Below, one piece after another: positions 1 to 64,000 of a DNA stretch of 64,000 nucleotides; positions within the stretch are counted from its first letter, which is position 1; each line of letters opens with the position of its first letter. This DNA comes from a virus. Lineage: Duplodnaviria; Heunggongvirae; Uroviricota; Caudoviricetes. The DNA lies in the IMG/VR virus record IMGVR_UViG_3300030332_001481, positions 291,486 to 355,485 of that record, one strand, 5' to 3'. The notes below the pieces were generated by a model that was not told where the DNA came from, searched no databases, and worked only from the letters and a program-made list of their open reading frames with translations. The position numbers were made by a program, and so were the translations under genes.

Positions 1-3000
1 CTTGACCTGACTCTTTGCCCTTGGCAGCGAGTCGCATGATCTTCTGGAGAAGGCTGAGGACGGCTGCGTTCTTACGCTTGTAGTCACGCTCGAACGCGTG
101 CTCTGCCTCGGCACGTGCTTGCTGCCAGCCCTTGAGAGCCTTCTGGTACGACTTGTACTGAGTCTTTTGCTTTCCCTTTGGGTCAGACTCGTTGACGTAG
201 TCGGCCTTCTGTGGTAGCGGCGGGATTTCCGCTGCGTCAGGAAGGTCAGGGAACGCCGCGACAAAAGCCTTCGTGTACAGCGCGCTGTCTTCATTGATGC
301 CGACTTCGGTATCCCGAGCAACGTCCTGCTTTGAAGTGTCTCGCTTGGGGGCGCTGTCCAGGTCTACCTGCCGCTGCGACTTCCACTTCTCGTAGCGGCT
401 GTCGAACTTGCTGGTGCTGGTGGAGCTACGACCGGTGAATCTACGGAGGAACTTCTGCTTCTCTTCGTCAGTCAGATCGGGAGGGTTTTTGAACAGGTGG
501 TCGAGCTTGAAGGGCCCGGCTTCGTCGAAGTAGTTCTTCATGCGCACAGCGATGTCGTTGTGCTTCATGATGGGGTGGCGCTCCTTGCGCTCCATCAAGT
601 CTTCGCGAAGCTCTTCCTTCTCTTCCTTGATCCTGTCTCGAAGGTCGAAGTACTGCTCGTCCTGCTTCTCCTTGACTCCATCTAGCTTGGAACGCTCCAG
701 CTTGAGCTGAGTGACCTGTGACCGTAGCTCGGCGAGCTTGCTCCTGTCCTTATCAGACAGGTCCTTCATCCCCTCTACCATCTCCTGGAGATCGGAGACC
801 TTGGCGAGGATGTTGGTGGCCCGGTCAGCCGCTAGCGCACGAGCCTTGGAACGCTCCAGGAAGTCTGGAAGAAACTCCATCTTCTCTTCCAGGGCCTCAA
901 GACCTTCGTCTTCCCAGTCTTCGATGAAGTTGAAGTTGTCCGGAATGTTGGCAGCGTCGGTGCCCTTGTACTCCTTGGACCAAGCACGCACTAGCGCCTG
1001 GAACTTGTTCTTGAAGTTCGCGGGGGTCTCGCCAGCTTCCTCTGCATCCAGGATGCCCTGGATGACCTTCATCAGCTTCTCGATGAACTCGGCCTGTGGG
1101 CCGTCATTTGATGCGACGCTGGGGTCCTGAAGGAACTCCTCGTCGATGTCAAACTCAGGATCAGCAAGCCCCTGCATCTCTGAGGTAAGGGACTCAATCT
1201 CCTCGCGGATCCGGGAGGGATCGCTCTTACGTGCCTCTTCTAGGCTCGCCTCTGTGTCTGCGATCTCCTGGTCCAGCCTGTCGATGTTGTCTAGGGTCTG
1301 CTGACGCGCATCCTTGAGTGCCTGGAACTTAGCGGAGAACGTAGAGGGCTGAGACAGCTCCTTTTCAATCTTGGCGTCCAGACGCTTGACGTCGTGGTAT
1401 AGCCAGTTCTTCAGGCTCTGCAGCGCCTTGCCCGGGTCCTGTGAAGGGTTGAAGACGTGGATCATCCACAACTTCCGCGCTACCTTATCGATATCCGCGT
1501 CGTCATGCGGGAGGCTGCTCTTTAGACGCTCTACGACTGGACGGCTGTCCCTGGCGGGCTTGGGGTCGTCAGCAGGTGAAATACCCTGCTCCCACTCGGA
1601 CTCGTCTGCGTCTGCGTCGAGGTTGTCCTCACGCTCAGCCTGCTGACGCTTCCAGTGCTGGCGGTGGAGCTTGTCCACGTAACCAACGAAGTCCGGCGCC
1701 GCCTCGTTCATGGCGTCACGGAACTCATCTGTCTTCAGAAGGGCAGTGAGGATCGGGTCGAACTTCTCGATCGCCTTCTTATAGGTCTGACGGATCCCGT
1801 GAAGGTTCTGAGGGTCGGACGGGTCGGCGTAACCGAACTCGAACTTGGCAATCTGTTGAAGGCGCTTCTCGACCTTGCGAGGCCCGAGTAGGGTAACAGG
1901 AATAGACTTGAGCATCTTCTCCTCGGGATCGTCGTCCCGGCGGAGAGGACCTGGGATACCCCACATCCAACGCAGAATGTTTTCCTGATCCTGCGTGAGA
2001 TTTGCGTACTCCAGCGTCGCTTCGAGCTTGTCAGCGATATCGTTCCACTGACGGACCCTATTCTCAGTGTCTTCCTCTGTGAGATCACCCTTCAAGAAGT
2101 CGCGAATCTGGGACGGCTTGAGGCCTAGCTTCTGACTGAAGAAAGACCAAACCTTGTCAGGCCGACTAGACTCCTTGCGCGGCTTCCCGCGCATGATGTT
2201 GCGGCGGTAGAACTTGGCAAGGGCATCAAGGGAAGGATCGTCAGTAAGCTCCCACTTCTCCTTGATGATGTCGAAGAGGTTGCTCTGTGCGCGCTCCAGG
2301 CGCTTCCTTACTTCTGTGACAGTGGTCTGGAACCCTGGGTCAGACTCTACCCCATTGAAAGGTGGCTTCGTAGCGATCTGTCGGAACGAGAGAACGTCTC
2401 CGTCCGTACCCAGGCCGAGTCGCCCTGCCAAGATTGCCCGGTCCTTGTCGTCGAGTCGACGGTCGTCCTCGACCATGATGATGTCAGCAAGGATGCTGAA
2501 CCATTCCTCGGCCGTATCCTGGCTGCGGACCTGCTGCATCTGCTCGTAAGGGGTGGCGCCTTCCTCAGGTACCATCTCCTCAAAAGTCACCTCGTCTTCG
2601 TCGTCACCCCCGGTTGATACAGGTGTGACAAAACGAGAGGGTGTGACCTTCTTGTTGAGCTTGACATGAATGGTCTCTCCCGCGTTGGAGGGGGAGAATG
2701 TAAGGGTGCCCTTTGTCGGGTCCAGTACGTATTCATCAGCTCCAGGCTCTACTGAGCTGGCACCAGACGTGGCCTCTGTGACTGTGATCTCCTTCCCAAT
2801 CATGTGAGGGGGAAGGTAGATGTAGTGCGAGGAGTACGACGCAGGGGCGAAAGCATCGTGCTTCTTGACGTAGTCCGCCTTATCCTTGACGCTACCTCCA
2901 CGCATCACTACCAGCGGCAGAGACTTGCCAGAGGGCCCAAGAACGAGGAGCTTCTCTTTTCCGCCCTTCTTGGGGTAGGCGATACGACCGACGTTGTACT

Positions 3001-4804
3001 TGGTGTCTTCTTCAACGATGAAGGCCTTACCGCCCGCAGGCTTGAACTCCTTGCCGTCCGAGTCTCGTGTGACAGAGAATCCGCCGGGCTGAATGCCCCA
3101 GGCGTTCAGGGCTACAACACCGCCGCCGGGGGGCACCTCCACCGTCTTGGAGACTGAATGGACCTCGCTGGTGCTGGTCTCTTCCTTGTAGCGCTCGTAG
3201 AGCTTGCGGAGAGCCATGGGCAGCTTGCCGCCGCTCTTACCATCGCTGCGACCGAAGACCCAGGGGTTGTTGAGGAAGCGGACCTGAGCGTCGGTCTTCT
3301 TGGTTTCCTCTTCACCTTCAAGCTGGATCTCGTCGCCCTTGCCCTTACCCGCGTCGAAGTCGAAGTTGAGGGCCGCCTCCTGGATGGGTCCCAGCATGGC
3401 GTTGTATAGGTCCTGCAGCTCGATGCCCGCAGCTTCGAAGGTCTTGCGGATGCTGCGCCACGCCCCAGGAGACTTGCTGCCCGGGAAGTAGGTGGCCGGG
3501 TTCATGATGACGCGCAAGATCAGCGGCGTCACATAGCGCCCCAGCTCCTGTACCGTCCCGTTGACGTCCTGTGCTTGTGAGCGGAGGGAGTGAGAGTACT
3601 CCAAGAACTCAGGGTCCATTGACTTGTTGCCGAACTCGGCAAAGTCATCCCCAAACTCATCGTCACTGCTTACTGACTTGGCTGCCTCGTAGGACTTCTC
3701 TACCAGGAGGTAGGCCAAGGAGCTGAAGCGTGCGAGCTTGGGTGCAATCTCTTCGTCGACGAACGCACGAATGTGACGCTGTGCCTCAGCGTTGTGGTCG
3801 TCGTGCAGGTCGTGAAGCATCCCCTCAAGCTGCATGAACTCGTGGGTGAGATCGGGAATGGTTCTCTCGTCCTTGGACGAGGTGTCGGCTTCCTGCTCGT
3901 GCCGCAGGTTTTCAATCTCTCCCTCGATGTAGGGGATTGCCGTGTCAAGAACGAAGTCACGGTTCGGGTGAGATAGCAGGAGGGTCCAGATGTTACCCAC
4001 ACCAGACTGGATCTTGCGAAGAAGGTCCTCTTCACGCTCCGGTGTTAGCTTCTTGAACTTGGTGTGGGGCTTGTCCGCCAGGTAGTATTCTACTTTGACG
4101 TTCTGCCCAACGGCGTCTGGACCAAAGTACAGCTTGCCTGTGCTCGGGGCGTAGCCAACGCGACCGCGGTCGAGGTAAAAGCCCTCGGATGCGTTAGGAT
4201 CGGGGCTGAAGAAGATCTCCATCTCACCTGTGAGAGGGTTCTTTCGCTTCTTCGGCTTTCCGTCCTTACCTACGACGGGTGACATGATGCGAGTTTGGAG
4301 CTGCTTCCTGGTCCCATCCTGGTCGATCAAGAACACGCGCATCTTGTGCTGAACGATGTCGACGCCCTTGTCGAGCGGCTTGGACGCACTCTGACTGACC
4401 TTGAACTTCTTGGTCAGCGGCTCCCACTCGAAGTTCTTCGGGTGCAGCTGCCACGGACCTGTCGCAGGAGCGTGGTGCGAGACGGCCTTCTCTGCCCGCT
4501 CGTCTACCTTCTTGTCGAGCTTCTTGGTGTCGAGCTTCGCCGCTTCGCTCTCGTCGATGTCATCGGAGCCATCGTCGTCATCGTCCTCAGACGAAGGAGC
4601 CTCGATCTCCTCATCGCCACGAAGCTCGGACTGTTCCAGCTCCTTGGCCAGGTCAAACCCAGAGTCTTCCGACTCCTCTCCGTCGGAGTCCTGGCTCTCC
4701 AGGTCACTTTCCTCGACGACGGTCATGCCCAACTCGTCTGCTTCTTCAGCAGACATGTTGGCGGAACGGATCTTCTTCTTAACGCTGTTGGAACGACGAG
4801 ACAT
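1..4804 (-). CDS. Giant (>1600 aa, runs off window) sigma-70-like protein with large insertions
   Basis: ATG at 4804, frame open to base 1 (absent from the track because no stop is in the window). Hand translation gives GIELQDLYNAMLGPIQEAALNFDFDAG...VRFL (region 2-like), TPVSTGGDDEDEVTFEEMVPEEGATPYE (region 3.2-like) and LDDKDRAILAGRLGLGTDGDVLSFRQIA...TVTEVRKRLERA (region 4-like). Confidence 0.72.
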   Translation of the reverse strand, partial: MSRRSNSVKKKIRSANMSAEEADELGMTVVEESDLESQDSDGEESEDSGFDLAKELEQSELRGDEEIEAPSSEDDDDDGSDDIDESEAAKLDTKKLDKKVDERAEKAVSHHAPATGPWQLHPKNFEWEPLTKKFKVSQSASKPLDKGVDIVQHKMRVFLIDQDGTRKQLQTRIMSPVVGKDGKPKKRKNPLTGEMEIFFSPDPNASEGFYLDRGRVGYAPSTGKLYFGPDAVGQNVKVEYYLADKPHTKFKKLTPEREEDLLRKIQSGVGNIWTLLLSHPNRDFVLDTAIPYIEGEIENLRHEQEADTSSKDERTIPDLTHEFMQLEGMLHDLHDDHNAEAQRHIRAFVDEEIAPKLARFSSLAYLLVEKSYEAAKSVSSDDEFGDDFAEFGNKSMDPEFLEYSHSLRSQAQDVNGTVQELGRYVTPLILRVIMNPATYFPGSKSPGAWRSIRKTFEAAGIELQDLYNAMLGPIQEAALNFDFDAGKGKGDEIQLEGEEETKKTDAQVRFLNNPWVFGRSDGKSGGKLPMALRKLYERYKEETSTSEVHSVSKTVEVPPGGGVVALNAWGIQPGGFSVTRDSDGKEFKPAGGKAFIVEEDTKYNVGRIAYPKKGGKEKLLVLGPSGKSLPLVVMRGGSVKDKADYVKKHDAFAPASYSSHYIYLPPHMIGKEITVTEATSGASSVEPGADEYVLDPTKGTLTFSPSNAGETIHVKLNKKVTPSRFVTPVSTGGDDEDEVTFEEMVPEEGATPYEQMQQVRSQDTAEEWFSILADIIMVEDDRRLDDKDRAILAGRLGLGTDGDVLSFRQIATKPPFNGVESDPGFQTTVTEVRKRLERAQSNLFDIIKEKWELTDDPSLDALAKFYRRNIMRGKPRKESSRPDKVWSFFSQKLGLKPSQIRDFLKGDLTEEDTENRVRQWNDIADKLEATLEYANLTQDQENILRWMWGIPGPLRRDDDPEEKMLKSIPVTLLGPRKVEKRLQQIAKFEFGYADPSDPQNLHGIRQTYKKAIEKFDPILTALLKTDEFRDAMNEAAPDFVGYVDKLHRQHWKRQQAEREDNLDADADESEWEQGISPADDPKPARDSRPVVERLKSSLPHDDADIDKVARKLWMIHVFNPSQDPGKALQSLKNWLYHDVKRLDAKIEKELSQPSTFSAKFQALKDARQQTLDNIDRLDQEIADTEASLEEARKSDPSRIREEIESLTSEMQGLADPEFDIDEEFLQDPSVASNDGPQAEFIEKLMKVIQGILDAEEAGETPANFKNKFQALVRAWSKEYKGTDAANIPDNFNFIEDWEDEGLEALEEKMEFLPDFLERSKARALAADRATNILAKVSDLQEMVEGMKDLSDKDRSKLAELRSQVTQLKLERSKLDGVKEKQDEQYFDLRDRIKEEKEELREDLMERKERHPIMKHNDIAVRMKNYFDEAGPFKLDHLFKNPPDLTDEEKQKFLRRFTGRSSTSTSKFDSRYEKWKSQRQVDLDSAPKRDTSKQDVARDTEVGINEDSALYTKAFVAAFPDLPDAAEIPPLPQKADYVNESDPKGKQKTQYKSYQKALKGWQQARAEAEHAFERDYKRKNAAVLSLLQKIMRLAAKGKESGQ

Positions 4805-4823
4805 TGTCCCTCATGGGGTAGGG

Positions 4824-5465
4824 CTACTGTAAGATATTTGGCGTGGAAGGCGGAAGTTCTGGAGTCATGGGACCCCCTTCCAGCTCGTCGCCAAGTCCGA
4901 GGTCAAGCTCGCCGTCATCCTCGCTGCCGGAGTCCTTGTCCTTCTTGTCGTCAGGACCGACGCCCTTTTCAGGGAGTGAGTGCTCTACAGGCTTGTCCTT
5001 CTCTTCCTTGTGCTCACGGTCTGCAAGAGTCTGCAGCGTGCCCGTCAGCTCCTTGAGGTCACGAAGGGTGTGCACCTCATCGGCTAGCATGTCCTTGAGT
5101 GTCGCAAGGTCAGATGCCTTGATACCAGGAATGTCTTCCTGGTCAAGTTCAAGGAGCTTTGCCAGCTCCTCTGAGCTGTCTGCTAGCTTCTTTTCAAGCT
5201 TCTCGGTGAGGTCATGGAGTGACGCCACGTTCTTCTTGAACGGGTGCTTCTTGGGAAGAGTGCGCATCAGCGCAAGGAAAGAATCCGCGTTATCCTGCAG
5301 CACTGACAGTGCGTTCTCATCCTTCTCCGTGGTGTGAGTAATGGGGGCATCCACGCCGTCCATCTCGGAGAAGTTGATGGCCTCAATCAGGCGAGCAATA
5401 CGCGGCTGCATGAGCAGCGGCGCGTTGCGGTGTACGTGACTGAGCTTTTTGAGTAGAGTTGACAT
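4824..5465 (-). CDS. Hypothetical protein, coiled coil with acidic C-terminus (putative virion protein)
   Basis: ORF track; ATG at 5465 overlaps the upstream stop (TGATG). Confidence 0.7.
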   Translation of the reverse strand: MSTLLKKLSHVHRNAPLLMQPRIARLIEAINFSEMDGVDAPITHTTEKDENALSVLQDNADSFLALMRTLPKKHPFKKNVASLHDLTEKLEKKLADSSEELAKLLELDQEDIPGIKASDLATLKDMLADEVHTLRDLKELTGTLQTLADREHKEEKDKPVEHSLPEKGVGPDDKKDKDSGSEDDGELDLGLGDELEGGPMTPELPPSTPNILQ

Positions 5466-8293
5466 CAGGACTTTGTGATATCGCGGGTTTGTTCCAATAG
5501 AGGATCCCACATCACAGGAGGGGGTCCGCTTACTTGGTCTAGATAAGGTCCGGGAGGCCTGTCTTCTATCGTGGGATGACCATTCTGTGGTCGGTTAGAC
5601 ATGGGGGACACGAGGTTGTCTGAGGCTTCCTTGTCTTCGGCGTCTACTTCGTCGGAAGACTCAGACTCGTGAAAAGGGGAGAGTCTTACTTCCACCCCGT
5701 CGATCTTCTCGGGGACCTCGTCCCGCATGGACTTTGGCGTAGTAGCGTGGACATGGATGACGGGTGCGCCATCCTCTCCCATGCTGGTGCGCATGTCCTT
5801 GACCCGTGGGTCCCCCTTGAACATGTCCTGGAGCTGGGCAAGGACATCATCCACGTCCGGATCAACCGGCGTGAACTTGATCTTGGTCTTGCTCTTCTGC
5901 TCTTCCTTGGGGACGTAGGTCTTAGTGGAGTCTACGCGTGGACCCTCCTCAACGACAGCGGCAGGGGCAGGCCCCTGGGCTGAGTCAGGCAGGTCCACGC
6001 TTGGGGCTAAAGGGGGCATCACCTCCTCGGGGGCCGGAAGAGGACCCGGGCCGCCGCAGGGGGAGTCCACCGGAGGAGCCATGTCCATAGGGACGGGAGC
6101 AGGTGGTGGCCCCATCCGAGGCATGAAGCGAAGCACAGGGTGAGCGGCAGGCGCAGGGGCTACAGGAGCCGGCGCAGGAGCCGCGTCACCTGGGAACCTA
6201 CCAAAGCCGGGCGGAGGTGCCTCCGGCATCATGTCCCCGCTCGGAAGCTGGAAGATGTAGAAGCCGTTCCCTGTATCGAAGTGGGCAAGACCGTCGCCCA
6301 TCATGCTAGGGGGAGGCGGCAAGGGAAGGTTTCCGCCGTCCATCATGGGAGGGGGCGGAGCCATGTGCTCACACGCGTCCTTCTCGAAGGGGCGAATCCA
6401 CGGACGCTTGATGGTGAACTCCTTGCCGGAATCCAGCGCCTTTACCACGTAGTGCGGGCCACGCTTGGCCTTCTTGTCTACACGAACAAGCTCTACCATG
6501 GAGCTATCACCTGTGTCGGGATCCTTCTCCTGCCAACGGGTGCCTACCTCGGGAATGAGGCCCACTGCACCGTCTGCATAGCGGATCACGTCATCGCTGG
6601 AAGCAATGAGGTAGCTGCGACCCACACGGAGACGGTCCGCAAGGTTGGCGACGCGCTCCTTCAGCGGAGAGTCAGCGGGGAGAAGGTTCGCGATGTCGAT
6701 GAGCTTCTCGCTCGTCTCTAACGAAGCCGTCGCCCGGTGCGCAGACATCTCATTCGACGGCCGAATGTACGTGAACATCAGACGCGCAGGCCCGTTGACC
6801 GCGGAGAACTTCGACAGGGGGAGGTCCTTGAAGCTTCGAATGCCGAAGTCCTTGTCGACAGAAATATCGACATCGTCAAGGATCTCGAAGATCTCAATCT
6901 TGTAGCCGAATTCGTCTCGGATCTCATTGAGAATGAACTTCAAGTCCTCCTCACGCTCGAACGGAATGTCGTACTGCCAAGAACCCGACTTAACGGCTTT
7001 CTTCTTACTGAGGAAGTCGCGGAACTCGGGGTCCCGTAGGGCGTTAGCCGTGAATGTGATCCGCATCATCGGACCAGCAACACGGACGGTCGAGGCGTGT
7101 CTGGGCATCTCAGTACCTTCACTTAGCGTTTCGAGTAGAATCTTATCGGCAGCCACAACTAGGTTTTTGCTAATGAAAACGGGTTCGTTGGCTACCAAAT
7201 ACACGTCATAAGTGAAGTTTCCCTTGCGCTTTGACTTGGGATATTGCTCCAGCATGACGCTAAGGCGGTCATCGGTGACCTTGCCAACGTACAGCTTTCC
7301 ACCTCTACGGTCAGACTCTGTAAGAAGTTGGCGAATGAATGGGTCGGTCTCGGCTAGCTCGGCTAGCTTCTCCCTCATGGACTTGTTGCCCATCTCCTGG
7401 ATGTTTCCCACCCAGTTGCCTTCCTTGAGGCGTACCCACGCCTTGCACTTGACGTACGAACCTTGAATGCCCGAAAGAGCCTGACATTCTTTGTTCTCCC
7501 AGCGGCAGAACGCGAAGTTCTCGGTGAGCTTGGTTGTACGCTCAGGCATGGAATGGTCCGGGCAGTCGTCCGCTTCAACCTTCCAGTTACCCTTGGCTCC
7601 GACATAGGCGGGAATGAGGCCTGCCTCTTCCACGACGTAGTTCTTGATCTTGTCCCGGGACTCTGCCACGCGGTGGGCGGCTAAGTCTGCGCGACGGTTC
7701 TTCAGTAACTTCTCTACCTGGTAGAGAACTTCATGTGGGCTCGCCAAGTTCAACTCCAGAGCCTCCGCGGCCTTCTTGAGCTGCGGCGTGGCTCCCTCTA
7801 CGTACTCTTTGATGATTCCCAGGACCTGCTCACGCTTAGATGTCCAGAAATCGTCGATGTGGTTCCAGTAGGGGCGCACAGCAGCAAGAAACGCCGTCTT
7901 GGGCATATCCCTACCTGAGTGAGCACGAATCAGGTTGATGATCGACGACTCCATCTTGGCGTACTTGGTGTACGCTACCTGCATGGAGTTGTACGCTGTG
8001 GCCAGCTGCGACCTCATCTCGTCGGGTGTCAGAAAGTCCGTCTGAACCAGCGCGGTCACGTTCTTCTGTGCCTGATCGAGAAGACTGAGATGGGAGTCTA
8101 AGAGTGGGGCTACTTCTAGCTCGTTGATTTCGAGGAAGAACTTCCGACCTTCCTCGACCCGGTCGAGGTAGTCCACAGACATGGCCACCAAAGGAGCCAG
8201 GTTTCCAGCGACATTGTTCTTGACCAACGTCTGCCAGTCTGCAGGGCTCACCTCAAGGTAAGCCATAGCCATGTCATCGAGGTCTTTGCTCAC
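5465..8293 (-). CDS. Large multidomain hypothetical protein with Pro-rich linker (putative internal head protein)
   Basis: 942 aa ORF coupled to both neighbours; Cys cluster, SH3-like segment, Pro/Met-rich tract. Confidence 0.8.
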   Translation of the reverse strand: MSKDLDDMAMAYLEVSPADWQTLVKNNVAGNLAPLVAMSVDYLDRVEEGRKFFLEINELEVAPLLDSHLSLLDQAQKNVTALVQTDFLTPDEMRSQLATAYNSMQVAYTKYAKMESSIINLIRAHSGRDMPKTAFLAAVRPYWNHIDDFWTSKREQVLGIIKEYVEGATPQLKKAAEALELNLASPHEVLYQVEKLLKNRRADLAAHRVAESRDKIKNYVVEEAGLIPAYVGAKGNWKVEADDCPDHSMPERTTKLTENFAFCRWENKECQALSGIQGSYVKCKAWVRLKEGNWVGNIQEMGNKSMREKLAELAETDPFIRQLLTESDRRGGKLYVGKVTDDRLSVMLEQYPKSKRKGNFTYDVYLVANEPVFISKNLVVAADKILLETLSEGTEMPRHASTVRVAGPMMRITFTANALRDPEFRDFLSKKKAVKSGSWQYDIPFEREEDLKFILNEIRDEFGYKIEIFEILDDVDISVDKDFGIRSFKDLPLSKFSAVNGPARLMFTYIRPSNEMSAHRATASLETSEKLIDIANLLPADSPLKERVANLADRLRVGRSYLIASSDDVIRYADGAVGLIPEVGTRWQEKDPDTGDSSMVELVRVDKKAKRGPHYVVKALDSGKEFTIKRPWIRPFEKDACEHMAPPPPMMDGGNLPLPPPPSMMGDGLAHFDTGNGFYIFQLPSGDMMPEAPPPGFGRFPGDAAPAPAPVAPAPAAHPVLRFMPRMGPPPAPVPMDMAPPVDSPCGGPGPLPAPEEVMPPLAPSVDLPDSAQGPAPAAVVEEGPRVDSTKTYVPKEEQKSKTKIKFTPVDPDVDDVLAQLQDMFKGDPRVKDMRTSMGEDGAPVIHVHATTPKSMRDEVPEKIDGVEVRLSPFHESESSDEVDAEDKEASDNLVSPMSNRPQNGHPTIEDRPPGPYLDQVSGPPPVMWDPLLEQTRDITKS

Positions 8294-9222
8294 AGCTCAG
8301 TCTCGGTGCTAAGGGCAAGGTAGGCACCTACAGCGTCCCCTCGCTTGAGCGCGGCCAGTACGGGGTCCTGGATTGGGTAGGGTGCTCCCTGTGCAACAGC
8401 GGAAAGGAGTAGCTTCCGCTCTCCCATGGTGGCCTGAAGCCTAGAATCTCCCTCGATAAGGGAATCTAGCTCCTCTACGGTAGCGGTGACCGTCTTCATG
8501 ACGTCAGTGCCAACACGAGAAGCCGTGCGCTGTAGACCACACCGCCGAATGATGCACGCGGCCAACTCCTGGGTGTCGATGACCTTGTCGATGTTTTCAG
8601 CCAGAAGAGTCTTCAACTGATCCGCCATCTCGACGGAACGGCTACCACCGTAGAGCTGCATGTCAGGGCCCATGCTGCGCACAATACGAGCAGCCAGCCT
8701 CTCCATGTCTGCGTTTGAAACGATGGGGGTGTTAGTTTCAAACGCCTCGTTCGTGTATTCACGAAGCCTATCCCATGACTGTTCTTCTGCGTGCTTCTTC
8801 ATGGTGCCGATGGTCTCTGCTGAAATGAGGTTGGGCTGGCTACGGCCAGGGGGAACTGCCATGTAATTGAAGTTCGCTGAAGGCGTACCTGAGGGTCCGC
8901 TGTCCTGACGCGACCTGGATTCCTGGCGATTTTTCTCGCGCAGTTGCGTAGCACGAGACTTTTCACCCTTGCGCCACAGTTCACAGATAATCTCCAAGGC
9001 GTCGGGATCCTTGACCAACTTCTTGTACTGGATCCCCACTTCGTTGAGGCTGTCGAAGAAGGCTTTTGGAGACTTGTCTCGCGATTTACGGAACTTGACG
9101 TACTGAACCTTCATCCCAGATTCAGGATCAACCTCTTCCCACATACGCATGTACCGAAGCTGGTGAGATTTCAGCAGCTTCGGTACAACGTTGCGAATGT
9201 CAACGCGCTTAGTCTGAGGCAT
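8290..9222 (-). CDS. Hypothetical protein
   Basis: ORF track; likely start MPQTK at 9222 after GGAGG RBS. Confidence 0.75.
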   Translation of the reverse strand: MPQTKRVDIRNVVPKLLKSHQLRYMRMWEEVDPESGMKVQYVKFRKSRDKSPKAFFDSLNEVGIQYKKLVKDPDALEIICELWRKGEKSRATQLREKNRQESRSRQDSGPSGTPSANFNYMAVPPGRSQPNLISAETIGTMKKHAEEQSWDRLREYTNEAFETNTPIVSNADMERLAARIVRSMGPDMQLYGGSRSVEMADQLKTLLAENIDKVIDTQELAACIIRRCGLQRTASRVGTDVMKTVTATVEELDSLIEGDSRLQATMGERKLLLSAVAQGAPYPIQDPVLAALKRGDAVGAYLALSTETEL

Positions 9223-9613
9223 CACCCCTCCGACGTGTACGGTTGAACAACTCAGAGAGCCTACGCAGCCTCTCCTCATCCTCGTCGATCTGCTGGATTT
9301 CCTCCAGCTCTTCCTTGACTTCCTCTTCCTTCTCAGCCGCTTCGCGGATCTCCTTCTCGGCCTCTTCGTGGATCTCCGCCAGATCCTCGCGCAGCTTCTC
9401 CTCCTGCTTCTTTAGTGGATCCGTGTCTACGTGGGTGGAGCCACGGCGGCGAAACAGAAAGACCGCCCCGAACACCGCTACCACTCCCCCGATGAGCCAC
9501 AGGGCGTACTTCTTGGCAAGCTCAGGCTTCGTGAACACGAAGACAAGAACGAGGGCCAGTACGCCAAGCAGGATTCCTACAGTGAGGATGTCTTGAAGAA
9601 TGAAGTCAAACAT
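9209..9613 (-). CDS. Membrane protein, 2 TM helices plus acidic coiled coil (possible lysis accessory)
   Basis: Hydrophobic segments ILTVGILLGVLALVLVFVF and ALWLIGGVVAVFGAVFLF, then an E/K-rich coil; ATG 9613 overlaps the upstream stop. Confidence 0.7.
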   Translation of the reverse strand: MFDFILQDILTVGILLGVLALVLVFVFTKPELAKKYALWLIGGVVAVFGAVFLFRRRGSTHVDTDPLKKQEEKLREDLAEIHEEAEKEIREAAEKEEEVKEELEEIQQIDEDEERLRRLSELFNRTRRRGDASD

Positions 9614-10029
9614 CAGAGGACGATGGGTTCGAACTGCGGAGGCACGCCCAGGCTCTCCTCGTACAGGCCCTCCACCCAGCAATGGATGGTGGCTTCCTGG
9701 ACGGAATCCAGGTTCTCGATTGAGAAAGAGTGGTGTACGAGACCAGAACCCAGGTGAGTTGCAGCGAATTCATGCCACAGAAGCTGCCCTGAGGTCACTT
9801 CCTCGCTGAACATGATTGTCGAGAAGGCACCCGTGAGTATGGGATCATCACTGATTCCCAAGTCGAAAGTGTGGGTCAACGTCACCTGAACAGCGGCCGA
9901 CGCTACATTTCGAAAGAAGATCTTGGGCTGGATGACGGGCGAGACAGGGAGGTTCGTTTCCAGCGCAGTGGAACGTGTCTCTGACGCATCGAGACGAAAG
10001 GGGTAGTGCTGTCGAAAGGAAACGAGCAT
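9613..10029 (-). CDS. Hypothetical beta-rich protein
   Basis: 138 aa ORF in a tightly packed operon. Confidence 0.7.
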   Translation of the reverse strand: MLVSFRQHYPFRLDASETRSTALETNLPVSPVIQPKIFFRNVASAAVQVTLTHTFDLGISDDPILTGAFSTIMFSEEVTSGQLLWHEFAATHLGSGLVHHSFSIENLDSVQEATIHCWVEGLYEESLGVPPQFEPIVL

Positions 10030-10032
10030 GAA

Positions 10033-10293
10033 TCAGTCCTTCAGGAGACGCCGTAAGCGTGCGCCAAGTGAGGCGAACCGGTGTGAGGGAGTCTCCCCAG
10101 AGTCAAGATAAGGTGAAACACCCTTCAATCCGCAGATTCGCTCAAAGTGAGCACGTGCCTTCGCCCACTGACGACGCACTGTTTTCGCGTCGTAGATGTC
10201 GTCGGCGTATTTCTTACAGACGTTACGCCAGATACTCTCAGCTTCCGGGTTCAGACGAGCAGGAGCGTTGTTGGGGGACGGTGTATTTTTCAC
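10033..10293 (-). CDS. Small helical protein (ChaB-like module, paralogous to part of 12745-13539)
   Basis: LNPEAESIWRNV...QWAKARAHFERICGLKGVSPY aligns with CSPQALPLWNSI...KWALAEKFWLSECARKGTPAY. Confidence 0.7.
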   Translation of the reverse strand: MKNTPSPNNAPARLNPEAESIWRNVCKKYADDIYDAKTVRRQWAKARAHFERICGLKGVSPYLDSGETPSHRFASLGARLRRLLKD

Positions 10294-10724
10294 AGCTGCT
10301 CCTCGATGCGCTTTTTGGACCTAAGCTCGTCGTTGGCGTCGCTGCCTGTGTCTAGCTGCTGCTTGAGCGGCGTATCAATGGGAGCAGCACACGTGACAGG
10401 AACCGTTTTGGCTAGGTCCCCTACCTGTGTCAGACCGTGACCTGCCAGCAGGGAGGCGGTCACATTTGCCTGTAGGTTGAAACGAGCAGGTGGATGGTTG
10501 AACAAGAACTTGAAGGACCCATCAGCGTTGCCGAACCTGCGGTCAAAGCAGATTTCAGCCACGGTAACTCCTCGGTGTATGAGGGAAGTAGTACCGGTCC
10601 CCACGAACTCGGGGTGTGCCAGCTGCTCATCCGAGTCTGGATCGTAGATCCATGCCTCTACGAGAACAGTATCACCGTCCTCGATGTACTCAGCTTTGAC
10701 ATCTAGGTAGAGGTTGGTGGGCAT
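10290..10724 (-). CDS. Hypothetical Ig-like/beta protein
   Basis: 144 aa ORF overlapping the downstream start. Confidence 0.7.
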   Translation of the reverse strand: MPTNLYLDVKAEYIEDGDTVLVEAWIYDPDSDEQLAHPEFVGTGTTSLIHRGVTVAEICFDRRFGNADGSFKFLFNHPPARFNLQANVTASLLAGHGLTQVGDLAKTVPVTCAAPIDTPLKQQLDTGSDANDELRSKKRIEEQL

Positions 10725-10727
10725 CTA

Positions 10728-11138
10728 TTAGTCGGGGGATGGGGCCTTGAAGGTGGTTCCCTGTGACCCAACCGTGATGTTGCGGTTGTCCCAGATGATG
10801 GAGTCGGGGTCGGAGACCACAAGCGTGTAGCTGTCTACAATCGTGTCGGCGCCTGCATCATAGGAGTACGTGATGGTGCACACGTACTGATGAAACGTAG
10901 CTGCTTCGATGTTCAGTGCCCCAGAGTATAGGAAGCTGGACCCTGGAACGAGGGTTAGATCGATCTCGCCCAGCGTGCCCATGTCGAGATCCTTGACCAT
11001 GGAACCTGTGTCCGGGTCAGTGCGGAAGATCTCACAGAGGGGATCGGCATCGGGGCTCACCAATGACCCGTCAGAGCGCTTGCACACTGTGGTGATCGCT
11101 ACGTGGGACATCCCCTTGTGTGCGAGTAAAAACGACAT
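10728..11138 (-). CDS. Hypothetical Ig-like/beta protein (putative structural)
   Basis: 136 aa beta-strand-rich ORF, TGATG coupling. Confidence 0.7.
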   Translation of the reverse strand: MSFLLAHKGMSHVAITTVCKRSDGSLVSPDADPLCEIFRTDPDTGSMVKDLDMGTLGEIDLTLVPGSSFLYSGALNIEAATFHQYVCTITYSYDAGADTIVDSYTLVVSDPDSIIWDNRNITVGSQGTTFKAPSPD

Positions 11139-12748
11139 CAGCTAAGGTCCATGACTGAGGGTAAATCGTTGTCGGAGATACTACGATTGAACGTGCGCCC
11201 AACACCAGACGTGGTCTCCCATGCCTTCAAGAGATCGTTGACCTGCTTGATCCACGCAATGATCTCACTCTTCTTCTGAGCTGCTGCCCTAAAAGATAGG
11301 GGCTTATGGAAGTACAGAGCTGCCCCCGTGTTGGTGCGGTGAATGTCACTCTCGATTCCAAGGACTCCCTCAAGCGCAGCCTTCTCATTCTCCAAGATGT
11401 TGACAATCGTGTCCTTGAGAGTGGTGCCGTCCTTGTCCTTGTGCCTGTCGGTGGGGGCGTTTGCCCAGATGATCATAGGACGGTAGTGCTGGTCGAAGTC
11501 CAGGAACCCAGAGAACCTATCCTGGCTGACCTCATTGACGGTCACCTGGTAGATGTCGGGGGTGAGCATCTTCTGCTCGGAGAATTCTAAGGTCGGGAGG
11601 TGTTGCCCTGACAGGTGACCTGGAGGAATCGTTGTCTTGATTACTGGGATGGTCTTGCCGTCATCTGACAGATCGTTGAACATCTTCTCGATCTCGTCCC
11701 AGCCCGACTTGTCCGTACGCTGCCCTGGCTCAACTCCCAGAATCTGAACGAACTTGTCGTGGTAGGCCTCCAGCTTGGCATTGTCGGAAGACACTAGAAC
11801 TGCACGACTCCCAGTCGCCAGGTAGTCGGTCTGTACTGCTCCCTTGGAGTGCTCAGTGACCCTGCGGAGGATTCTACGGGCTTCCTCTGCCTTGGTCTTT
11901 GGGATGAGTACAGTGTAACGACCCCGGGGCTTCTCGAAGATATCGAGACCAGCGTTGAACTCCGAAGGATCGTCTTTGGTAACCTTACGGAGAAGGTTCC
12001 AAGCGATGGCGGCATCAACCGGCGAAACTGCGTAGTAGTGGGTGTCTGCGCTGTCCATTTCAAAGTTGAAGTCTAGAATCGACTTACTGAGATGGTACAG
12101 GGTAACGCTCTCCTGGGCGTCGCTGGTGCCCGCGTGTTGGTTGACAAACGCGCTGAGCTTGTCGTACTGGGCATCCATGAACTCGGACTGATGCGGGGAG
12201 GGACGGTGAGTTGACTCCGTGTCAACATGGTAGTTCTGACCGTCAAGCTCGATGCTCTTTACCGCACGGATGATCCCGTTCACGACGTTATCGAGCTTGA
12301 GGGGTGTTCCCTTAGGGGAATCCACTACTATGGCGTCTACCTCATGAATCTTGTCTAGCAGGGTCCTGAGGGGCTGATCGAGTGCACCAGGATTAGGTGC
12401 TCGGGGGTGCGCCCGCTCAGGCAACTCGAAGGTACCATTGGTGACTGAGTTGACCTTCTCGAACCGACGAATGAACGAAGGCAACAGGTAGCCGTTGTGT
12501 TCCAGTGTGGTCGCAACTGCCCAGAGCCCCTTGAGAATGTTCTTTCCCTGATCAGATCCCAGGACGCCGTGACTGTACATCACGGAGAAGATCGTGGACA
12601 TCACGCGGTCGAACACCGTGGCGCTCACGCCAGGCGGGACCTCAGCAACCTTCAAGGTCGGGTCCGTCATGACTCGATGAGCGAGCTTCTGCAGTTCGAT
12701 GGCCTGCTCTTCAAGTAGAATTTTGGTGATCGACATCGAATAACTCAC
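11138..12748 (-). CDS. Hypothetical protein (putative virion protein)
   Basis: 536 aa ORF coupled on both sides. Confidence 0.8.
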   Translation of the reverse strand: MSYSMSITKILLEEQAIELQKLAHRVMTDPTLKVAEVPPGVSATVFDRVMSTIFSVMYSHGVLGSDQGKNILKGLWAVATTLEHNGYLLPSFIRRFEKVNSVTNGTFELPERAHPRAPNPGALDQPLRTLLDKIHEVDAIVVDSPKGTPLKLDNVVNGIIRAVKSIELDGQNYHVDTESTHRPSPHQSEFMDAQYDKLSAFVNQHAGTSDAQESVTLYHLSKSILDFNFEMDSADTHYYAVSPVDAAIAWNLLRKVTKDDPSEFNAGLDIFEKPRGRYTVLIPKTKAEEARRILRRVTEHSKGAVQTDYLATGSRAVLVSSDNAKLEAYHDKFVQILGVEPGQRTDKSGWDEIEKMFNDLSDDGKTIPVIKTTIPPGHLSGQHLPTLEFSEQKMLTPDIYQVTVNEVSQDRFSGFLDFDQHYRPMIIWANAPTDRHKDKDGTTLKDTIVNILENEKAALEGVLGIESDIHRTNTGAALYFHKPLSFRAAAQKKSEIIAWIKQVNDLLKAWETTSGVGRTFNRSISDNDLPSVMDLS

Positions 12749-13539
12749 TTCTTAGGTCGGATAGGAGCCCAACGCCCTAGGTCGTAGCCGTCTTTCTCAA
12801 GCTGCTGCCACAGCGCCTTCATCTTGCGCGCAGCAGGCCGGCTCATCGTGTAGCCCTCGTAGCAAAGACCGTTCGCCAGCTCCTTCATGGACCTATGGAT
12901 GGTCGAGGACCCATGAACAGAGGTAGAAGAGGGACTAGCATCCTGCTTGTAGGCAGGGGTGCCCTTCCTTGCACACTCAGATAACCAGAACTTCTCCGCG
13001 AGAGCCCACTTATCAGAGTTGGCCTTTGGAGCCATGATCATCTTGCGCTTCTTCTTGTCACGCAAGATCGAGTTCCAGAGGGGAAGTGCCTGGGGAGAGC
13101 ATCCCTGCGGGGGCTGACCTACCTTGGGCCGCCCACCACCAGCAGCTGTGCAGAGCTTTCGACGCTCCGCCTTGGGCATCGCAGCCGCTGTCCTCAAAAT
13201 CTCCTTGAAGGGGGTCTCCTGTGGAGCGGACAATCCAAGGGCAGCAGCTCCCTCATCGAGGGTGGTGGGATTCCACACACGAGCTACAGCCAGGCGCAGG
13301 TCAGAAAGACTCACACTGGACTTGACGAACGTTTCCGCCGAGCGAACAGAGGCTTGCTTCGTGGTAAGTCCCAAGGTCTGAAGAGTGCCGAAGAACTCAT
13401 GGGCGTAACGGTGCGGCAGCGCCTTGAAGATCTTCAAGAACGCGTCCTCACTTGCCAAGATCTCATACAGCTTCTCAGCCGACGCTGAGTACACCAGAGA
13501 CCGCTGGGTTTCCAGGTCTGACATCAGGATCTCAGGCAA
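12745..13539 (-). CDS. Basic hypothetical protein with ChaB-like module
   Basis: 264 aa ORF; similarity to 10033-10293 and 11138-12748. Confidence 0.75.
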   Translation of the reverse strand: MPEILMSDLETQRSLVYSASAEKLYEILASEDAFLKIFKALPHRYAHEFFGTLQTLGLTTKQASVRSAETFVKSSVSLSDLRLAVARVWNPTTLDEGAAALGLSAPQETPFKEILRTAAAMPKAERRKLCTAAGGGRPKVGQPPQGCSPQALPLWNSILRDKKKRKMIMAPKANSDKWALAEKFWLSECARKGTPAYKQDASPSSTSVHGSSTIHRSMKELANGLCYEGYTMSRPAARKMKALWQQLEKDGYDLGRWAPIRPKK

Positions 13540-14023
13540 GCTCCGCGAGAAGTGAAATCTCAGCGGCGTTCTTCTGCCCGAGCTTGTACGCCAAGCGAAG
13601 GTCCTTGTTCAGCTTGGTTCCCTTACGAGCAGCAACCACTGAGCCAGCCACAGCCGCAACCAGACGAGTCGCAAGGGCTTCTGCACCCTTGAACCCAGCC
13701 TTGGTCAAGCTAGCCTGGATCTTGTTACGAACCTCCACGAAGTCCGGAGACTTGGACGCCGACTTGGCACCCGCCTGCGCGGCCTGGCTCATGCTTCCAA
13801 TGAAGCTCTGAAGAAGCTGGGCTAACGTCTCGGGCGGAATCGCCTCCATCATCTTGGGAAGCTGCTTCATGACCTGAGGTCCCATCCGGCTAAGCATCGG
13901 TCCGATGCCTCGAATGAGGGCCATGAGAGCGGGGTTCGCCGTCTTCTGCAGGTCGGCAACTACGAGCTTGCGTAGGCGGGCCGCCGTGCGTAGCATCTTC
14001 TTCTGTTCCGGGGTCCGGTTCAT
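13532..14023 (-). CDS. Ala/Met-rich helical hypothetical protein
   Basis: 163 aa ORF with GAGG RBS. Confidence 0.75.
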   Translation of the reverse strand: MNRTPEQKKMLRTAARLRKLVVADLQKTANPALMALIRGIGPMLSRMGPQVMKQLPKMMEAIPPETLAQLLQSFIGSMSQAAQAGAKSASKSPDFVEVRNKIQASLTKAGFKGAEALATRLVAAVAGSVVAARKGTKLNKDLRLAYKLGQKNAAEISLLAELA

Positions 14024-14026
14024 GAT

Positions 14027-15481
14027 TCAAATCCTCTTGTGTAGGGGCAAGCCCTTAGGAAACTCTGGGCCCTCAATGGTTTCGTACGTTTGAGGTGCCT
14101 TGACGTAGGTCACGATGTGAGGATCTGTACCGGGAAATAGTGGGCCAAGGCCTTCTTTGTCCTCCGCCTCATCCATCTCTCCAGCGTCATCCTCGTCTTC
14201 TGCGTCCGGCAGAAGCTTGGTAATTCTATCAGCTACTTCCAGGCCTCGATCCTCGGCTACAGCCCTTACGTACCTAAGTCTAGATAACAGGGAGGCAGGG
14301 ACGTATTGTGCAAGTACTTGATATTGCATCATGAGTGCAGACCCGTGGGTCTCCACACCCAGGACGTTCACCTTCATCTCCTTGCCGTCAATGGCAAGCT
14401 TGATGGCGCCACGGGCATCCAGCACAAGGTCTTCGTACTTGGGGCTGAGAAGGTTGAAGATCAATCTCCCTGAGTGCTCCTCTACCACCTCGATGTCAGC
14501 GCGAGAGTTGCCGATCTGCATGTAGCTCTGCTTGCCCGCGGCCATGCGCTTAGGCATGTCGCCTAGGTAGAGCGGGGTCATCTGCTCGTCGCCTCGGCAG
14601 ACCATGATATGGTCAACCGTCCAGGCAACGGAGGGACACACCTTCTTCTCCCCTGGGCCGTCTACGTAATCGAGCGTTGTGTGCGGCTTGTACTGGTCGT
14701 ACGCGAACTTAGTGTCCACAAGACCTGGGAACTTGAACTCCAGGAACGCCACAATCTCAGTGTGCAGGTAGTCGTGTGGGGTCCTAATGTTGGCTACCCA
14801 GGGATATTTCCCCTCGTCGGACGGGTTCAGGAAGACCTGAGAGCCGTCTGTCATGGCGTCGAAGCTCCTGAATTTCTTCAGGAAATCGCGGAGCTTGTTG
14901 CGTACGCTGTCGTAGTCTTCCTCAGACAGCTCAGGCATGTAGCAGAGCGTGACGTGAGGTGCGTACTCCAGGTCATCGGCGTAGGGGAGGCCCAGATTGG
15001 TAGGTACCTGGAGGGACAGAACACCGGAGCGCGACTTCGCCGCCATCTTGGGGGACTGATCTGCAGATGTGAAGGCGAACGAGAGCGCGAAGGGAGAGTC
15101 AGCGTACTCTTCGAGCGTCCCACCAGCGGGGATCTCCGTCATGCCTGCCAGAGTACCTCGAAAAGAGTCAGTTGAGATCTTGAACTCAACTGTGTGTCCC
15201 TTTTGGCTCTTCAGGAAGTTGTAGTCACTGATGATGTCGTCGACAGACGAGTACCCACCGTCCCGCGCCCATGTGAACTCGATGACCAGGTTGACACCAT
15301 CGGCGATGGCGTTGAGAAGTGTACCATCCCACGACTTCCCGCTTACAGAGAAGTGGACATCCCGGTTGAGATACTTGGTAAAAATCCTCTCGGCAGACTC
15401 CGGATCTAGGATTCTATCAGCTACCTTGAGAACCAACATGATGAACCTACTTGTCGAGGCAGCGGCGAATCGCCTGCTCAA
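14027..15481 (-). CDS. Multidomain protein with central 2H phosphoesterase (LigT/Acb1-like) domain
   Basis: Two HxT motifs, APHVTLCY and KPHTTLDY, about 90 aa apart. Confidence 0.75.
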   Translation of the reverse strand: MSRRFAAASTSRFIMLVLKVADRILDPESAERIFTKYLNRDVHFSVSGKSWDGTLLNAIADGVNLVIEFTWARDGGYSSVDDIISDYNFLKSQKGHTVEFKISTDSFRGTLAGMTEIPAGGTLEEYADSPFALSFAFTSADQSPKMAAKSRSGVLSLQVPTNLGLPYADDLEYAPHVTLCYMPELSEEDYDSVRNKLRDFLKKFRSFDAMTDGSQVFLNPSDEGKYPWVANIRTPHDYLHTEIVAFLEFKFPGLVDTKFAYDQYKPHTTLDYVDGPGEKKVCPSVAWTVDHIMVCRGDEQMTPLYLGDMPKRMAAGKQSYMQIGNSRADIEVVEEHSGRLIFNLLSPKYEDLVLDARGAIKLAIDGKEMKVNVLGVETHGSALMMQYQVLAQYVPASLLSRLRYVRAVAEDRGLEVADRITKLLPDAEDEDDAGEMDEAEDKEGLGPLFPGTDPHIVTYVKAPQTYETIEGPEFPKGLPLHKRI

Positions 15482-16232
15482 GCCCTTCGACCCAGCGGCG
15501 GCAAGTAGCCGCCTTGGAGCAGAAGAAGGTCGTCCGATCGAACGTGTACGCGTCGACTCCGTCGAGGCGGAACTTCTCCATCAGCGTGCGCCCGTCATTA
15601 CCCTGGACAGCCTCAACTGTGAGCCCGTAGGACTCCAGCTGGTACCAGGTGCAGGGCTTGGGTAGGGCCGTGTTCTTGCCGCTTCTGCGCTTTGAGGAGG
15701 CATCGGCGGGACAAACCGAGAACTTGTAGGCAGACTTGGCCTTCACCATCTTGGCCAGGTCCATAACTGCCTCGGCGTCAAGGCCTGTAGGCGGACGAGT
15801 CGCCAGAAGCAGGCAATCACCCCCATCGCAGAGGACGTGCTCCCCTACGTTGGCGCGAGGTCCGGTGACGGTGTTGGATGACGGCTTGACCTTGGTGGGT
15901 CCACCCTTGAAAGAAAAGCCCTCAGCCTGCATGGCCTGCTTGAGTCGGATCAGAAGACGCATCACACGGTCGTTCTGTGTGTAGCTGGTCTTGTCCACCA
16001 CGTGCTGCATGATCTGGTCATACAGATTCTCGGCATCGGTGGAATAGTTCCCCCGCGGCTTGGTCGACCGCTTCTTGGTCGTCTTTTTCTTCGCAGGGGA
16101 CTTCTTCTTGGATGTAGTCTTCTTGGTGGACTTCGTCTTCTTGGCGGGGGCCTTCTTCTTAGTGGTCTTTTTCTTGGTCGTCTTCTTACGTCCTGCAAGG
16201 ACGCGCAGACGCTCAGCGATCACAGTACTCAT
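15447..16232 (-). CDS. Protein with Lys-rich histone-H1-like N-terminus
   Basis: KKTTKKKTTKKKAPAKKTKSTKKTTSKKKSPAKKKTTKK tract. Confidence 0.75.
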   Translation of the reverse strand: MSTVIAERLRVLAGRKKTTKKKTTKKKAPAKKTKSTKKTTSKKKSPAKKKTTKKRSTKPRGNYSTDAENLYDQIMQHVVDKTSYTQNDRVMRLLIRLKQAMQAEGFSFKGGPTKVKPSSNTVTGPRANVGEHVLCDGGDCLLLATRPPTGLDAEAVMDLAKMVKAKSAYKFSVCPADASSKRRSGKNTALPKPCTWYQLESYGLTVEAVQGNDGRTLMEKFRLDGVDAYTFDRTTFFCSKAATCRRWVEGLEQAIRRCLDK

Positions 16233-16570
16233 GACTTACCTAGCTTGCGAAGGGCGACGCGGTAACGGAACAGCGCCTCAGCGCTGGCGTCGTAGTTGGT
16301 GCTGGCTGTGCGGAGGCTGGCTCGGTCGAACACCTCTTCCATCGCCTGCGAGGACTCTACGGAGGCCAGGACTTCTTCGTAGATGCGGTGGACCAGCCCA
16401 TCGTCGTGCAGCTTTCCCGCCGCTGCGGTGATATGCTCGGCAGCCGCGAGCACGGCATCAGCTACCACCTCGCGAGGGTCGCGTGCAGGGGAAATCAGGC
16501 GGTTCAGGCGCTCCAACTTGTCTAGACGAGCCGTTACCTTGGCAATCCTGGTCTGTAGGTCTTCTCTCAT
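16229..16570 (-). CDS. Hypothetical helical protein
   Basis: 113 aa ORF, ATGA overlaps on both sides. Confidence 0.7.
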   Translation of the reverse strand: MREDLQTRIAKVTARLDKLERLNRLISPARDPREVVADAVLAAAEHITAAAGKLHDDGLVHRIYEEVLASVESSQAMEEVFDRASLRTASTNYDASAEALFRYRVALRKLGKS

Positions 16571-16830
16571 GAGTCACCTGATAGCGTGTTCAAAATGCGG
16601 TCGTAGCGCTTGGAGATGAAGGCAAACTGGTCAGCGGTCTTCCGGTTGTTCCGGATGGATTCTGCCAGTAAGGGCAAGTCGCCCTCCTTCAGTGCCTTCT
16701 CCATATCGCTAGATAGCGCGTAAAATTGGTCTGCCATCTTACCTGTATCGGCAGCCAGCTCACGGAAATACCGCAGCAGCTTGGCTGTCCGCGCTACCTT
16801 GCGCAGACGATCGGTTAAATGACCTCGCAT
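16567..16830 (-). CDS. Hypothetical protein, first gene of the minus-strand cluster (start uncertain)
   Basis: Track ORF 16567-16935; MRGHLTDRLRKVA start avoids overlap with the divergent gene. Confidence 0.6.
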   Translation of the reverse strand: MRGHLTDRLRKVARTAKLLRYFRELAADTGKMADQFYALSSDMEKALKEGDLPLLAESIRNNRKTADQFAFISKRYDRILNTLSGDS

Positions 16831-16918
16831 GTGGCCCAGATAATGTGTACTAGGCATTTGTTCAACGAGAAAGCGAGCTTTGCCAACCCTGGCCATACTA
16901 TACGTAAAGGAGGACCTT

Positions 16919-17518
16919 ATGGCTACGCATTTCATTGCGATCTTCCCCTCGTGGAGCGAGAATATGCCCGCGTGGGCCCGGTTCCCTCAGTGGGGAGAGT
17001 GGGATCCGCACACTGGGCGCTACTACCACGGGGGTTCGTCATCCTACATGACCTTCGAGAACGCCGAAGACATAGACCTTGTGCTGTACCTGGGTAAGGC
17101 TGAGACCGAGGAAGACGAGGACGCACTGGTAGATACAGCTCAGCAACTGCTGAGCGACGCGTTTCCGCCGCTGGAAGGCTGCGCAGAGGACTTGGCCACG
17201 TGCTTCAACGGGTGGATCAGCCCCGACGGGCGTATCTTCCCCTGCTTTTCCGAGTCCCACAAGTTCCTGGCATCCAGGCTTCAGAAAAAGGAGGGCATTC
17301 CCGACACGCAGGACAGGAGAGACACGTGGCTCTCCAGTCTTGCGGAGGATTCCCTGCTCGCGTCGGGGTGGGTGAAGGTCTCCCTGATCTACTGGTTCCG
17401 GAACCCTGAGCACTTGGTAACAGCACGGCAGAGTCGTGTAGCGGAACGCATGAGGGAAATCGGAGATTGTCCCACTTTCAGGCGGGCGGCATCTGACTTT
17501 TTGAAGGATAGGCTATAG
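16919..17518 (+). CDS. Phage hypothetical protein (GWISPDG motif)
   Basis: AAAGGAGG RBS before ATG 16919; NGWISPDGRIFPC..H motif. Confidence 0.8.
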   Translation: MATHFIAIFPSWSENMPAWARFPQWGEWDPHTGRYYHGGSSSYMTFENAEDIDLVLYLGKAETEEDEDALVDTAQQLLSDAFPPLEGCAEDLATCFNGWISPDGRIFPCFSESHKFLASRLQKKEGIPDTQDRRDTWLSSLAEDSLLASGWVKVSLIYWFRNPEHLVTARQSRVAERMREIGDCPTFRRAASDFLKDRL

Positions 17519-17521
17519 ATC

Positions 17522-18544
17522 ATGGGATGTTGGAGCGAAACTTGTGTACTTTCACGGATGCCAATCGAGGGAGGCGACCGTGTCGTCTTGTTGCTGATCG
17601 TTGAGTCGCCGTACACCGACCGGTTCTCTCAGTACTGGACTCGCAGTCTTCCGATCTACGGGAAGTACGACGACTACGGCGGCATTGACCTGGACGACTC
17701 CATTGGGGACGAGGAGGACAAGGCAAACCAGCTCGTCTGGCACTACATGTGTCGCCTTTTCGAGGAAGATCTCTACGAGGGACCCAACACCCGGGACCTG
17801 GGACAACCGGCGCCATCGAAAGCACTGCTCAGTCCTGCCAATATTCTGAGTTGGGTGAGTGAGGGTGACCTCTATATCGAAGACGACGCGAGATTTTCCG
17901 ATGCAGAGGCAGACAAGAAACTACAAGTGCATCAGGTCTTGGTTCGAGCGGACATCTGGGAGGCCTTCCTGGGTCAGGTCGTGTCCAGTACAAACCTGCC
18001 GGACGTGGAGTTTGTCTTTGAGTACCTGAAGGGGAAATACCAGGGGCAAGTCCGGCGCACCAAGGCTGCGGCTGAGCTACTCGACAAGCTTTCCGATGAA
18101 GATTCAGAAGCTCTCACGGAAATCAGAGAGCTGGCCTCCGGGCTGTCGCACTACCAGTACCCTGGCCGGGTCGTGATCGGGACCCGTTCCCATGTCGACA
18201 CCCTCAAAATGCTCGCGCAGGACGCAGCAGAGGGGCTGGATGATCCTAACAACGAGATGGTTCTCCGACGAGCGGCGGAGCTTTGCTTCGTAGAGAGCGT
18301 CATGCGGGAGTCGCGTATGGAATGGTATCCTGTACGCGAGGGCACTGGGAGTCAGTACGTCAACGAAGGCATGACCACGCAGCTGCACCTCGAAATGGCC
18401 AGAGCGGGACTCCGCAGGATGATTCGAAACTACGACGATATGCAAGACGAGGACGGTCTGCTAGACCATCAGCTGACCTGCATTGATGCCCTAGTAGAGA
18501 GCCTCGTAGAAACCCTGAAAGCTGAGGGGAAGACACATGACTGA
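17522..18544 (+). CDS. Phage hypothetical protein
   Basis: 340 aa ORF, MGCWSETC...LPIYGKYDDYG N-terminus. Confidence 0.8.
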   Translation: MGCWSETCVLSRMPIEGGDRVVLLLIVESPYTDRFSQYWTRSLPIYGKYDDYGGIDLDDSIGDEEDKANQLVWHYMCRLFEEDLYEGPNTRDLGQPAPSKALLSPANILSWVSEGDLYIEDDARFSDAEADKKLQVHQVLVRADIWEAFLGQVVSSTNLPDVEFVFEYLKGKYQGQVRRTKAAAELLDKLSDEDSEALTEIRELASGLSHYQYPGRVVIGTRSHVDTLKMLAQDAAEGLDDPNNEMVLRRAAELCFVESVMRESRMEWYPVREGTGSQYVNEGMTTQLHLEMARAGLRRMIRNYDDMQDEDGLLDHQLTCIDALVESLVETLKAEGKTHD

Positions 18545-18974
18545 GGGAAAGTTGAGTGAGCCGCTACTCGTTACGGGTGACGACGGGTGGCCGGAGTACT
18601 ACTCGATCGCCAAGACGATGGAGGACCTTCGACGAGATGTCGAGGGGATACTCAGTGATGGAGAACACGCAGTCACCGACATCAGTCTCTGGAAGCGGGT
18701 GGAAGATCTTCCCGAGGAGCCGGAGCGCGGGAGGTACGTCATCGCGCTCGCGTACACGTCGGATGGTGAGCCGTTCGATGTACAGGGCGAGATGTTCTGC
18801 CACGAGACGATCCATCAAGGGCTTCAGCTATCGGAGCGGGACAACGAGAGAGCTGTCGACTGGGCGTGTCAGGTCTGGATGGAGGTCGAGGTGGATATCG
18901 ACACCCGCACCACAGTGAGCGGTATCTGGCTCCCGAAGTCGAAGCAGCGCAAGAGGCGAAAGCGTTTAGCCTAG
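18537..18974 (+). CDS. Hypothetical protein
   Basis: 145 aa ORF overlapping the upstream gene, ends at a terminator. Confidence 0.75.
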   Translation: MTEGKLSEPLLVTGDDGWPEYYSIAKTMEDLRRDVEGILSDGEHAVTDISLWKRVEDLPEEPERGRYVIALAYTSDGEPFDVQGEMFCHETIHQGLQLSERDNERAVDWACQVWMEVEVDIDTRTTVSGIWLPKSKQRKRRKRLA

Positions 18975-18987
18975 CTTCTACAAGCGA

Positions 18988-19033
18988 ACGAGAAAAAGCC
19001 CCGTTGGAATGCTCCAACGGGGCTTTTTCTCGT
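18988..19033. terminator. Bidirectional intrinsic terminator
   Basis: Perfect inverted repeat ACGAGAAAAAGCCCCGTTGGA-ATGC-TCCAACGGGGCTTTTTCTCGT between convergent genes. Confidence 0.9.
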
Positions 19034-19046
19034 CCTTGAACTACGT

Positions 19047-19334
19047 CTAGTTATCGGGTAGCTTTGGCCACAGGCGCCAAACGATGGTGAAGCCACCAAA
19101 TATGTACCCGTCGTCATCAGTACAGGGTAACCACTTACCGGTCCACACCTTATTGGCGAAAGAAACTGGCATGCATAGTAATATCCACAGTACCCCTACG
19201 ACGGGAGAGAGTACAAGTAGGAACGGTGTCAACATCACCCGCATGACGCGGACAGTGAGATAACTAGGCTTCTGATCTTGTACCGGGGCTGTCCGGTACG
19301 GCCCGTCTCCAGTTTCCTCGTTGGTCATGTACAT
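19047..19334 (-). CDS. Small membrane protein
   Basis: Hydrophobic MLTPFLLVLSPVVGVLWILLCM segment. Confidence 0.6.
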   Translation of the reverse strand: MYMTNEETGDGPYRTAPVQDQKPSYLTVRVMRVMLTPFLLVLSPVVGVLWILLCMPVSFANKVWTGKWLPCTDDDGYIFGGFTIVWRLWPKLPDN

Positions 19335-19714
19335 TCGGGATTCCTTCTAGTTTCTAGAGTGCGGTTCAGGCACGCCTGAATGATGTTGAAGCACTCCTGA
19401 GGGGATTTGGTCTCTGCAATGTGCGCAGTTCCTGTGGCCCGCTCCAGCCACTGGTAGGCCTGAGTGCGGCTGATTCGTGGCCTCTTGGAGTGTGGCGCTC
19501 CCTTCCACAGGAGATCGAAGACCTCATGGGCAGCCTTCCGCCAGTGACGCAGCTCTTCCCTGGCGGGACGACCAAGAGGCCTGCCATCCGCGTGGGCGCC
19601 CACCCTGGCGTCACAATCTGGCCATGCCTCGCAGCTGTAGTAGTTCCCATACTCGCCACAGAGGTAAGCCATGTGACTGCCACAGTAAGGGCAGTCCATG
19701 TCTACGCTACTCAT
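19325..19714 (-). CDS. DUF3268-like zinc-finger protein
   Basis: CPYCG...YSC..WPDCDARVGAH..G.PLG.PA..ELR..RK.AH..FD.LW...AYQWL...HI pattern. Confidence 0.8.
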   Translation of the reverse strand: MSSVDMDCPYCGSHMAYLCGEYGNYYSCEAWPDCDARVGAHADGRPLGRPAREELRHWRKAAHEVFDLLWKGAPHSKRPRISRTQAYQWLERATGTAHIAETKSPQECFNIIQACLNRTLETRRNPECT

Positions 19715-20093
19715 TGATCTTCAACCGATACATACGAGCAAACGAACGTAGGCTCCATTCCATTCTGTGCGGTATTTCCCACATGTCATGCGCTGCACGT
19801 AGGCTCTTGAGCCAAGTTACGTTCGGCGCTGGCATACCAATGCTATGACTCAGTACCTCAGTAAGGTCTGAGATATCGCGGCCTTCCATGTCTGGGGTGT
19901 AGTCCTCGTCTCGGATAGCCCATCCAATTGCACAACGACGGTTGTCCTCTCCGCGCAGAGCACACACTAGGGTTTGATTGTTGCAGTAGTCTTTGACTAC
20001 AACAGATCTCTCAAAGCCCTGGCTCTTGAGCCCCGCCCAGGCCAAATCAAAGATGGCCTGCTGTGCTGCGGTATCGGTCGATTCCTGTGTCAT
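19707..20093 (-). CDS. Conserved phage hypothetical protein
   Basis: QG..S...CALRG....CAIG..I.DE.Y...MEG pattern. Confidence 0.75.
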   Translation of the reverse strand: MTQESTDTAAQQAIFDLAWAGLKSQGFERSVVVKDYCNNQTLVCALRGEDNRRCAIGWAIRDEDYTPDMEGRDISDLTEVLSHSIGMPAPNVTWLKSLRAAHDMWEIPHRMEWSLRSFARMYRLKINE

Positions 20094-20356
20094 GCTTCCC
20101 TAGTATGCGCAGGGTTGGACAGTGCCGTTACATCCACTCCGCCCTCACACCCAGCAGCTCTAACAACTGGGCTAGGTCGAGAGTTTCGAGGCTACCCTCA
20201 GACAGAACGCTGGGGTGATCTATTGACGCCGAAGGCAGGACCCACGCGGGTGAATCTAGCGACAGTAATACGGGGCCTGCGATTCCACTAGTCTGCCGCT
20301 TTCGAATTTCCTCCAGCAAGGCAGGCAGTGGAAGCAAGTCCAGACCTTCAGGTGTC

Positions 20357-20953
20357 TTAGTCACTCTGCGACTGCTTGTGCTTACGGTACGAAGCCATGA
20401 GAGCAGGGACATCAAGCCCCTGCAGCCCAGTTTCGAGGGAGGCGCGAACCACTGCGCCGAAGAGGGTGTCCTTCAGGCGCTGGTCGGCGGGAAGCTCCGC
20501 GTACGGAACCATGCAAGGGTGGGTCTTGGCGTCCGCGTCCTTGACTTCACCATACACCCAGCCGTCCTTGGCCTTGTGCTCCATCCAACCCTCGTGGGAC
20601 TGCTCCGGAGTCCTGTCGGGATCGGATGCAATGGCGATGGCGCCCTCCATAGCGGAGGCACGCTGCCACTCTGGCGCGTCATTCCACGGCACCTGCGAAG
20701 TGTAACCAAGCGATTCGCAGTACGCACGGTTGACCTCGTGAGCCATGCGAGCGGCCTCTCCCACGGCGGTCATAAACTCCACGGCGTCCATAAAGGAAAC
20801 ATTGTCAGTTGTCTTAGTCATTTCAGTCATTACATTTACGGGGAGTCTATCAACTCCCACGGTCAGTCTTTGTAGGGTCTCAGGGGACAGCTCGTAGCTT
20901 GTTATCTTGAACGCCGCGTCTGGTGGCGTTTCAACCTTCTTGCGAGTCCACAT
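20357..20953 (-). CDS. RyR-domain phage protein (start 20953 or 20830)
   Basis: SHEGWMEHKAKDGWVYGEVKDADAKTHPCMVPYAELP..QRLKD is a RyR repeat motif. Confidence 0.8.
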   Translation of the reverse strand: MWTRKKVETPPDAAFKITSYELSPETLQRLTVGVDRLPVNVMTEMTKTTDNVSFMDAVEFMTAVGEAARMAHEVNRAYCESLGYTSQVPWNDAPEWQRASAMEGAIAIASDPDRTPEQSHEGWMEHKAKDGWVYGEVKDADAKTHPCMVPYAELPADQRLKDTLFGAVVRASLETGLQGLDVPALMASYRKHKQSQSD

Positions 20954-20966
20954 ATCGTCGTTCGGG

Positions 20967-21281
20967 TCAGGCACAACATGATCTGGGTCGGGGACAGGAG
21001 CCTCTGCCTGCACACGTCTCAGGGTTCCAACAGAAGCTGGGGACTTCACTGCGTACGTCGAGACGCGGATCTGCCGGGTAGGGAAGCCGCTCGTAGGACT
21101 GAACCGTCCCAAACGGCTCAGCACGCTCGCGGATCTCAGCTTCCGTAGCCGCCTCCCTATCGCCCCGAAACCTCTCACGCGCCTCTGGCGTCTTCATAGG
21201 CGTAATGGGGTACCAACTTACGTCAACTTCGATCGTACCTGCCGACCGATTGGCGAACTTCACCCAGTAGAAAGTCATCAC
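20967..21281 (-). CDS. Hypothetical protein with Cys-rich C-terminus
   Basis: 104 aa ORF ending FCWNPETCAGRGSCPRPRSCCA. Confidence 0.7.
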   Translation of the reverse strand: MMTFYWVKFANRSAGTIEVDVSWYPITPMKTPEARERFRGDREAATEAEIRERAEPFGTVQSYERLPYPADPRLDVRSEVPSFCWNPETCAGRGSCPRPRSCCA

Positions 21282-21291
21282 TTAGCTCCTG

Positions 21292-21480
21292 TCACTCAGC
21301 ACACTGGCAGGTTTCATCACTGGACTGATCCAGCGATGGGACCGCGTAGAAACGGTAGATCTGTATACCAACCAAGATGGTAAAAGACACCACAAATACA
21401 GCCCCCGAAAGTACCAGCAGAGGGCGGTAGGCATTGAGGACAAAGGCGACGAGCAGCCTGTGCCACTCACTCATCGTCAC
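21292..21480 (-). CDS. Small membrane protein
   Basis: Hydrophobic core, GAGG RBS. Confidence 0.55.
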   Translation of the reverse strand: MTMSEWHRLLVAFVLNAYRPLLVLSGAVFVVSFTILVGIQIYRFYAVPSLDQSSDETCQCAE

Positions 21481-22102
21481 CTCTAGACTTGAGGTACGAC
21501 TCGTGAATTACAAGCGCCTCCAGGGGGAATACCTCCTCATGCGCAGGTCCCCAAACCACGTCGTGGTGGTAGTCGGTGTAGACTGGTTCAAACCATTTGA
21601 CGCCCACACTGAGAAGGCGGTCGTAGTCATTCTTGTTGAGCTTGCATACGGTCAGCAGGGGGCTGCCGCTCTTCAGCCGCACCACGTCGCCAACATTGAG
21701 AGTTGTCTTTTCTTCCGAAGCCATGATCTGTTCCTTTGTGTTGTTAGATCGCACCGGTAGTGCGTTTACAGGTGAGTTGCTCTTGTACGGCGCATTCCCG
21801 CGCCAAGCACTCTCCGGCGGGAGTTTGCGAAGGGTGAAGGTGGGGGCGTCCTCCGGCCACCGCCAGTTAGTATCGCGCCCAGCACCAGGCTGTAGGCCCC
21901 CGAACTTGTAAGGACCCTCACCGTTAATTTCAGCAAAACAAGTGAAGGTGGTAGACGTGGCCTCGACAACTTCCGCGTCCTGCCAATGTACGATGTACCT
22001 GAGAGACACGTGACCCTGGAAAGGCTCCTCCCTTGTCTCCGCCCAACGGACCTGAACTACGTCCCCAACCTCAACGGGTCGGCGTGTATCTGTCGTGCTC
22101 AC
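21467..22102 (-). CDS. Protein with C-terminal YodC/DUF2158-like domain
   Basis: LNVGDVVRLKSGSPLLTV...VKWF motif; internal AAGGA RBS before MASEE. Confidence 0.7.
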   Translation of the reverse strand: MSTTDTRRPVEVGDVVQVRWAETREEPFQGHVSLRYIVHWQDAEVVEATSTTFTCFAEINGEGPYKFGGLQPGAGRDTNWRWPEDAPTFTLRKLPPESAWRGNAPYKSNSPVNALPVRSNNTKEQIMASEEKTTLNVGDVVRLKSGSPLLTVCKLNKNDYDRLLSVGVKWFEPVYTDYHHDVVWGPAHEEVFPLEALVIHESYLKSRGDDE

Positions 22103-22153
22103 TGCGTGCTCCTCGTCCAGCCGATACAGCCCCGGCAGGGTGAGTTTACAGCG

Positions 22154-24154
22154 TCACCGGGACGTAGCCCGGAACCTGTGGTCGGGGTTCTGCCGCAGGA
22201 AGTAGATGAAGCGGTGACTGTCCACCTCAAACTGGAATTGGCCCTCCCTGTCGAGCACCAGGAGACGATGAGAGGTAGTGTTGTTACCCTCCACCTTCTC
22301 CAGAGCCTGCAGAACCTCAAAGCGGTGCCCCAGCCCAAGACTGTCCACACGACTCTGTGCGGCACTCACGGGGTCTTTCTTCTCGAAAAAGGTAACTTCA
22401 GGCCCGTACTTCTTACACTTGCCGAAGAATCCACCCAGAACTCGGGTGAATTCGTCGTTTGTGCGCTTGTCCCTCACCCGGAGGGTCCAGAACATACGGC
22501 CACTTGTCTTGGTGCGTGACGGGATAGCTTCCTGTACCTCCAAGATGGAGTCGAGTCCCATCTTTGTAAGCCGCTGGTTTGCCTTCACCACCTTTGCTTG
22601 GCGCACTTCCTTCCCAGGAAGGGGCAGCTCAGCCCGGCTGTTGTCTCGCCGGGTTAGTGGTGGAGCCTCTTCTGGCGAGGAGGGCGGCAGCGAGGAGGTT
22701 TCCCGGAGTTCGAGGGTCCATTTCGCTTGTCCACAATCCCATATCCGGGTGTAGCCCGCGTCTACCCCCGACGACCCGGGGTACTTCATGCGATGGAGCG
22801 TCTCTGTTCCGTTGGTCCACTTGAATGAGGGGTACTCAGACACCTTGGTCCAGCCTTGGGCCTCCAGGTGAGATCCGTCTCCATACCTACGGTCCACGAA
22901 CGTTTGGATCATAGCGGGGTCATAGTGGTTGATGACGTGACGCAGCAGCCTGCTCCATCCACCGGGGACAGCGTGGCCTCCCCGAGTACAGAACCGACTG
23001 ATGTCTAGAAGCTCACCTACCTGCACCCACCTCACCTGCATGGCGCACAGGGTCTCCCCTCGGTACGACAGTGAGAAAACCTGACCGGAACCCCTGCCCA
23101 TGAGGTGATGAGTATCGAAGAACTCAGCACTCCCAGGAACTATGGTACATTTCCGCGCTCCTGTTGTGGTACTCTTCCCTACCGCGTGGCCCAGGATGGA
23201 ACGTACTGCCTCAGTCCTGAAAGTGATCTCATCTGACCGAAAGAACAAAGGGCGGTACCCCAGTGCCTCGAACTCTCTCCTGCGGTGCAGGTGGTGGTTT
23301 CGTCCTTTCCCCGTAGCTTCTGAGTGGAAGTACAATCCGTCGCACTCGATCACCACGTCGTAACCAGGAACCAGGAAGTCGGGGCGTAGAGTGGACCCGG
23401 GAAGCTCCTTGTTATGAATGTAAGGCACTCCCAGGTCTGTAAGAAGCTGGGACACTACATTCTCGATGACGGTGCCCGTACCACGAACCAGGTCTGGTAC
23501 CTTGGCAGTCCCACAGTTAGCCACCAACGCCCGTGCATAGGTGTTGGATATCCCGTTGGCAGCCGCCCATTCATCGATGGGCTGACCTTCAACGATAGTG
23601 GTCAGCCCTTTGTCGATGAAGGCCTTTTTGGTGAGGGAAGACCGCTCCTCTGATGTTGGACTGAAAAGTCTGTCGGGATTCTTCTTTAGCTCACGGATGA
23701 ATGCAGGACCACTGTAGGTAAACTCACAATCACGGTTGATGTCCACGATGGTGAAATGGTACGTGGTCTTTAGAACCTTACCCTCAGTACTGATGCGAGC
23801 GGTCTTCTTGTTCAGGTCGAGCACCTGGTACGTGGAGGGTTTCAAGGCGTCTGTTTTTGCCTGAAGGCGGGTAACGGCTCGGTTCCTCTCCTCATCTGAG
23901 GTGGGGATCTCTTTCACGGAGGTCTTTGACGCGCTGGGGGTGCGGATCTCGTAGGTAGGACTGTCCCGCAAGTTCTTGATGACCTTCATCAGGTTCTTAC
24001 GCAGAACCTCTTCCCCCGTAGCCAGGACACGAAGCCGGACCCCAAGATTTGTCCCTGTGGAGGGGACCACCTCCACCACTTGGTACTTACCAGGACGCAA
24101 GCTGTCGATTACCTGCTGGTAGTGCAGCACTCTGTGCGTTGGTTGTGTGGCCAT
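22154..24154 (-). CDS. Modular homing-endonuclease-like protein A (repeats, Vsr/DUF559-like nuclease, GNAT-like domain, repeats)
   Basis: RPDFLVP...IECDGLYFH nuclease motif; HHLMGRG...ISRFC...GGWSRLL...TFVDRRYG...RIWDCGQAKW domain. Confidence 0.8.
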   Translation of the reverse strand: MATQPTHRVLHYQQVIDSLRPGKYQVVEVVPSTGTNLGVRLRVLATGEEVLRKNLMKVIKNLRDSPTYEIRTPSASKTSVKEIPTSDEERNRAVTRLQAKTDALKPSTYQVLDLNKKTARISTEGKVLKTTYHFTIVDINRDCEFTYSGPAFIRELKKNPDRLFSPTSEERSSLTKKAFIDKGLTTIVEGQPIDEWAAANGISNTYARALVANCGTAKVPDLVRGTGTVIENVVSQLLTDLGVPYIHNKELPGSTLRPDFLVPGYDVVIECDGLYFHSEATGKGRNHHLHRRREFEALGYRPLFFRSDEITFRTEAVRSILGHAVGKSTTTGARKCTIVPGSAEFFDTHHLMGRGSGQVFSLSYRGETLCAMQVRWVQVGELLDISRFCTRGGHAVPGGWSRLLRHVINHYDPAMIQTFVDRRYGDGSHLEAQGWTKVSEYPSFKWTNGTETLHRMKYPGSSGVDAGYTRIWDCGQAKWTLELRETSSLPPSSPEEAPPLTRRDNSRAELPLPGKEVRQAKVVKANQRLTKMGLDSILEVQEAIPSRTKTSGRMFWTLRVRDKRTNDEFTRVLGGFFGKCKKYGPEVTFFEKKDPVSAAQSRVDSLGLGHRFEVLQALEKVEGNNTTSHRLLVLDREGQFQFEVDSHRFIYFLRQNPDHRFRATSR

Positions 24155-24224
24155 GGTACTGCTATATAGCTCAGTAGAAAGGAACTAGCAACTGGAAAGT
24201 GCAACTTTGGTGGTTAAAATGAAA

Positions 24225-24255
24225 AACCCCCTTCGAGATAGTCTCGAAGGGGGTT
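24225..24255 (-). terminator. Intrinsic terminator after endonuclease B
   Basis: AACCCCCTTCGAGA-TAG-TCTCGAAGGGGGTT hairpin, T-run on minus strand. Confidence 0.85.
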
Positions 24256-26087
24256 CACAAGGCCTTGACCCATTTGGCTTGACCGCAGTCGTAGAGCCGG
24301 TCGTACCCGAAGTCGTACCCGGTTTTGCCGCGGAACTTGGTCCGGGCGTACCGCTCTAACTCTCCTTTGACCCAGGAGAACGAGGGCTCCGGAGGGTCCT
24401 TGCTCTTCTTCACCCACCCCTGCTTGCTGAGGTAGCTGCCGTCGCCGTAGCGAAGGTCGATGAAAGTAAGGACGGACTTCGCAGATGGAAAGGCTTCCCG
24501 CACACCGTGTGTGAGGAGCCGAGAGAAACCACCCACGACGGAGGTGCCCATGGCGGGGGAAAATCTGGCCACTTCCAGCAGCTGATCCTCCTTACTCTTC
24601 CACTTGAGCTGCATCCCAGCTACGGGTTGGCCCTGGTGAAAGAGGCCGAAGGAGGAGCCCCGACCACGCCCCATGAGGTGATTCGTGTCGAAGAACGACG
24701 GGCTCAACTCAGCGAACTCAAGCTTCCGGGCAAAATGCCGGGCTGTGGATTTGCCTAGGTGGTTCATCAGGATGGAGCGACAGATCTCAGGCTTGTAGGT
24801 AAGCTCGTCGGACAGAAAGAAGAACGGACGAATGCCCCGCTTGAGGTAGCGGAGTCGCCTGTTCCGATGGTGAAACATCGCCTTTTTGCGCGCTTCTGCC
24901 TCGGGCAGATCTGCGTACCGTGACTCCAGGGCGAACATGAACCCGTGCCAATAGTTGCCCTCACACTCAATAGCTACGTTGTGGTCGGGAAGGTAGAAGT
25001 CCGGCCGCATCTTGCTGCCGGGCAGTTGAGAGTCGTGGACGTAGGGAAGCCCTTCTTCATGGAGCCACGACTCTACCAAGGCCTCAATGTTCGTCTTACC
25101 ACGGTTGCACGTGGCCACCAGGCCCTCGACGTCACCAAGGTTCCGCATGTTGGTGCGAAGGGTGATTGGCGACACCTCAAGGAGGTCCGCAAGTTCCTGA
25201 AGTGAGCGTCCCCCAAAGACCTTGGTGGTCCCGTTCTCACCCATCTTTGCCTGCCGGGTCTGCGCTGATGGTGCGAACACAAACTCCGGGTCGGAGCGTA
25301 GCTTCTTGAGGAACTTCTGCGCGGGGGCGGTCACCTCACGGTCGTCTCGCTGGTCCAGCACACGCAGGTGGACCATGGGCTTGCCGTTTCGCCTGTCTTT
25401 TCTGTCGACCTCCAGGAGCTTCAGGTGCGGCGCCTGGCTGTCGAACATGGCCTGGTACCACTCAAAGGAAGATTGCGAAGGGAGCCCAACCTTGGCAGGG
25501 AGCCGGCTCCGGTTGAGGCCCATGTCCTTCGAGATGGAAGAAATAGACTCCCCCGACGCCCACCTCTTGATGACGGTACGCGACAGCTCATCCGAAGTCT
25601 TTTCTAGCAACCCGTGAAGCACGGACCCAGGGGCGCAGGGCTCGAAGGCCGCGTCCCGGTAGACGGCTAGAGGATCATGGGGAGGATCGAAGTCGAAGTC
25701 TGGATCGGAGCCTTGCCCCAGAAGGTCTTTGAGGGGGACTTTCTCGATGCTCTCGGCCTTCAGCGATAAGGCAACTACCATGCAGGTGTCGTCGTCCCGG
25801 TAGGACGCGGAGAGGACCCTGAAACGACCCTTACCGATGGTATCGTCCAGCTTCTCCTGGCAGAGATCTTCCAGGACACCCTGGTGTTTGAACTGGTGGT
25901 AAGGGTTGACCCGAAGGCTATAACCCAGCTTGTGACCCCTTTTCTTGAAACTCCTTTTGTTGGAGTTGTCATAGAGGAGCCAGTAATCACCTTTAGGGTG
26001 AGGTAACACCCTGAGAAGCCTGAACCTATTATCGTGGGGATAGGTGGCTAACAGCTTTCTTGCTTTCTTTAACTTTTCTGAGGGCAT
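24255..26087 (-). CDS. Modular homing-endonuclease-like protein B
   Basis: RPDFYLP.HNVAIECEGNYWH; NHLMGRG...VARF...GGFSRLL...TFIDLRYG...RLYDCGQAKW; paralogue of A and C. Confidence 0.8.
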   Translation of the reverse strand: MPSEKLKKARKLLATYPHDNRFRLLRVLPHPKGDYWLLYDNSNKRSFKKRGHKLGYSLRVNPYHQFKHQGVLEDLCQEKLDDTIGKGRFRVLSASYRDDDTCMVVALSLKAESIEKVPLKDLLGQGSDPDFDFDPPHDPLAVYRDAAFEPCAPGSVLHGLLEKTSDELSRTVIKRWASGESISSISKDMGLNRSRLPAKVGLPSQSSFEWYQAMFDSQAPHLKLLEVDRKDRRNGKPMVHLRVLDQRDDREVTAPAQKFLKKLRSDPEFVFAPSAQTRQAKMGENGTTKVFGGRSLQELADLLEVSPITLRTNMRNLGDVEGLVATCNRGKTNIEALVESWLHEEGLPYVHDSQLPGSKMRPDFYLPDHNVAIECEGNYWHGFMFALESRYADLPEAEARKKAMFHHRNRRLRYLKRGIRPFFFLSDELTYKPEICRSILMNHLGKSTARHFARKLEFAELSPSFFDTNHLMGRGRGSSFGLFHQGQPVAGMQLKWKSKEDQLLEVARFSPAMGTSVVGGFSRLLTHGVREAFPSAKSVLTFIDLRYGDGSYLSKQGWVKKSKDPPEPSFSWVKGELERYARTKFRGKTGYDFGYDRLYDCGQAKWVKAL

Positions 26088-26178
26088 TATGCCTCTCCCG
26101 TTCGGTCTCGTTAGATCTGCCGTTACCAGGGTCTTTACAGGTCCGTACGTAGGAAAGTCGCTTTAGCTATGAGAACAA

Positions 26179-26314
26179 GGCTTTTCTTAGTGATTTCAGC
26201 TAGTTATCAGGCTTTTAGGATCGACCACTACCAAGCTCTTTTTATGCCTTAAAAAGAAAAGCCCCGTTCGCAGTGCGAACGGGGCTTTTCTCAATGGTTT
26301 CAGCTAGTTATCAG
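26179..26314. repeat. 32-bp imperfect direct repeat (26179-26210 and 26283-26314)
   Basis: GGCTTTTCT-N6-TTTCAGCTAGTTATCAG twice, 29/32 identical. Confidence 0.85.
26255..26291 (-). terminator. Intrinsic terminator of the major capsid gene
   Basis: AGAAAAGCCCCGTTCGCA-G-TGCGAACGGGGCTTTTCT inverted repeat followed by a T-run on the minus strand. Confidence 0.9.
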
Positions 26315-26841
26315 ACGCGAACGCCACGATCACACGCTCGGCCATTGACGATCAGCTGCGATTGGATCTGCTCCATGAACCAACCACGACGCGCACGACC
26401 CAGGTTGTACTGGTCGATCGCCCTGGAATCCAGTTCCTTGCGCTGGAGAATCGCGCCAAGCGTCACGGGTGACGCGGTGACGTAAACCTCACCAGGCTGC
26501 AGGACCTGCAGGGTGTCGTAGCGGAAGCCGTCTGTGATGATTTCCATGCCGAGCATGGAACCAAGACGACCCTCAAGGATAAGCTCATGCTTGTGGACCT
26601 GGTCCCACCAAGCAACAAAGTCGGCATCTGCGATGATGTCATCCCAGATGTCGAAGCTGATGAGCATGGTGGACGCCGGGGTGCCCCAGCGGTTGACCTG
26701 GGTACGGAGCGTGGTCAGCACGGACGGGTTGAACGTTGTGAACATCACAAGCTCGTTGAACGTTGTGCTGGCCTGGTTGAGAAGCGCGCGGGTGATGAGG
26801 TCCTCGCGGCGAAGAATCGCCTCAAGGCCGTCCTGGAACTT
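26311..26841 (-). CDS. Major capsid protein, exon 3 (5' edge 26841 to 26831 depending on register)
   Basis: Frame reads KFQDGLEAILRREDLITRALL and continues into track ORF 26311-26748 (EGRLGSMLGMEIITD...GEVYV, HK97-fold-like C-terminus). Confidence 0.85.
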   Translation of the reverse strand, partial: KFQDGLEAILRREDLITRALLNQASTTFNELVMFTTFNPSVLTTLRTQVNRWGTPASTMLISFDIWDDIIADADFVAWWDQVHKHELILEGRLGSMLGMEIITDGFRYDTLQVLQPGEVYVTASPVTLGAILQRKELDSRAIDQYNLGRARRGWFMEQIQSQLIVNGRACDRGVRV

Positions 26842-27233
26842 CGTTGTTTGTTACTGATCAGTAGTTGGACCGTATAAATCCAACCACTAACCGGGAAGGT
26901 CATTTCTGCCTTCCTCTGCAGTTTCATGTATAGCTGCAGACCAGACTATATCTTCTACCAAGTTGGGTTCCTTGGCAGTGCCGCCCCCTGCTACGAGGTC
27001 TCCCCCGTTAGCAGCCGAATTATCGTCATGTCGTCACCAGCACTCTAGGGCTTGTTACCCTGCCCCAGGGTGCCTCCGATTTAGACTTTCGGTAGTCGTT
27101 ACGCACACCTGACAGTTTCCCGTCAGGCTTCACTCGGTGTGGCCTTGCCTGTTCCACCAGGTTCAAGGTTTCCACCGATTTCGCGGCATTTGCTAACATC
27201 CTATTGCTAGAATGAGACGAGTTAGTTGAACTT
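26842..27233 (-). ncRNA. Group I intron 2 in capsid gene, no ORF, 392 nt, large P7 extension (IA-like)
   Basis: P AAATCGGTGGAA, Q CACCGAG, R GTAACGACTA (27102-27093), S AAGATATAGTC (26954-26944), P3 TGCCGC/GCGGCA, GCAA-capped P2; removing 392 nt restores the frame. Confidence 0.85.
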
Positions 27234-27481
27234 CTCGTCGAGAATGTCCGTCGAGGCCTGCTCGATCTCCTTGTCCTCAATGAGGATGAAGGCACCGAGG
27301 TAGAACTCTGCCGGGTAGACCCACGGCTGACGGATGCGCTGCTCTTCGATCGCGCTGTCGCTGGTGAACTGGTACGCGACCACGTCCTTACGACGAACAC
27401 GAACACGACCGGTCTGTCCCTTTGCAAGCGGGTTCACCGCCAGAAGGCGGCGGCTGAAGCCCTGGCGACCCAGGGTCTCCC
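27234..27481 (-). CDS. Major capsid protein, exon 2
   Basis: (W)ETLGRQGFSRRLL...YPAEFYLGAFILIEDKEIEQASTDILDE; in frame with exons 1 and 3 after splicing. Confidence 0.85.
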
Positions 27482-28377
27482 CATTGATGTTACGCTGCAC
27501 ATTTCTGTTGCAGCCTGCGTCTTCATTTATTCACGCAGATCGGACTATATCTTCACCCCTCGTAGAGGGGGACTGGTACATAGTCTCTACACCTTCCCTG
27601 CACTGATTGCTCGCGCGCACAGCGTTCAACCCTCACGGGTATCGGGCTCGGCTCGGTATTGTCTAAGGATAGTGGGCGGTAGCTTATAGTGCATGGAATC
27701 TACCATGCAGACATAGGGGGCAGCGAGGTTCCAGAACTCTTCTTGAGACTTTGCCCGAAGGTTTAAGTACCAGTATTGGTTCTGGCGCTGGATGCTGAAA
27801 CTGAGGTTGAACCTATCGTGAAGACAGGCAGCAAGTGCTTCGTTTTCAACAAGTGAGTATGCGTGAGTGGCGAACACAACCTCCCAACACTTTGCTGAGG
27901 TGTCGCGAGATTTGTCTGATCTTCCCTTCCACTTCAGACTTCCGTCATCCATGTACCATATGGCCAGCCCGAGAGGACTGAGGGAGTTTACTAGGTGCCT
28001 GTCCACTGTTCGTCTTCCTTCGAAGTATAGACGATGTCTCAGTTTACCGAACAATGGGTGTGCTTTCGCACGCAGTCTCAGTACGTCATAGCTACCGCTA
28101 ACGTAGCCTTTGCCATTTGGATAGTTGTACTTGGAGTAGGTGGTCTTACAGACCTGATTGAGGATGTCACATTTGAAATCCATCAAGTCCGTACTGTCAG
28201 CTTTGTGCTCAATGAGCACAGATGCTGTGTTTTTACCACTGGCCTCTAAGTGTGCGTCTCCGAGAGCCATCCCAATGATGGCGCCCTTCAACTCTTTTCT
28301 ATTCATCTGACCACAGATTTTCACCGAATTCTCCAGTATTTGTCATGCCCATTGCTGGACAAGGATCCTAGGAGTTA
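27482..28377 (-). ncRNA. Group I intron 1 in capsid gene, 896 nt
   Basis: 5' exon ends in U; P1 GAUCU/GGAUC with U.G pair; P10 CUCCU/GGGAG; P3 ACUGG/CCAGU; R GTAGAGACTA (27590-27581); S AAGATATAGTCC (27553-27542); terminal G 27482; junction ATC T|GG GAG reads I-W-E. Confidence 0.93.
27626..28306 (-). CDS. Intron-encoded LAGLIDADG homing endonuclease (two-motif type)
   Basis: IIGMALGDAHL and LAIWYMDDGSL motifs; lies inside intron 1. Confidence 0.9.
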   Translation of the reverse strand: MNRKELKGAIIGMALGDAHLEASGKNTASVLIEHKADSTDLMDFKCDILNQVCKTTYSKYNYPNGKGYVSGSYDVLRLRAKAHPLFGKLRHRLYFEGRRTVDRHLVNSLSPLGLAIWYMDDGSLKWKGRSDKSRDTSAKCWEVVFATHAYSLVENEALAACLHDRFNLSFSIQRQNQYWYLNLRAKSQEEFWNLAAPYVCMVDSMHYKLPPTILRQYRAEPDTREG

Positions 28378-28726
28378 AGATCTCCTCGGAGAGAACCTCT
28401 CCGAGAACCTCAAGCTTGGTGTTTGACCGGTCGTAGTAAGCTTCCCGTACCTGAGCGAGGCGCTCCTGCATGACCTCGGGGGACGCGTGACGTTCCATCA
28501 CGTTACCCTCGCGGCTCTGCTGAAGCACGTTCGCGACGACCTGCATAAGCTCCTTCTTGGAAGAAGCGTTTAGCTCGCCATTGGAACCGAACGCGGGACC
28601 TGAGCTGAGAAGCTGACGACCAGCGACACGGATACCTCCACGGAGGCCATCCTCGGAAGTCGCGGGGACGTCGGGCTGCGAACGCAGGACCTTTACGCCG
28701 GGACCAGAAGCATAGGGGTTTGCCAT
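28378..28726 (-). CDS. Major capsid protein, exon 1
   Basis: MANPY...NGELNASSKKELM...LGEVLSEEI; exons total 349+248+531 = 1128 nt, i.e. 375 aa plus stop. Confidence 0.85.
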
Positions 28727-29148
28727 TACTATTTCCGTTTCTTGGATTCGGTCTCGCCTTGCGGCTCAACCTCTTCCGGATTTTTGGTAACGGGTTCGGT
28801 GTGGTCTTTCTAAACCACAAGTGTGAGAACCCACTACCGGATTGTTAGCGGTTAGTAGTTACCTTATTCAGTTTTCAAGGTCGGCCAGCTGGTCAGCTGC
28901 CCCGTGGCAGCTGGTGGCCTGTTTTGGGTCTGGGTGCCCAATGAGGCTGCGGTTTATTTGGGGAGGCCATCCTTGGCCTGAAAGGTAACGTAAGGCTTTG
29001 CTTCTGGTGACCCAGCGCCGTCAAGCACTGAATCGGTGGCACTGTTGCGCCTGAGACTGGAGGACGTTGTAACGTCCCGATGGTTAAAGTATAACACCGA
29101 AACCAATTGTTGTTATTCAATGGTTCCGGTGTGTTGAAGAGCGAGGGC
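28727..29148 (-). other. Long hairpin-rich intergenic region/5' leader of the capsid gene, with possible extended -10 (TGTTATACT, 29096-29088)
   Basis: About 420 nt with no convincing CDS and many stems (GGACGTT/AACGTCC, CAGCTGCC/GGCAGCTG, GTGGT/ACCAC, GGGTTC/GAACCC, GGTAAC/GTTACC). Confidence 0.45.
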
Positions 29149-29439
29149 TTACAGGAAGCGCTTTACAGCCTTGTTGTGGAGGGACCAGAGGCCGTCTTCC
29201 ACGAACTTGCGACCCACGACATGCATGCCAGCGGCGGCTCCGCTAAGCTCCGGCATGACGGTGAGTGTCTCGCTGGAGTCGGCGTAATCCACTGTGGCTT
29301 CGACGGCGGAGCTGACAGGGTCGACGGTGGTCGCGGTGATCGCCCCATCTTCCGTGTGCTCGCTCGCGTGGTAGGGAAGCTGGTAGGCTCCGTCTACAGG
29401 GGGCGCGTGCTGTGTAGGGTGGTCGATGGTGATGGGCAT
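29149..29439 (-). CDS. Hypothetical protein
   Basis: 96 aa ORF, AAGGA RBS. Confidence 0.65.
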   Translation of the reverse strand: MPITIDHPTQHAPPVDGAYQLPYHASEHTEDGAITATTVDPVSSAVEATVDYADSSETLTVMPELSGAAAGMHVVGRKFVEDGLWSLHNKAVKRFL

Positions 29440-29440
29440 G

Positions 29441-29941
29441 CTACTTTTCCTTTTCTGGGTTTGCCTTGCCTGAAACTGAGGTGGCGAACGCCTGGCAGTA
29501 TGAGATCAACTTGGGAGCGACTCGATCTAACTGAGTCGCTTTCTTCTCTGCTTCGATGAGTGACTTTTTGGCCTTGTTGGACATCGCGAGATAGAGGGAG
29601 ATCTTGATGAGCAGCCGCGTGAAGTTCTTGTGGCCACTCTTACCCAGGTAGGAGAAGTTCACGGGCACTTTCTGCGGCTCCAGGGAGCCTAACTCGGACT
29701 TCCCCACTGCGTAGTGGGCCTCGAACGACTCGAAAATACTCTCCAACTGGTCCAGGTACTGGACTTCAATCTTGGAAGGTAGGCGAACCTGCGACAGTGA
29801 CTCCCAAGCCTGCTTGAGAAAGCTCTGCACGCGTTGGTTGTGCTCAGCCACGGATCCAGAAGAGACCTGCGCCGCTTCAGCTGCGCGCATCTGTAGCTCT
29901 TCCGCGAGAATAATCAGTTGATTTGTGTACTGGTTGGTCAT
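29441..29941 (-). CDS. Hypothetical helical protein
   Basis: 166 aa ORF. Confidence 0.7.
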   Translation of the reverse strand: MTNQYTNQLIILAEELQMRAAEAAQVSSGSVAEHNQRVQSFLKQAWESLSQVRLPSKIEVQYLDQLESIFESFEAHYAVGKSELGSLEPQKVPVNFSYLGKSGHKNFTRLLIKISLYLAMSNKAKKSLIEAEKKATQLDRVAPKLISYCQAFATSVSGKANPEKEK

Positions 29942-29960
29942 GACTTACTCAACGTAGCTC

Positions 29961-31658
29961 TTAGGCTAAGACATCGGAAATCGTACTGAGCCATGCCGTG
30001 TCTGTTACTCGGCCCGCTGAGCTGATGGCCGCCCAAGTAAGATCTGTAGATCCCAACCTAACGTCGACACCCCCATTCCCAAAAACAGTTTGAACACTGT
30101 TCACTCGGAGGTAGCAGCCCTCTCTCGCGAGAATGACTCTAGTACTGGCGGTAGGTAAGGTGGTTTGTGAGACGTCCCACGGAGCTACAGTTAACATGGA
30201 GTTAGCAATAGTAGTAGACGTTGCCATAGAAACATGGTTACAATCGAGCACGTTACTTGAAATGTGAGCCACGTCAAGCTTAAGTGTGCCAGTAAAGTCG
30301 GCCGTACAGTTGAAGAGATGTGCATGCCCCCGTAGAAGGGGCGTGACCCCGTTGCCGGAGAGGCTTATCCAGATAGTATCTGACAGTTCAAGTCGAACGC
30401 CCATCAGAGCAGCACCGCGGGTCCAAAGAGTGTGGTGCCCGTTTGTAAGCGTAATAGCACCACTTACAACCCCCTCCAACTGAACTTCTGATCCGGAGTT
30501 CAGGGATGCCAACGCTCTAGTAGTAATGACGCCGCTGGTATTTCGGATGCTCGAACACCAGGTTCGCCAAAGTTCCGCTTCGTCTGGGTTAAGGCCCACC
30601 ATCTCTAGGCCAGAAAGCGGTAACGCTCCCACTGCTCCTTTACTTAACTTGAAGGAGACCCCTTGAGATAACTGAACAACACCAGAGACAGAGTCTCCTA
30701 TGCCTGCGGTACCGATAAGGTCAATATCGCAAGCACCTTGTGTGACTAGAGTTTCGAATTGAATACCAACCAAGGACAATCTATACCCTGGACTTGTTGA
30801 AACTCCTAAGTTTCCCACTCTCACGGTAGGCTCTACTACATAAAGCCTGTCTGTTGTTTGTGGTACGATTGAGAACAGTGCGTTGGCATGTGTTTGGATT
30901 GTAAGTGTCTGCCCTAATCCTTCGTGAGCCACAACGCACCCGCGCCATCTTTCCTCACCAGAAGAACCATCAAAACATCGGACCTGTCTGCCTGTATATG
31001 TATCGTCAGACTCCGCAAAAGTCCCAGGGTTAAACGTGTATATGAAGCGCCGATCTCTAGTTTCAGTTGCGACGGGGGTCAGTGGTCCCTTCAAGACATC
31101 AAACCTAGGGTCTGTTGTTGAGTTGACGGAATCTGACCAACTGGCGATGTAGATGTTCCCCCAGTACGGTACCTGACTGGAGCCAAAATCTAGATAGCCA
31201 CCGAGGCTGCTGATCTGGCTTGGAGTCTGTAAAGTCACAAGAGGCCCCAGATCGTAAGGGGCTTTTACCCAAATCACAAAGGCCTTTTCGGGTGATGATG
31301 TCGCCATTGCCAAAATGGGAACATCAGCTAGAGCCCTCTCTATCGTTTTGTAGGGGTCACTTTGTGTTCCCCTACCCTCAGCGTCACTGCCGTTAGAGGC
31401 CACATAGCGCGCGGCTGGAACAGTCTGTAGCTGAGAAAGAACAAGCGATTCGAACTCGTCGTCTTCTGTTGTGGCCGTGTTTCTAACGTTGAAGTCGATT
31501 ATTCCACGTGATCTGAGCGCTATTAGCGCTGTTGAGGACGCATCCAACTCCGTTGAGGTCAGTACGTACTCCCTCACACCACCTGCGGGCAAGGTACCTA
31601 GGTCTGCATTGATGGATACAGTAGACGAGCTTGTATTCTGTACGTACAGCAGCGGCAT
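29961..31658 (-). CDS. Head fibre/spike-like protein with DUF1565-like start and beta-helix body
   Basis: Start MPLLYV at 31658; YVASNGSDAEGRGTQSDPYKTIERAL motif, then G/S/T/V-rich beta repeats. Confidence 0.75.
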   Translation of the reverse strand: MPLLYVQNTSSSTVSINADLGTLPAGGVREYVLTSTELDASSTALIALRSRGIIDFNVRNTATTEDDEFESLVLSQLQTVPAARYVASNGSDAEGRGTQSDPYKTIERALADVPILAMATSSPEKAFVIWVKAPYDLGPLVTLQTPSQISSLGGYLDFGSSQVPYWGNIYIASWSDSVNSTTDPRFDVLKGPLTPVATETRDRRFIYTFNPGTFAESDDTYTGRQVRCFDGSSGEERWRGCVVAHEGLGQTLTIQTHANALFSIVPQTTDRLYVVEPTVRVGNLGVSTSPGYRLSLVGIQFETLVTQGACDIDLIGTAGIGDSVSGVVQLSQGVSFKLSKGAVGALPLSGLEMVGLNPDEAELWRTWCSSIRNTSGVITTRALASLNSGSEVQLEGVVSGAITLTNGHHTLWTRGAALMGVRLELSDTIWISLSGNGVTPLLRGHAHLFNCTADFTGTLKLDVAHISSNVLDCNHVSMATSTTIANSMLTVAPWDVSQTTLPTASTRVILAREGCYLRVNSVQTVFGNGGVDVRLGSTDLTWAAISSAGRVTDTAWLSTISDVLA

Positions 31659-31742
31659 ACACACAAGATAACTGGCTGGAACTGGGTGAGTTAGCCCATC
31701 CGTCAACCCTGGGCATAGTAGAGAGTATGGAGATTTCGTACC

Positions 31743-32390
31743 ATGGATGAAGTTACACTGCAGACGGTCAGCAAGGCGGCATACTGGGCCATCAAGCACC
31801 ACGATGGCCAGTGGCGCAAGGGAGGCGACGGTCCTCCCTACGTGACGCACTGCGCCCGCGTAGCAGAGACCGCAGCCCGCATGCTGGGAGACTCGTCTCC
31901 CAGACAGATGAATGGCAGACACGCCATCCAGTGTGTGGCGTGGCTGCACGACATCGTGGAGGACACTGCTGTCACGATCGAAGAGATTCGAGCGGAGTTC
32001 GGCAACACGATCGCAGAGAGTGTCGAGGCTCTGACTCTCAACGACGAGGAGCAGCGCAACTGGGAGCTGAAGCTCAAGTCGCAGATCGAGGCGGTGCAGA
32101 GTGCAAGCCACATCTCTGTTCCCATGGTCAAGCTGGCGGACAAGCACTGCAACGTGATCGACCTGGTCACCATGCCTCCGCCCAACTGGTCTCCAGAGAA
32201 GGTACTCGGATACGCAAATAGCTCTCTTCAGGTGGCAATGGAGTGCTACAAGTCGCTACTGGAGACTACTATCTGGGGTGTGTTTTCTATCAACCCGGAA
32301 GAGATCGAGGCTGTTCTGGAGGAAATGAAGGCGGCACACAAGGCCCTGGCCATTTCCCTTGTGAAGCACGTAGCGGAAGGGGTTGCGTGA
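31743..32390 (+). CDS. HD-domain hydrolase, Mesh1/SpoT-like small alarmone hydrolase family
   Basis: AIKHHDGQWRKG..PYVTH..RVA...AWLHDIVEDT...VKLADK..N..DL. Confidence 0.85.
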   Translation: MDEVTLQTVSKAAYWAIKHHDGQWRKGGDGPPYVTHCARVAETAARMLGDSSPRQMNGRHAIQCVAWLHDIVEDTAVTIEEIRAEFGNTIAESVEALTLNDEEQRNWELKLKSQIEAVQSASHISVPMVKLADKHCNVIDLVTMPPPNWSPEKVLGYANSSLQVAMECYKSLLETTIWGVFSINPEEIEAVLEEMKAAHKALAISLVKHVAEGVA

Positions 32391-32809
32391 TGGAACCGGA
32401 CGTAGCGGACAAGATCTGGCCCATGGCTTCCCCTGAGACAGTTCGTGAGAGCTTCAGGTCACTGAAGCTCTCAGAGGAAGTCACGAATATCCTGGTGGAT
32501 ATCTACACAGAGGTCCATGACGGAGTCCGTGAGTTCCTCAACCAGGACCTCTACTACGTGAACTCGGTAACCAGCAGTGAACTGGCTCCGCCTGGGTTGA
32601 CCCGTGAGCCCCCGTCAGCTGAGAACGCCCTTCAGTGGGTGGCCGACCAGACGGGTAAGGACCGGAGCGAACTACGGCTCGTCAAGATGGGGATGAACAC
32701 GTTCCGTATCGAGGTGGAAGCGGGGATTTACGACGACATCAGGTTCACCAAGCTGAACTGGTGGGCCCACCCTGATACGGTTGAGAAGCGCCGGGAGGAA
32801 ACTGAGTGA
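32390..32809 (+). CDS. Hypothetical protein
   Basis: Start MEPDV coupled to the HD gene stop. Confidence 0.7.
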   Translation: MEPDVADKIWPMASPETVRESFRSLKLSEEVTNILVDIYTEVHDGVREFLNQDLYYVNSVTSSELAPPGLTREPPSAENALQWVADQTGKDRSELRLVKMGMNTFRIEVEAGIYDDIRFTKLNWWAHPDTVEKRREETE

Positions 32810-32994
32810 TGTCAAACCACAGCGAGTTGCTCACTGCAGTCCGAGACGCACTGGCTGCGATCCATGGACCGGCGGTTAGTGTCGCCCCTCCGAGTCCGCG
32901 AGTACTGTCCCTACGGAAACAACTTCTTCAGGACCAGCCAGAGCTGACAGTGCACGGGACGGGAAGTTCGCTTCCCAGCAGGTCGAGGCGGTGA
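32806..32994 (+). CDS. Small hypothetical protein
   Basis: GTGA overlaps on both sides. Confidence 0.55.
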   Translation: MMSNHSELLTAVRDALAAIHGPAVSVAPPSPRVLSLRKQLLQDQPELTVHGTGSSLPSRSRR

Positions 32995-33431
32995 TGCAAA
33001 AAACAAAGATCCGAAGCCCTGAAGCTTATGTCAAGTTCCTTGTGGAACAACCATTCTTCCGTAGTAGGTGTGTAGAAGACATCGAGAGGTTTGCAGGTAT
33101 TGCCTTCGCTTACGTGACCGATGGCAAAGTCATCTACCCAGCAGCCGACGACTTTCCTGAGGAGGACGAGCCGCTGGTCGATGACGCTAAGGTAGATTTC
33201 TCACAATTCAAGCTTGCACGTCGCGGTAATGACGACTACTGCTGGCCCGAACAGTTTCCATGTCTCGTGGTCTCTCTACTAGAGGATGGTCACGACAGGG
33301 CAGGCAAGTTCGGTATCGCGGCAGTGGAGTTCGTCTACCCCAGTGATGTCGACTTCACCGAGCGCGTTCGCCTGACCGATCCGTTAGGCATTGAGTGGTT
33401 TGGCCTCCAACTTTCGGTATGTCGCAAATGA
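32991..33431 (+). CDS. Hypothetical protein
   Basis: 146 aa coupled ORF. Confidence 0.7.
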   Translation: MMQKTKIRSPEAYVKFLVEQPFFRSRCVEDIERFAGIAFAYVTDGKVIYPAADDFPEEDEPLVDDAKVDFSQFKLARRGNDDYCWPEQFPCLVVSLLEDGHDRAGKFGIAAVEFVYPSDVDFTERVRLTDPLGIEWFGLQLSVCRK

Positions 33432-33664
33432 ATGAAGTAGAGAAGCTGATGGTAGATCTTCTGGACGTGACAGCTCCCCAGATGGTGATCGAAATCCTAG
33501 AGGACATAGAAGAGCGACTAAATCTACTGGCAGAGAGCGAGGATTCGTTTTCACTGGAGATGAACCCTGGGCTGGTGCGAATGTTCCAGGAGCGTCTATC
33601 AGAACTAGAGCACGGAGAACTTGTGCCCCTGTGCGCCAATATTAGATACTACCTGGGTTGCTGA
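33428..33664 (+). CDS. Small acidic hypothetical protein
   Basis: ATGA overlap at 33428. Confidence 0.65.
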   Translation: MNEVEKLMVDLLDVTAPQMVIEILEDIEERLNLLAESEDSFSLEMNPGLVRMFQERLSELEHGELVPLCANIRYYLGC

Positions 33665-34290
33665 TGCAAATACTTGACTGGCTCGATAAACTCTACAAGA
33701 AGTCAACCCCAGGCGAATGGATACACACCGGGGATGTTACTCCTCGCGCCATTGACTGGCATGACGCTCCTGATGGGCACGATCCCACGTCGGTAGTGGA
33801 ATCTGAAGAAGACGCTCTGTTCCTCGTTACCCTTCGCAATGTGTTCCCACAACTGATGGAAGTGGTCCGAGCAGCCGAAGAGCTGAATCTACAGGCGAAG
33901 GACTCAGACCTTAAGGATGCGCTCTCTAACCTGGAGATGAAACTGCGGGAAGAGAGCGAAAAGCATGAGTGTCCGGGCTGCGAAGGGGAAGACTTCATCT
34001 CATCTAACCGTGCGGGTGCCGAGTGCATGAACCCCAGCTGCGAGTACTATAGCCAGCCGTTTACCCTCAGCGAGATAACGTGCGAAGTAAAACGACGCCT
34101 CAGGCTCATCCTACTCAGAGGGGAGTCAGATCCATTCCCACAGTTCGAATCAACGTTCAAGGGATGGATGGTGTCTCAGGCGTCTCCTACAGTTATTAGG
34201 TGGTCACGAGGGGAAGAGCACTTTGACTTTCCCCTGGAAGTTCCAAACTTTCCTACGGAAGTACTGAGGTCCGATAAGCCGGTAACATGA
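33664..34290 (+). CDS. Ead/Ea22-like N-terminus plus zinc ribbon
   Basis: KSTPGEW...DALFLVTLRNVFPQL; CPGC...CMNPSC. Confidence 0.6.
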   Translation: MQILDWLDKLYKKSTPGEWIHTGDVTPRAIDWHDAPDGHDPTSVVESEEDALFLVTLRNVFPQLMEVVRAAEELNLQAKDSDLKDALSNLEMKLREESEKHECPGCEGEDFISSNRAGAECMNPSCEYYSQPFTLSEITCEVKRRLRLILLRGESDPFPQFESTFKGWMVSQASPTVIRWSRGEEHFDFPLEVPNFPTEVLRSDKPVT

Positions 34291-35855
34291 ATTCCCCCTG
34301 TGACGAAGTAGAGAAGTACCAGAAGAAGCTAGACCTGCTCTCACCGGGCAGGTTTCGCATTTTGGAGCTTGTTGCCGTAACCAGGTACGGAAAAGCCCGC
34401 AATATCCAGCGCAGGTTCCGTTTCCGCGACGTTCAAACCGGAGCTGAGTTCGAGTACTACTGGCACAAGATCCAGGCCGAACTTAAGAAGAACCCGGAGA
34501 AGACTTTCCAAACGGAGGACACCCGGTCCGACACGGAGAAGTATCAGGAGCAGCTGGATGACCTGGCTCCCAGAAGGTTCTCCGTACTTCAATGCTTCAA
34601 CAAGCAGCCTAGCCCTGAGAGCCGGAGCCGCAAGTACGTCAGAGTCCAAGACTCCAAGTACTCTACGGAGTTCGACTACGACATTGGAGCACTGAAGCAG
34701 GAGCTGAGGGCTAACCCTGACTCGCGCTTCTTCGTCGAAGAGTTCTGCGAGAAGGACTTCACGTCCGAAACTCAGTCCAAATTTGACGTCCTGTCGCCGG
34801 GGAGACTGAGGATACTGGGCGCACGACGCACGGGTCCTCCATACAAGTACGAGATTGACTTCATCGACACCTGGTCATGGCGAAAGTGGGAGGGTGAGAA
34901 CCCATACACGTGGATCCGAGGACTGACCGAGGACCCCGAGTACTCCCGCCAGGAGGCCATTGAGCTGGAGGGTAAGACCCTGCCGCAGATTGCGGAAGAG
35001 CACGGCTACAGTCGGGCGCACATCCACAAGCTATACAAGAAGTGGGGCGATGACTTCATCGACTACCTGAAGCCCCATGCTCCCTACTCACCGCTGGAGG
35101 TGCTGGTACAGGGGTGGCTTGATGGAGAAGAGGTGGTCCTAGGCAAGAAGCTCGACGGTACCAACATCTTCCCAGACGTATATCTGCCGCAGCACAACCT
35201 GGCGGTGGAGTGCGATGGTCTGTACTGGCACTGCGATCGCTTCCGCGACAGGCGTTACCACTTCGAGCGCCGACAGACCTACGAGTCAGTAGGAGTCAGG
35301 GCCCTCTTCTTCCGAGAAGATGAGCTGCTGGAAAAGCCGGAGATCTGCCAGGGCATTCTACAGAACGCGCTGGGAAGGAGCCGTAGGGTGTTCGCCCGTA
35401 AGACCACGCTCGGCAGTGCTCCACCCTCTTTCTTTGAGAAGAACCACCTCATGGGTAAAGGAAGTGGCCGAGGCTACGGTCTGTACCACGACGGGGACCT
35501 GGTAGCGGGGATGAGAGTTCGATGGGTTTCAAAGTCTCAGAGACAGCTCGACGTCTCTCGGTTCTGCACCAAGCTGGGTGTATCCGTTGTGGGTGGTTGG
35601 TCCAAGCTACTCAAGCACGTCATTGGCCAGGAAGACCCTTCATCCATTCGTACCTTCGTAGACATGAGGTACGGAACAGGGGCCTACCTAGAAAAGATGG
35701 GGTGGAAGCTGGAGTCTTGCCACGCCAGCTTCAACTGGACGAAGGGGATGGAGTCGTTGCACCGGCTACGCTACCCTGGGAGTTCTGGGTATGAGGCGGG
35801 GTACCGAAAGATATGGGACTGCGGGCAAGCCAAATGGGTGTTGCAGGTGAATTAG
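34287..35855 (+). CDS. Modular homing-endonuclease-like protein C
   Basis: Three N-terminal repeats of about 65 aa, HTH (TLPQIAEEHGYSR), PDVYLPQHNLAVECDGLYWH, C-terminal RKIWDCGQAKW. Confidence 0.8.
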   Translation: MNSPCDEVEKYQKKLDLLSPGRFRILELVAVTRYGKARNIQRRFRFRDVQTGAEFEYYWHKIQAELKKNPEKTFQTEDTRSDTEKYQEQLDDLAPRRFSVLQCFNKQPSPESRSRKYVRVQDSKYSTEFDYDIGALKQELRANPDSRFFVEEFCEKDFTSETQSKFDVLSPGRLRILGARRTGPPYKYEIDFIDTWSWRKWEGENPYTWIRGLTEDPEYSRQEAIELEGKTLPQIAEEHGYSRAHIHKLYKKWGDDFIDYLKPHAPYSPLEVLVQGWLDGEEVVLGKKLDGTNIFPDVYLPQHNLAVECDGLYWHCDRFRDRRYHFERRQTYESVGVRALFFREDELLEKPEICQGILQNALGRSRRVFARKTTLGSAPPSFFEKNHLMGKGSGRGYGLYHDGDLVAGMRVRWVSKSQRQLDVSRFCTKLGVSVVGGWSKLLKHVIGQEDPSSIRTFVDMRYGTGAYLEKMGWKLESCHASFNWTKGMESLHRLRYPGSSGYEAGYRKIWDCGQAKWVLQVN

Positions 35856-35887
35856 AAAAGGCCGGGTCGAAAGACCCGGCCTTTTCT
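35854..35887. terminator. Bidirectional intrinsic terminator
   Basis: AGAAAAGGCCGGGTC-GAAA-GACCCGGCCTTTTCT between convergent genes. Confidence 0.9.
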
Positions 35888-35910
35888 TTAGGTACTAAGA
35901 CCTAGTGGGC

Positions 35911-36615
35911 TCAGCTCTTCTTGACACCGAGCATGGCATCGCCAACGCTCGGGACCTTGGAGCAGAAACCGATCTCTGTTCCACCGGCAGCGCTGGTCAC
36001 GAGACCCGCGGCGCCAGTGTAGAGGGCGCCGCCCACTGCGTACGCCTGTGAAGAGTCGTACACTGTGGTGAAGATCTCGAACTCAGACCCGTCACCGATC
36101 ACGGATACCTGCGAAAACAGCTCCTGTGCTCGGTTGTTGATGCTACGCTCGTGCTCAGTCGCAAGGATCTCGGCGAGGGTGGGCTGGTAGCGGTAGTAGA
36201 TGGTGACGGTCTCACCAGCCTGGGCCGCATTGAATTCAGCGGTACCCGCGGAGTCATCCACGGAGTACTGACCTGCGGCGGGCGGACTCGCCGCCTCGGT
36301 AAGCGCACCTGAAGTGCTCGCTACTGCGTAAGTGCTCCCAGCAACAAGGCTGGAATGGGCGAGGGTGGAGGTGCCACCGCCGGTCGGGACCACAAGCTCC
36401 TCCACCACCGGAGCGGTGACGTAGCTCATGCTGTCGGTAAGGGCGAAGCCCGCGAAACGCTCACCGCCAGCACCAGCGGACGGCTGAACCGCCATGGTGC
36501 CGTCGCCAGCGTCAACGTAGACGAGGCACTGGGCCTCCTCTGTGATCGTCGCGCCGGCCGCAAGGGGACGCTCGCGAAGATCGTTGTGGTAACCACGTGT
36601 AAGATCGAATGCCAT
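35911..36615 (-). CDS. Putative capsid decoration/cement protein
   Basis: A/G/T/S-rich; AGFAL...YAVGGALYTGAAGLVT...IGFCSKVP pattern typical of decoration proteins; follows the scaffold-like gene. Confidence 0.7.
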   Translation of the reverse strand: MAFDLTRGYHNDLRERPLAAGATITEEAQCLVYVDAGDGTMAVQPSAGAGGERFAGFALTDSMSYVTAPVVEELVVPTGGGTSTLAHSSLVAGSTYAVASTSGALTEAASPPAAGQYSVDDSAGTAEFNAAQAGETVTIYYRYQPTLAEILATEHERSINNRAQELFSQVSVIGDGSEFEIFTTVYDSSQAYAVGGALYTGAAGLVTSAAGGTEIGFCSKVPSVGDAMLGVKKS

Positions 36616-36644
36616 GATTGATTTCCTCTAGAAAGGTAGTTGGT

Positions 36645-37577
36645 TTAGCGACGCATTGAAAGCTTCATCTTAGCCTTCAAGCTCGCCTTGTCGTCGACCT
36701 CCGCGTTGCCCTCGAAAGCGGCGTCACGGTAGGTGTGAAGTGGAACATTGTGGATGTTTGCCGCCGGGATGTTCTCGGCAGCAGCGACCACGGGTGTACG
36801 GTGAGAGAAGCCACGGATCTGCTCCTCAAGCTCAGCAAGAGCCTCAGGCTGAAGATCCATCCACTTTGAAGCCTGCTTGAAGCACGCCTCAAAGTGGTCC
36901 GCCGCCTTGGCCTGGTAGGCCGCCTCGATGATCGAAACGGCACGACTGTTGTCTACGCCAGCATCAGTCATCCGGGTGAACATCTCCTCCTTGAGGGGGT
37001 TCGCCTGGATGAAGTTCTTCGACTGTGCGTGAACAACAAGGTTCAGGAGGTTGAGCATGTTGTCGCGAAGATCGGCCTTCGCCTTGCGAAGCTCGGCCTT
37101 CGCCTCCGCCTTTACCGACGCCTCTACCTGGCGGTACGCATCAGCACCCGCGACAGCCGCCACGTAGGGACGACCACGGACACCAGCGAGAACCTCCTGG
37201 AAGGAGAAGCGACGAGCCGCCTCACGGACAGAATCCGCGTACTGCTCGGTGACAAAGAGGGAAGCAACCTTCTCCGGCTCCTCCTGGTCGCGGAGACGAA
37301 TCTCACCGACCGGGCGGCCATCAGCAAGAACGATCCAGTGAGGATCCTGAGACTCAGCGCCAAGAAGGAGCATGTCCAGGTGAGCGTTCTTCTCGATGGA
37401 AGAGGGGTTGACAACGGGAGCCACCATCTCAGCAGGTACCGCGGACGCGGGGGAACTTGCGGGGGTGGGGGCTGTGGCTTCATGAGACTGAGTGCTCGCT
37501 ACCTCGGCAGCCTTGCGCGCGGCAATACGCTGCTGACGAGCTGCTCTTAAGGCTTCTGCGTCGTGCTTTTTAGCCAT
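36645..37577 (-). CDS. Putative scaffolding/prohead core protein
   Basis: Ala-rich, coiled-coil C-half, located between protease and decoration genes. Confidence 0.6.
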   Translation of the reverse strand: MAKKHDAEALRAARQQRIAARKAAEVASTQSHEATAPTPASSPASAVPAEMVAPVVNPSSIEKNAHLDMLLLGAESQDPHWIVLADGRPVGEIRLRDQEEPEKVASLFVTEQYADSVREAARRFSFQEVLAGVRGRPYVAAVAGADAYRQVEASVKAEAKAELRKAKADLRDNMLNLLNLVVHAQSKNFIQANPLKEEMFTRMTDAGVDNSRAVSIIEAAYQAKAADHFEACFKQASKWMDLQPEALAELEEQIRGFSHRTPVVAAAENIPAANIHNVPLHTYRDAAFEGNAEVDDKASLKAKMKLSMRR

Positions 37578-37643
37578 TGTAGTATTTTCCATTATGGGCC
37601 GTAGAGCATTTGTCCAGAGGCGCAATCAGACACCATTGTCTTA

Positions 37644-38783
37644 TCACGCACTACGCTCATTCTGGAAAAGCGTAGATTTGTTCTCCAGATAACGGAGAAT
37701 TAGTAGGGTTTTAGCGACCTTAGCAAGGCGCTTGGTAATTGTGGAGGCAGATTTGGATCTTTGCGTCCCAAATTCGCCCTGAAAATCGTCATGAACGGTG
37801 CGAAGATTCTTGTACCGACGAATCATACTCTCTAGGGGAGCACCCACTAGGTGGAGGACCACATCGACGGCTTTGACTCGATTGAACATGCCGATCACTG
37901 CCTTGTGCATCTTCTGCACCATTGGGTGGGAAAGAACCTTCTTGGAAGCTTCTTCCCTGCTCGCTCCTTGCTCCGCGAACATCTCTACACCAGAGAGGTA
38001 TCGCGTCTGGAAGACCTCGAAGAGCTTCTTGTGCTGTTCTGCAGTGGTCTTCCGGAACTCGCGGATGGACGACAGGGCGTTCGACGCAGACATGAGACCC
38101 ATACCTGCTTCTTCGACGAAGCGATCAGCAGCCTTTGCGTACTGAGGGTAGTTGTCATTGTCGAAGGTGATCTTCTTCCCGATGATCCGCACGTTGTTGA
38201 TCAACTCTTCCGCGTGATCGACGTAGTCGAACACAGGGCGGATGAGTGAAACTGCCTCTTCGATGGTTGCTTTGAGCTTGGGGTCGACCTGGTCAACCTG
38301 GTCGTCTGCTGCGATTGCCTCAGTCGCCTTAGGAACTAGGTCATTACGGAGACGAATCAACGCTCGAATGTTCACCAGGAGCTTTGAGGCGGCGCCTTCC
38401 AGCTGCTTGTTGCGCTCGGTAGAGACAAACTTTTCGGCACCAGGGTCGTCCGAAAGGAGGTAACTCAGATCAGTCGGATCGGCAGAAAACTGAGCCTTCA
38501 TGGCCAGCTCATGCGCCTTCAGCTTACGAGACTCTGCCTCCGTTATCTCGTTTGCCCACTTTTTCTTGTAGAGTGCATCTACCTCTTCTTTTGAAAGAAG
38601 TGCAGCTTCTGTATTCCTAATTTCTATCTCTGCTCGTTGACGCTCGATGGCACGCCAGATCTTACGCTCTTTGGGGTTGAGCATGTCTACGCCCTGCTCC
38701 TTGACCTTGCGCAAAACTTTGCGTTGTAGCGCAGGGTTCAGGGTAAGGGCGAGCTTCTGAAGGCGATGGCTAGTAGGTCTCAT
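37644..38783 (-). CDS. Helical hypothetical protein
   Basis: 379 aa ORF. Confidence 0.75.
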   Translation of the reverse strand: MRPTSHRLQKLALTLNPALQRKVLRKVKEQGVDMLNPKERKIWRAIERQRAEIEIRNTEAALLSKEEVDALYKKKWANEITEAESRKLKAHELAMKAQFSADPTDLSYLLSDDPGAEKFVSTERNKQLEGAASKLLVNIRALIRLRNDLVPKATEAIAADDQVDQVDPKLKATIEEAVSLIRPVFDYVDHAEELINNVRIIGKKITFDNDNYPQYAKAADRFVEEAGMGLMSASNALSSIREFRKTTAEQHKKLFEVFQTRYLSGVEMFAEQGASREEASKKVLSHPMVQKMHKAVIGMFNRVKAVDVVLHLVGAPLESMIRRYKNLRTVHDDFQGEFGTQRSKSASTITKRLAKVAKTLLILRYLENKSTLFQNERSA

Positions 38784-38844
38784 GATCTCAAGCTAGAAAT
38801 AACCAACGAATCCGAAAGGTTCTGTGTCGGTGTAAAAGCACGCC

Positions 38845-39081
38845 ATGGAACTCAACCTTCAACCGCTACAGCCCTCGCTTGCGCTGTTGCGAGAGGAAGC
38901 CTCAGAGTGGGAATGGGGCTGTGTGCTGGTGCACTTCAACACACGCAACTACGTAGGTACTAGGGGTGGTGAGACTGTCTCGGTGGTACGTAAGACCGAC
39001 GGATGGCGGGTGGAAACAGACGTTGGGTCTGTCCCACTGGAGTACTGGCTGAGTGGAGGGGGAAATGAAATCACTGGATGA
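38845..39081 (+). CDS. Small hypothetical protein
   Basis: 78 aa ORF overlapping the next + gene. Confidence 0.55.
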   Translation: MELNLQPLQPSLALLREEASEWEWGCVLVHFNTRNYVGTRGGETVSVVRKTDGWRVETDVGSVPLEYWLSGGGNEITG

Positions 39082-39463
39082 CGTCGTAGACAAGGAGAGC
39101 GGGGGTCCACTTCCTATTCTCCCAGCAGAACAGCGGGTGGCGAACCTGGAAGGTGACATCCGCCTCCTCAAGTCCAAGATCAAGAGGCTCCAGAAGAGAG
39201 GCCTCTACTACCGCCACCAGCGAAACCGCCTGATCTTGTGGGGTCTTCAGGACCGGTTCATGCGCTTCGTGATCTCCAACGTCGTGGGCGCGGAGTGGAC
39301 CGAGCTGATGCGTGGTCTAGTTATGGAGGGGGAGTTTGACAAGGACGAACTGAAGCAGATCAGCATGCAGGACATCGAGGAGCAGCTTGAGCTAAAGTGG
39401 AACGAGAAGGCGGGGGTCTACAAGTCCACCCGCAAGGAAGAAAAGAAAAAGAAGAAAGCCTAG
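39065..39463 (+). CDS. Hypothetical protein with basic tail
   Basis: GGAGG RBS, ATG 39065. Confidence 0.7.
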   Translation: MKSLDDVVDKESGGPLPILPAEQRVANLEGDIRLLKSKIKRLQKRGLYYRHQRNRLILWGLQDRFMRFVISNVVGAEWTELMRGLVMEGEFDKDELKQISMQDIEEQLELKWNEKAGVYKSTRKEEKKKKKA

Positions 39464-41277
39464 AAGAGGCTCTCGTCCTTTTCCATCAGCTCCTCTACTT
39501 CCACCAGCGTGCTTCGTAGAAGCTTGAGTTCCTCCTGGTCCCCTGTGGAGAGTTCATCCTCGTCGTAATCGTCCTCATCGAGGTCCGCAGTGAGATCCTG
39601 GATCTCACCCTCTAGCTCGCGGTGTAAGGACGAGAGTCCGATACCCACACGCGTAGACGGAAGTCCCGCAGCCTTGGCCATGTCTAGGAAGTCGTCAGCC
39701 AGGTAGAGGGCAAAATCTAATGGCTCCCCTAATGGCACGTTGACTGTCAAAAATGAGGTCAAGAGTGACCCAATCCGACGCACCACATCCTTGGGTGGAG
39801 GATCCTCCGTAGCGATGAGTTCTTCGAGAACTCCAAACACCTGCTCTCGCACCGCATCGTCCTTGAGGAGGGGATGCCAACCATGAAGGTAAAAGTACCT
39901 GGCGGGTAGGTTTCGGGTGACGAGTACCCTCACTGCATCGGACCCTCGACGAAGTACCCCATCGACGATCCCTTCCTCCGACCCTGGCGTTTTCTCCGCC
40001 ATCTCAATAGCCCTGATGACGGCATCTTGAGATAGACGCGGGTTGGACAGAAGCGTGCGTGCCGCCTCAGGACGTCCATGCTTCACCTCTTTGTTACCCT
40101 CCTCGTTGGTCACTACACGAGTGAAGAACAGCGGAATGAGGCTCTCTAGTTCCTCCCCGGTCAGCTGTACATTCTTGGACAGGTCTACCCGCTTGAGATT
40201 CTGCAGGACGAAGTCGTAAGGTAGGTAAGGGTTGCGCACGATGCCCTCGATAGGGCTCAGTACTGGAATCTCTTTGGTGTCAAGGTCGGAGAGCACCTCC
40301 TGAAGTAGGTCTCCCTTGATGGATCGCAACGTTGCGTGGAGGGCATTCTGTGGGTGGTTCCCTCCCCGCTGCTCTAGCGTGGCGTCAGTGAGTGCCGTGA
40401 GGATCTCCTCCTTTAGCCCAGCAGAGGACAGTAGATCCGTCAAAGAGCTACGCCACACCTCGGTCGGAGCATAAGTAAGCCCGTCGCCGTCATACAGCTT
40501 CTTCGCTTTGACGAACTCTTCCACGTAGGGGCGGTACTTGGGACTGACCGGATTTGCGTTCTTCTTGCCTCTGATCTGCCCAACGGTCACCTGGCCGTTT
40601 TTCTTGTTCAGCTCGATGGTGGCATGAGGCATGTTCTTGGGATCGCGTAGGGATAGGATGGTAGACCTGCCCCTATCTACGTCTTCGCAATACCCACCCA
40701 CGCAGTGGTCCATGATCCTGCCCTCGACACCCAAGTCTTGGGAGGGAACGTTCACAAAAACCCAGCCGTTGCCAAAGTCGTAAACGACGTCACGACTTTT
40801 AAACGGGCCATAACGCCCGTTTTGATCGACTTGTGGCTGCGGTTGCCTCGTGATCTGCCGGTGCCACGTATCCGATGCCTGAACAAGGTCCTGGACTGAC
40901 GCCCCAGCTAGGGAAGGTGAGTTGGCAGCGATCCAGTCTGCTACTTCCCTAAGTTTCTGCTGGCCTACCTGAGCAACTACGTCCTCCTGCTGCATGAGGA
41001 GCGTCGCAAAGTCGCGAGCCTGAGCCTTGTTGAGGCGCTGGCCAATCTGATCGATGAGGCGGATGACAGCCTCAGAGAACAGCGGACCCGTCTTGGCCAG
41101 CTCCTGCAGCTGCATGTAGAACTCCCGCTTGTCCTGATCAGGCTGAGGCTGCTCCGTTCGCTGGAGCTGCTTCAGGTTGATCTTGACCAGGGCATCAGAA
41201 TTGGCTCCTGCCTCCACAAGTCGGTAGAGGCAGGAGGCAAATCTAGTGCGTGCAGCCAGGCGGGAGTACTGAGGCAC
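39460..41277 (-). CDS. PcfJ-like domain protein with helical repeats
   Basis: DLGVEGRIMDHCVGGY...STILSLRDPKNMPHATIEL...QIRGKKN motif. Confidence 0.8.
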   Translation of the reverse strand: MPQYSRLAARTRFASCLYRLVEAGANSDALVKINLKQLQRTEQPQPDQDKREFYMQLQELAKTGPLFSEAVIRLIDQIGQRLNKAQARDFATLLMQQEDVVAQVGQQKLREVADWIAANSPSLAGASVQDLVQASDTWHRQITRQPQPQVDQNGRYGPFKSRDVVYDFGNGWVFVNVPSQDLGVEGRIMDHCVGGYCEDVDRGRSTILSLRDPKNMPHATIELNKKNGQVTVGQIRGKKNANPVSPKYRPYVEEFVKAKKLYDGDGLTYAPTEVWRSSLTDLLSSAGLKEEILTALTDATLEQRGGNHPQNALHATLRSIKGDLLQEVLSDLDTKEIPVLSPIEGIVRNPYLPYDFVLQNLKRVDLSKNVQLTGEELESLIPLFFTRVVTNEEGNKEVKHGRPEAARTLLSNPRLSQDAVIRAIEMAEKTPGSEEGIVDGVLRRGSDAVRVLVTRNLPARYFYLHGWHPLLKDDAVREQVFGVLEELIATEDPPPKDVVRRIGSLLTSFLTVNVPLGEPLDFALYLADDFLDMAKAAGLPSTRVGIGLSSLHRELEGEIQDLTADLDEDDYDEDELSTGDQEELKLLRSTLVEVEELMEKDESLF

Positions 41278-41286
41278 GAAGGAGTC

Positions 41287-42066
41287 TCATCCGTTCCAGG
41301 GCTTGACCCAACGCTGAATGGCCTCGGGGTCAGCCTGACCGCCATGACCCTCGGCGCCGTTGCCGTTGGTGATGACTGAGGACTCAATGTAGCAGATCTG
41401 GCGGCAGATTTCAGCGATGACGAACTGCTTCGCACCCGCTGAGATGAGGCGCCCCTTGCCGCGACCCGACTCCATGTGGCGGCAGGCAATCCGGCCGTTC
41501 GGGCTCGTAGCACCACAACCCGGGAAGTTACACTCGGTGTACCCAACAAGGGCACCCATCGAGTGACCCTTGAACTCCCCACGAAGGATGGACTCCGCCA
41601 CATGACGGTCCTTGGTACGGTCCCACCCCGCGAGGATGACGATCTTCCAGAGGTCTGTGCCGGCAACCTTCTGCAGGTTGGCGTCGAAGATGACGCCCTT
41701 GGCCTTCCGGGGGTCCCGGTTGTCGTGGTCACGGTGCGTGGGCTTACCCACGAAGCTGCGGTAAACCAGTGCCCCTGTCTCCGGGTTAAAAGACGATACC
41801 TCGTCGTACGGGAACAGGTCGAGGTTCCGGTTCGGCACATCTACCGAGACAATTGGGATCTCGGTGATGACGTAGTCGTTGATGTTACCCGAGATGAGGA
41901 GCTTCTCAGCCGCCTTGGGCAACCACGAGATGTCAATGGCCGACTGCTTGTTCAAGAAGTTGTCGGACGCAGCTCGGAGCTTGCCGGAGAAGTGGTCCTT
42001 CTCCATGCGACAGGTGTGGCCTTCGAACAGCCGGGTGTTTTGGATTACTTCGCCAGTCTTAAACAT
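41287..42066 (-). CDS. Prohead (maturation) protease
   Basis: VPNRNLDLFP...FVGKPTHRDHDN...KAKGVIFDA...HSMGA...CNFPGCG...CRH; directly after the portal. Confidence 0.8.
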   Translation of the reverse strand: MFKTGEVIQNTRLFEGHTCRMEKDHFSGKLRAASDNFLNKQSAIDISWLPKAAEKLLISGNINDYVITEIPIVSVDVPNRNLDLFPYDEVSSFNPETGALVYRSFVGKPTHRDHDNRDPRKAKGVIFDANLQKVAGTDLWKIVILAGWDRTKDRHVAESILRGEFKGHSMGALVGYTECNFPGCGATSPNGRIACRHMESGRGKGRLISAGAKQFVIAEICRQICYIESSVITNGNGAEGHGGQADPEAIQRWVKPWNG

Positions 42067-42069
42067 GGT

Positions 42070-44436
42070 TCATTCCTTGAGCATAGCAGGGTCGTCGACG
42101 AATCCGTTGATGACGTTGTTCACGTGCTTGGACTCTTGGGTTATTGAGTTGGCGATAAGACGAGCCTGATTGGGATTGTCGCGGAAGAACTGGTTCCGGA
42201 TGTCCTTTACTTCCTGCATGTCCGGCGGCTTAGACCCTGCGATGCGGCGTTCACGTACTTGAGTTAGATGAGCCACAACAGTCAGCTCACCTGCAAGAAG
42301 CTTGGGGTCTGGGCAGACCTTCTGGAGGTTCTTGTAGATGTCCATGGCCACCTCTCGGGTGACGTCGGCGTTCTTGAGGATGCCGATACGGGCCATGATG
42401 TAGCGTAGAACTTGGTCTCGCCTGTTGTGGCCAGTGGACAGGATGCGGCGAGCCTCAGCCTTGGTGAGGGTCTTCGCAAGCTTCTCACCCAGAGAATCGA
42501 GAAGGCGCCGAGCATATAGCTCAGCCTGGTCCTTGCTGATGCCCATGAACTCGCCACCCTTCCAAACAGGGAGGGCGTCGAGAAGGTCCAGCATCTCCCG
42601 GTCTCTGCGGTAGTTGCGACGGGTCGAAGTGATGATGTTGGGCGCCGTGGCAGCGTCGGCGGTCTTTTCGGTAGCCGCGCCCTTGAATGAGGCGCCAATG
42701 GAGGGGAGTTCTAGACCGGCATCGGCGCCAGCGTCGCCGCCCATGCCCATGTCGCCGCCCATGCCTCCACCCATGTCTCCGCCCATGTCCATGCCACCCA
42801 TGCCCATGTCCATGCCACCCATGCCCATGTCCATGCCACCCATGCCGCCACCGAGTTCACCTAGACCGGAGCCAAGGTCGCCGCCCATGCCACCCTGGCC
42901 GCCGGCTGCTTCGGGAGCTAGCTCCATGACCTTCTTCTTTTGGCGCGCTAGCTGGCGAGAGGTCTCAATGTCATCGGAGAACTGCTCAATCTCCGAGTCG
43001 AGATCGAAGCCAGCGGCGGAGGACCAAGTACGCTTGGTAACTGGGATGCCCTTTTCCTCCATCATCTGGAGGATTTCCAGGTAGTCTCGGTCAGCTACCG
43101 GCTTGAGGCTCTTCTCCCACGCCAAGGTGGGGAGGATGTACCTGCGGTTGTCCTCGTTGAAGTCACTCGCCACGCGAATCCGATGATCGACGTTCGCCTT
43201 CTTCTGATGGAAGAAGCCATTTCGCTCGGCGATTGGCTTGAGGATCTTCTCCTTGATGAGGGAGTTGACGAAGTAGTTACGATGGGCCTTGATCTTCTCA
43301 AGGAAGGTGGACATCACCTGTTCCATCGCATTGAAGTTCGCGTCCCCCGTGATGAACTGCTCACTCACACCGAGAGCGTTGAGCTTGCCTTGGAGCAGGA
43401 ACTGCCATTCATCGCTGATCTTGGTGATGTCGCTGACGGTGCCTCCGCCAACTTCTGAGGCCTGAACACCAGACCGTGTCACTACAAGAGCGCCAACGGG
43501 ATCCTCGTCAGCCTGCATGAAGAGGCCTGCAAGGTCATCCAGCTCACCTGGGCTCGGCTCCCACACGTCGTCGATTCCAGCAGTGATGTGCCGGATACGG
43601 GAGGCCCTACGGCGGCTGGCCGCAATCGTGGAGTTCACCAGGGCCTTTTCATAGGCCACGAACATGATGATTCGAGTGAAAATACTCGCCCCCGTCACGT
43701 CGTACGGGGAGACCTTCCGCGGAAGGTAGAAAGTCTGGTCGGGGTGGAGCGGGATTGACTGACCGTCTCGGATCATGTCAATCAACTCAGAGATGTGGCG
43801 CTGGGCCGCGAGGTCTCGCGGGTCGCTGGAGTTTGCCCACCCACGCATTTCTGGCGTAGGAATGATGTCCAGCTTGGGCTGGAACCCTGGCATGGGGATG
43901 GGGGTGACCCGAATCCAGTCAGGGTCGTGAATGATGAGCCTGTCCCAGTACCCCTTGGACTCATTCATCAAGAGGTGACCAATGACCTTACCCATGCTCA
44001 GGTATTCATTCGAGAGCTGGGGCAGGATATTGGTGATATCGATGGCGTTCAGAGCATCGGCGTACGTCTGCGCGATCTCTCGGTCCTCGACGCCCACAAC
44101 CTGGAAGTCTGACCAGGGGAGGTCGGAGTAGAGATCGATAACGGGAGCAGCAACTGGGTCCTGAAGGCGAATTCGACGCCAAATCCGGTGAAGCCGGCGA
44201 GGATCCACCGGCATGAACTGCTCAATGATCGTCCCTTCGGAAAGATCATCGTAGACCGGGTTGTAGCGGTTGATGGTGTTACGGCCACCTGTGCCGAACC
44301 CGCCACCGTACGCACCGCTCCCACCGAAGCCGCTGCTTCCGCCGTAGGCGCCGCTTCCGCCGCCGCCTCCGAAACTGCCGAGCGCGTGCTTGCGCATGGC
44401 AGCAACCTTCATTCTGTCGTAATTCAGCCTAATCAT
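42070..44436 (-). CDS. Portal protein
   Basis: 788 aa; DPVAAPVIDLYSDLP.S.F, YD..G.SI..R, ALGV...FITG..N motifs; between terminase and protease. Confidence 0.8.
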   Translation of the reverse strand: MIRLNYDRMKVAAMRKHALGSFGGGGGSGAYGGSSGFGGSGAYGGGFGTGGRNTINRYNPVYDDLSEGTIIEQFMPVDPRRLHRIWRRIRLQDPVAAPVIDLYSDLPWSDFQVVGVEDREIAQTYADALNAIDITNILPQLSNEYLSMGKVIGHLLMNESKGYWDRLIIHDPDWIRVTPIPMPGFQPKLDIIPTPEMRGWANSSDPRDLAAQRHISELIDMIRDGQSIPLHPDQTFYLPRKVSPYDVTGASIFTRIIMFVAYEKALVNSTIAASRRRASRIRHITAGIDDVWEPSPGELDDLAGLFMQADEDPVGALVVTRSGVQASEVGGGTVSDITKISDEWQFLLQGKLNALGVSEQFITGDANFNAMEQVMSTFLEKIKAHRNYFVNSLIKEKILKPIAERNGFFHQKKANVDHRIRVASDFNEDNRRYILPTLAWEKSLKPVADRDYLEILQMMEEKGIPVTKRTWSSAAGFDLDSEIEQFSDDIETSRQLARQKKKVMELAPEAAGGQGGMGGDLGSGLGELGGGMGGMDMGMGGMDMGMGGMDMGGDMGGGMGGDMGMGGDAGADAGLELPSIGASFKGAATEKTADAATAPNIITSTRRNYRRDREMLDLLDALPVWKGGEFMGISKDQAELYARRLLDSLGEKLAKTLTKAEARRILSTGHNRRDQVLRYIMARIGILKNADVTREVAMDIYKNLQKVCPDPKLLAGELTVVAHLTQVRERRIAGSKPPDMQEVKDIRNQFFRDNPNQARLIANSITQESKHVNNVINGFVDDPAMLKE
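42781..42843. repeat. 21-bp tandem repeat x3 (MGGMDMG) in the portal
   Basis: GCCCATGTCCATGCCACCCAT three times. Confidence 0.9.
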
Positions 44437-44441
44437 TGGGG

Positions 44442-44798
44442 TTACAGACTCAGGTACAGGTAGGTAGGATCGCCGTGGTCCATGCGATCGTACTTGTAGT
44501 CACTGATACCGTGAGTGTTGAGGCGGCGAAGGAGAGTCTCCACGAACGATGAGATCTGAGCCACGTTCAGATGCTTGGGGACCATGATCTTAGCCTGGCC
44601 CTTCTTTGCATCGATGGCCAAGCGAGGGGTGTGGAAGCCCATGTACGCGAGCTGCTCCTCGATGATCTCTTTCTGCTCAGCGGCCTCTTCGATCGAAACA
44701 CGCTTAGCCTCCTTGAGGAGGATTTCGGCCTCCTCAGGGAGGCCCGAGGCGATTAGACCTGAAGCCATGCGCCTCAGGTAGGAGGAAGAAGTCGTCAT
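44442..44798 (-). CDS. Hypothetical protein
   Basis: Start MTTSSSY at 44798. Confidence 0.7.
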   Translation of the reverse strand: MTTSSSYLRRMASGLIASGLPEEAEILLKEAKRVSIEEAAEQKEIIEEQLAYMGFHTPRLAIDAKKGQAKIMVPKHLNVAQISSFVETLLRRLNTHGISDYKYDRMDHGDPTYLYLSL

Positions 44799-44803
44799 AC
44801 AGC

Positions 44804-45154
44804 TCAAGTAACAGGGATGCAGACGTTGCAACTCGTGCAGAAGCGGCTCTCAAGGGAGTCACTCACCTGAGCGAACACCATCGAGGAGTTGCAGCGGGGG
44901 CACATGCCTGCGTTGCGAAGGGAGTGGGCCTGAAGGCTGGGACGGCCAGAGGCGGTCTTGAGCGTGGAGGCAGACTTCTTGTTCTCCTCAAGCACGATGT
45001 CAGTGGCCAGAGGGGTATCCTCGGGCGCTACCACGTCGGTGATCTCAGCCATCGCCAGCTTGTAGCGGAGCTTGCGCCGCTTTTCAGCGGTAAGGACACT
45101 CTTGACCTTGTAGAGCTTGTAGGTGTCTTCAATGAATTGATCGACAGGTGTCAT
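44804..45154 (-). CDS. Small protein with C-terminal zinc ribbon
   Basis: CPRC...CTSC. Confidence 0.7.
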   Translation of the reverse strand: MTPVDQFIEDTYKLYKVKSVLTAEKRRKLRYKLAMAEITDVVAPEDTPLATDIVLEENKKSASTLKTASGRPSLQAHSLRNAGMCPRCNSSMVFAQVSDSLESRFCTSCNVCIPVT

Positions 45155-45160
45155 CTGCGC

Positions 45161-47182
45161 TTACCTTTTCTTATAGGAGAACTTTCCTATGACGGAGCCA
45201 ACGGAATTTCGTGAGTTTGCCCCTCGGAAGGCTCCCACCGAGGACTTCATGGCTACAGTACCCACACGCTGTGATTGACCAGCCCCTGGGTTAAAAGACG
45301 AAGAGTAGAATTCCTTAGGATTCTCAGACACATAATAAGCTGCCAGAACAGCAGTTCGGAAGCCATCGTCCTCCCCTGCCTCGGGTTTGACGATCTTTTT
45401 CCCGATCTCTCTGACGGTGGCGAACTGAGCACCAAAGTGAGTGTAGGGAGCGTTCCGGATGGCCGAAACACTGGTCATATCGAAGTCCGCCAGCTTCTTG
45501 TGTTCCCAGCGAGGCATCTTGTAGTGACCGTTGTACACCATGGTTCGCAGGCGCTTGAAATCCGCGTCGCGGGGGCTGTACTTGATCGCCTTGACGCGCA
45601 TGCGGTTCAGCTCCTGGATGACGCCAGAGGATCCCCACCGGTCGTATAGTACGGCCTTGATCTGAAGCCCTGTGATGGGGTCCACGATAGACTTGACCAG
45701 GTTCTCCATAGTGGGAAAGTGAACCGAGATGAGCTGCCCCGTGTCCATCTTCTTCTCTGGCTTGGCCTCGATGAACGCGTCCAGCTGCAGATGGAACGTG
45801 TCGTTCTCCCCGGGCCTCACTGAGTGAATCGAGAGACAGTAGGAGTTTGCGGTCTCACCGCAGTCCACCGTGAGTACACGTGGTACCATCCGTAGGCGGT
45901 TGTCGTTGAGGGACGTGAGCAGCTTGGCTGCAACGTATCGAACGCGGCTGGAGTCCAGCTCATCCCTGATGAACTCAGGCTTCCAGCGAAGGAGAGGCGG
46001 ATCAGAGACCTGCATCTCTTCGATGGCCTGCTCGCTCTCGATGAAAGGAGAGTTCGCAGTAGGAGGCCTGGCCCCGAAATCTCGCCAGAACTTGACGGGA
46101 TCGTTGGTCTCTTCACTCGCGAGTGACTCACGGGTGATGAGAGGGCTGGCCTCCCAGCTGGAGTAGTGGAACGTGACCTTCCTCGGGTCAGTATCCCCTT
46201 CCTTCAGGAGGCTCATCATCTTGTCGTACTGAGATGAGGGGGATGAGATGTTACACATCATCCCCGGCATCGTGTTGTACTCACCGTCTCGCCACTTCAC
46301 GTCAGACGCAGAGCGGACCGTACGCAAGGAGTTCGAAAGAGAGGCATAGGTCTCTTCTGCGTTGGCGCGGACAGCAGTAGATCCCTGCTTAAACCACGCC
46401 AGCTCATCGATGCTGCAGAACACGCGAGTCGAACCACGAAGGGCGCTCATGTCAGCGGCAGCGTACGAGCAGCCGAGTAGCTTGTTGGCGAACACGATGC
46501 TCTGGTCCTGGACCTTGTAGAGTGTTCCCTTTTCAAGTCCCTGGGCCTGCTCCACCTTTCGTAGCTCCTTGAAGTACTGGGTAAACCAGGCACTCTGAAT
46601 CAGGGCTTCCTTGAAGTTCTTCCACAGTGTACGCTTCACCTGGCCTGCCGTAACAGCAACGAACGTCAGCTCGAAGAAGCTGTTCTGCATCAAGCCGTAG
46701 AAGCGTGCCGGGTTTGGCAACTGGAGGAACCGGTGAACGTAGTAGGGCGCCAGAACACCCGCCGTGACCGCGGTCTTACCTGACCGCTGACCCAAGCAGC
46801 TAACCAGTTCCCAGGGCAGGGAGTCGAATAGCTCCCTGCGGTTCTTGTTGCACTCAGGACAGATTCCATTGTTGAGCAGCACAACATTGGACCGGAAGGT
46901 CCCGATGCTGGCATCGACGGGAACATCTTCCATGAAGTCGTCGTTGGAGCAAGAGGGGCAGTAATCTGCGTACATGCGCACACACTGCTCAGCCTGCTTG
47001 GCCCAAAGAGTCTCCATCCCCATAAAATCACTGGAAGTAGCGAAGTCGATGACGTTCTTCGCGTACTCAATTTCAATGTCATCGTCGAAAACACTGGGGT
47101 CGAGCCCGGAGGCGATAACCCTGTCGATGATGTCTTGGAGATCTAGTAGATGCTCGTTACTCTCCTCGTTCTTCTTACTCAC
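45161..47182 (-). CDS. terL: Terminase large subunit
   Basis: Walker A GQRSGKT, Walker B FCSIDELAW, ISSP coupling motif, nuclease LTVDCG...YDRWG...EDDGF. Confidence 0.9.
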   Translation of the reverse strand: MSKKNEESNEHLLDLQDIIDRVIASGLDPSVFDDDIEIEYAKNVIDFATSSDFMGMETLWAKQAEQCVRMYADYCPSCSNDDFMEDVPVDASIGTFRSNVVLLNNGICPECNKNRRELFDSLPWELVSCLGQRSGKTAVTAGVLAPYYVHRFLQLPNPARFYGLMQNSFFELTFVAVTAGQVKRTLWKNFKEALIQSAWFTQYFKELRKVEQAQGLEKGTLYKVQDQSIVFANKLLGCSYAAADMSALRGSTRVFCSIDELAWFKQGSTAVRANAEETYASLSNSLRTVRSASDVKWRDGEYNTMPGMMCNISSPSSQYDKMMSLLKEGDTDPRKVTFHYSSWEASPLITRESLASEETNDPVKFWRDFGARPPTANSPFIESEQAIEEMQVSDPPLLRWKPEFIRDELDSSRVRYVAAKLLTSLNDNRLRMVPRVLTVDCGETANSYCLSIHSVRPGENDTFHLQLDAFIEAKPEKKMDTGQLISVHFPTMENLVKSIVDPITGLQIKAVLYDRWGSSGVIQELNRMRVKAIKYSPRDADFKRLRTMVYNGHYKMPRWEHKKLADFDMTSVSAIRNAPYTHFGAQFATVREIGKKIVKPEAGEDDGFRTAVLAAYYVSENPKEFYSSSFNPGAGQSQRVGTVAMKSSVGAFRGANSRNSVGSVIGKFSYKKR

Positions 47183-47185
47183 TAA

Positions 47186-47479
47186 TCAGCTTACTTTCAA
47201 CAAATCCGTAAGTGTCTGGCCGTGGTCAGGCATCAACTTGTAGCGGGACTTGTTCTTGTTGTTGGCGGGGCCGGCAAAGCCGGACGCATCATCAGGATAG
47301 GATGCGCCATCATCCTCGAAGAGGTCGCCAAAGGGTTCGTGCTCCTCTTCTGTGGTTTCAACCGGATCTGTCCGGAGGAATTTGGGGTCTAAGTACCCCT
47401 TCTCTTCCAGGATGTCCGCCAGTCTACGAAGGACATCCATCTTCTTTGCAACGCGCTCAATTCGGCGGTAGGGAGTCAT
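47186..47479 (-). CDS. Small hypothetical protein
   Basis: 97 aa coupled ORF. Confidence 0.65.
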   Translation of the reverse strand: MTPYRRIERVAKKMDVLRRLADILEEKGYLDPKFLRTDPVETTEEEHEPFGDLFEDDGASYPDDASGFAGPANNKNKSRYKLMPDHGQTLTDLLKVS

Positions 47480-48147
47480 TTCGAGGCCTCTCGTGCTTTG
47501 CGCGTTTTCGCGTCTACACCGAAGTAGCTATCTAGCCCAGCCACTGACTTGGGCATCACATTCTGAACTCGCTCGGCCAACCGTCGGAATGTGTCCTCTG
47601 CCAGTACAATCGCGTCACGGTTAGGGATACCGCGCTTCTTCAACTCGCCCTTCAGCTTGCGGGTCTCCTCTGTGGAGACACGAACAAGATCGGTCACGAA
47701 GGGGTTGAAGACCTTTTGGATAATGTCGTCGACGGTATCCTCAGGCGTCTTGATCTTGTCCAGCTCGGACAGCAAATCCCTGTATTCTGCCACCAGGCCA
47801 CGGTAGGCGGTGACGAGGTTGCCGTTTGACCACCCGGCCTGGTCCAACTGCTGCTTGGTTCGGTAGATGCTCTCTTCTAGCTCTTCGAGCATCTCCACCA
47901 GGCGCTCAGTGCGACTGCGGGGAGTCCGGATGAAGTTCTCACAGTAGACTCTGACGTCGTCGAAGTCGATACCGTGCTCTCTTCCAATGTCCTCGTAGCT
48001 GACACCATCAGCGAACTGAGCGCTGATTACGTCAAGCTGACCCTGAGGCAGGTGAGATAGCGGGTGATTAGGGGAATCGTTACTCATATGATGAGGTCCA
48101 AAGCGAACAAGGGGCGCAACGCTATGCAGCGCCGGCCCCTTGCTCAC
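47476..48147 (-). CDS. HTH plus coiled-coil protein, terminase small subunit candidate
   Basis: GVSYEDIGREHGID HTH; upstream of TerL; start could be MSND. Confidence 0.55.
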   Translation of the reverse strand: MSKGPALHSVAPLVRFGPHHMSNDSPNHPLSHLPQGQLDVISAQFADGVSYEDIGREHGIDFDDVRVYCENFIRTPRSRTERLVEMLEELEESIYRTKQQLDQAGWSNGNLVTAYRGLVAEYRDLLSELDKIKTPEDTVDDIIQKVFNPFVTDLVRVSTEETRKLKGELKKRGIPNRDAIVLAEDTFRRLAERVQNVMPKSVAGLDSYFGVDAKTRKAREASK

Positions 48148-48168
48148 TTAGTGTCCTAAGGTTTTCTA

Positions 48169-48435
48169 TTAGTCTTCACTGAGTGAATCATCATCTTCGT
48201 CTTCATCAGCGCTGGCGACACCACGTGGGCCTGGATCGAGGTGGGGTCGATGCTGCTTCATCTCGGGGCCACCCATATCCACAATCAAACCTAAAAGGCT
48301 GTGTGGGTCAGTGGGTAGTGCTTCCGCTTCCTCCGCGATGTCCGCAAGTTTCAGCGAAAGCCGAGCGAGGCGCTTAGCAGACGGGGGCAAGAGATTACTC
48401 GCTGGTGCCAGTCGTGCCGGTCCAACCTGAGTCAT
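48169..48435 (-). CDS. Small acidic hypothetical protein (start uncertain)
   Basis: Fills the gap between co-oriented genes. Confidence 0.45.
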   Translation of the reverse strand: MTQVGPARLAPASNLLPPSAKRLARLSLKLADIAEEAEALPTDPHSLLGLIVDMGGPEMKQHRPHLDPGPRGVASADEDEDDDSLSED

Positions 48436-49216
48436 CGGCGGGGCTCTCGGCCTGCTGGTTCAGTTTGCGGGTAAGCTTGTCCGCGAAGGACGAGTTACCA
48501 ACCGCACGCTCCCAGTAATCGCGAAGAATGCTCTTCTCGTCGCTGACCTTGCTCTCGGAGCGCTCGACGATGTTGAACACGCTCTCACGCGGAACGGTGT
48601 GGCTCTTACCACCAGAGCTGATGGAGACGTCGTCGCCGTTCATGCTGGTGATCTTGCCAACCTGGGGAAGCACGCCGTCGAAGAAACGAACGGTGTCGCC
48701 AGAGCTGAGAAGAGGAGCCGCCTGGCGAACCTTGTCGAAGGACGCGGACTTACGACCACGACGGTCAAGCTTCGCAGCCACGATGTCGGAGATGTTCTCG
48801 TTGGTCCGACGGATCATGAACTTGTTGGTGTCGTTGCTGACGACCTGCCAGAGGTGACCAGTCTGGTCATCCATGTAGCTGGACGCCGTAATGCGACGCA
48901 TGTTGACCGCGTCAGTCACCGGACGGCTGTCATGATGAAGGGTGAGCATGACGCTGACCGCGTTGCTTCCCTCATGAACGCTCGCCGTGTTGGACTGCGC
49001 GTGAACCCTACCGTTGAAAGTGGCCTCAACGTACCGCTCAAGCTGGCCAAGCGTGGGAACAGAACCCATTCCTGGCTCGTACGCGATGAGAGCGTTGCAC
49101 TTCATCGCATCGATCTCCCGCATATCCACGAGGAACATGTCGGAGCGCGGCGGCAGGTTGCTATCGGCGACCTTCTCGGCGAAACGGCTGAAAACCTTCG
49201 CTTGGAAATTACTCAT
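48395..49216 (-). CDS. Hypothetical protein with C-terminal KOW/SH3-like domain
   Basis: LSSGDTVRF...GKITSM...VSI......VPRESV. Confidence 0.75.
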   Translation of the reverse strand: MSNFQAKVFSRFAEKVADSNLPPRSDMFLVDMREIDAMKCNALIAYEPGMGSVPTLGQLERYVEATFNGRVHAQSNTASVHEGSNAVSVMLTLHHDSRPVTDAVNMRRITASSYMDDQTGHLWQVVSNDTNKFMIRRTNENISDIVAAKLDRRGRKSASFDKVRQAAPLLSSGDTVRFFDGVLPQVGKITSMNGDDVSISSGGKSHTVPRESVFNIVERSESKVSDEKSILRDYWERAVGNSSFADKLTRKLNQQAESPADDSGWTGTTGTSE

Positions 49217-49374
49217 TGTGAATTATTCTCCTAGGAGCCTGAGTTTTGGAAGGAGGCACTCAGGAGCCTGAGTTACAAATTTGTGGTCTGGTTCTGTGGT
49301 ACCTAGAGCCAGACCTGGGTACCTAGGTAGAAATAACGCGTAATTCCGATAATCTAATGGACTTCCTGCACTTC

Positions 49375-49551
49375 TTACTTGGAGTGTGCCCACCGTACCA
49401 GGCAAAGTATGGCGCTGTACCAGTAGAATTGGGCTCGGTCAGTGCAGTCCTGAGTCCGCCTCTTGTCTACATGACCGCGTGCCGCCTCCTCGTACACACG
49501 GGCACACCTAACCTCTGAAGCTGCACGCTCAGCGTGGGTTTTGAGGATCAT
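49375..49551 (-). CDS. 58 aa hypothetical protein (below track cut-off)
   Basis: GAGG RBS, MILKTHAERA...WAHSK stop. Confidence 0.5.
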   Translation of the reverse strand: MILKTHAERAASEVRCARVYEEAARGHVDKRRTQDCTDRAQFYWYSAILCLVRWAHSK

Positions 49552-49559
49552 GTCTTCCT

Positions 49560-50489
49560 CTACAGTGTACGAATTAGTTCTTCAGCCTGGGCTACCAGGT
49601 AGGAATGGTCCTTCTTGGACTCCCCAAGCTTCGCCTGGAGTTCCTTGAAGGGCTTGACCACGCGGTCGTCGATGTGGACCAGCCAGTCGGGCTTAGATCC
49701 CGTACGACGTACAAGCTCACGGTTCCTCGTACGAACCCGCTTCGTCGTCGGGTACAACCGATCGGCGTCAATCCCGAGAATACTGAGGACTGTCTCGCCT
49801 AGGAGTGTACGGCTGATTCCCAGCGCCTGCTCCAGCGCTCCAAGAGTGGAGTACTTGTTCACCGCCCACTTGACAATGGTCTCCACGGGGACCCGGCTCC
49901 GGGCCTCCAGGGCCACGTAATGTGTAGGCTTGGCCTCTTTGCACTCCGGGGAGCAGTAGTAGATGTGATGCTTGGACCGGTTCATCAGAGTCCGGATGTA
50001 CTGAGGCTTGTAGCTGGGGTCGTCCCAGCCCATGAACTTGGAGTCTGCAGGCTCGTCCGTGTCACTCGCATCTTCGTCAAGAAGAGAGCCCTCGTCGTCC
50101 ACGGGTTCCTTGAGTTCCGCCCATTCCTCAGAAGTAGGCGGAACGTCCAAGGCCTTCTCACAGTTGTAGCAGACGGGCTGGTTCATCAGTGTCACGAACT
50201 GCGGCTCGATCTCAGACTGGTTCGAGGCTCTAAGGGTCCCTCCCCGGAGGAGGCTCACCGCCTTTGACAGGTCCTTGATCACAGCGGACTTCTTTCGCCC
50301 AGTCAGCATACTGATGTCCAGGGGAGACAAAGAGTCCTCTCCCTGCTGATTCATGTACACCAGCATGCACCCCTTCACGTTGGGGTACTTCGTGTGGAAA
50401 GTACACTGAGTGAGCGTGCAGTCGGTCACGATCGGCTCCTTGTGGAGCTGACAGCGGACCTGCTTACTAGGGGTACTGGGGGACTTCAA
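49560..50489 (-). CDS. Cys-rich/HTH putative regulator
   Basis: N-terminal Cys cluster, CYNC...YCSPEC (TRASH-like), HTH-like TLGALEQALGISR. Confidence 0.7.
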   Translation of the reverse strand: MKSPSTPSKQVRCQLHKEPIVTDCTLTQCTFHTKYPNVKGCMLVYMNQQGEDSLSPLDISMLTGRKKSAVIKDLSKAVSLLRGGTLRASNQSEIEPQFVTLMNQPVCYNCEKALDVPPTSEEWAELKEPVDDEGSLLDEDASDTDEPADSKFMGWDDPSYKPQYIRTLMNRSKHHIYYCSPECKEAKPTHYVALEARSRVPVETIVKWAVNKYSTLGALEQALGISRTLLGETVLSILGIDADRLYPTTKRVRTRNRELVRRTGSKPDWLVHIDDRVVKPFKELQAKLGESKKDHSYLVAQAEELIRTL

Positions 50490-50672
50490 CTTATGAACCT
50501 CTCGCCATGTACCTCCACCGCATCTAAAATGGTAGCATTCGTGGGTAGAGGTGTTTGTTGGTATCGTAAAGGACTATTTACCCTGTGAATGAGCAAAATG
50601 CTCGAAAAATCGTAACCCAGCACAATCCATAGTGTGTACTGAACAGTTGGTCAGGAAGGAAACCGTATCCTC

Positions 50673-51008
50673 ATGCAGGAAAACCATAGTAAGATTCGCC
50701 CTCTACGTCCAGAGGACGCGACTGAGGAGCAACTGGAGCTTCTAAGCGAGTGGCTCACGGAGGTCGTCGAGGGCGAGCTTGAGATGGACCAGCTAGAGGA
50801 TGATCCGGCTGAGGGAAAGCACCAGGAGCTTACCTGCCTGCTTCTCGGCATCATCTCCCACATCCGTGAAGAGTTCCTCGGTGAGACGCAAGACGTCGCC
50901 TCAGCGGTCCTCAGCGGTATGTGGCCCGAGGAAGAGGACGATGACATCGACTACGAGAACGAGATGGCTTACGAGAACGACTGGCTCATGGACGAGCCTC
51001 CCCACTGA
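50673..51008 (+). CDS. Acidic hypothetical protein
   Basis: 111 aa ORF ending at a terminator. Confidence 0.7.
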   Translation: MQENHSKIRPLRPEDATEEQLELLSEWLTEVVEGELEMDQLEDDPAEGKHQELTCLLLGIISHIREEFLGETQDVASAVLSGMWPEEEDDDIDYENEMAYENDWLMDEPPH

Positions 51009-51025
51009 ACCCATCAAGCTCACGG

Positions 51026-51066
51026 AACAAAGCCCCGGTCACTTCATTAGTGACCGGGGCTTTGTT
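51026..51066. terminator. Bidirectional intrinsic terminator
   Basis: AACAAAGCCCCGGTCACT-TCATT-AGTGACCGGGGCTTTGTT. Confidence 0.9.
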
Positions 51067-51078
51067 GTTGGGGTCTAG

Positions 51079-51321
51079 TCACCAGATGTGGAGGTGAAGC
51101 CACGAGCCGTTGTAGCCGGGTCCAGGAGGCATCTCTTCGTCCCACCCGTCACTACCAATGACGGACTCGTGAGTGATGGCCTTTAGCTCTTCCTCGGTCG
51201 GTTCATGGTCAAAGGTCTCCAGGGTTCCGTAGTCGTCCCCCGACTCCGACGTTGCATCGACCCTCCAGATTCGGTTCTTCTTACTCTTTGTGATCTTGCC
51301 CATTTTTGATTTGATCTCCAT
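51079..51321 (-). CDS. Small hypothetical protein
   Basis: 80 aa ORF. Confidence 0.65.
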   Translation of the reverse strand: MEIKSKMGKITKSKKNRIWRVDATSESGDDYGTLETFDHEPTEEELKAITHESVIGSDGWDEEMPPGPGYNGSWLHLHIW

Positions 51322-51361
51322 TTGGTGAGCTGGTAGACGAACCTCTCCCTTCAGGGTGTCC

Positions 51362-54016
51362 TTAGAGACCCTTGGGGGAGTGGTTGGTGTCGGTGTTGGT
51401 GTCGTTGGAGGGTGGTTTTGGTCTCCTTCGACGTTTCTTGGGAGGTGGTGGTACCTCAGGGGGTGTGGGAGGGGCTAATTGAGTCGTAGAACATACTAGC
51501 TCCTCGGCTCTGGCCTCTGGCGCCGCTTGCGCGAGTGGTGGTTCATCGGTCGATCCAACTGAGGAAGGTGTCCCGGGGTGGGGCCCGAAGGGTCCCCACT
51601 GGGTCCTCTTCAACTGTTCGACTGGTGAACTCGTGAAGTTCGCAAGACTGAGGGGATCTCGTACTGGATTAACGAAGCCACCTTCAACGAGATCACCTTT
51701 AGAGAGATCTCCTTCAACGATCTCACCCGAATCCTCGTTGAACTCAGTACGGAACGGAGAAAGGGAGAGTACCTTCTCGAAATCCTTGTCAGAGAGGAGA
51801 GTTACTGTCCCAACTTCATCGAGATCTGATGGAAGCTCCTCTGAGGGATCTAAGTAAACCCGTCCCTCGTCAAGATCCTCCTGCAACGCGTCAAGACGCT
51901 CTTGCTTAGGGTCCTTGATCTTCGCTGATACTGGGACGGAAAGGAAGGAAGAGAGAAGCTCGTTTACTCGGGAGAGGATCTCCTCGGACTTCTCCTGGGT
52001 CGTTCTGATGCCATCGTGCTCACGCCCGATCACATGGGGAGCCAACTCTGGGTCCTCGAAGAGCTTCTCAAGGAGGTAGTCCACGATCTCCGTCTCTCGT
52101 GGGGCCAGGACCTTGTTGTAGACCTGGGTCATGAGAAGGGAGCGCAGCTTGGTGAACGCCTTGAGGAAATTCGGTGCGTGCTGGAGGAAGAACTCCTCCA
52201 CCTCTGGCTGGTGGGTTGCCCCGCGCTCGTCGTTCATCCACTTGAGGAGTGGGATCTTACCACCCAACTCCTCTCGTTGATCTTGATCGCACAGGCTAGT
52301 GAGGAACTCACGCTCTTCTAATGGAAGGTCGAAGTTCTGGAGCGCGTACTCGAACAAGATGACCGGGTGGCACTGGCAGATGTCGATCGCCGTCGTGCTG
52401 TGGAGCTTTCCGTCGAGTTCGTAGCGGACGAAGGGGCGGATTCGGCGCGCTACCTGGGTGAGGAGGTAGTGGAACCGGCCTGAAGTCTCGGTTCGGAAGA
52501 GAAGCTCGTCGTGTTCTGCGGTCTGGTACTGCTCGATGAGTCCAGCGGTGTGCCGGAGAGCACGCTCGTCCAGATTCTTCTGGGTCTGCTGCTGTGAGGT
52601 GATCGCGAGAGAGGGGATTGCCTCTCTCGCTGCGACGAGATCCAAGCGAAGATTCTTCGCTTTCTGCACGCAAACACGGTTAATTGGGGTGAACCGGGAC
52701 ATGCTGACGGCGATCGCGGTGGCGAGCGCTCGGTAATGTCTCGCGGCTACCGTTCCCTTGAGTGTGTAGTCGTACTTGGGGGCACGAGCGAGGGACCAGT
52801 TGCGGATGTAGAAGAGGATCGAGCGGCCAAATCCGTTCTTGGTCTTGGCTACGTACTTGCCGTTGCCGTTGGCGTTCTCGATTCGCCCGATCGCGTGGGA
52901 ATTTCTCCGGAAGAGGACATTCGTCGAGATGCCGGGGCAGACAGTCTGCTCGATGAGCTTGCTGTAGCCCGTGAAGAGCCGGCGGGATCCGTCCCGGGAC
53001 CGCTGAATCATGAGGTTCTGGTAGAGTGCGTCGATACCAGTGGCACACGGGGTCAGGGTGTTGATCGTTCGCTCGGGGAGAAGGTGGTAGTACTCCTTCT
53101 TCCGCTGGGTAACGACCCAGAGCTGCTCCGGGGTCAGTTTGACCGTCTCGGAGAGGGCCGCCATCAACGCGTCGGGGTTGACGTCGTGTGGGGTGAGGGA
53201 CTCACCTTTGTTAAGCCAGGCTTGATAAGCTTGCTGGAGATCTTCTTCTGTGCGCGTGTTCCGGCGCCAGGAGTTTTCGTTGGACCACGCCTTGGAGAGG
53301 AAGAACTCCAGGTCCTTGTCGACTTCGCCGAAGTGGGCGGGGTCGAGGAGGAGGCCTCGGCGGTTGACGCTTTCTTGTTGGGTCTTTCGGATCTGACCCT
53401 TGTACCTGGACTTGCGGAGGCACTTGGGGCGCTCGTCGGCGTTCAAGCCTCCGTCGATCCACTCTCGGACGTTGTCGAGCTTGGCTTTGGAGAGCGCGAC
53501 GGCTACGGTCCAGTCCTTTCGGTTGGAGGGATCGTAGATCTTGAAGAGGTTGGCGAGGCCTGGGCGGGTCGGGTTCTTCGGGTCGACCGTGTAAGAGCCG
53601 CTCTTGAACGTGGCGCAGACGGTGAGGTAGCTGCGGATCGCAACGAGGCGGGCGAAGAGTCGGACCGAATCGGGCGAATGGATGGGCTGGCCGGTCGGGA
53701 CGCAGAACCAACCCTCTTCTCTCTGCTCGACCAACCACTCGGGGGTAGCGCAGGCTCCCTTGGGGTCGAGGGCGACGAGCTGACCGTTGGCCGCCGCGAC
53801 TGGACACGGGGTCTGGCACATCAGGTAGGAGTAAAGGTGGCGAGCCCTCTTCTGCTTGGCGAGCCTGGCCCAGTCGACCGTGTTCTGGGGGAACCGGAGA
53901 GCCGCCTGCACACGCCAGGCTTCCAGCACTTCGCTGGGAAGGAAGAGTCCCATCTTCCCGTCTTCGTCGAAGACGGGGGAGATCTCTATCTCCTCTGTAC
54001 GTTGGCGTGCCTGCAT
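51362..54016 (-). CDS. Large protein with Pol A/T7-RNAP-superfamily (TV-Pol-like) palm domain
   Basis: SGRFHY.L....RRIR...AIDICQCHPVIL (motif A-like), VLAPRETEIVD, REHDGI (motif C-like). Confidence 0.6.
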   Translation of the reverse strand: MQARQRTEEIEISPVFDEDGKMGLFLPSEVLEAWRVQAALRFPQNTVDWARLAKQKRARHLYSYLMCQTPCPVAAANGQLVALDPKGACATPEWLVEQREEGWFCVPTGQPIHSPDSVRLFARLVAIRSYLTVCATFKSGSYTVDPKNPTRPGLANLFKIYDPSNRKDWTVAVALSKAKLDNVREWIDGGLNADERPKCLRKSRYKGQIRKTQQESVNRRGLLLDPAHFGEVDKDLEFFLSKAWSNENSWRRNTRTEEDLQQAYQAWLNKGESLTPHDVNPDALMAALSETVKLTPEQLWVVTQRKKEYYHLLPERTINTLTPCATGIDALYQNLMIQRSRDGSRRLFTGYSKLIEQTVCPGISTNVLFRRNSHAIGRIENANGNGKYVAKTKNGFGRSILFYIRNWSLARAPKYDYTLKGTVAARHYRALATAIAVSMSRFTPINRVCVQKAKNLRLDLVAAREAIPSLAITSQQQTQKNLDERALRHTAGLIEQYQTAEHDELLFRTETSGRFHYLLTQVARRIRPFVRYELDGKLHSTTAIDICQCHPVILFEYALQNFDLPLEEREFLTSLCDQDQREELGGKIPLLKWMNDERGATHQPEVEEFFLQHAPNFLKAFTKLRSLLMTQVYNKVLAPRETEIVDYLLEKLFEDPELAPHVIGREHDGIRTTQEKSEEILSRVNELLSSFLSVPVSAKIKDPKQERLDALQEDLDEGRVYLDPSEELPSDLDEVGTVTLLSDKDFEKVLSLSPFRTEFNEDSGEIVEGDLSKGDLVEGGFVNPVRDPLSLANFTSSPVEQLKRTQWGPFGPHPGTPSSVGSTDEPPLAQAAPEARAEELVCSTTQLAPPTPPEVPPPPKKRRRRPKPPSNDTNTDTNHSPKGL

Positions 54017-54131
54017 CTCACTAAGTTAGCATAACCAGTTCCCTGTCTCTTTACGGCATGGATCAGTTGTGGGCTTCTCCCGGAGAAACCAAATTGTCGT
54101 CTGTTATCTGACGCAAGTAGAACGTCCACTC

Positions 54132-54371
54132 ATGCTGGAGGTCAGATTGGTGTCTGCGGCTAGGCATAAAAGCATTAAGCAGCAGCAGGAGAGAGTCGCA
54201 CAGCAGGTCCTATCTCATAAGGCCCGCTTGTACTCAGCTATTGAGAAGCTGCTAGGTTGCCCATCAGGTAAGCCCCATGCTGCAGCCCTTGTCGAGGTTG
54301 AGAGTTGTCTCTTGGACTACCAAGTATGCCTCAAAAGCTTAGGGATACTCTCCCCAGTTCTGGGTGAGTAG
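54132..54371 (+). CDS. Small hypothetical protein
   Basis: ORF track, ATG 54132. Confidence 0.4.
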   Translation: MLEVRLVSAARHKSIKQQQERVAQQVLSHKARLYSAIEKLLGCPSGKPHAAALVEVESCLLDYQVCLKSLGILSPVLGE

Positions 54372-54392
54372 CCTGCTCTCATGGCTGCGTAC

Positions 54393-54947
54393 TTAGTGCG
54401 GGATCTTCTTTAGATCGAAGTATTTGGCGATGCCTGCAGCGTCCCGTGAGTGGACACTTGGGAGAAAACTGAACGTCTCCTCCCAATTTTCCTTCTGTTG
54501 CTTGTTGAACCACGTCTTCCACTGGGCGGGGGTGACCTGGTTCGTCATACGGTAACCGAACACGCGGGTGAGGACGCTTATGCGTCCAATCATCTGGTTG
54601 ATGGGTTCCGAGTGTACCGACTGCCCTCGGTTTCGAATCATGAACCGCTCTAGGACGACGTAGTCGGGGTTGAGGCGCGTCAAAAGATTGACGAAATTGT
54701 TGATGAACACAACGTCCTCATGGACGTCGGTCATGACTTTGATCCACCCATACTCTAGAACCTCCCCGCCGCAATAATGGACCCAGGCAAAATTGACTTT
54801 GCCTGGGTCCATTGCAAGGATGGTGGGTCTTGTTACTGCTTTAGAAGGTCCGACTCGGTCGAGTCGTTGATCAAGAAGTGCCTGTTCTGGTTCAGCACTT
54901 GCGCCAGCTTCGTTACTGGGTTGACTAGGTCTTCTTTGTTCTTCCAC
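54393..54947 (-). CDS. RuvC-like Holliday junction resolvase (start uncertain)
   Basis: ILAMDPG..NFAW, VVLERF, VTPAQWK, RDAAGIA. Confidence 0.8.
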   Translation of the reverse strand: MEEQRRPSQPSNEAGASAEPEQALLDQRLDRVGPSKAVTRPTILAMDPGKVNFAWVHYCGGEVLEYGWIKVMTDVHEDVVFINNFVNLLTRLNPDYVVLERFMIRNRGQSVHSEPINQMIGRISVLTRVFGYRMTNQVTPAQWKTWFNKQQKENWEETFSFLPSVHSRDAAGIAKYFDLKKIPH

Positions 54948-55231
54948 GCTGTTACTAACTCTTGGGCTAACTCATTAGTCTCAAAGAGGCGTTTCCTCAT
55001 TTGTGAGTACCGCACCTTTGCTTTGTTAATAACGTGAGAAGAGGTCTGCGCTGTCTCAAGTAGCCAGCTTCGGTACTTTGTTTCCGCTTCCAATCTGTAG
55101 TTGATCTCCTTGAGTTTAGTCAAGAATACAGAGTTGACAATCTCAGTGACGTCAACTAATTGATGGTAGTCGCCGTCTTTCAGCTCTAAAACATAGGAGT
55201 TGTCCTCATGGCATAGAAGCTCAATCTCCAC
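54833..55231 (-). CDS. Hypothetical coiled-coil protein
   Basis: 132 aa ORF. Confidence 0.65.
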   Translation of the reverse strand: MEIELLCHEDNSYVLELKDGDYHQLVDVTEIVNSVFLTKLKEINYRLEAETKYRSWLLETAQTSSHVINKAKVRYSQMRKRLFETNELAQELVTAWKNKEDLVNPVTKLAQVLNQNRHFLINDSTESDLLKQ

Positions 55232-55260
55232 GGCTGCCTAGCTTTCTGTGCTGGTAGAAA

Positions 55261-55653
55261 TCAGAATACGCGAACAGCTTCAGCTGTAAGCGGTACGCCA
55301 TCGTCCTCTACAATGAGGTAACGACGGTTGACCAAATCAGCCACCTGGTCTTTCACGTACTGGTCTAGGTTTGAGAAGATAGTCTCCTCAAACTGAGCAC
55401 CATCGATAGATACGTTGATGGTTGTCCCATGAGACGGCTGGTAACGGTGGGTATCTCCGAAACGGCCATTACTTTTGCGGCCTACGTAGCGCATCTGATC
55501 GCCCCTTGTGACGAATCCTACATCACTTGAGGAGAACATCTTAGCGCCGATCGTTACCATCGCTCCATCTCGTGTAGTCTGCCTGACAGTGGTAGCACTT
55601 GTACCGTCGGGAGGAGGGCTGGCAGCGGGGTCGCCTCTGTAGATGTAGATCAT
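55261..55653 (-). CDS. Putative virion structural protein
   Basis: Start MIYIYRGD at 55653 after GGAG. Confidence 0.65.
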   Translation of the reverse strand: MIYIYRGDPAASPPPDGTSATTVRQTTRDGAMVTIGAKMFSSSDVGFVTRGDQMRYVGRKSNGRFGDTHRYQPSHGTTINVSIDGAQFEETIFSNLDQYVKDQVADLVNRRYLIVEDDGVPLTAEAVRVF

Positions 55654-55657
55654 TCGT

Positions 55658-55858
55658 TTACTCCAAGGGCCTTGGTGGCCATTTGGACACCTTAGCCGCC
55701 TTGCGCTCATCTGCGTCCATGGCTTGCCATAGCAAATCCATTTTCGCAATGATAGCTGTGTTCTTCTGTTCCCAGTCCTCTTTGGCCTCGCCGCGAACCT
55801 TCTTTAGTTGCTCTGCTGCCTTGAGGTACTCTCTAACTAACTTGCTGTTTCTCGTCAT
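55658..55858 (-). CDS. Small hypothetical protein
   Basis: 66 aa ORF in operon. Confidence 0.6.
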   Translation of the reverse strand: MTRNSKLVREYLKAAEQLKKVRGEAKEDWEQKNTAIIAKMDLLWQAMDADERKAAKVSKWPPRPLE

Positions 55859-55861
55859 TTC

Positions 55862-56992
55862 TCATACCTCCCTCAAAGGCTTCCCAACGTCTGCATGGCC
55901 AGGGGCCGTGACGGTGGGCCCGTCAGACTTGCTTGTCTCCACCCTGTGTCCAGGGCTTCGCATGTGAGTTGGATTGGCTTTGAGGAAGGCAGCCGCATCT
56001 TCAGCATCAGTTTGAATGCTCTTGATGTGGTTAGGCAGGATAAGGGGGTTGATGTTGCCTAGGGGCACCCTAGCGTAACCCTCGAAGGACTGGATCAGGC
56101 GAGCCTGAAGGTCCCACGAGGTAAGAATGCCCTCGGGCTTGTTGTCTGACACGCCGTTGATTTTCCAGCGTGTACCATCGGCTGTGTTGTACAGCCAGTC
56201 TTCTGTTGTGATGTTCTTGAGGGTGTTGTCTGTCCAGAACGCCTGTGAACTAAAGCTCTGGTAAACACCCAACTCTTCAAGTGTCAAACTCTCCTGTACA
56301 CGTGGGATATTTACCCGAATTTCAGTGTGCTGAAGAAGCTTGTATGCGAATCTAATACCTATTACCTTAGGTAAGGGACTGCTAGGTGTTTTTCGACGCA
56401 GCGTTATCTTGAAATGCAACCTTTGTTGCCCAAGCCGTGTCCGGAAACTGTCCTCACTGAGGCGAGAGAACTCAGCCTCAGCCGGGGACTTGATCCAGTA
56501 GTCGATGGACGTACCGGAAGGTGCGTAGTCGAGTATGTTGAGGGTATCTACCAGACCTAGGTTTTGCTTGATATCTAGGTCGAACTCAAGTGTTCCGTGC
56601 ACTGCGGTTCGGTGGAGCGACCAGTACACGGGACGCGTTGGGTTGTTGTAATCTGGGGAGACGTTCGCGCATCGAACGTTGGGTGAGGTGACGTCGAAGA
56701 CCTCTAGTTTCGTCCCGCGCTTCTGGTAGCCTCCAACGATTCCCACTCCGTAACACACAGGGCAGATGCCGCTGGGGTCTGACTCAATGTCGAAGCAGGA
56801 GCACCGACGCCCCACTTTGATTCTCTGAAAGAACTCGAAGTAGGTGGGACTGACATTTGAAGCATTTTGGCTCATTCGTGCAATAGCTGGAATGAGGTCT
56901 TCACGCGCTCGACGCTGAGGTACGTCACCCAGAATATCTGTCCTGGAGTTGACTCGGTCATTGTCCGGCGGTCTGTAGCCCCTTGCGCCCAT
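55862..56992 (-). CDS. Putative neck/head-closure protein with Zn motif
   Basis: GRRCSC...CPVCYGVG..GGY motif of large-phage structural proteins. Confidence 0.6.
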   Translation of the reverse strand: MGARGYRPPDNDRVNSRTDILGDVPQRRAREDLIPAIARMSQNASNVSPTYFEFFQRIKVGRRCSCFDIESDPSGICPVCYGVGIVGGYQKRGTKLEVFDVTSPNVRCANVSPDYNNPTRPVYWSLHRTAVHGTLEFDLDIKQNLGLVDTLNILDYAPSGTSIDYWIKSPAEAEFSRLSEDSFRTRLGQQRLHFKITLRRKTPSSPLPKVIGIRFAYKLLQHTEIRVNIPRVQESLTLEELGVYQSFSSQAFWTDNTLKNITTEDWLYNTADGTRWKINGVSDNKPEGILTSWDLQARLIQSFEGYARVPLGNINPLILPNHIKSIQTDAEDAAAFLKANPTHMRSPGHRVETSKSDGPTVTAPGHADVGKPLREV

Positions 56993-57068
56993 AAAGTACG
57001 TCTCTGTTTTATTGGTTTATCTAGTCAGTAGACTCGCTTCCCACATAACGTCACGGAATTCGCCAAAT

Positions 57069-58226
57069 ATGGCCTCAGGAAATCTACGTCTATCACCTCA
57101 AGTTGCTGTTCGCGGTGCTGTTGTCGCGTTTGAGGAGCTGTTTGTCGAGGAAGATGGGTCCGCCACGTCCCCCCTTGATCCTACAGCCTATCCTTCCGTG
57201 GCAATCTACTCCCCAACCGAAGAGATGCTGCAGTCTGGAGTTGGGTCTGCCGTGTCTGGGTCAGAAGGACGATGGAGGTTTACCTGGTTCGTACCGTTAG
57301 ATGCAGACTTGTCCGGACCCGATGCTCCTTGGCGCATCGAGTGGGTCATGGTTACCCCGGGAGGTCGTCAAGTAGAGCGTCACGCGAATTTCTTCGTAGT
57401 TGATAACGTTGAAGCCTCTTCCGAGGAGCGGGCGTACACGTCAATGGTGTACGCCGGACAATCGGAGCGAGTTTTTGCCAAGTTCCGCAACCGTCAGGAG
57501 AGAATTCAAGTCAACCTAGTGGACCAAGGCGAGGACTACGTCGATTTGACGCCTGGTGTGGTCGAAGTGCAGCAAGACGGGTTCTACACCTACTATGTTG
57601 ATACACCTGAACTCACTACTACCGGATGCTACTTAGCGGTGTGGAACAGTCGACAGACAGCCATCTCACAGAGCGTTACGTCCGTTCAACAGATCCGGGT
57701 ACCAGAATCCAAGTTTTGGTGGCTTCAGCCTAGCATTCGAATGCTCCTGGATAAGGCTCAGAAGAAAATAGGGCATGTTCAGTCATACTCCGACTCAGAT
57801 CTTTATGAGTACATGATGCGAGGCGCTGATTACATTAATGCGACCAACCCTATTACTGGGTGGACCCTTACCAACTGGCCTGGCGCTTTCGGAATGACTA
57901 ATTTCCTCTTGATGGCGTCCGCCTGGTACGGTCTCCAGGCTCAGTACCTTGGAGAGGCAGAGACTGCCTTCAACTTTTCGGGTCAAACTGTGACACTGGA
58001 TATCGATCGCACCTCGTACTACGCTGACGCCATGAGTAGATTCAAGGACTACTTGGATAATGATCTACAGAAGACGAAGAGAAACATGCTTCGTCGTGTA
58101 AGTGTCGGTGCTCTCGCCTCCCGCCCCCTCAGCTTCGGTTTAGAGTCCTTGGTTGCCCGAGTTCAGACTACTAATGGCGGGAAGAACCAAGCTCTTCCCA
58201 TATTTAGCCGGCTAGGGTTGCTATAG
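57069..58226 (+). CDS. Putative neck/head-tail adaptor with N-terminal Ig-like domains
   Basis: Beta-rich N-half; YSDSDL...IN..NP...FNFSGQTVTLDIDRT..Y C-half. Confidence 0.6.
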   Translation: MASGNLRLSPQVAVRGAVVAFEELFVEEDGSATSPLDPTAYPSVAIYSPTEEMLQSGVGSAVSGSEGRWRFTWFVPLDADLSGPDAPWRIEWVMVTPGGRQVERHANFFVVDNVEASSEERAYTSMVYAGQSERVFAKFRNRQERIQVNLVDQGEDYVDLTPGVVEVQQDGFYTYYVDTPELTTTGCYLAVWNSRQTAISQSVTSVQQIRVPESKFWWLQPSIRMLLDKAQKKIGHVQSYSDSDLYEYMMRGADYINATNPITGWTLTNWPGAFGMTNFLLMASAWYGLQAQYLGEAETAFNFSGQTVTLDIDRTSYYADAMSRFKDYLDNDLQKTKRNMLRRVSVGALASRPLSFGLESLVARVQTTNGGKNQALPIFSRLGLL

Positions 58227-58278
58227 TACCCCCTCATAAAGACTAGCATTTGCTACCTTATATGGTGCCGGAGGTAAT

Positions 58279-58653
58279 ATGCCAGTTTTGACCATCACGA
58301 ATTTAACCGCACGACGCCTACCCGTTGACTCACGCGTAGGTGTGCTTGAAGCAAACCAACAGCGCTCCGTAGAACTTACGGGCGCTGAGGCAGAGGCGGC
58401 GGCCAATGCGTTAACTCGCCTCGCCGCCGCTGGTCTCATTGTGTGGACTGGGGCTCCTACAACGACTCTAGCTGATAATGCAGCCGAGCCAGTTTTTGGC
58501 GGCAGTCCTGTCCTTCGAGGTGCAGGAGACCCAAATGGGGTAGTATCTGGTTACCCAGGAGACCTATACACTGACGGAGAGGGTGGAGTTGGAACTACTC
58601 TCTATGTAAAGGAGTCCGGAGCTGGCACTGACACTGGCTGGGTAGCCAAGTAG
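58279..58653 (+). CDS. Small head-fibre-like protein
   Basis: GGAGG RBS; GAGDPNGVV.G.PGDLY......TLYVKESG.G.TGW motif; N-terminus paralogous to 29961-31658. Confidence 0.75.
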   Translation: MPVLTITNLTARRLPVDSRVGVLEANQQRSVELTGAEAEAAANALTRLAAAGLIVWTGAPTTTLADNAAEPVFGGSPVLRGAGDPNGVVSGYPGDLYTDGEGGVGTTLYVKESGAGTDTGWVAK

Positions 58654-58720
58654 TACGGTTAAACTGTTTTAATGGTATTCCTCACTACCTCAAGTGGGGC
58701 ACATCGAAAGTAATTGCTGC

Positions 58721-59236
58721 ATGAAGAAGAAGTTCATCGTACGTAACCCTAACGGGAGCCGTGTCTTTGTGGGAGGCGTCCAGGTTAACGCTTTTGCCCA
58801 TGAGGTCATTGAGTTGAACCCTCGCACTGCCCGCGAACTCCGTAAGTACGGAGTCATGGTGGAGCCTGCAGGGGAGACGCCAACTCCAGTGAAGTCTGAA
58901 GCTAAGAAGTCAAAGAAGACTAAATCAAAGAAGACCTCAAAGAAGGAAGCGAAGGCCGAAAAGGCCGTCAAGAACGCCCTCAAGGAGATTCCCCAGGAAG
59001 AGAAGGAAGCGAAGGCTGAGGAGCCTACTCAACCCGAAGAGCTTCCTGCAGCCCCTGTCGAGGAGGCGCAAGTGAGAGCCCAAGCGGAGACTCCTGTGAC
59101 GGAAGAAGACTCGGCGGTATCCGAGTCCCCGGACGACCTCTCTGACGGGACCGAGGAAGCCTCCGTTGAGGAGCCCGAAGTGGACGTTGCGGCGAAGGCT
59201 TCTGCCAAGGCGCGTAAGCGGCGTGGACGCAAGTGA
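58721..59236 (+). CDS. Hypothetical protein with K/E-rich disordered tail
   Basis: ATG 58721, coupled to the next gene. Confidence 0.7.
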   Translation: MKKKFIVRNPNGSRVFVGGVQVNAFAHEVIELNPRTARELRKYGVMVEPAGETPTPVKSEAKKSKKTKSKKTSKKEAKAEKAVKNALKEIPQEEKEAKAEEPTQPEELPAAPVEEAQVRAQAETPVTEEDSAVSESPDDLSDGTEEASVEEPEVDVAAKASAKARKRRGRK

Positions 59237-60216
59237 CATCGGTTCGTCGTAGGTCATACGGGTCGTACGCAGGGCCCTCGATTATCGGATCGGAAGAGTT
59301 CGACGGCTCAGGAGCACAAGAGCACTGGGATCGTGTACTGTGGCTTACTTCCATGGTCGAGAGCGGTGGTAGGTTTGGATCTATCACCATGTACGACGGG
59401 ACCGCTGTCACTGCGGGACTGCATCAGGCAGTCGCAGTCTACCCTCGCGCCCTTCGCTATGAGGACTGGAACGCCACAGACGACCAGGGTTCTTTCTGGC
59501 AGTTGTTGCGTCGCCTGGAGATGATTCCAGACTTCCCTACCCTCCAAGACCTCTGGACTGCGCTTGCTGCTAAGAACTGGTACCTCGCCACTGATTCCAC
59601 TCTGCGCTACTTGGCGGATGCCACTGTCAAAGTGAAGAACCGTAGCAAGAAGGTCAAGGCCGGCGATATCGTCTACGGCGCTGAGATTCGTGAGGAGTTC
59701 ACTCCCAACGCAGGGAAGGTGCCTGCACGCGGGAAGGCATGGGAGCAGAGTAAGGCATGGGCTTTACTTTTCCATGCGGTGTTTGCAGATCCCAAGAGTT
59801 TCAAGGCCCAGGTGTCTTTCGGGCGTGAACACTTTGAGAAGGTGTGCCGCCATCGCACGCTCACAGTCTCGGGGGAGCGCAAGACCGTTGAGGATTGGGT
59901 GTATGGTGGCCAGCTGGAGGGCTTCAGGGCCGCGACAGATCAACTAGACCTTGCCCTAGCGGTGTGGTGGTCACACAGCGTCAACGCTCCTGCAGAGGCG
60001 TACAAGATCATGAAGCGAGCCCTTCGCTCCACCACCCCAGACGCTGACCCCGATAAGTTCTCAAGGCTACTTCTCCGCTACTTGGCTGCATCGAAGCATG
60101 GCCGGTGGCACTTCACCGAGAAGAGCGGGCGCTGGCAGCGCACGAGGTCAACCGCCAAGAAGGTGTGGGATTCCCACCTCTTCAACCCAGGCGGGGCCAT
60201 GCCCTACAGATTTTGA
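59233..60216 (+). CDS. Putative lysozyme-like peptidoglycan hydrolase
   Basis: VESGG.FG.I..YD....TAGLHQ (E...D...G..Q) pattern; basic and Trp-rich. Confidence 0.5.
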   Translation: MTSVRRRSYGSYAGPSIIGSEEFDGSGAQEHWDRVLWLTSMVESGGRFGSITMYDGTAVTAGLHQAVAVYPRALRYEDWNATDDQGSFWQLLRRLEMIPDFPTLQDLWTALAAKNWYLATDSTLRYLADATVKVKNRSKKVKAGDIVYGAEIREEFTPNAGKVPARGKAWEQSKAWALLFHAVFADPKSFKAQVSFGREHFEKVCRHRTLTVSGERKTVEDWVYGGQLEGFRAATDQLDLALAVWWSHSVNAPAEAYKIMKRALRSTTPDADPDKFSRLLLRYLAASKHGRWHFTEKSGRWQRTRSTAKKVWDSHLFNPGGAMPYRF

Positions 60217-60253
60217 TCTGTAGTCACGGCATGTAAACAGAAAGGGAGACGTA

Positions 60254-60409
60254 ATGTCTACTGTGCGATATGGTGATGTTTCTCAGCCAACCAGGACCGT
60301 AGAGGGTTCTGATCTGGAGGAGAGATTCAAGAAGAATAAGCAGCTCAAGGAGGGTGAGTCTTCCGAAAACGCTGTTGAAGATGACACCCAAGAAGTTAAC
60401 AAGGACTAA
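60254..60409 (+). CDS. 51 aa hypothetical protein (below track cut-off)
   Basis: GGGAG RBS, MSTVRYG...VNKD stop. Confidence 0.6.
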   Translation: MSTVRYGDVSQPTRTVEGSDLEERFKKNKQLKEGESSENAVEDDTQEVNKD

Positions 60410-60415
60410 GTAATC

Positions 60416-61159
60416 ATGATTCTTACTGCCGACAAGAGTGCGTTCCTTTACCTAGACGAGATGCTGGACAAGAAGGAGCCCATCTACGTACGAAACGTAG
60501 CCCGCTACATGGGGAAGCGTGGTATCGTGGTCGTCACTCTCAACGATGGTCACCGGTCGCATCGGGAGACTATTCCGAACACGAGACACCCGGTTTGCCT
60601 CTCAGCCAAGGTGACACCGGCAATGATTGCCAACTCGAAGTCCCTTCGGGAGCTTCTTGATGGTGGCTCCCTGGAGCTGGTTCCGCGGGAAGTGGCCGAG
60701 AAGGAACTCTCAGACGAGACAGTCCAGGAGGAACTAGCTGCTGCGTACAAGAGCATCGGCCTTCGTTCTGAGGATGTCATGCGTCTTCGCCGTGGTGACG
60801 ACGACTTCAAGATCACCAACGAGAACGGTCTGGCCCTTCAGCCGGATCTCAGCCCTCAGAAGGACTTTGTCTCGTTCGACAACGCTCCGGACATGGGCAA
60901 CCCCTACAACAACTCGTACAGCGACGACATTCAGGTCCTGGCAGACGCGGGCCTCAAGGATGAGGGCGCGAGCCCTCGTATCGTCGGCTTGGTCGAGGCC
61001 TTGTCCGCTGGTGACATGAAGGCTCGTGAGGTTAAGAGTGAGCTGGTCGGTATGGAGCTGAGTGAGAAGGACTTAGCCTACCTCATCGCCAACGCATCAG
61101 GGATCGTGGCGAACTACGCCAAGGAGAAGTTCGCTCGCCTAGAGAAGGACGCAGACTGA
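60416..61159 (+). CDS. Hypothetical protein (putative structural)
   Basis: 247 aa ORF followed by a hairpin. Confidence 0.75.
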   Translation: MILTADKSAFLYLDEMLDKKEPIYVRNVARYMGKRGIVVVTLNDGHRSHRETIPNTRHPVCLSAKVTPAMIANSKSLRELLDGGSLELVPREVAEKELSDETVQEELAAAYKSIGLRSEDVMRLRRGDDDFKITNENGLALQPDLSPQKDFVSFDNAPDMGNPYNNSYSDDIQVLADAGLKDEGASPRIVGLVEALSAGDMKAREVKSELVGMELSEKDLAYLIANASGIVANYAKEKFARLEKDAD

Positions 61160-61193
61160 GGTTTGCTGATCCCTTTAACTTAGCTCGACTTAC

Positions 61194-61223
61194 CAAATAG
61201 GACCCCTTACCGGGTCCTATTTG
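61194..61223 (+). terminator. Intrinsic terminator-like hairpin
   Basis: CAAATAGGACCC-CTTACC-GGGTCCTATTTG followed by TGTTT. Confidence 0.65.
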
Positions 61224-61246
61224 TGTTTCTAGAGGGTAATCGATAC

Positions 61247-62080
61247 ATGACCGCAGGCACAGAAGTCACCAATGTCATCAACTTTGACGCAGTCAGGAGA
61301 CTGGCAGCTGATGAGGATCGAATCGTACGTGAACTAGCATCACGAGCGCCCTCCACCCGTTACAAGACCTCTATTGACTCGGAAGATTCTCGGGGACCGT
61401 ACCGCTATAACGGCACTCCGATGGTTATTACCACTGAGGACCTGGCAAACCAGGGCAGGTACATCCTGTTTTGGTCGGGACCTCAGAACACGCAGTGGAA
61501 CTTCCCTCTTCGCGCCTCGATGCAGCAGACCAAGAGCGGTACGATTCACCACGTGTGGAGGGACAGCAGCAGGGAGACCTACTACGACGAGCCCACCGTG
61601 GCATTTACGTTCCAGACGGGGAACATCATGCCTGTGAGGCTGCGTCAGGGGGTTCAGAACCCTGATGGGGTGAGCCAAGTCGCCGAGACGATCAGCCTTC
61701 CTCCTGGTCTTCTGGATCTCTACGACTTCTTCGAGATTCTCAACGCAAAGCGAATTCTGAGCGATGGACGGCCCAACTACGTCTACATTGCTTACCATTC
61801 TCTAGCGTTCCCCGAGATCTTCCTTCGTGGGTTCTTCCAGCCTGAAGGCTTTTCCTTCTCCGAGGATGCTGCGAACCCTGCACAGGTCACTTGGCAGTCG
61901 ACGTTCAAGATCCACTCATCGGAGCCCAAGTTCTGGTCTTCAGCTCGTCTGAAGGAGGCCTGGATTACTGCCTTCCGCGCCCAGGGAACTCTACTGGCTC
62001 AGGAGGCTGGAACAGTAGGCAACCAGACTGTGTTGGGGACCACAGGAGTCCCTGTTCCTGGCCAGGGATCTGGTGGGTGA
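61247..62080 (+). CDS. Putative baseplate hub/tail-tube initiator-like protein
   Basis: QQTKSG...W...F.FQTGN...LRGFF...FSFSEDA.NP....W..TF pattern. Confidence 0.55.
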   Translation: MTAGTEVTNVINFDAVRRLAADEDRIVRELASRAPSTRYKTSIDSEDSRGPYRYNGTPMVITTEDLANQGRYILFWSGPQNTQWNFPLRASMQQTKSGTIHHVWRDSSRETYYDEPTVAFTFQTGNIMPVRLRQGVQNPDGVSQVAETISLPPGLLDLYDFFEILNAKRILSDGRPNYVYIAYHSLAFPEIFLRGFFQPEGFSFSEDAANPAQVTWQSTFKIHSSEPKFWSSARLKEAWITAFRAQGTLLAQEAGTVGNQTVLGTTGVPVPGQGSGG

Positions 62081-62098
62081 TCTCTGTAAAGAGGTCTC

Positions 62099-62416
62099 AT
62101 GTCGGATGAAACTTCCCCCAAGCCCTTAGTTACTTACCGCACGTCTCCCTCAGACCTGCCTGACCATACGAATGTAGCCTACTTCGTAGGAGAGCATGAG
62201 ATCATGAACATTGATCTCAACCACGGGTTCATGGCTGCGAACTCACATACGAGTGAGTGTATGCTCCTCACGCAGGTCTTCGTGACGCCTCACGCTCACA
62301 TCCAGCTTCTGGAGGAAGCGCGTTCTTGGATTTCGGCTTCGACCCTGGAGACTGGCCGTGATCCCGGTGACCTACTTCTACGAATTCGCGCCCTACTTGA
62401 GGGACCCACTCAGTGA
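62099..62416 (+). CDS. Hypothetical protein
   Basis: GAGG RBS, 105 aa. Confidence 0.65.
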   Translation: MSDETSPKPLVTYRTSPSDLPDHTNVAYFVGEHEIMNIDLNHGFMAANSHTSECMLLTQVFVTPHAHIQLLEEARSWISASTLETGRDPGDLLLRIRALLEGPTQ

Positions 62417-63450
62417 AGCTGCCCCATCCTGTTGAGGCAGAAGCTCACATGCGAGCCGAGCTTCTGCGGGGTGGTTACAACCTAAAAGAGGACCGTAACA
62501 ACCTCAAGATCTGCTGCCCCTTTCCTCATGAGAAGCACGAGGACCGGAAGTATAAGCTGGGCTTCCTGAAGGACGGTAGCCGAGTTCACTGTTGGAACTG
62601 CAAGTGGAGTGGTTCCTGGAACAAGTTCGCTGAGACCGTAGGGCTTGAACCCTTCGGCTCAACGGCGGACGAAGGGGTTATTCCTGACTCTGTCCTGCTG
62701 CAGGATCCATTCAGAGCGCTGTCCTTGCGGATGCAAGAGCGCAGTAAGGCTGGTCAGGAAAAGAGGTCTCTGTCCAACTTCGAACTGGCCGCGTCTGACC
62801 TCAACGACGATATCAGGACCGGGCTACTGATCAATGAACCTTCTGTGATCAAGGAGCTGTCTCCCTGGGATGGTGGCAGGTGGAGAGGGCTAGGACCCAA
62901 GCTCCTCAAGGCACTGCACGCGTCGCGCTGGGAGCGTAAGGTCACCTTCCCTAGTGGTGACACCATCACCGAGCCACGCATCTTCTTTCCCTACCTGCAG
63001 CATCAAGAGTTAAAAGGCTATGTGGGGCGACGTCTGGATGGCATCGACAAAGTCAAGTACCTGAGAGCCGAGTGGAACAGTGCTTCCAGCACTCTCTTTC
63101 CTTTTGACTTCGTTCGTGAACGCTTCCCTCGTGCTAGATCAGTCTGTTTAGTAGAGGGGGAAGTAGACGCACTCAATCTGATATCCTCTCAGATACCAGC
63201 ACTGTCTATCCTCGGTACCGGGGCCTGGTCTTCCGCTAAGCGGGAGATCCTTTCAACCTGCTATGATCATCTGGTTGTAGTGATGGACCCTGACCCCGTA
63301 GGAGCTGACTGTGCTCGGAAGATTATTGCTTCTTCGGCCTCCTCATTCAAGTCGGTAGTACCAGTTGACTTGCCCCCAGATGAAGACCCCGGTACCCTAG
63401 ACAAAGATCAGAAACAATGGCTAAAAAACCAAATGCCCTCAAGGGCCTAG
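62413..63450 (+). CDS. DnaG-type DNA primase (Zn finger plus TOPRIM)
   Basis: CCPF.H..H.D...HCWNC; LVEGEVDAL; MDPDPVG; EDPG. Confidence 0.9.
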   Translation: MKLPHPVEAEAHMRAELLRGGYNLKEDRNNLKICCPFPHEKHEDRKYKLGFLKDGSRVHCWNCKWSGSWNKFAETVGLEPFGSTADEGVIPDSVLLQDPFRALSLRMQERSKAGQEKRSLSNFELAASDLNDDIRTGLLINEPSVIKELSPWDGGRWRGLGPKLLKALHASRWERKVTFPSGDTITEPRIFFPYLQHQELKGYVGRRLDGIDKVKYLRAEWNSASSTLFPFDFVRERFPRARSVCLVEGEVDALNLISSQIPALSILGTGAWSSAKREILSTCYDHLVVVMDPDPVGADCARKIIASSASSFKSVVPVDLPPDEDPGTLDKDQKQWLKNQMPSRA

Positions 63451-64000
63451 AGACCGCGGTAACTGGGCTCATCAAGAAAGCCCAGGAAGAGGCCGTCTTT
63501 TCAGAATACAAGTTCAAGTTCAGAGCCAGTGGTCTCCCGTTCTGTCCTCGCGAGCTTGTGATTGACCGCCTCATCAAGGAGGAGAACCGCGTCGGTAGTC
63601 TCATGGACTACGGGTTCGCCTTCTACGTTGGTATCGGAACTGCGGTCCACGAGGTAATCCAGCGTTACCTGGGCATGGTCAAGGGACTGTACGGGAACTG
63701 GACCTGTTGCGGCTACACAGAGCTGGAACGGGAGGGATCTAAGGAGTGTCCCGTGTGTGGTGAGCCTCAGCACTACGACGAGTTCAAGATGTCGTTCGGG
63801 GACTCTTCTGCGTACGCTGACGGTGTGTGGTTACGCCACAACGCTGTGTGGGAGTTCAAGACCTACGGCGTCGATAAGGTCGACGACCTAACCGAGCCCA
63901 AGGACGCCCACCTACAGCAGGCGTCCTGCTATGTGGAGCTTCTGAACGAGGCTCGTGGCTGGAACATCGACAAGATCATCTTTGTGTACCTTGCACGGGA
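63417..64000 (+). CDS. Cas4-like PD-(D/E)XK exonuclease (partial)
   Basis: ATG 63417; FRASGLPFCPR...GTAVHE.IQ...ADG...WEFKT...HLQQASCY; open to the window end. Confidence 0.85.
   Translation, partial: MAKKPNALKGLETAVTGLIKKAQEEAVFSEYKFKFRASGLPFCPRELVIDRLIKEENRVGSLMDYGFAFYVGIGTAVHEVIQRYLGMVKGLYGNWTCCGYTELEREGSKECPVCGEPQHYDEFKMSFGDSSAYADGVWLRHNAVWEFKTYGVDKVDDLTEPKDAHLQQASCYVELLNEARGWNIDKIIFVYLAR

Follow-up and report, generated by a model that had tools for sequence, protein, structure and literature searches.

What does a phage do with a protein of almost three thousand residues that carries the segments of a sigma70 factor and is encoded next to its head genes? Lytic phages are known to start transcription from strong host-type promoters, by modifying the polymerase (T4 Alt), or with an injected polymerase (N4, phiKZ). 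The stretch of DNA analysed here, 64,000 nucleotides from a marine phage (hereafter the window), had been described in an initial annotation as encoding a giant sigma-70-like protein. We examined how far this likeness holds, which promoters such a protein might serve, and whether it could be part of the virion.

The giant protein and its phage

The window covers positions 291,486-355,485 of a 388,485-bp contig with a terminal repeat and a GC content of 56.6%. The source genome is that of an uncultured marine jumbo myophage, circular and 388 kb long; genes for portal, terminase, head protease, baseplate J, gyrase, PolA, ribonucleotide reductase and RecA mark it as a jumbo phage with a contractile-tail-type baseplate. 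Its portal is ~30% identical to the portals of PaBG, phiRSL1, Yoloswag and Y3. The sequence occurs in marine metagenomes (13 runs listed, 5 of which may be its source), and one public assembly holds the whole stretch in a single contig with zero differences and may itself be the source of the DNA. Two runs from other studies contain pieces that are mostly 99% alike to the source phage.

The reading frame, first described as open from an ATG at window position 4804 on the minus strand past base 1, is intact. There is no in-frame stop before a TGA at genome position 287,845, beyond the window, which yields the missing C-terminus and extends the protein from the >1600 aa originally claimed to 2,814 aa (2,814 codons open). 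In strain variants from three other runs, the listed indels in the acidic C-terminal linker are net in-frame. The giant is the largest called protein of the source phage genome, and the largest protein in 3/3 complete genomes examined, those of the source phage (G000) and of two relatives (G001 and G011).

We found seven syntenic homologues, two reached via portal-bearing relatives and five more loci via profiles and neighbour genes. Their lengths range from 2,437 to 3,276 aa (2,813, 2,593, 2,637, 3,276, 2,610 and 2,437 aa), one further homologue, at locus L046, being split into three ORFs. Gene order around the giant is identical at all 7 loci, the identity of their cores to that of the source giant (P0002) is 23-33%, and all 8 sequences have a pI of 4.6-5.2 and 0-1 Cys. 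A core search of 10 portal-bearing relatives gave 2 strong matches, most of the other records being 2-62% fragments for which absence is not implied. A search of a 5.8-billion-protein set matched the giant itself alone, single-sequence scans of IMG/VR, INPHARED and GTDB returned zero relatives, and a homologue was found in 0/3 of the cultured distant relatives PaBG, phiRSL1 and RHph_N46. The features discussed below are collected in Table 1.

Table 1. Position of the giant protein, its segments and associated features in the window (strand as presented).
Feature	Residues	Window position	Strand	Remarks
Giant sigma-core protein	1-1601 of 2,814	1..4804	-	runs past window to genome 287,845
Second sigma4-like segment	~925-1020	1745..2032	-	conserved; weakly supported as sigma4
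First sigma4-like helix-turn-helix domain	767-852	2249..2506	-	hhalign and structure
Sigma 3.2-like acidic linker	725-760	2525..2632	-	hhalign
Beta-sandwich insert at the place of sigma3	548-724	2633..3163	-	fold of phage neck, tail and baseplate domains
Sigma70-like region 1.2 - helical NCR - 2.1-2.4/3.0	247-546	3167..4066	-	profile and structure
N-terminal beta-rich region	~115-243	4076..4462	-	one weak beta-module copy
Acidic N-terminal segment	1-100	4505..4804	-	35 D/E
15 genes upstream of the giant in gap-free operon		4824..16830	-	order conserved in relatives
Late-type class 2 motif TTAT[CT]T		16838..16844	-	heads the giant operon
Class 1 motif		16881..16904	+	points away from the giant operon; one of 59
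Class 1 motif		20097..20120	-	before inserted small gene
Class 1 motif		31701..31724	+	before inserted HD-domain gene
Virion structural, decoration-type protein		35911..36615	-	234 aa; phrog_16710; adjoins scaffold gene
Insert domain of the decoration-type protein	66-145	36181..36420	-	homologous to the giant's beta modules

A diverged sigma70-type core

Standard searches did not recover the proposed sigma likeness. The Pfam profiles Sigma70_r2, r3 and r4 gave nothing above cut-off on the whole giant or its sub-regions, and the same holds for sigma profiles of NCBIfam and PHROGs. PDB sequence searches produced weak antibody matches and nothing else, BLASTP against the phage's own 416-aa sigma factor found no match, a BFVD search gave no E < 1e-3, an Atlas search with the core returned no usable match, and a single-sequence AF2 model of the giant was uninformative (pLDDT 35).

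Profile-to-profile comparison gave a different result. As reference we used an alignment of 24 group 1-3 sigma factors, taken from E. coli RpoD and MAG loci. When 68 sliding windows of the giant family alignment were compared with the sigma domains, using reversed windows as the null, the best sigma2 matches fell at windows 361-441 (scores of 24.9, 24.5 and 24.4; reversed maximum 17.8) and the best sigma3.2+4 match at windows 681-721 (37.8; reversed maximum 18.1), colinear with the order in sigma factors. A short sigma2 match of 10-17 columns was also seen at windows 921-1001 (22.6-23.4); sigma1.2 and sigma3 gave nothing above the null in these windows. Targeted hhalign comparisons yielded a score of 29.8 for sigma2 (shuffled maximum 18.6) and of 39.2 for sigma3.2+4 (shuffled maximum 20.2; P 88%, E 2.7e-6), so that the 3.2-like and first region 4-like segments lie where they had initially been placed. 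Sigma1.2 alone scored 10.4 against a shuffled maximum of 12.0; this region is covered by the structural match, however. The segment first read as region 2-like, at 3450-3270, corresponds to aa 452-512 and represents regions 2.2-2.3, the whole unit from region 1.2 through the NCR to region 2.4 occupying aa 247-546.

An AF2 model of aa 247-1030, built from the 8 homologues with no sigma sequences added, had a pLDDT of 68.7. Of 48,161 chains compared with this model, E. coli sigma70 (1SIG) ranks first, aa 255-539 of the giant aligning to residues 113-446 of sigma70 with a Z of 8.8 and an rmsd of 5.5 over 209 aligned positions, values that lie under the tool's safe level for helical bundles. SigB, pro-sigmaK and Caulobacter sigma70 follow, the top 4 thus being sigma factors, and 27 of the 50 structural rows listed come from sigma or transcription-complex entries. 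A second structure comparison gave a Z of 12.1 with 5yix (rmsd 4.8, 226 aligned). In Foldseek, all rows with a probability > 0.75 (6/6) are sigma70 chains, with no E-value reaching 1e-3. Isolated sigma4 domains align to the first sigma4-like domain, region 4 of SigR (5fgm) doing so with a Z of 6.7 and an rmsd of 2.3 over 65/65 positions.

The Z values are modest and the Foldseek values non-significant, but profiles and structure single out the same segments, arranged as in sigma factors. The subdomains keep that order in 8/8 core rows, and nowhere is the chain better conserved than in the sigma3.2-4 blocks, with a mean identity of 0.31-0.32. Judged by family profiles and a predicted structure, the N-terminal third of the giant is very probably a highly diverged sigma70-family core, and it is for this third that two independent tests uphold the likeness. 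The order 1.2-NCR-2-3.0-3.2-4 is that of E. coli RpoD (1SIG, 5yix) and of group 3 factors (sigma28/FliA, SigB, sigma-K), and the 1.2-NCR-2 fold matches that of the group 1 sigmas.

The proposed second copy of region 4 fared less evenly. A conserved segment is there, with ENILRxxW invariant in 8/8 rows, and the two sigma4-like segments of the giant match each other (score 25.8); its identity as sigma4 is weakly supported, the score against bacterial sigma4 being 14.1 versus a shuffled maximum of 15.1, and no structural row covers that segment alone. An ECF-sigma/HTH identity for aa 1640-2030 was considered and dropped, the Atlas leads being below 0.9 and the sliding-window profiles giving it no support.

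Outside the core, the claim of a very acidic N-terminus proved correct (Table 1). The C-terminal ~1,800 aa are likewise acidic and have no family match: Pfam found nothing on the C-terminal segments, and no typical polyvalent enzyme domain (MPTase, ART, MTase-helicase) was detected there. A conserved block at aa 1700-2100 (23-28%) consists of short repeated helical modules. Of the coiled coil of more than 500 aa suggested earlier, a charged helical stretch remains, by eye at aa ~1140-1410 and with proline-rich breaks, its length having apparently been overstated; the stretch is poorly conserved (10-19% identity). A motif LxxxGxxxxAxxL was not counted as evidence: it occurs in 3 copies in P0002 and in 0/7 homologues, and an HMM of the gene sharing the motif missed the giant.

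Departures from an ordinary sigma factor

Residues D403, Q406 and E407 of sigma2.2 are conserved contacts to the core enzyme. In the giants, D or E is found at position 403 in 7/8 rows and L404 in 8/8, while Q406 and E407 are found in 0/8. In regions 2.3-2.4, the W-dyad (W433/W434) and Q437 are absent from 8/8 rows, a proline stands at the W433 position in 6/8, and P0002 carries insertions. The W-dyad and Q437 favour T at -12. The giant shares the lack of the W-dyad with sigma28, which initiates without it, and with other group 3 factors (PMC12784957).

A further departure concerns sigma3. No sigma3 profile match was found near the core, and at the place of the sigma3 (3.1) helix-turn-helix the model shows a beta sandwich, an insert of 177 aa between regions 3.0 and 3.2. 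Among the structural rows on this insert, 16/19 are parts of phage or injection-system particles (neck, tail, baseplate), and the homologues carry 1-2 further clear copies of the module near their N-termini. The same module occurs in a decoration-type virion protein encoded in the window: hhalign matches the two with a P of 92% and a score of 37.5, against a null maximum of 13.3, and among 1,767 proteins the matches of a beta-module HMM are restricted to the decoration-type protein and the giants. From its PHROG label, position and look, the 234-aa protein is presumably a capsid decoration protein. The beta module is probably surface-exposed in it, which would fit an outer fibre equally well. 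Capsid-decoration-type beta modules in place of the sigma3 helix-turn-helix are new here.

The giant differs from the sigma70 family in its length of 2,814 aa, its beta modules for sigma3, a second sigma4-like segment, the loss of the sigma2.2 Q/E pair, an acidic tail of ~1,800 aa and sub-threshold Pfam and NCBIfam scores.

Operon context and search for a phage polymerase

The giant is the second-last gene of a 17-gene operon that runs from genome position 308,315 to 287,267 with no gap > 19 bp, on the same strand as, and downstream of, the portal, protease and capsid genes. From this context we infer a late-type morphogenesis (head) operon and late synthesis of the giant. A shared N-terminal [LIVM][KR]xA motif for processing by the head protease was considered and rejected; by eye it is present in 4/7 giants, but also in ~11% of all genes, with no enrichment among head genes.

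No Pfam match to a beta or beta-prime RNA polymerase subunit was obtained in any of 5 phage records, the controls ringing in 14/14, and the phage therefore presumably uses the host enzyme. Nor did we find a catalytic double-psi barrel bearing the DxDGD motif, in a search that very diverged polymerases could escape.

Promoter-like motifs and the ordinary sigma factor

Unbiased k-mer counts on upstream regions gave three classes of motif in each of the three genomes. A contiguous run of ~19 bp makes up class 1, which reads CCAACCCTGGCCATACTAG in the source phage (59 sites), GAACCCTGCCGATAnTA in G001 (72 sites) and CAAAGTCCGnCGATACTA in G011 (63 sites). In the source phage, 48/59 sites are intergenic and 57/59 have a same-strand gene within 400 nt; five shuffles of the genome contained 0 sites. 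Canonical TTGACA/TATAAT sites are depleted (17 versus 43 in one shuffle). Between 100 and 260 kb, the region of small genes, lie 50/59 of the class 1 sites. Genes for gyrase B and for an ArdA anti-restriction protein are among those that follow a class 1 site. The tail, sheath, replication and sigma-recA blocks have none, and the 3 found in the head block belong to small genes inserted there. First genes behind class 1 sites are only modestly less conserved than average, core genes making up 11/53, 7/58 and 11/55 of them versus 157/562, 159/549 and 156/656 overall. By the size and position of its genes, class 1 is probably an early-type promoter-like element.

The motif itself varies between phages, the matrix of the source phage recovering 9/72 sites of G001 and 0/63 of G011. 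A-11 and T-7 are kept, with G or C at -12 (in our own register), and in G001 the -10 end coincides with the sigma28 element GCCGATAA. The block from -24 to -16 is ~90% conserved; it is not part of sigma28 promoters (PMC12784957). No -35 element is conserved: T[TA]A[AG]G is found upstream of 18/59, 10/72 and 10/63 sites.

Classes 2 and 3 are identical in all three genomes, in contrast to class 1. Class 2, [GAC]TTAT[CT]T, stands in 23, 20 and 25 upstream regions, against 5.0, 7.2 and 4.1 after shuffling and 10, 7 and 7 in antisense, and in the source phage its members include the terminase/portal, baseplate and giant operons; G001 and G011 have looser TATTT variants and no strict class 2 before the giant operon. 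For class 3, CTGTAAA, the counts are 18, 11 and 20 regions, against 1.0-1.7 after shuffling.

The source phage also encodes an ordinary sigma factor of 416 aa (genome 359,951-361,201), which passes Pfam Sigma70_r2, and a separate ordinary sigma of 409-460 aa is present in each of the four relatives tested. The ordinary factor keeps the WW pair and Q437 and lacks E407. Its 2.3-2.4 helix is nearly identical in G000, G001 and G011, whereas the giants are 24-29% identical. It is mainly on these grounds, drawn from three genomes, that we pair class 1 with the giant: both vary between phages, in contrast to classes 2 and 3 and to the 2.3-2.4 helix of the ordinary sigma, which stay the same. The cascade is incomplete, as three motif classes stand against two detected sigmas and no class 1 site is found in the block of the ordinary sigma gene.

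Discussion

A late-type head operon, capsid-type beta modules, the failure to detect a phage polymerase and a class 1 motif that varies between phages together support a packaged and injected protein, and we consider it likely that the giant is packaged in the virion. Our tentative reading of the whole, to which we give a little under an even chance, is that of a late-made, packaged and delivered sigma factor that binds the host core and reads class 1, probably early. The giant would be made late, packed into the head and delivered with the DNA; once inside, it would bind the host's core RNA polymerase, which it would guide to the 19-bp motif of the phage. Contact with the beta-prime clamp helices would be made by its sigma2 domain, which would also open the [CG]A[TC]AnT -10-like end. 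The beta insert at the place of sigma3 could recognise the conserved block from -24 to -14, and this would account for class 1 being one contiguous run without a -35 element. Packaging and exit may be the task of the beta modules and of the long acidic tail. At a later stage of infection the ordinary 416-aa sigma might recognise one of the two short motifs that are invariant, a two-stage logic like that of the virion and non-virion polymerases of phiKZ and AR9, here through two sigmas on the host enzyme. Counting against a delivered sigma are the lost Q406 and E407, the lack of a -35 element for either sigma4, and a co-variation that comes from three genomes.

In its fullest form the proposal is more doubtful: a lineage of ~390-420-kb phages would pack a 300-kDa sigma into the head and inject it, so that the host polymerase could start from ~60 private early promoters ahead of all phage protein synthesis. 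A decoration beta domain would have replaced sigma3 and would read -24 to -14, outside the -35/-10 scheme. This is possible, with the odds against it.

The alternative that survives best, though we think it unlikely, is a structural virion protein that has a sigma-derived scaffold but takes no part in transcription, serving either as an inner-core DNA organiser or as an outer head fibre. Such a role would suit the acidic, repetitive two thirds of the chain that have no family match, the beta modules that come from a capsid protein, and the absent sigma2.2 Q/E pair. It is harder to see why a scaffold should have kept all sigma subdomains in order in 8/8 core rows at 23-33% identity, with sigma3.2-4 best conserved, and class 1 would be left without a phage-specific reader.

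Class 1 might also be read by another factor, such as the 416-aa sigma, a small undetected factor or a group 3 sigma of the host aided by a phage activator, the giant then being an unpackaged late sigma for a subset of promoters. Three motif classes for two detected sigmas would leave room for this, as would the resemblance of the class 1 -10 end to the GCCGATAA of sigma28 and a possible second sigma-like gene reported in PaBG (PMC7412058). We nevertheless regard it as rather unlikely. The 416-aa sigma keeps WW and Q437, and its helix is invariant while class 1 varies; the ~90% conserved -24 to -16 block is foreign to sigma28 promoters; and a late sigma encoded at the end of a late operon arrives too late to start that operon.

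The sigma 3.2 finger, which serves initiation and not binding alone, is retained in the giant, and the divergence of class 1 still calls for a reader that has diverged as well. Together with the ability of sigma28 to initiate without the W-dyad (PMC12784957), this makes quite unlikely a sigma-derived decoy or remodeller that, delivered or made late, would bind the host core and displace host sigmas or park the enzyme with no promoter selection. Such a role would fit the loss of the W-dyad and Q437, the replaced sigma3 helix-turn-helix, the insertions of P0002 in 2.3-2.4 and the lack of a -35 element to match the two sigma4 domains; among hijacking factors, T4 Alt and AsiA offer precedents (PMC7824862, PMC5512222).

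The delivered sigma that we favour would have partial counterparts in known systems. Phage sigmas such as PaBG gp118 and T4 gp55 (Iyer et al. 2021, group 2) have been proposed to redirect the host core (PMC7824862, PMC7412058, PMC13282480). These are small and made during infection, whereas the giant has a gene of its own in the head operon, additional to that of the ordinary sigma; the sigma-SSB-UvsX order of PaBG resembles instead the arrangement of the 416-aa sigma, a 310-aa gene and recA in the source phage. With the virion polymerases of N4 and of phiKZ/AR9 the giant would share the logic of a late-made, packaged and injected protein that serves early phage-specific promoters (PMC5512222, PMC13282480). 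The N4 enzyme, of ~3,500 aa, is similar in size. Unlike in those phages, no polymerase subunit was detected, and the specificity factor alone would be delivered.

Contractile-tail phages deliver large head proteins, examples being the phiKZ virion polymerase, P1 DarB and T4 Alt (PMC5512222, PMC13282480). Polyvalent or injected head proteins such as DarB and Alt are large, multidomain, encoded in late gene clusters and delivered with the DNA, giving infection a head start (PMC5512222), as proposed for the giant, in which Pfam found no enzyme domain typical of the polyvalent proteins of Iyer et al. (2017). The word "sigma" has 0 occurrences in the main text of that paper (PMC5512222). We found no description of a virion-packaged sigma factor in the largely open-access literature covered; the supplements of Iyer 2017 and 2021 might list such domains.

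Delivery of a sigma factor alone, if true, would be a further route by which phages start transcription. A candidate factor (aa 247-1030) and a candidate promoter are now known for three phages with different motifs, and these could yield orthogonal sigma-promoter pairs. As to the host whose polymerase would be used, a comparison of ClpP identities gave no pointer; a 186-aa gene downstream of the giant has 8 weak relatives in MAGs of Deltaproteobacteria, Myxococcota, Bdellovibrionota-type bacteria and Schekmanbacteria.

C-terminal part of the giant sigma-like protein

The 2,814-aa giant protein with a diverged sigma70-like core (P0002) carries three copies of a helical motif, LxxxGxxxxAxxL, at residues 2398–2510, a region of its locus record L001 that lies beyond the window. 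One further copy lies N-terminally in the 431-aa product of a conserved gene; the seven homologues of the giant all lack the motif. Inspection by eye picked out two segments near the C-terminus of four of these homologues (P0005, P0006, and those of L035 and L047): one resembles a winged helix, the other reads 'PATEKQ...KGEASD'. P0002 has neither, and a Pfam search at an E-value of 0.05 returned no match naming them. The homologue in L046 is spread over three overlapping ORFs (L046:9404-18583), reflecting either an assembly error or a real break.

Neighboring genes and genome features

Within the giant's operon, a 2H-phosphoesterase-type protein is a candidate packaged counter-defence protein. 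The 186-aa gene has relatives with 23–30% identity in metagenome-assembled genomes of Deltaproteobacteria, Myxococcota, and Bdellovibrionota type, sequence matches that may hint weakly at the phage's host.

The major capsid gene of the phage genome (G000) consists of three pieces encoding residues 1–118, 119–202, and 201–362, as numbered on the protein of the related genome G001, and is probably interrupted by two introns. Three large inserted homing-endonuclease-like genes surround the capsid genes.

The CTA-anticodon tRNA, of the amber-suppressor type, is one among 30 tRNAs. TAG still accounts for 127 of the 562 called stops in G000, so there is no clear recoding. The promoter-like class 3 motif, CTGTAAA, is strand-biased in the intergenic regions of G000 and has the same sequence across the three phages.

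Positions of the features discussed
Feature	Position (strand)	Remark
2H-phosphoesterase-type gene	window 14027-15481 (-)	weak match to Acb1 / 2'-5' RNA ligase
Class 3 example	window 22106-22112 region	upstream of 211-aa gene
Vsr/HNH-type homing-endonuclease-like genes	window 22154-26087 (-) and 34287-35855 (+)	
Major capsid gene	window 26356-28726 (-)	
LAGLIDADG endonuclease gene	window 27626-28324	within first gap of major capsid gene
186-aa gene	L001:10980-11540 (-)	immediately 3' of giant gene; unnamed family
431-aa product gene	G000:C1:49405-50700	
CTA-anticodon tRNA	G000:C1:130879-130954	
C-terminal segments of homologues	L035:18216-19307	equivalent parts in P0005, P0006, L047

Follow-up and report, generated by a model that had tools for sequence, protein, structure and literature searches.

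The U·G pair that nearly all group I introns have at their 5' splice site has natural exceptions with C-G or C·A, and 16-pair tests have been made with the Tetrahymena ribozyme, where the A preceding A207 is the sheared partner of A114. According to Tourasse et al. 2014 (PMC4227781), the 5' exon of a group I intron ends virtually always in U and exceptionally in C; the same paper describes the group B IStron BcISt1 of Bacillus cereus ATCC 10987, which splices after G in vivo, as determined by RT-PCR, with its U·G shifted one pair downstream of the cut. The model for docking of P1 is the IC1 ribozyme of Tetrahymena; it has been reported that A207 and A114, in J4/5-J5/4, recognise the wobble (PMC9943679), and that a Watson-Crick G·C(-1) pair lowers docking ~100-fold (PMC13692252). 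Our literature search, in which the older literature is thinly covered, returned no phage intron with G-C at the cut and no relocated guide.

The locus compared here lies in a window of 64,000 nucleotides, the whole stretch of DNA analysed, within the 388-kb record of a marine jumbo phage. Its major capsid gene (28726..26311, minus strand) is split by two insertions, and the protein has its relatives in the capsid proteins of PaBG and the Erwinia jumbo phages. An intronless homologue matches PHROG 2522 (major head protein), and tblastn with such a homologue finds one major capsid gene only in the genome. The parts of the gene are as follows:

28378..28726, minus strand: capsid exon 1, ending ...GAGAUCU (tblastn of an intronless homologue)
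27482..28377, minus strand: intron 1, canonical group I, 896 nt, with U-1·G and J5/4 CAA
27626..28324, minus strand: LAGLIDADG homing endonuclease ORF in intron 1 (PHROG 11023, E 8e-16)
27234..27481, minus strand: capsid exon 2, ending ...GACGAG (D-E)
26842..27233, minus strand: intron 2, a predicted ORF-less, IA-like group I intron, 392 nt in register A
26311..26841, minus strand: capsid exon 3, starting AAG UUC CAG GAC GGC (K-F-Q-D-G) and running to the stop codon

Intron 1 is precisely spliced, as a contig from RNA-library run X18 joins 27481 to 28378 with exactly 896 nt missing. None of the RNA-library contigs (runs X18 and X20) lies over intron 2 or its junctions, so they are uninformative about it either way. 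A need to remove intron 2 is suggested by three things: the capsid gene is single in the genome, the intron carries an in-frame stop, and an RNA library contains the gene with intron 1 spliced out. Around the gene we also observed a terminator-like hairpin 3' of the capsid stop, with a diverged 60-nt copy of that stretch coming after it (window 26151-26291), and an interval of ~340 nt that separates the upstream ORF from the capsid start (28745-29080, minus strand); this interval seems to contain inverted repeats and may be a structured leader. Three long ORFs (22154-24154, plus; 24255-26087, minus; 34287-35855, plus) share a similar C-terminal nuclease-like region, and the one tested, 24255-26087, matches the homing-endonuclease families PHROG 559/3339.

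The elements of intron 2, as read from sequence and fold, are these:

27216..27239, minus strand: P1, exon GACGAG (27239-27234) with guide CUCGUC (27221-27216) and splice-site pair G27234:C27221; within its loop lie the AAGUUC repeat, AACU (27227-27224) as predicted P10 guide, and an in-frame UAA (27224-27222)
27197..27214, minus strand: P2 hairpin, 7 bp with a GCAA loop (fold)
27134..27188, minus strand: 5' strand of P3 (27188-27182) and P4 (27178-27173 with 27139-27134), with J4/5 GAAA and P5 in the same segment
27142-27140, minus strand: J5/4, CCA, where C replaces the first of the usual two A's
26943..27133, minus strand: P6/P6a, P7, P3', P8 and J8/7 AAGAUA (sequence, fold, motif tables)
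27097-27093 and 26948-26944, minus strand: P7, GACUA with UAGUC
26985-26979, minus strand: P3' strand, preceded by extra helices after P7
26856..26939, minus strand: P9, P9.1 and P9.2, the last a 16-bp hairpin (26892-26856) whose 5' strand had been proposed as a distal guide
26842..26853, minus strand: 3' end UAACAAACAACG with predicted omega-G 26842, a site common to the related contigs L107, L111 and L114

The fold is far more stable than that of shuffled sequences (z = -7.5), with all helices intact. The P3-P7 core is present, with a G-binding site (bulged base and G-C pair) and J8/7, and GUAACGACUA and AAGAUAUAGUCU fit the family motif tables; P4, P5 and P6a of the P4-P5-P6 domain fold as well. 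Extra helices between P7 and P3' are the criterion for subgroup IA, and intron 2 has ~105 nt of hairpins there (27091-26986), so that by its predicted layout it is IA-like with an intact group I core. Across the window, Rfam model RF00028 gives no match at gathering score, and at E<=5 only part of intron 1 is matched; since that intron is spliced and still barely matches, the model is insensitive to this family. P6 of intron 2 reads G-C, U·G, G·U, a variant present in 0/82 family introns among the matches listed, which could be adaptation or drift.

Intron 2 shares the P2/P4/P7/P9 layout with canonical phage mRNA introns (intron 1, seven introns of homologous capsid genes, and LittleE), and also the UAACA...G 3' end and insertion in a virion gene, LittleE's being a capsid intron (PMC3706429). 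Unlike intron 2, these introns all have U at -1, and the eight tested here combine U·G with J5/4 xAA. Group B IStrons resemble intron 2 in having a group I ribozyme with P7.1/P7.2-type extras and a 5' exon ending in G (here a boundary that we infer); they differ by a U·G at +1, an IS607-type transposon (ORFs, 3' inverted repeats) and no target duplication, whereas intron 2 has A·A at +1, no transposase ORF and 6 nt that repeat the beginning of the 3' exon. It is therefore not an IStron, for want of both the U·G at +1 and the transposon. We filed it as a group I variant, because the core is present and the U·G and tandem-A features are absent.

The ends of intron 2 are ambiguous, since they carry a direct repeat (G-AAGTTC-AAC at 27234-27225, G-AAGTTC-CAG at 26842-26833), and we confirmed that the three registers drawn from it in the initial annotation are each 392 nt and in frame. 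In register A the last exon base is G27234 and the omega-G is G26842 (intron 27233..26842, product KFQDG); register B uses C27225 and G26833 (KFNDG), and register C uses U27224 and G26832 (KFNYG). A fourth 392-nt option (G27231/G26839), here register A', yields an mRNA and a product (KFQDG) identical to those of register A, so that the ligated products are indistinguishable, while a 383-nt option, register D, gives KFNKFQDG. The match between the intron start and the 3' exon start is 6 nt, against 0-3 nt in eight control introns. A sequencing error hiding a local U·G, named at the outset as what would overturn a non-canonical site, was looked for and is not there: contig L001, 98.8% identical across 7.6 kb, carries an identical intron 2, contigs from two runs not flagged as source span the junctions without difference (X7, 27033-27349; X6, 26791-27038), and all copies seen, from independent assemblies and runs, are identical.

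For the 3' end, a comparison is offered by L107, L111 and L114, whose introns terminate with TAACA-N5-G|AAG at the codon boundary where G26842 would close intron 2. The distance from the UAACA-type motif to the omega-G is 5-7 nt in 11 related introns (these three same-site introns and eight with ends set by protein homology), while the candidate G's of intron 2 stand at 7 (G26842), at 10, at 16 in register B and at 17 in register C. G26842 is thus likely to be the omega-G, its spacing being the one that falls near the family values, although 7 is the top of that range, which counts somewhat against register A.

The protein narrows the choice further. From 106 capsid loci examined, 68 non-redundant intronless homologues cover the junction, and all 68 are free of gaps at residues 190-212. 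At position 203, Q stands in 54/68 and N in 3/68; position 204 is D in 64/68, E in two, Q in two and Y in none. The proposed check of Q/N and D/Y in homologues therefore fits KFQDG, tolerates KFND and speaks against KFNYG: registers C and D are disfavoured and register B is tolerated. Among the closest intronless alleles, 10 of 11 read K-F-Q-D-G and one K-Y-T-D-G. The family also matches phage G gp27 (6WKK) in an alignment that is gap-free across the intron 2 junction, and the junction may lie within the HK97 spine helix, in line with this match; a structure model of the capsid from 10 sequences reached a pLDDT of only 34. Given an omega-G at G26842, the length of the protein is kept solely by a cut after G27234.

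A cut at that position requires a 5' splice site after G, and the local helix is as first described: P1 GACGAG/CUCGUC pairs 6/6 by Watson-Crick pairs, with G-1:C and no local U·G (probability 0.94-0.95 in the free ensemble). Its top pair, G27234:C27221, lies 7 nt before P2, the same distance as the U·G of intron 1, and it is G-C where the eight other capsid-gene introns (intron 1 and seven others) all have U·G; at +1, A faces A, so that there is no U·G there either. The P10 predicted for register A is 4 bp, offset, with -1.7 kcal/mol (controls 2-6 bp). Efficient cutting at G-1:C would be unexpected from the model ribozyme, given the ~100-fold loss of docking reported for Tetrahymena (PMC13692252).

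The docking pocket is changed as well. J5/4 is CCA in intron 2 and xAA in 8/8 control capsid-gene introns; compared with Tetrahymena (PMC9943679, PMC13692252), intron 2 retains the A207 equivalent (27140) but has C in place of the A before it, and G-C as its splice-site pair. A fixed-spacing J5/4 scan of viral contigs, which detects only introns with the 30-nt P6 spacing, gave 16 loci for CA, of which 15 were non-introns by inspection and one was the L001 contig; for AA it gave at least 122 loci (~170 estimated) with 100 distinct matches, 82 of them distinct introns with both flanking core motifs. The J5/4 change is thus rare and coincides with loss of U·G, in a single lineage. To speculate, the A-to-C change may adapt the docking pocket to a G-C pair.

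Four features of the locus are established by sequence and comparison: a core that is intact, a P1 helix placed where the family has its own, a 3' end common to related introns, and a constraint from the protein. We consider it probable that intron 2 self-splices in register A, restoring D-E-K-F-Q-D-G through a local P1 closed by a G-C pair; the non-canonical splice site suspected in the initial annotation finds its support in this form, from the 3' end, the protein and the local P1, with BcISt1 as a precedent for splicing after G. The local P1 would dock and exogenous G would attack after G-1 (G27234), the AGUU of the 3' exon would then displace the intron's AGU on the AACU guide as the P1 extension gives way to P10, and the exons would be ligated at G26842. 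Such an exchange would account for part of the direct repeat. More speculatively, the 6-nt repeat may be recipient exon sequence that overwrote the P1 loop when the intron arrived where U is rare. In the 68 alleles, the last base of the codon preceding K is U in eight, C in 30, G in 24 and A in six; with U so seldom on offer, the whole family of introns inserted here may be non-U.

In L107, L111 and L114 the contigs stop short of the introns' 5' ends. L106 ends at GACGAGAAG and shares its assembly prefix with L114, and both are closest to L023 among intronless loci; the two may belong together as a second G-AAG case, which we do not count as the contigs are unlinked. Pattern scans for complete same-site introns (31 loci in viral contigs, at least 120 of ~180 in genomes) found only the L001 contig, which was also the sole match to the exact core pattern of intron 2. 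The exon-end pattern gave 15 loci, of which the two new ones read (L279, L280) are intronless. In the same-site introns (L107 1-768, L111 1-347, L114 1-450) an endonuclease-like ORF (NPDF...VVE.MDF..WH) runs nearly to the omega-G; a profile of it gave six loci, three of which were scanned and lacked intron core motifs, and the ORF of L107 has no PHROG match and no homologue in this genome. With blastn, named phages gave short P9 matches only, mostly to Cluster J introns (best 20 of 87). The capsid family is an intron hot spot with at least seven insertion sites (L079, L106, L114, L117, L118): L079 and L106 each have two closely spaced introns, and in L111 (337-362) two introns flank a 15-nt micro-exon (K-Y-Q-D-G) of the homologous gene.

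Register D, or a mixture of products, is the alternative that survives best, and we regard it as unlikely. Here G26842 would be used with a downstream 5' cut, to give KFNKFQDG or a mixture with forms that gain or lose K. It would combine the supported 3' end with a UAAC-type start, loss of U·G could lower fidelity, and every such product is in frame; against this, the 68 homologues show no indel here, the match to phage G gp27 is gap-free, and in the local helix C27225 belongs to the wrong strand.

Register B we hold to be quite unlikely. It would cut after C27225 and join after G26833, with distal GUUGGAUUU supplying P1 (C-G at -1). The intron would then begin UAACUC, as intron 1 does, GG/CC-A-G could by sequence form P9.0, N occurs at position 203 in a few homologues, and its P10 (UCGUC with GACGG, 5 bp, -4.6 kcal/mol) is stronger than that of register A. 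However, its omega-G would stand 16 nt past UAACA where the family has 5-7, the three same-site introns terminate at G|AAG, it has no local P1, and CUCGUC fits the 5' exon in 6/6 positions and the 3' exon in 5/6, with one G·U.

The distal strand deserves its own account, as both register B and register C lean on it. The pairing proposed for it can be drawn: taken as a duplex by themselves, 26892-26876 and AAGUUCAACU can form 10 bp at -7.9 kcal/mol, and the 5' part of the distal strand has a weak pairing (-3.9 kcal/mol) with the 3' exon of register C. The same strand also forms the competing local hairpin that had been pointed out, P9.2, with 16 bp and -21.3 kcal/mol. The distal complement of 11 contiguous bp is the longest among nine introns (others 7-10), and a run of this length is unusual (fraction 0.008-0.012; 0.012 of 500 shuffles), which favours a guide in either register. 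In 1000 shuffles the duplex energy is not exceptional (0.065 and 0.088 in hand-picked windows, 0.62 and 0.79 in wider ones), and forcing the distal pairing raises the ensemble from -200.9 to -185.4 kcal/mol, a cost of 15.5 kcal/mol, with an unforced probability of 0.000, in a fold model that omits pseudoknots and tertiary contacts and with the distal target sitting in the P1 loop. Partial pairing of the P9.2 strand with this P1-loop target is possible. Related capsid-gene introns carry a hairpin in the place of P9.2, unrelated in sequence. The complementarity is probably fortuitous, the strand being rich in G and U, although at the ~1% level it lacks an explanation. As a separate observation, inspection by eye shows ~12/16 nt shared by the P9.2 3' strand (26873-26856) and the 5' junction (27231-27216, minus strand), a resemblance that mirrors the distal complementarity. 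We see little prospect that the guide has moved, i.e., that the local P1 guide is lost and the opened P9.2 5' strand brings the exons into line from the RNA's distant end in register B or C; if it has, splicing of an essential capsid mRNA would depend on a strand-exchange switch.

Another option is that intron 2 is damaged and splices poorly or never, in a phage that is defective or helper-dependent. Loss of U·G, the changed J5/4 and the two P6 wobble pairs (a P6 variant in none of the 82 family introns among the matches listed) would agree with decay; identical copies in independent assemblies and runs, the intact helices and the single capsid gene argue against it, and although a change to GAU (D, common here) would restore U at -1, the guide is matched to G. 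We therefore think it very unlikely.

Register C with the relocated guide, where the P9.2 5' strand would swap partners and align the exons around U27224·G26885, is the least credible: it keeps the U·G rule, a 10-bp P1 with a bulged P10 can be drawn and the run length is rare, but Y is absent at a position that is D in 64/68, the omega spacing is 17, the distal conformer has a pair probability of 0.000 at +15.5 kcal/mol (in the model without pseudoknots and tertiary contacts), the duplex energy lies within the shuffles (0.065-0.79), a G/U-rich strand inherently pairs loosely, and a retained U·G would leave the changed J5/4 unexplained, so the switchable guide suggested for it is not borne out. 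On the alternative splicing with varied capsid residues that was also raised in the initial annotation, the data are neutral.

Two further candidates were rejected. A U·G helix of exon GACAUU with the P2 3' strand would delete L-D-E and break P2, and illustrates the ease with which such pairings turn up. Translational bypass instead of splicing fails by reasoning, as there is no in-frame landing codon and the insert is 392 nt.

The 5' splice site of intron 2 is real and unusual. According to PMC13692252, it is chiefly the U·G pair that restricts the targeting of group I ribozymes in trans-splicing and RNA circularisation. Splicing of intron 2 after G, with no nearby U·G and one change in the pocket, would offer a direct test of how a Watson-Crick splice pair can be read, and canonical intron 1, in the same mRNA and seen spliced, is a built-in control. 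The case is also a warning that phage capsid genes will be mis-called by intron finders that demand U at -1.
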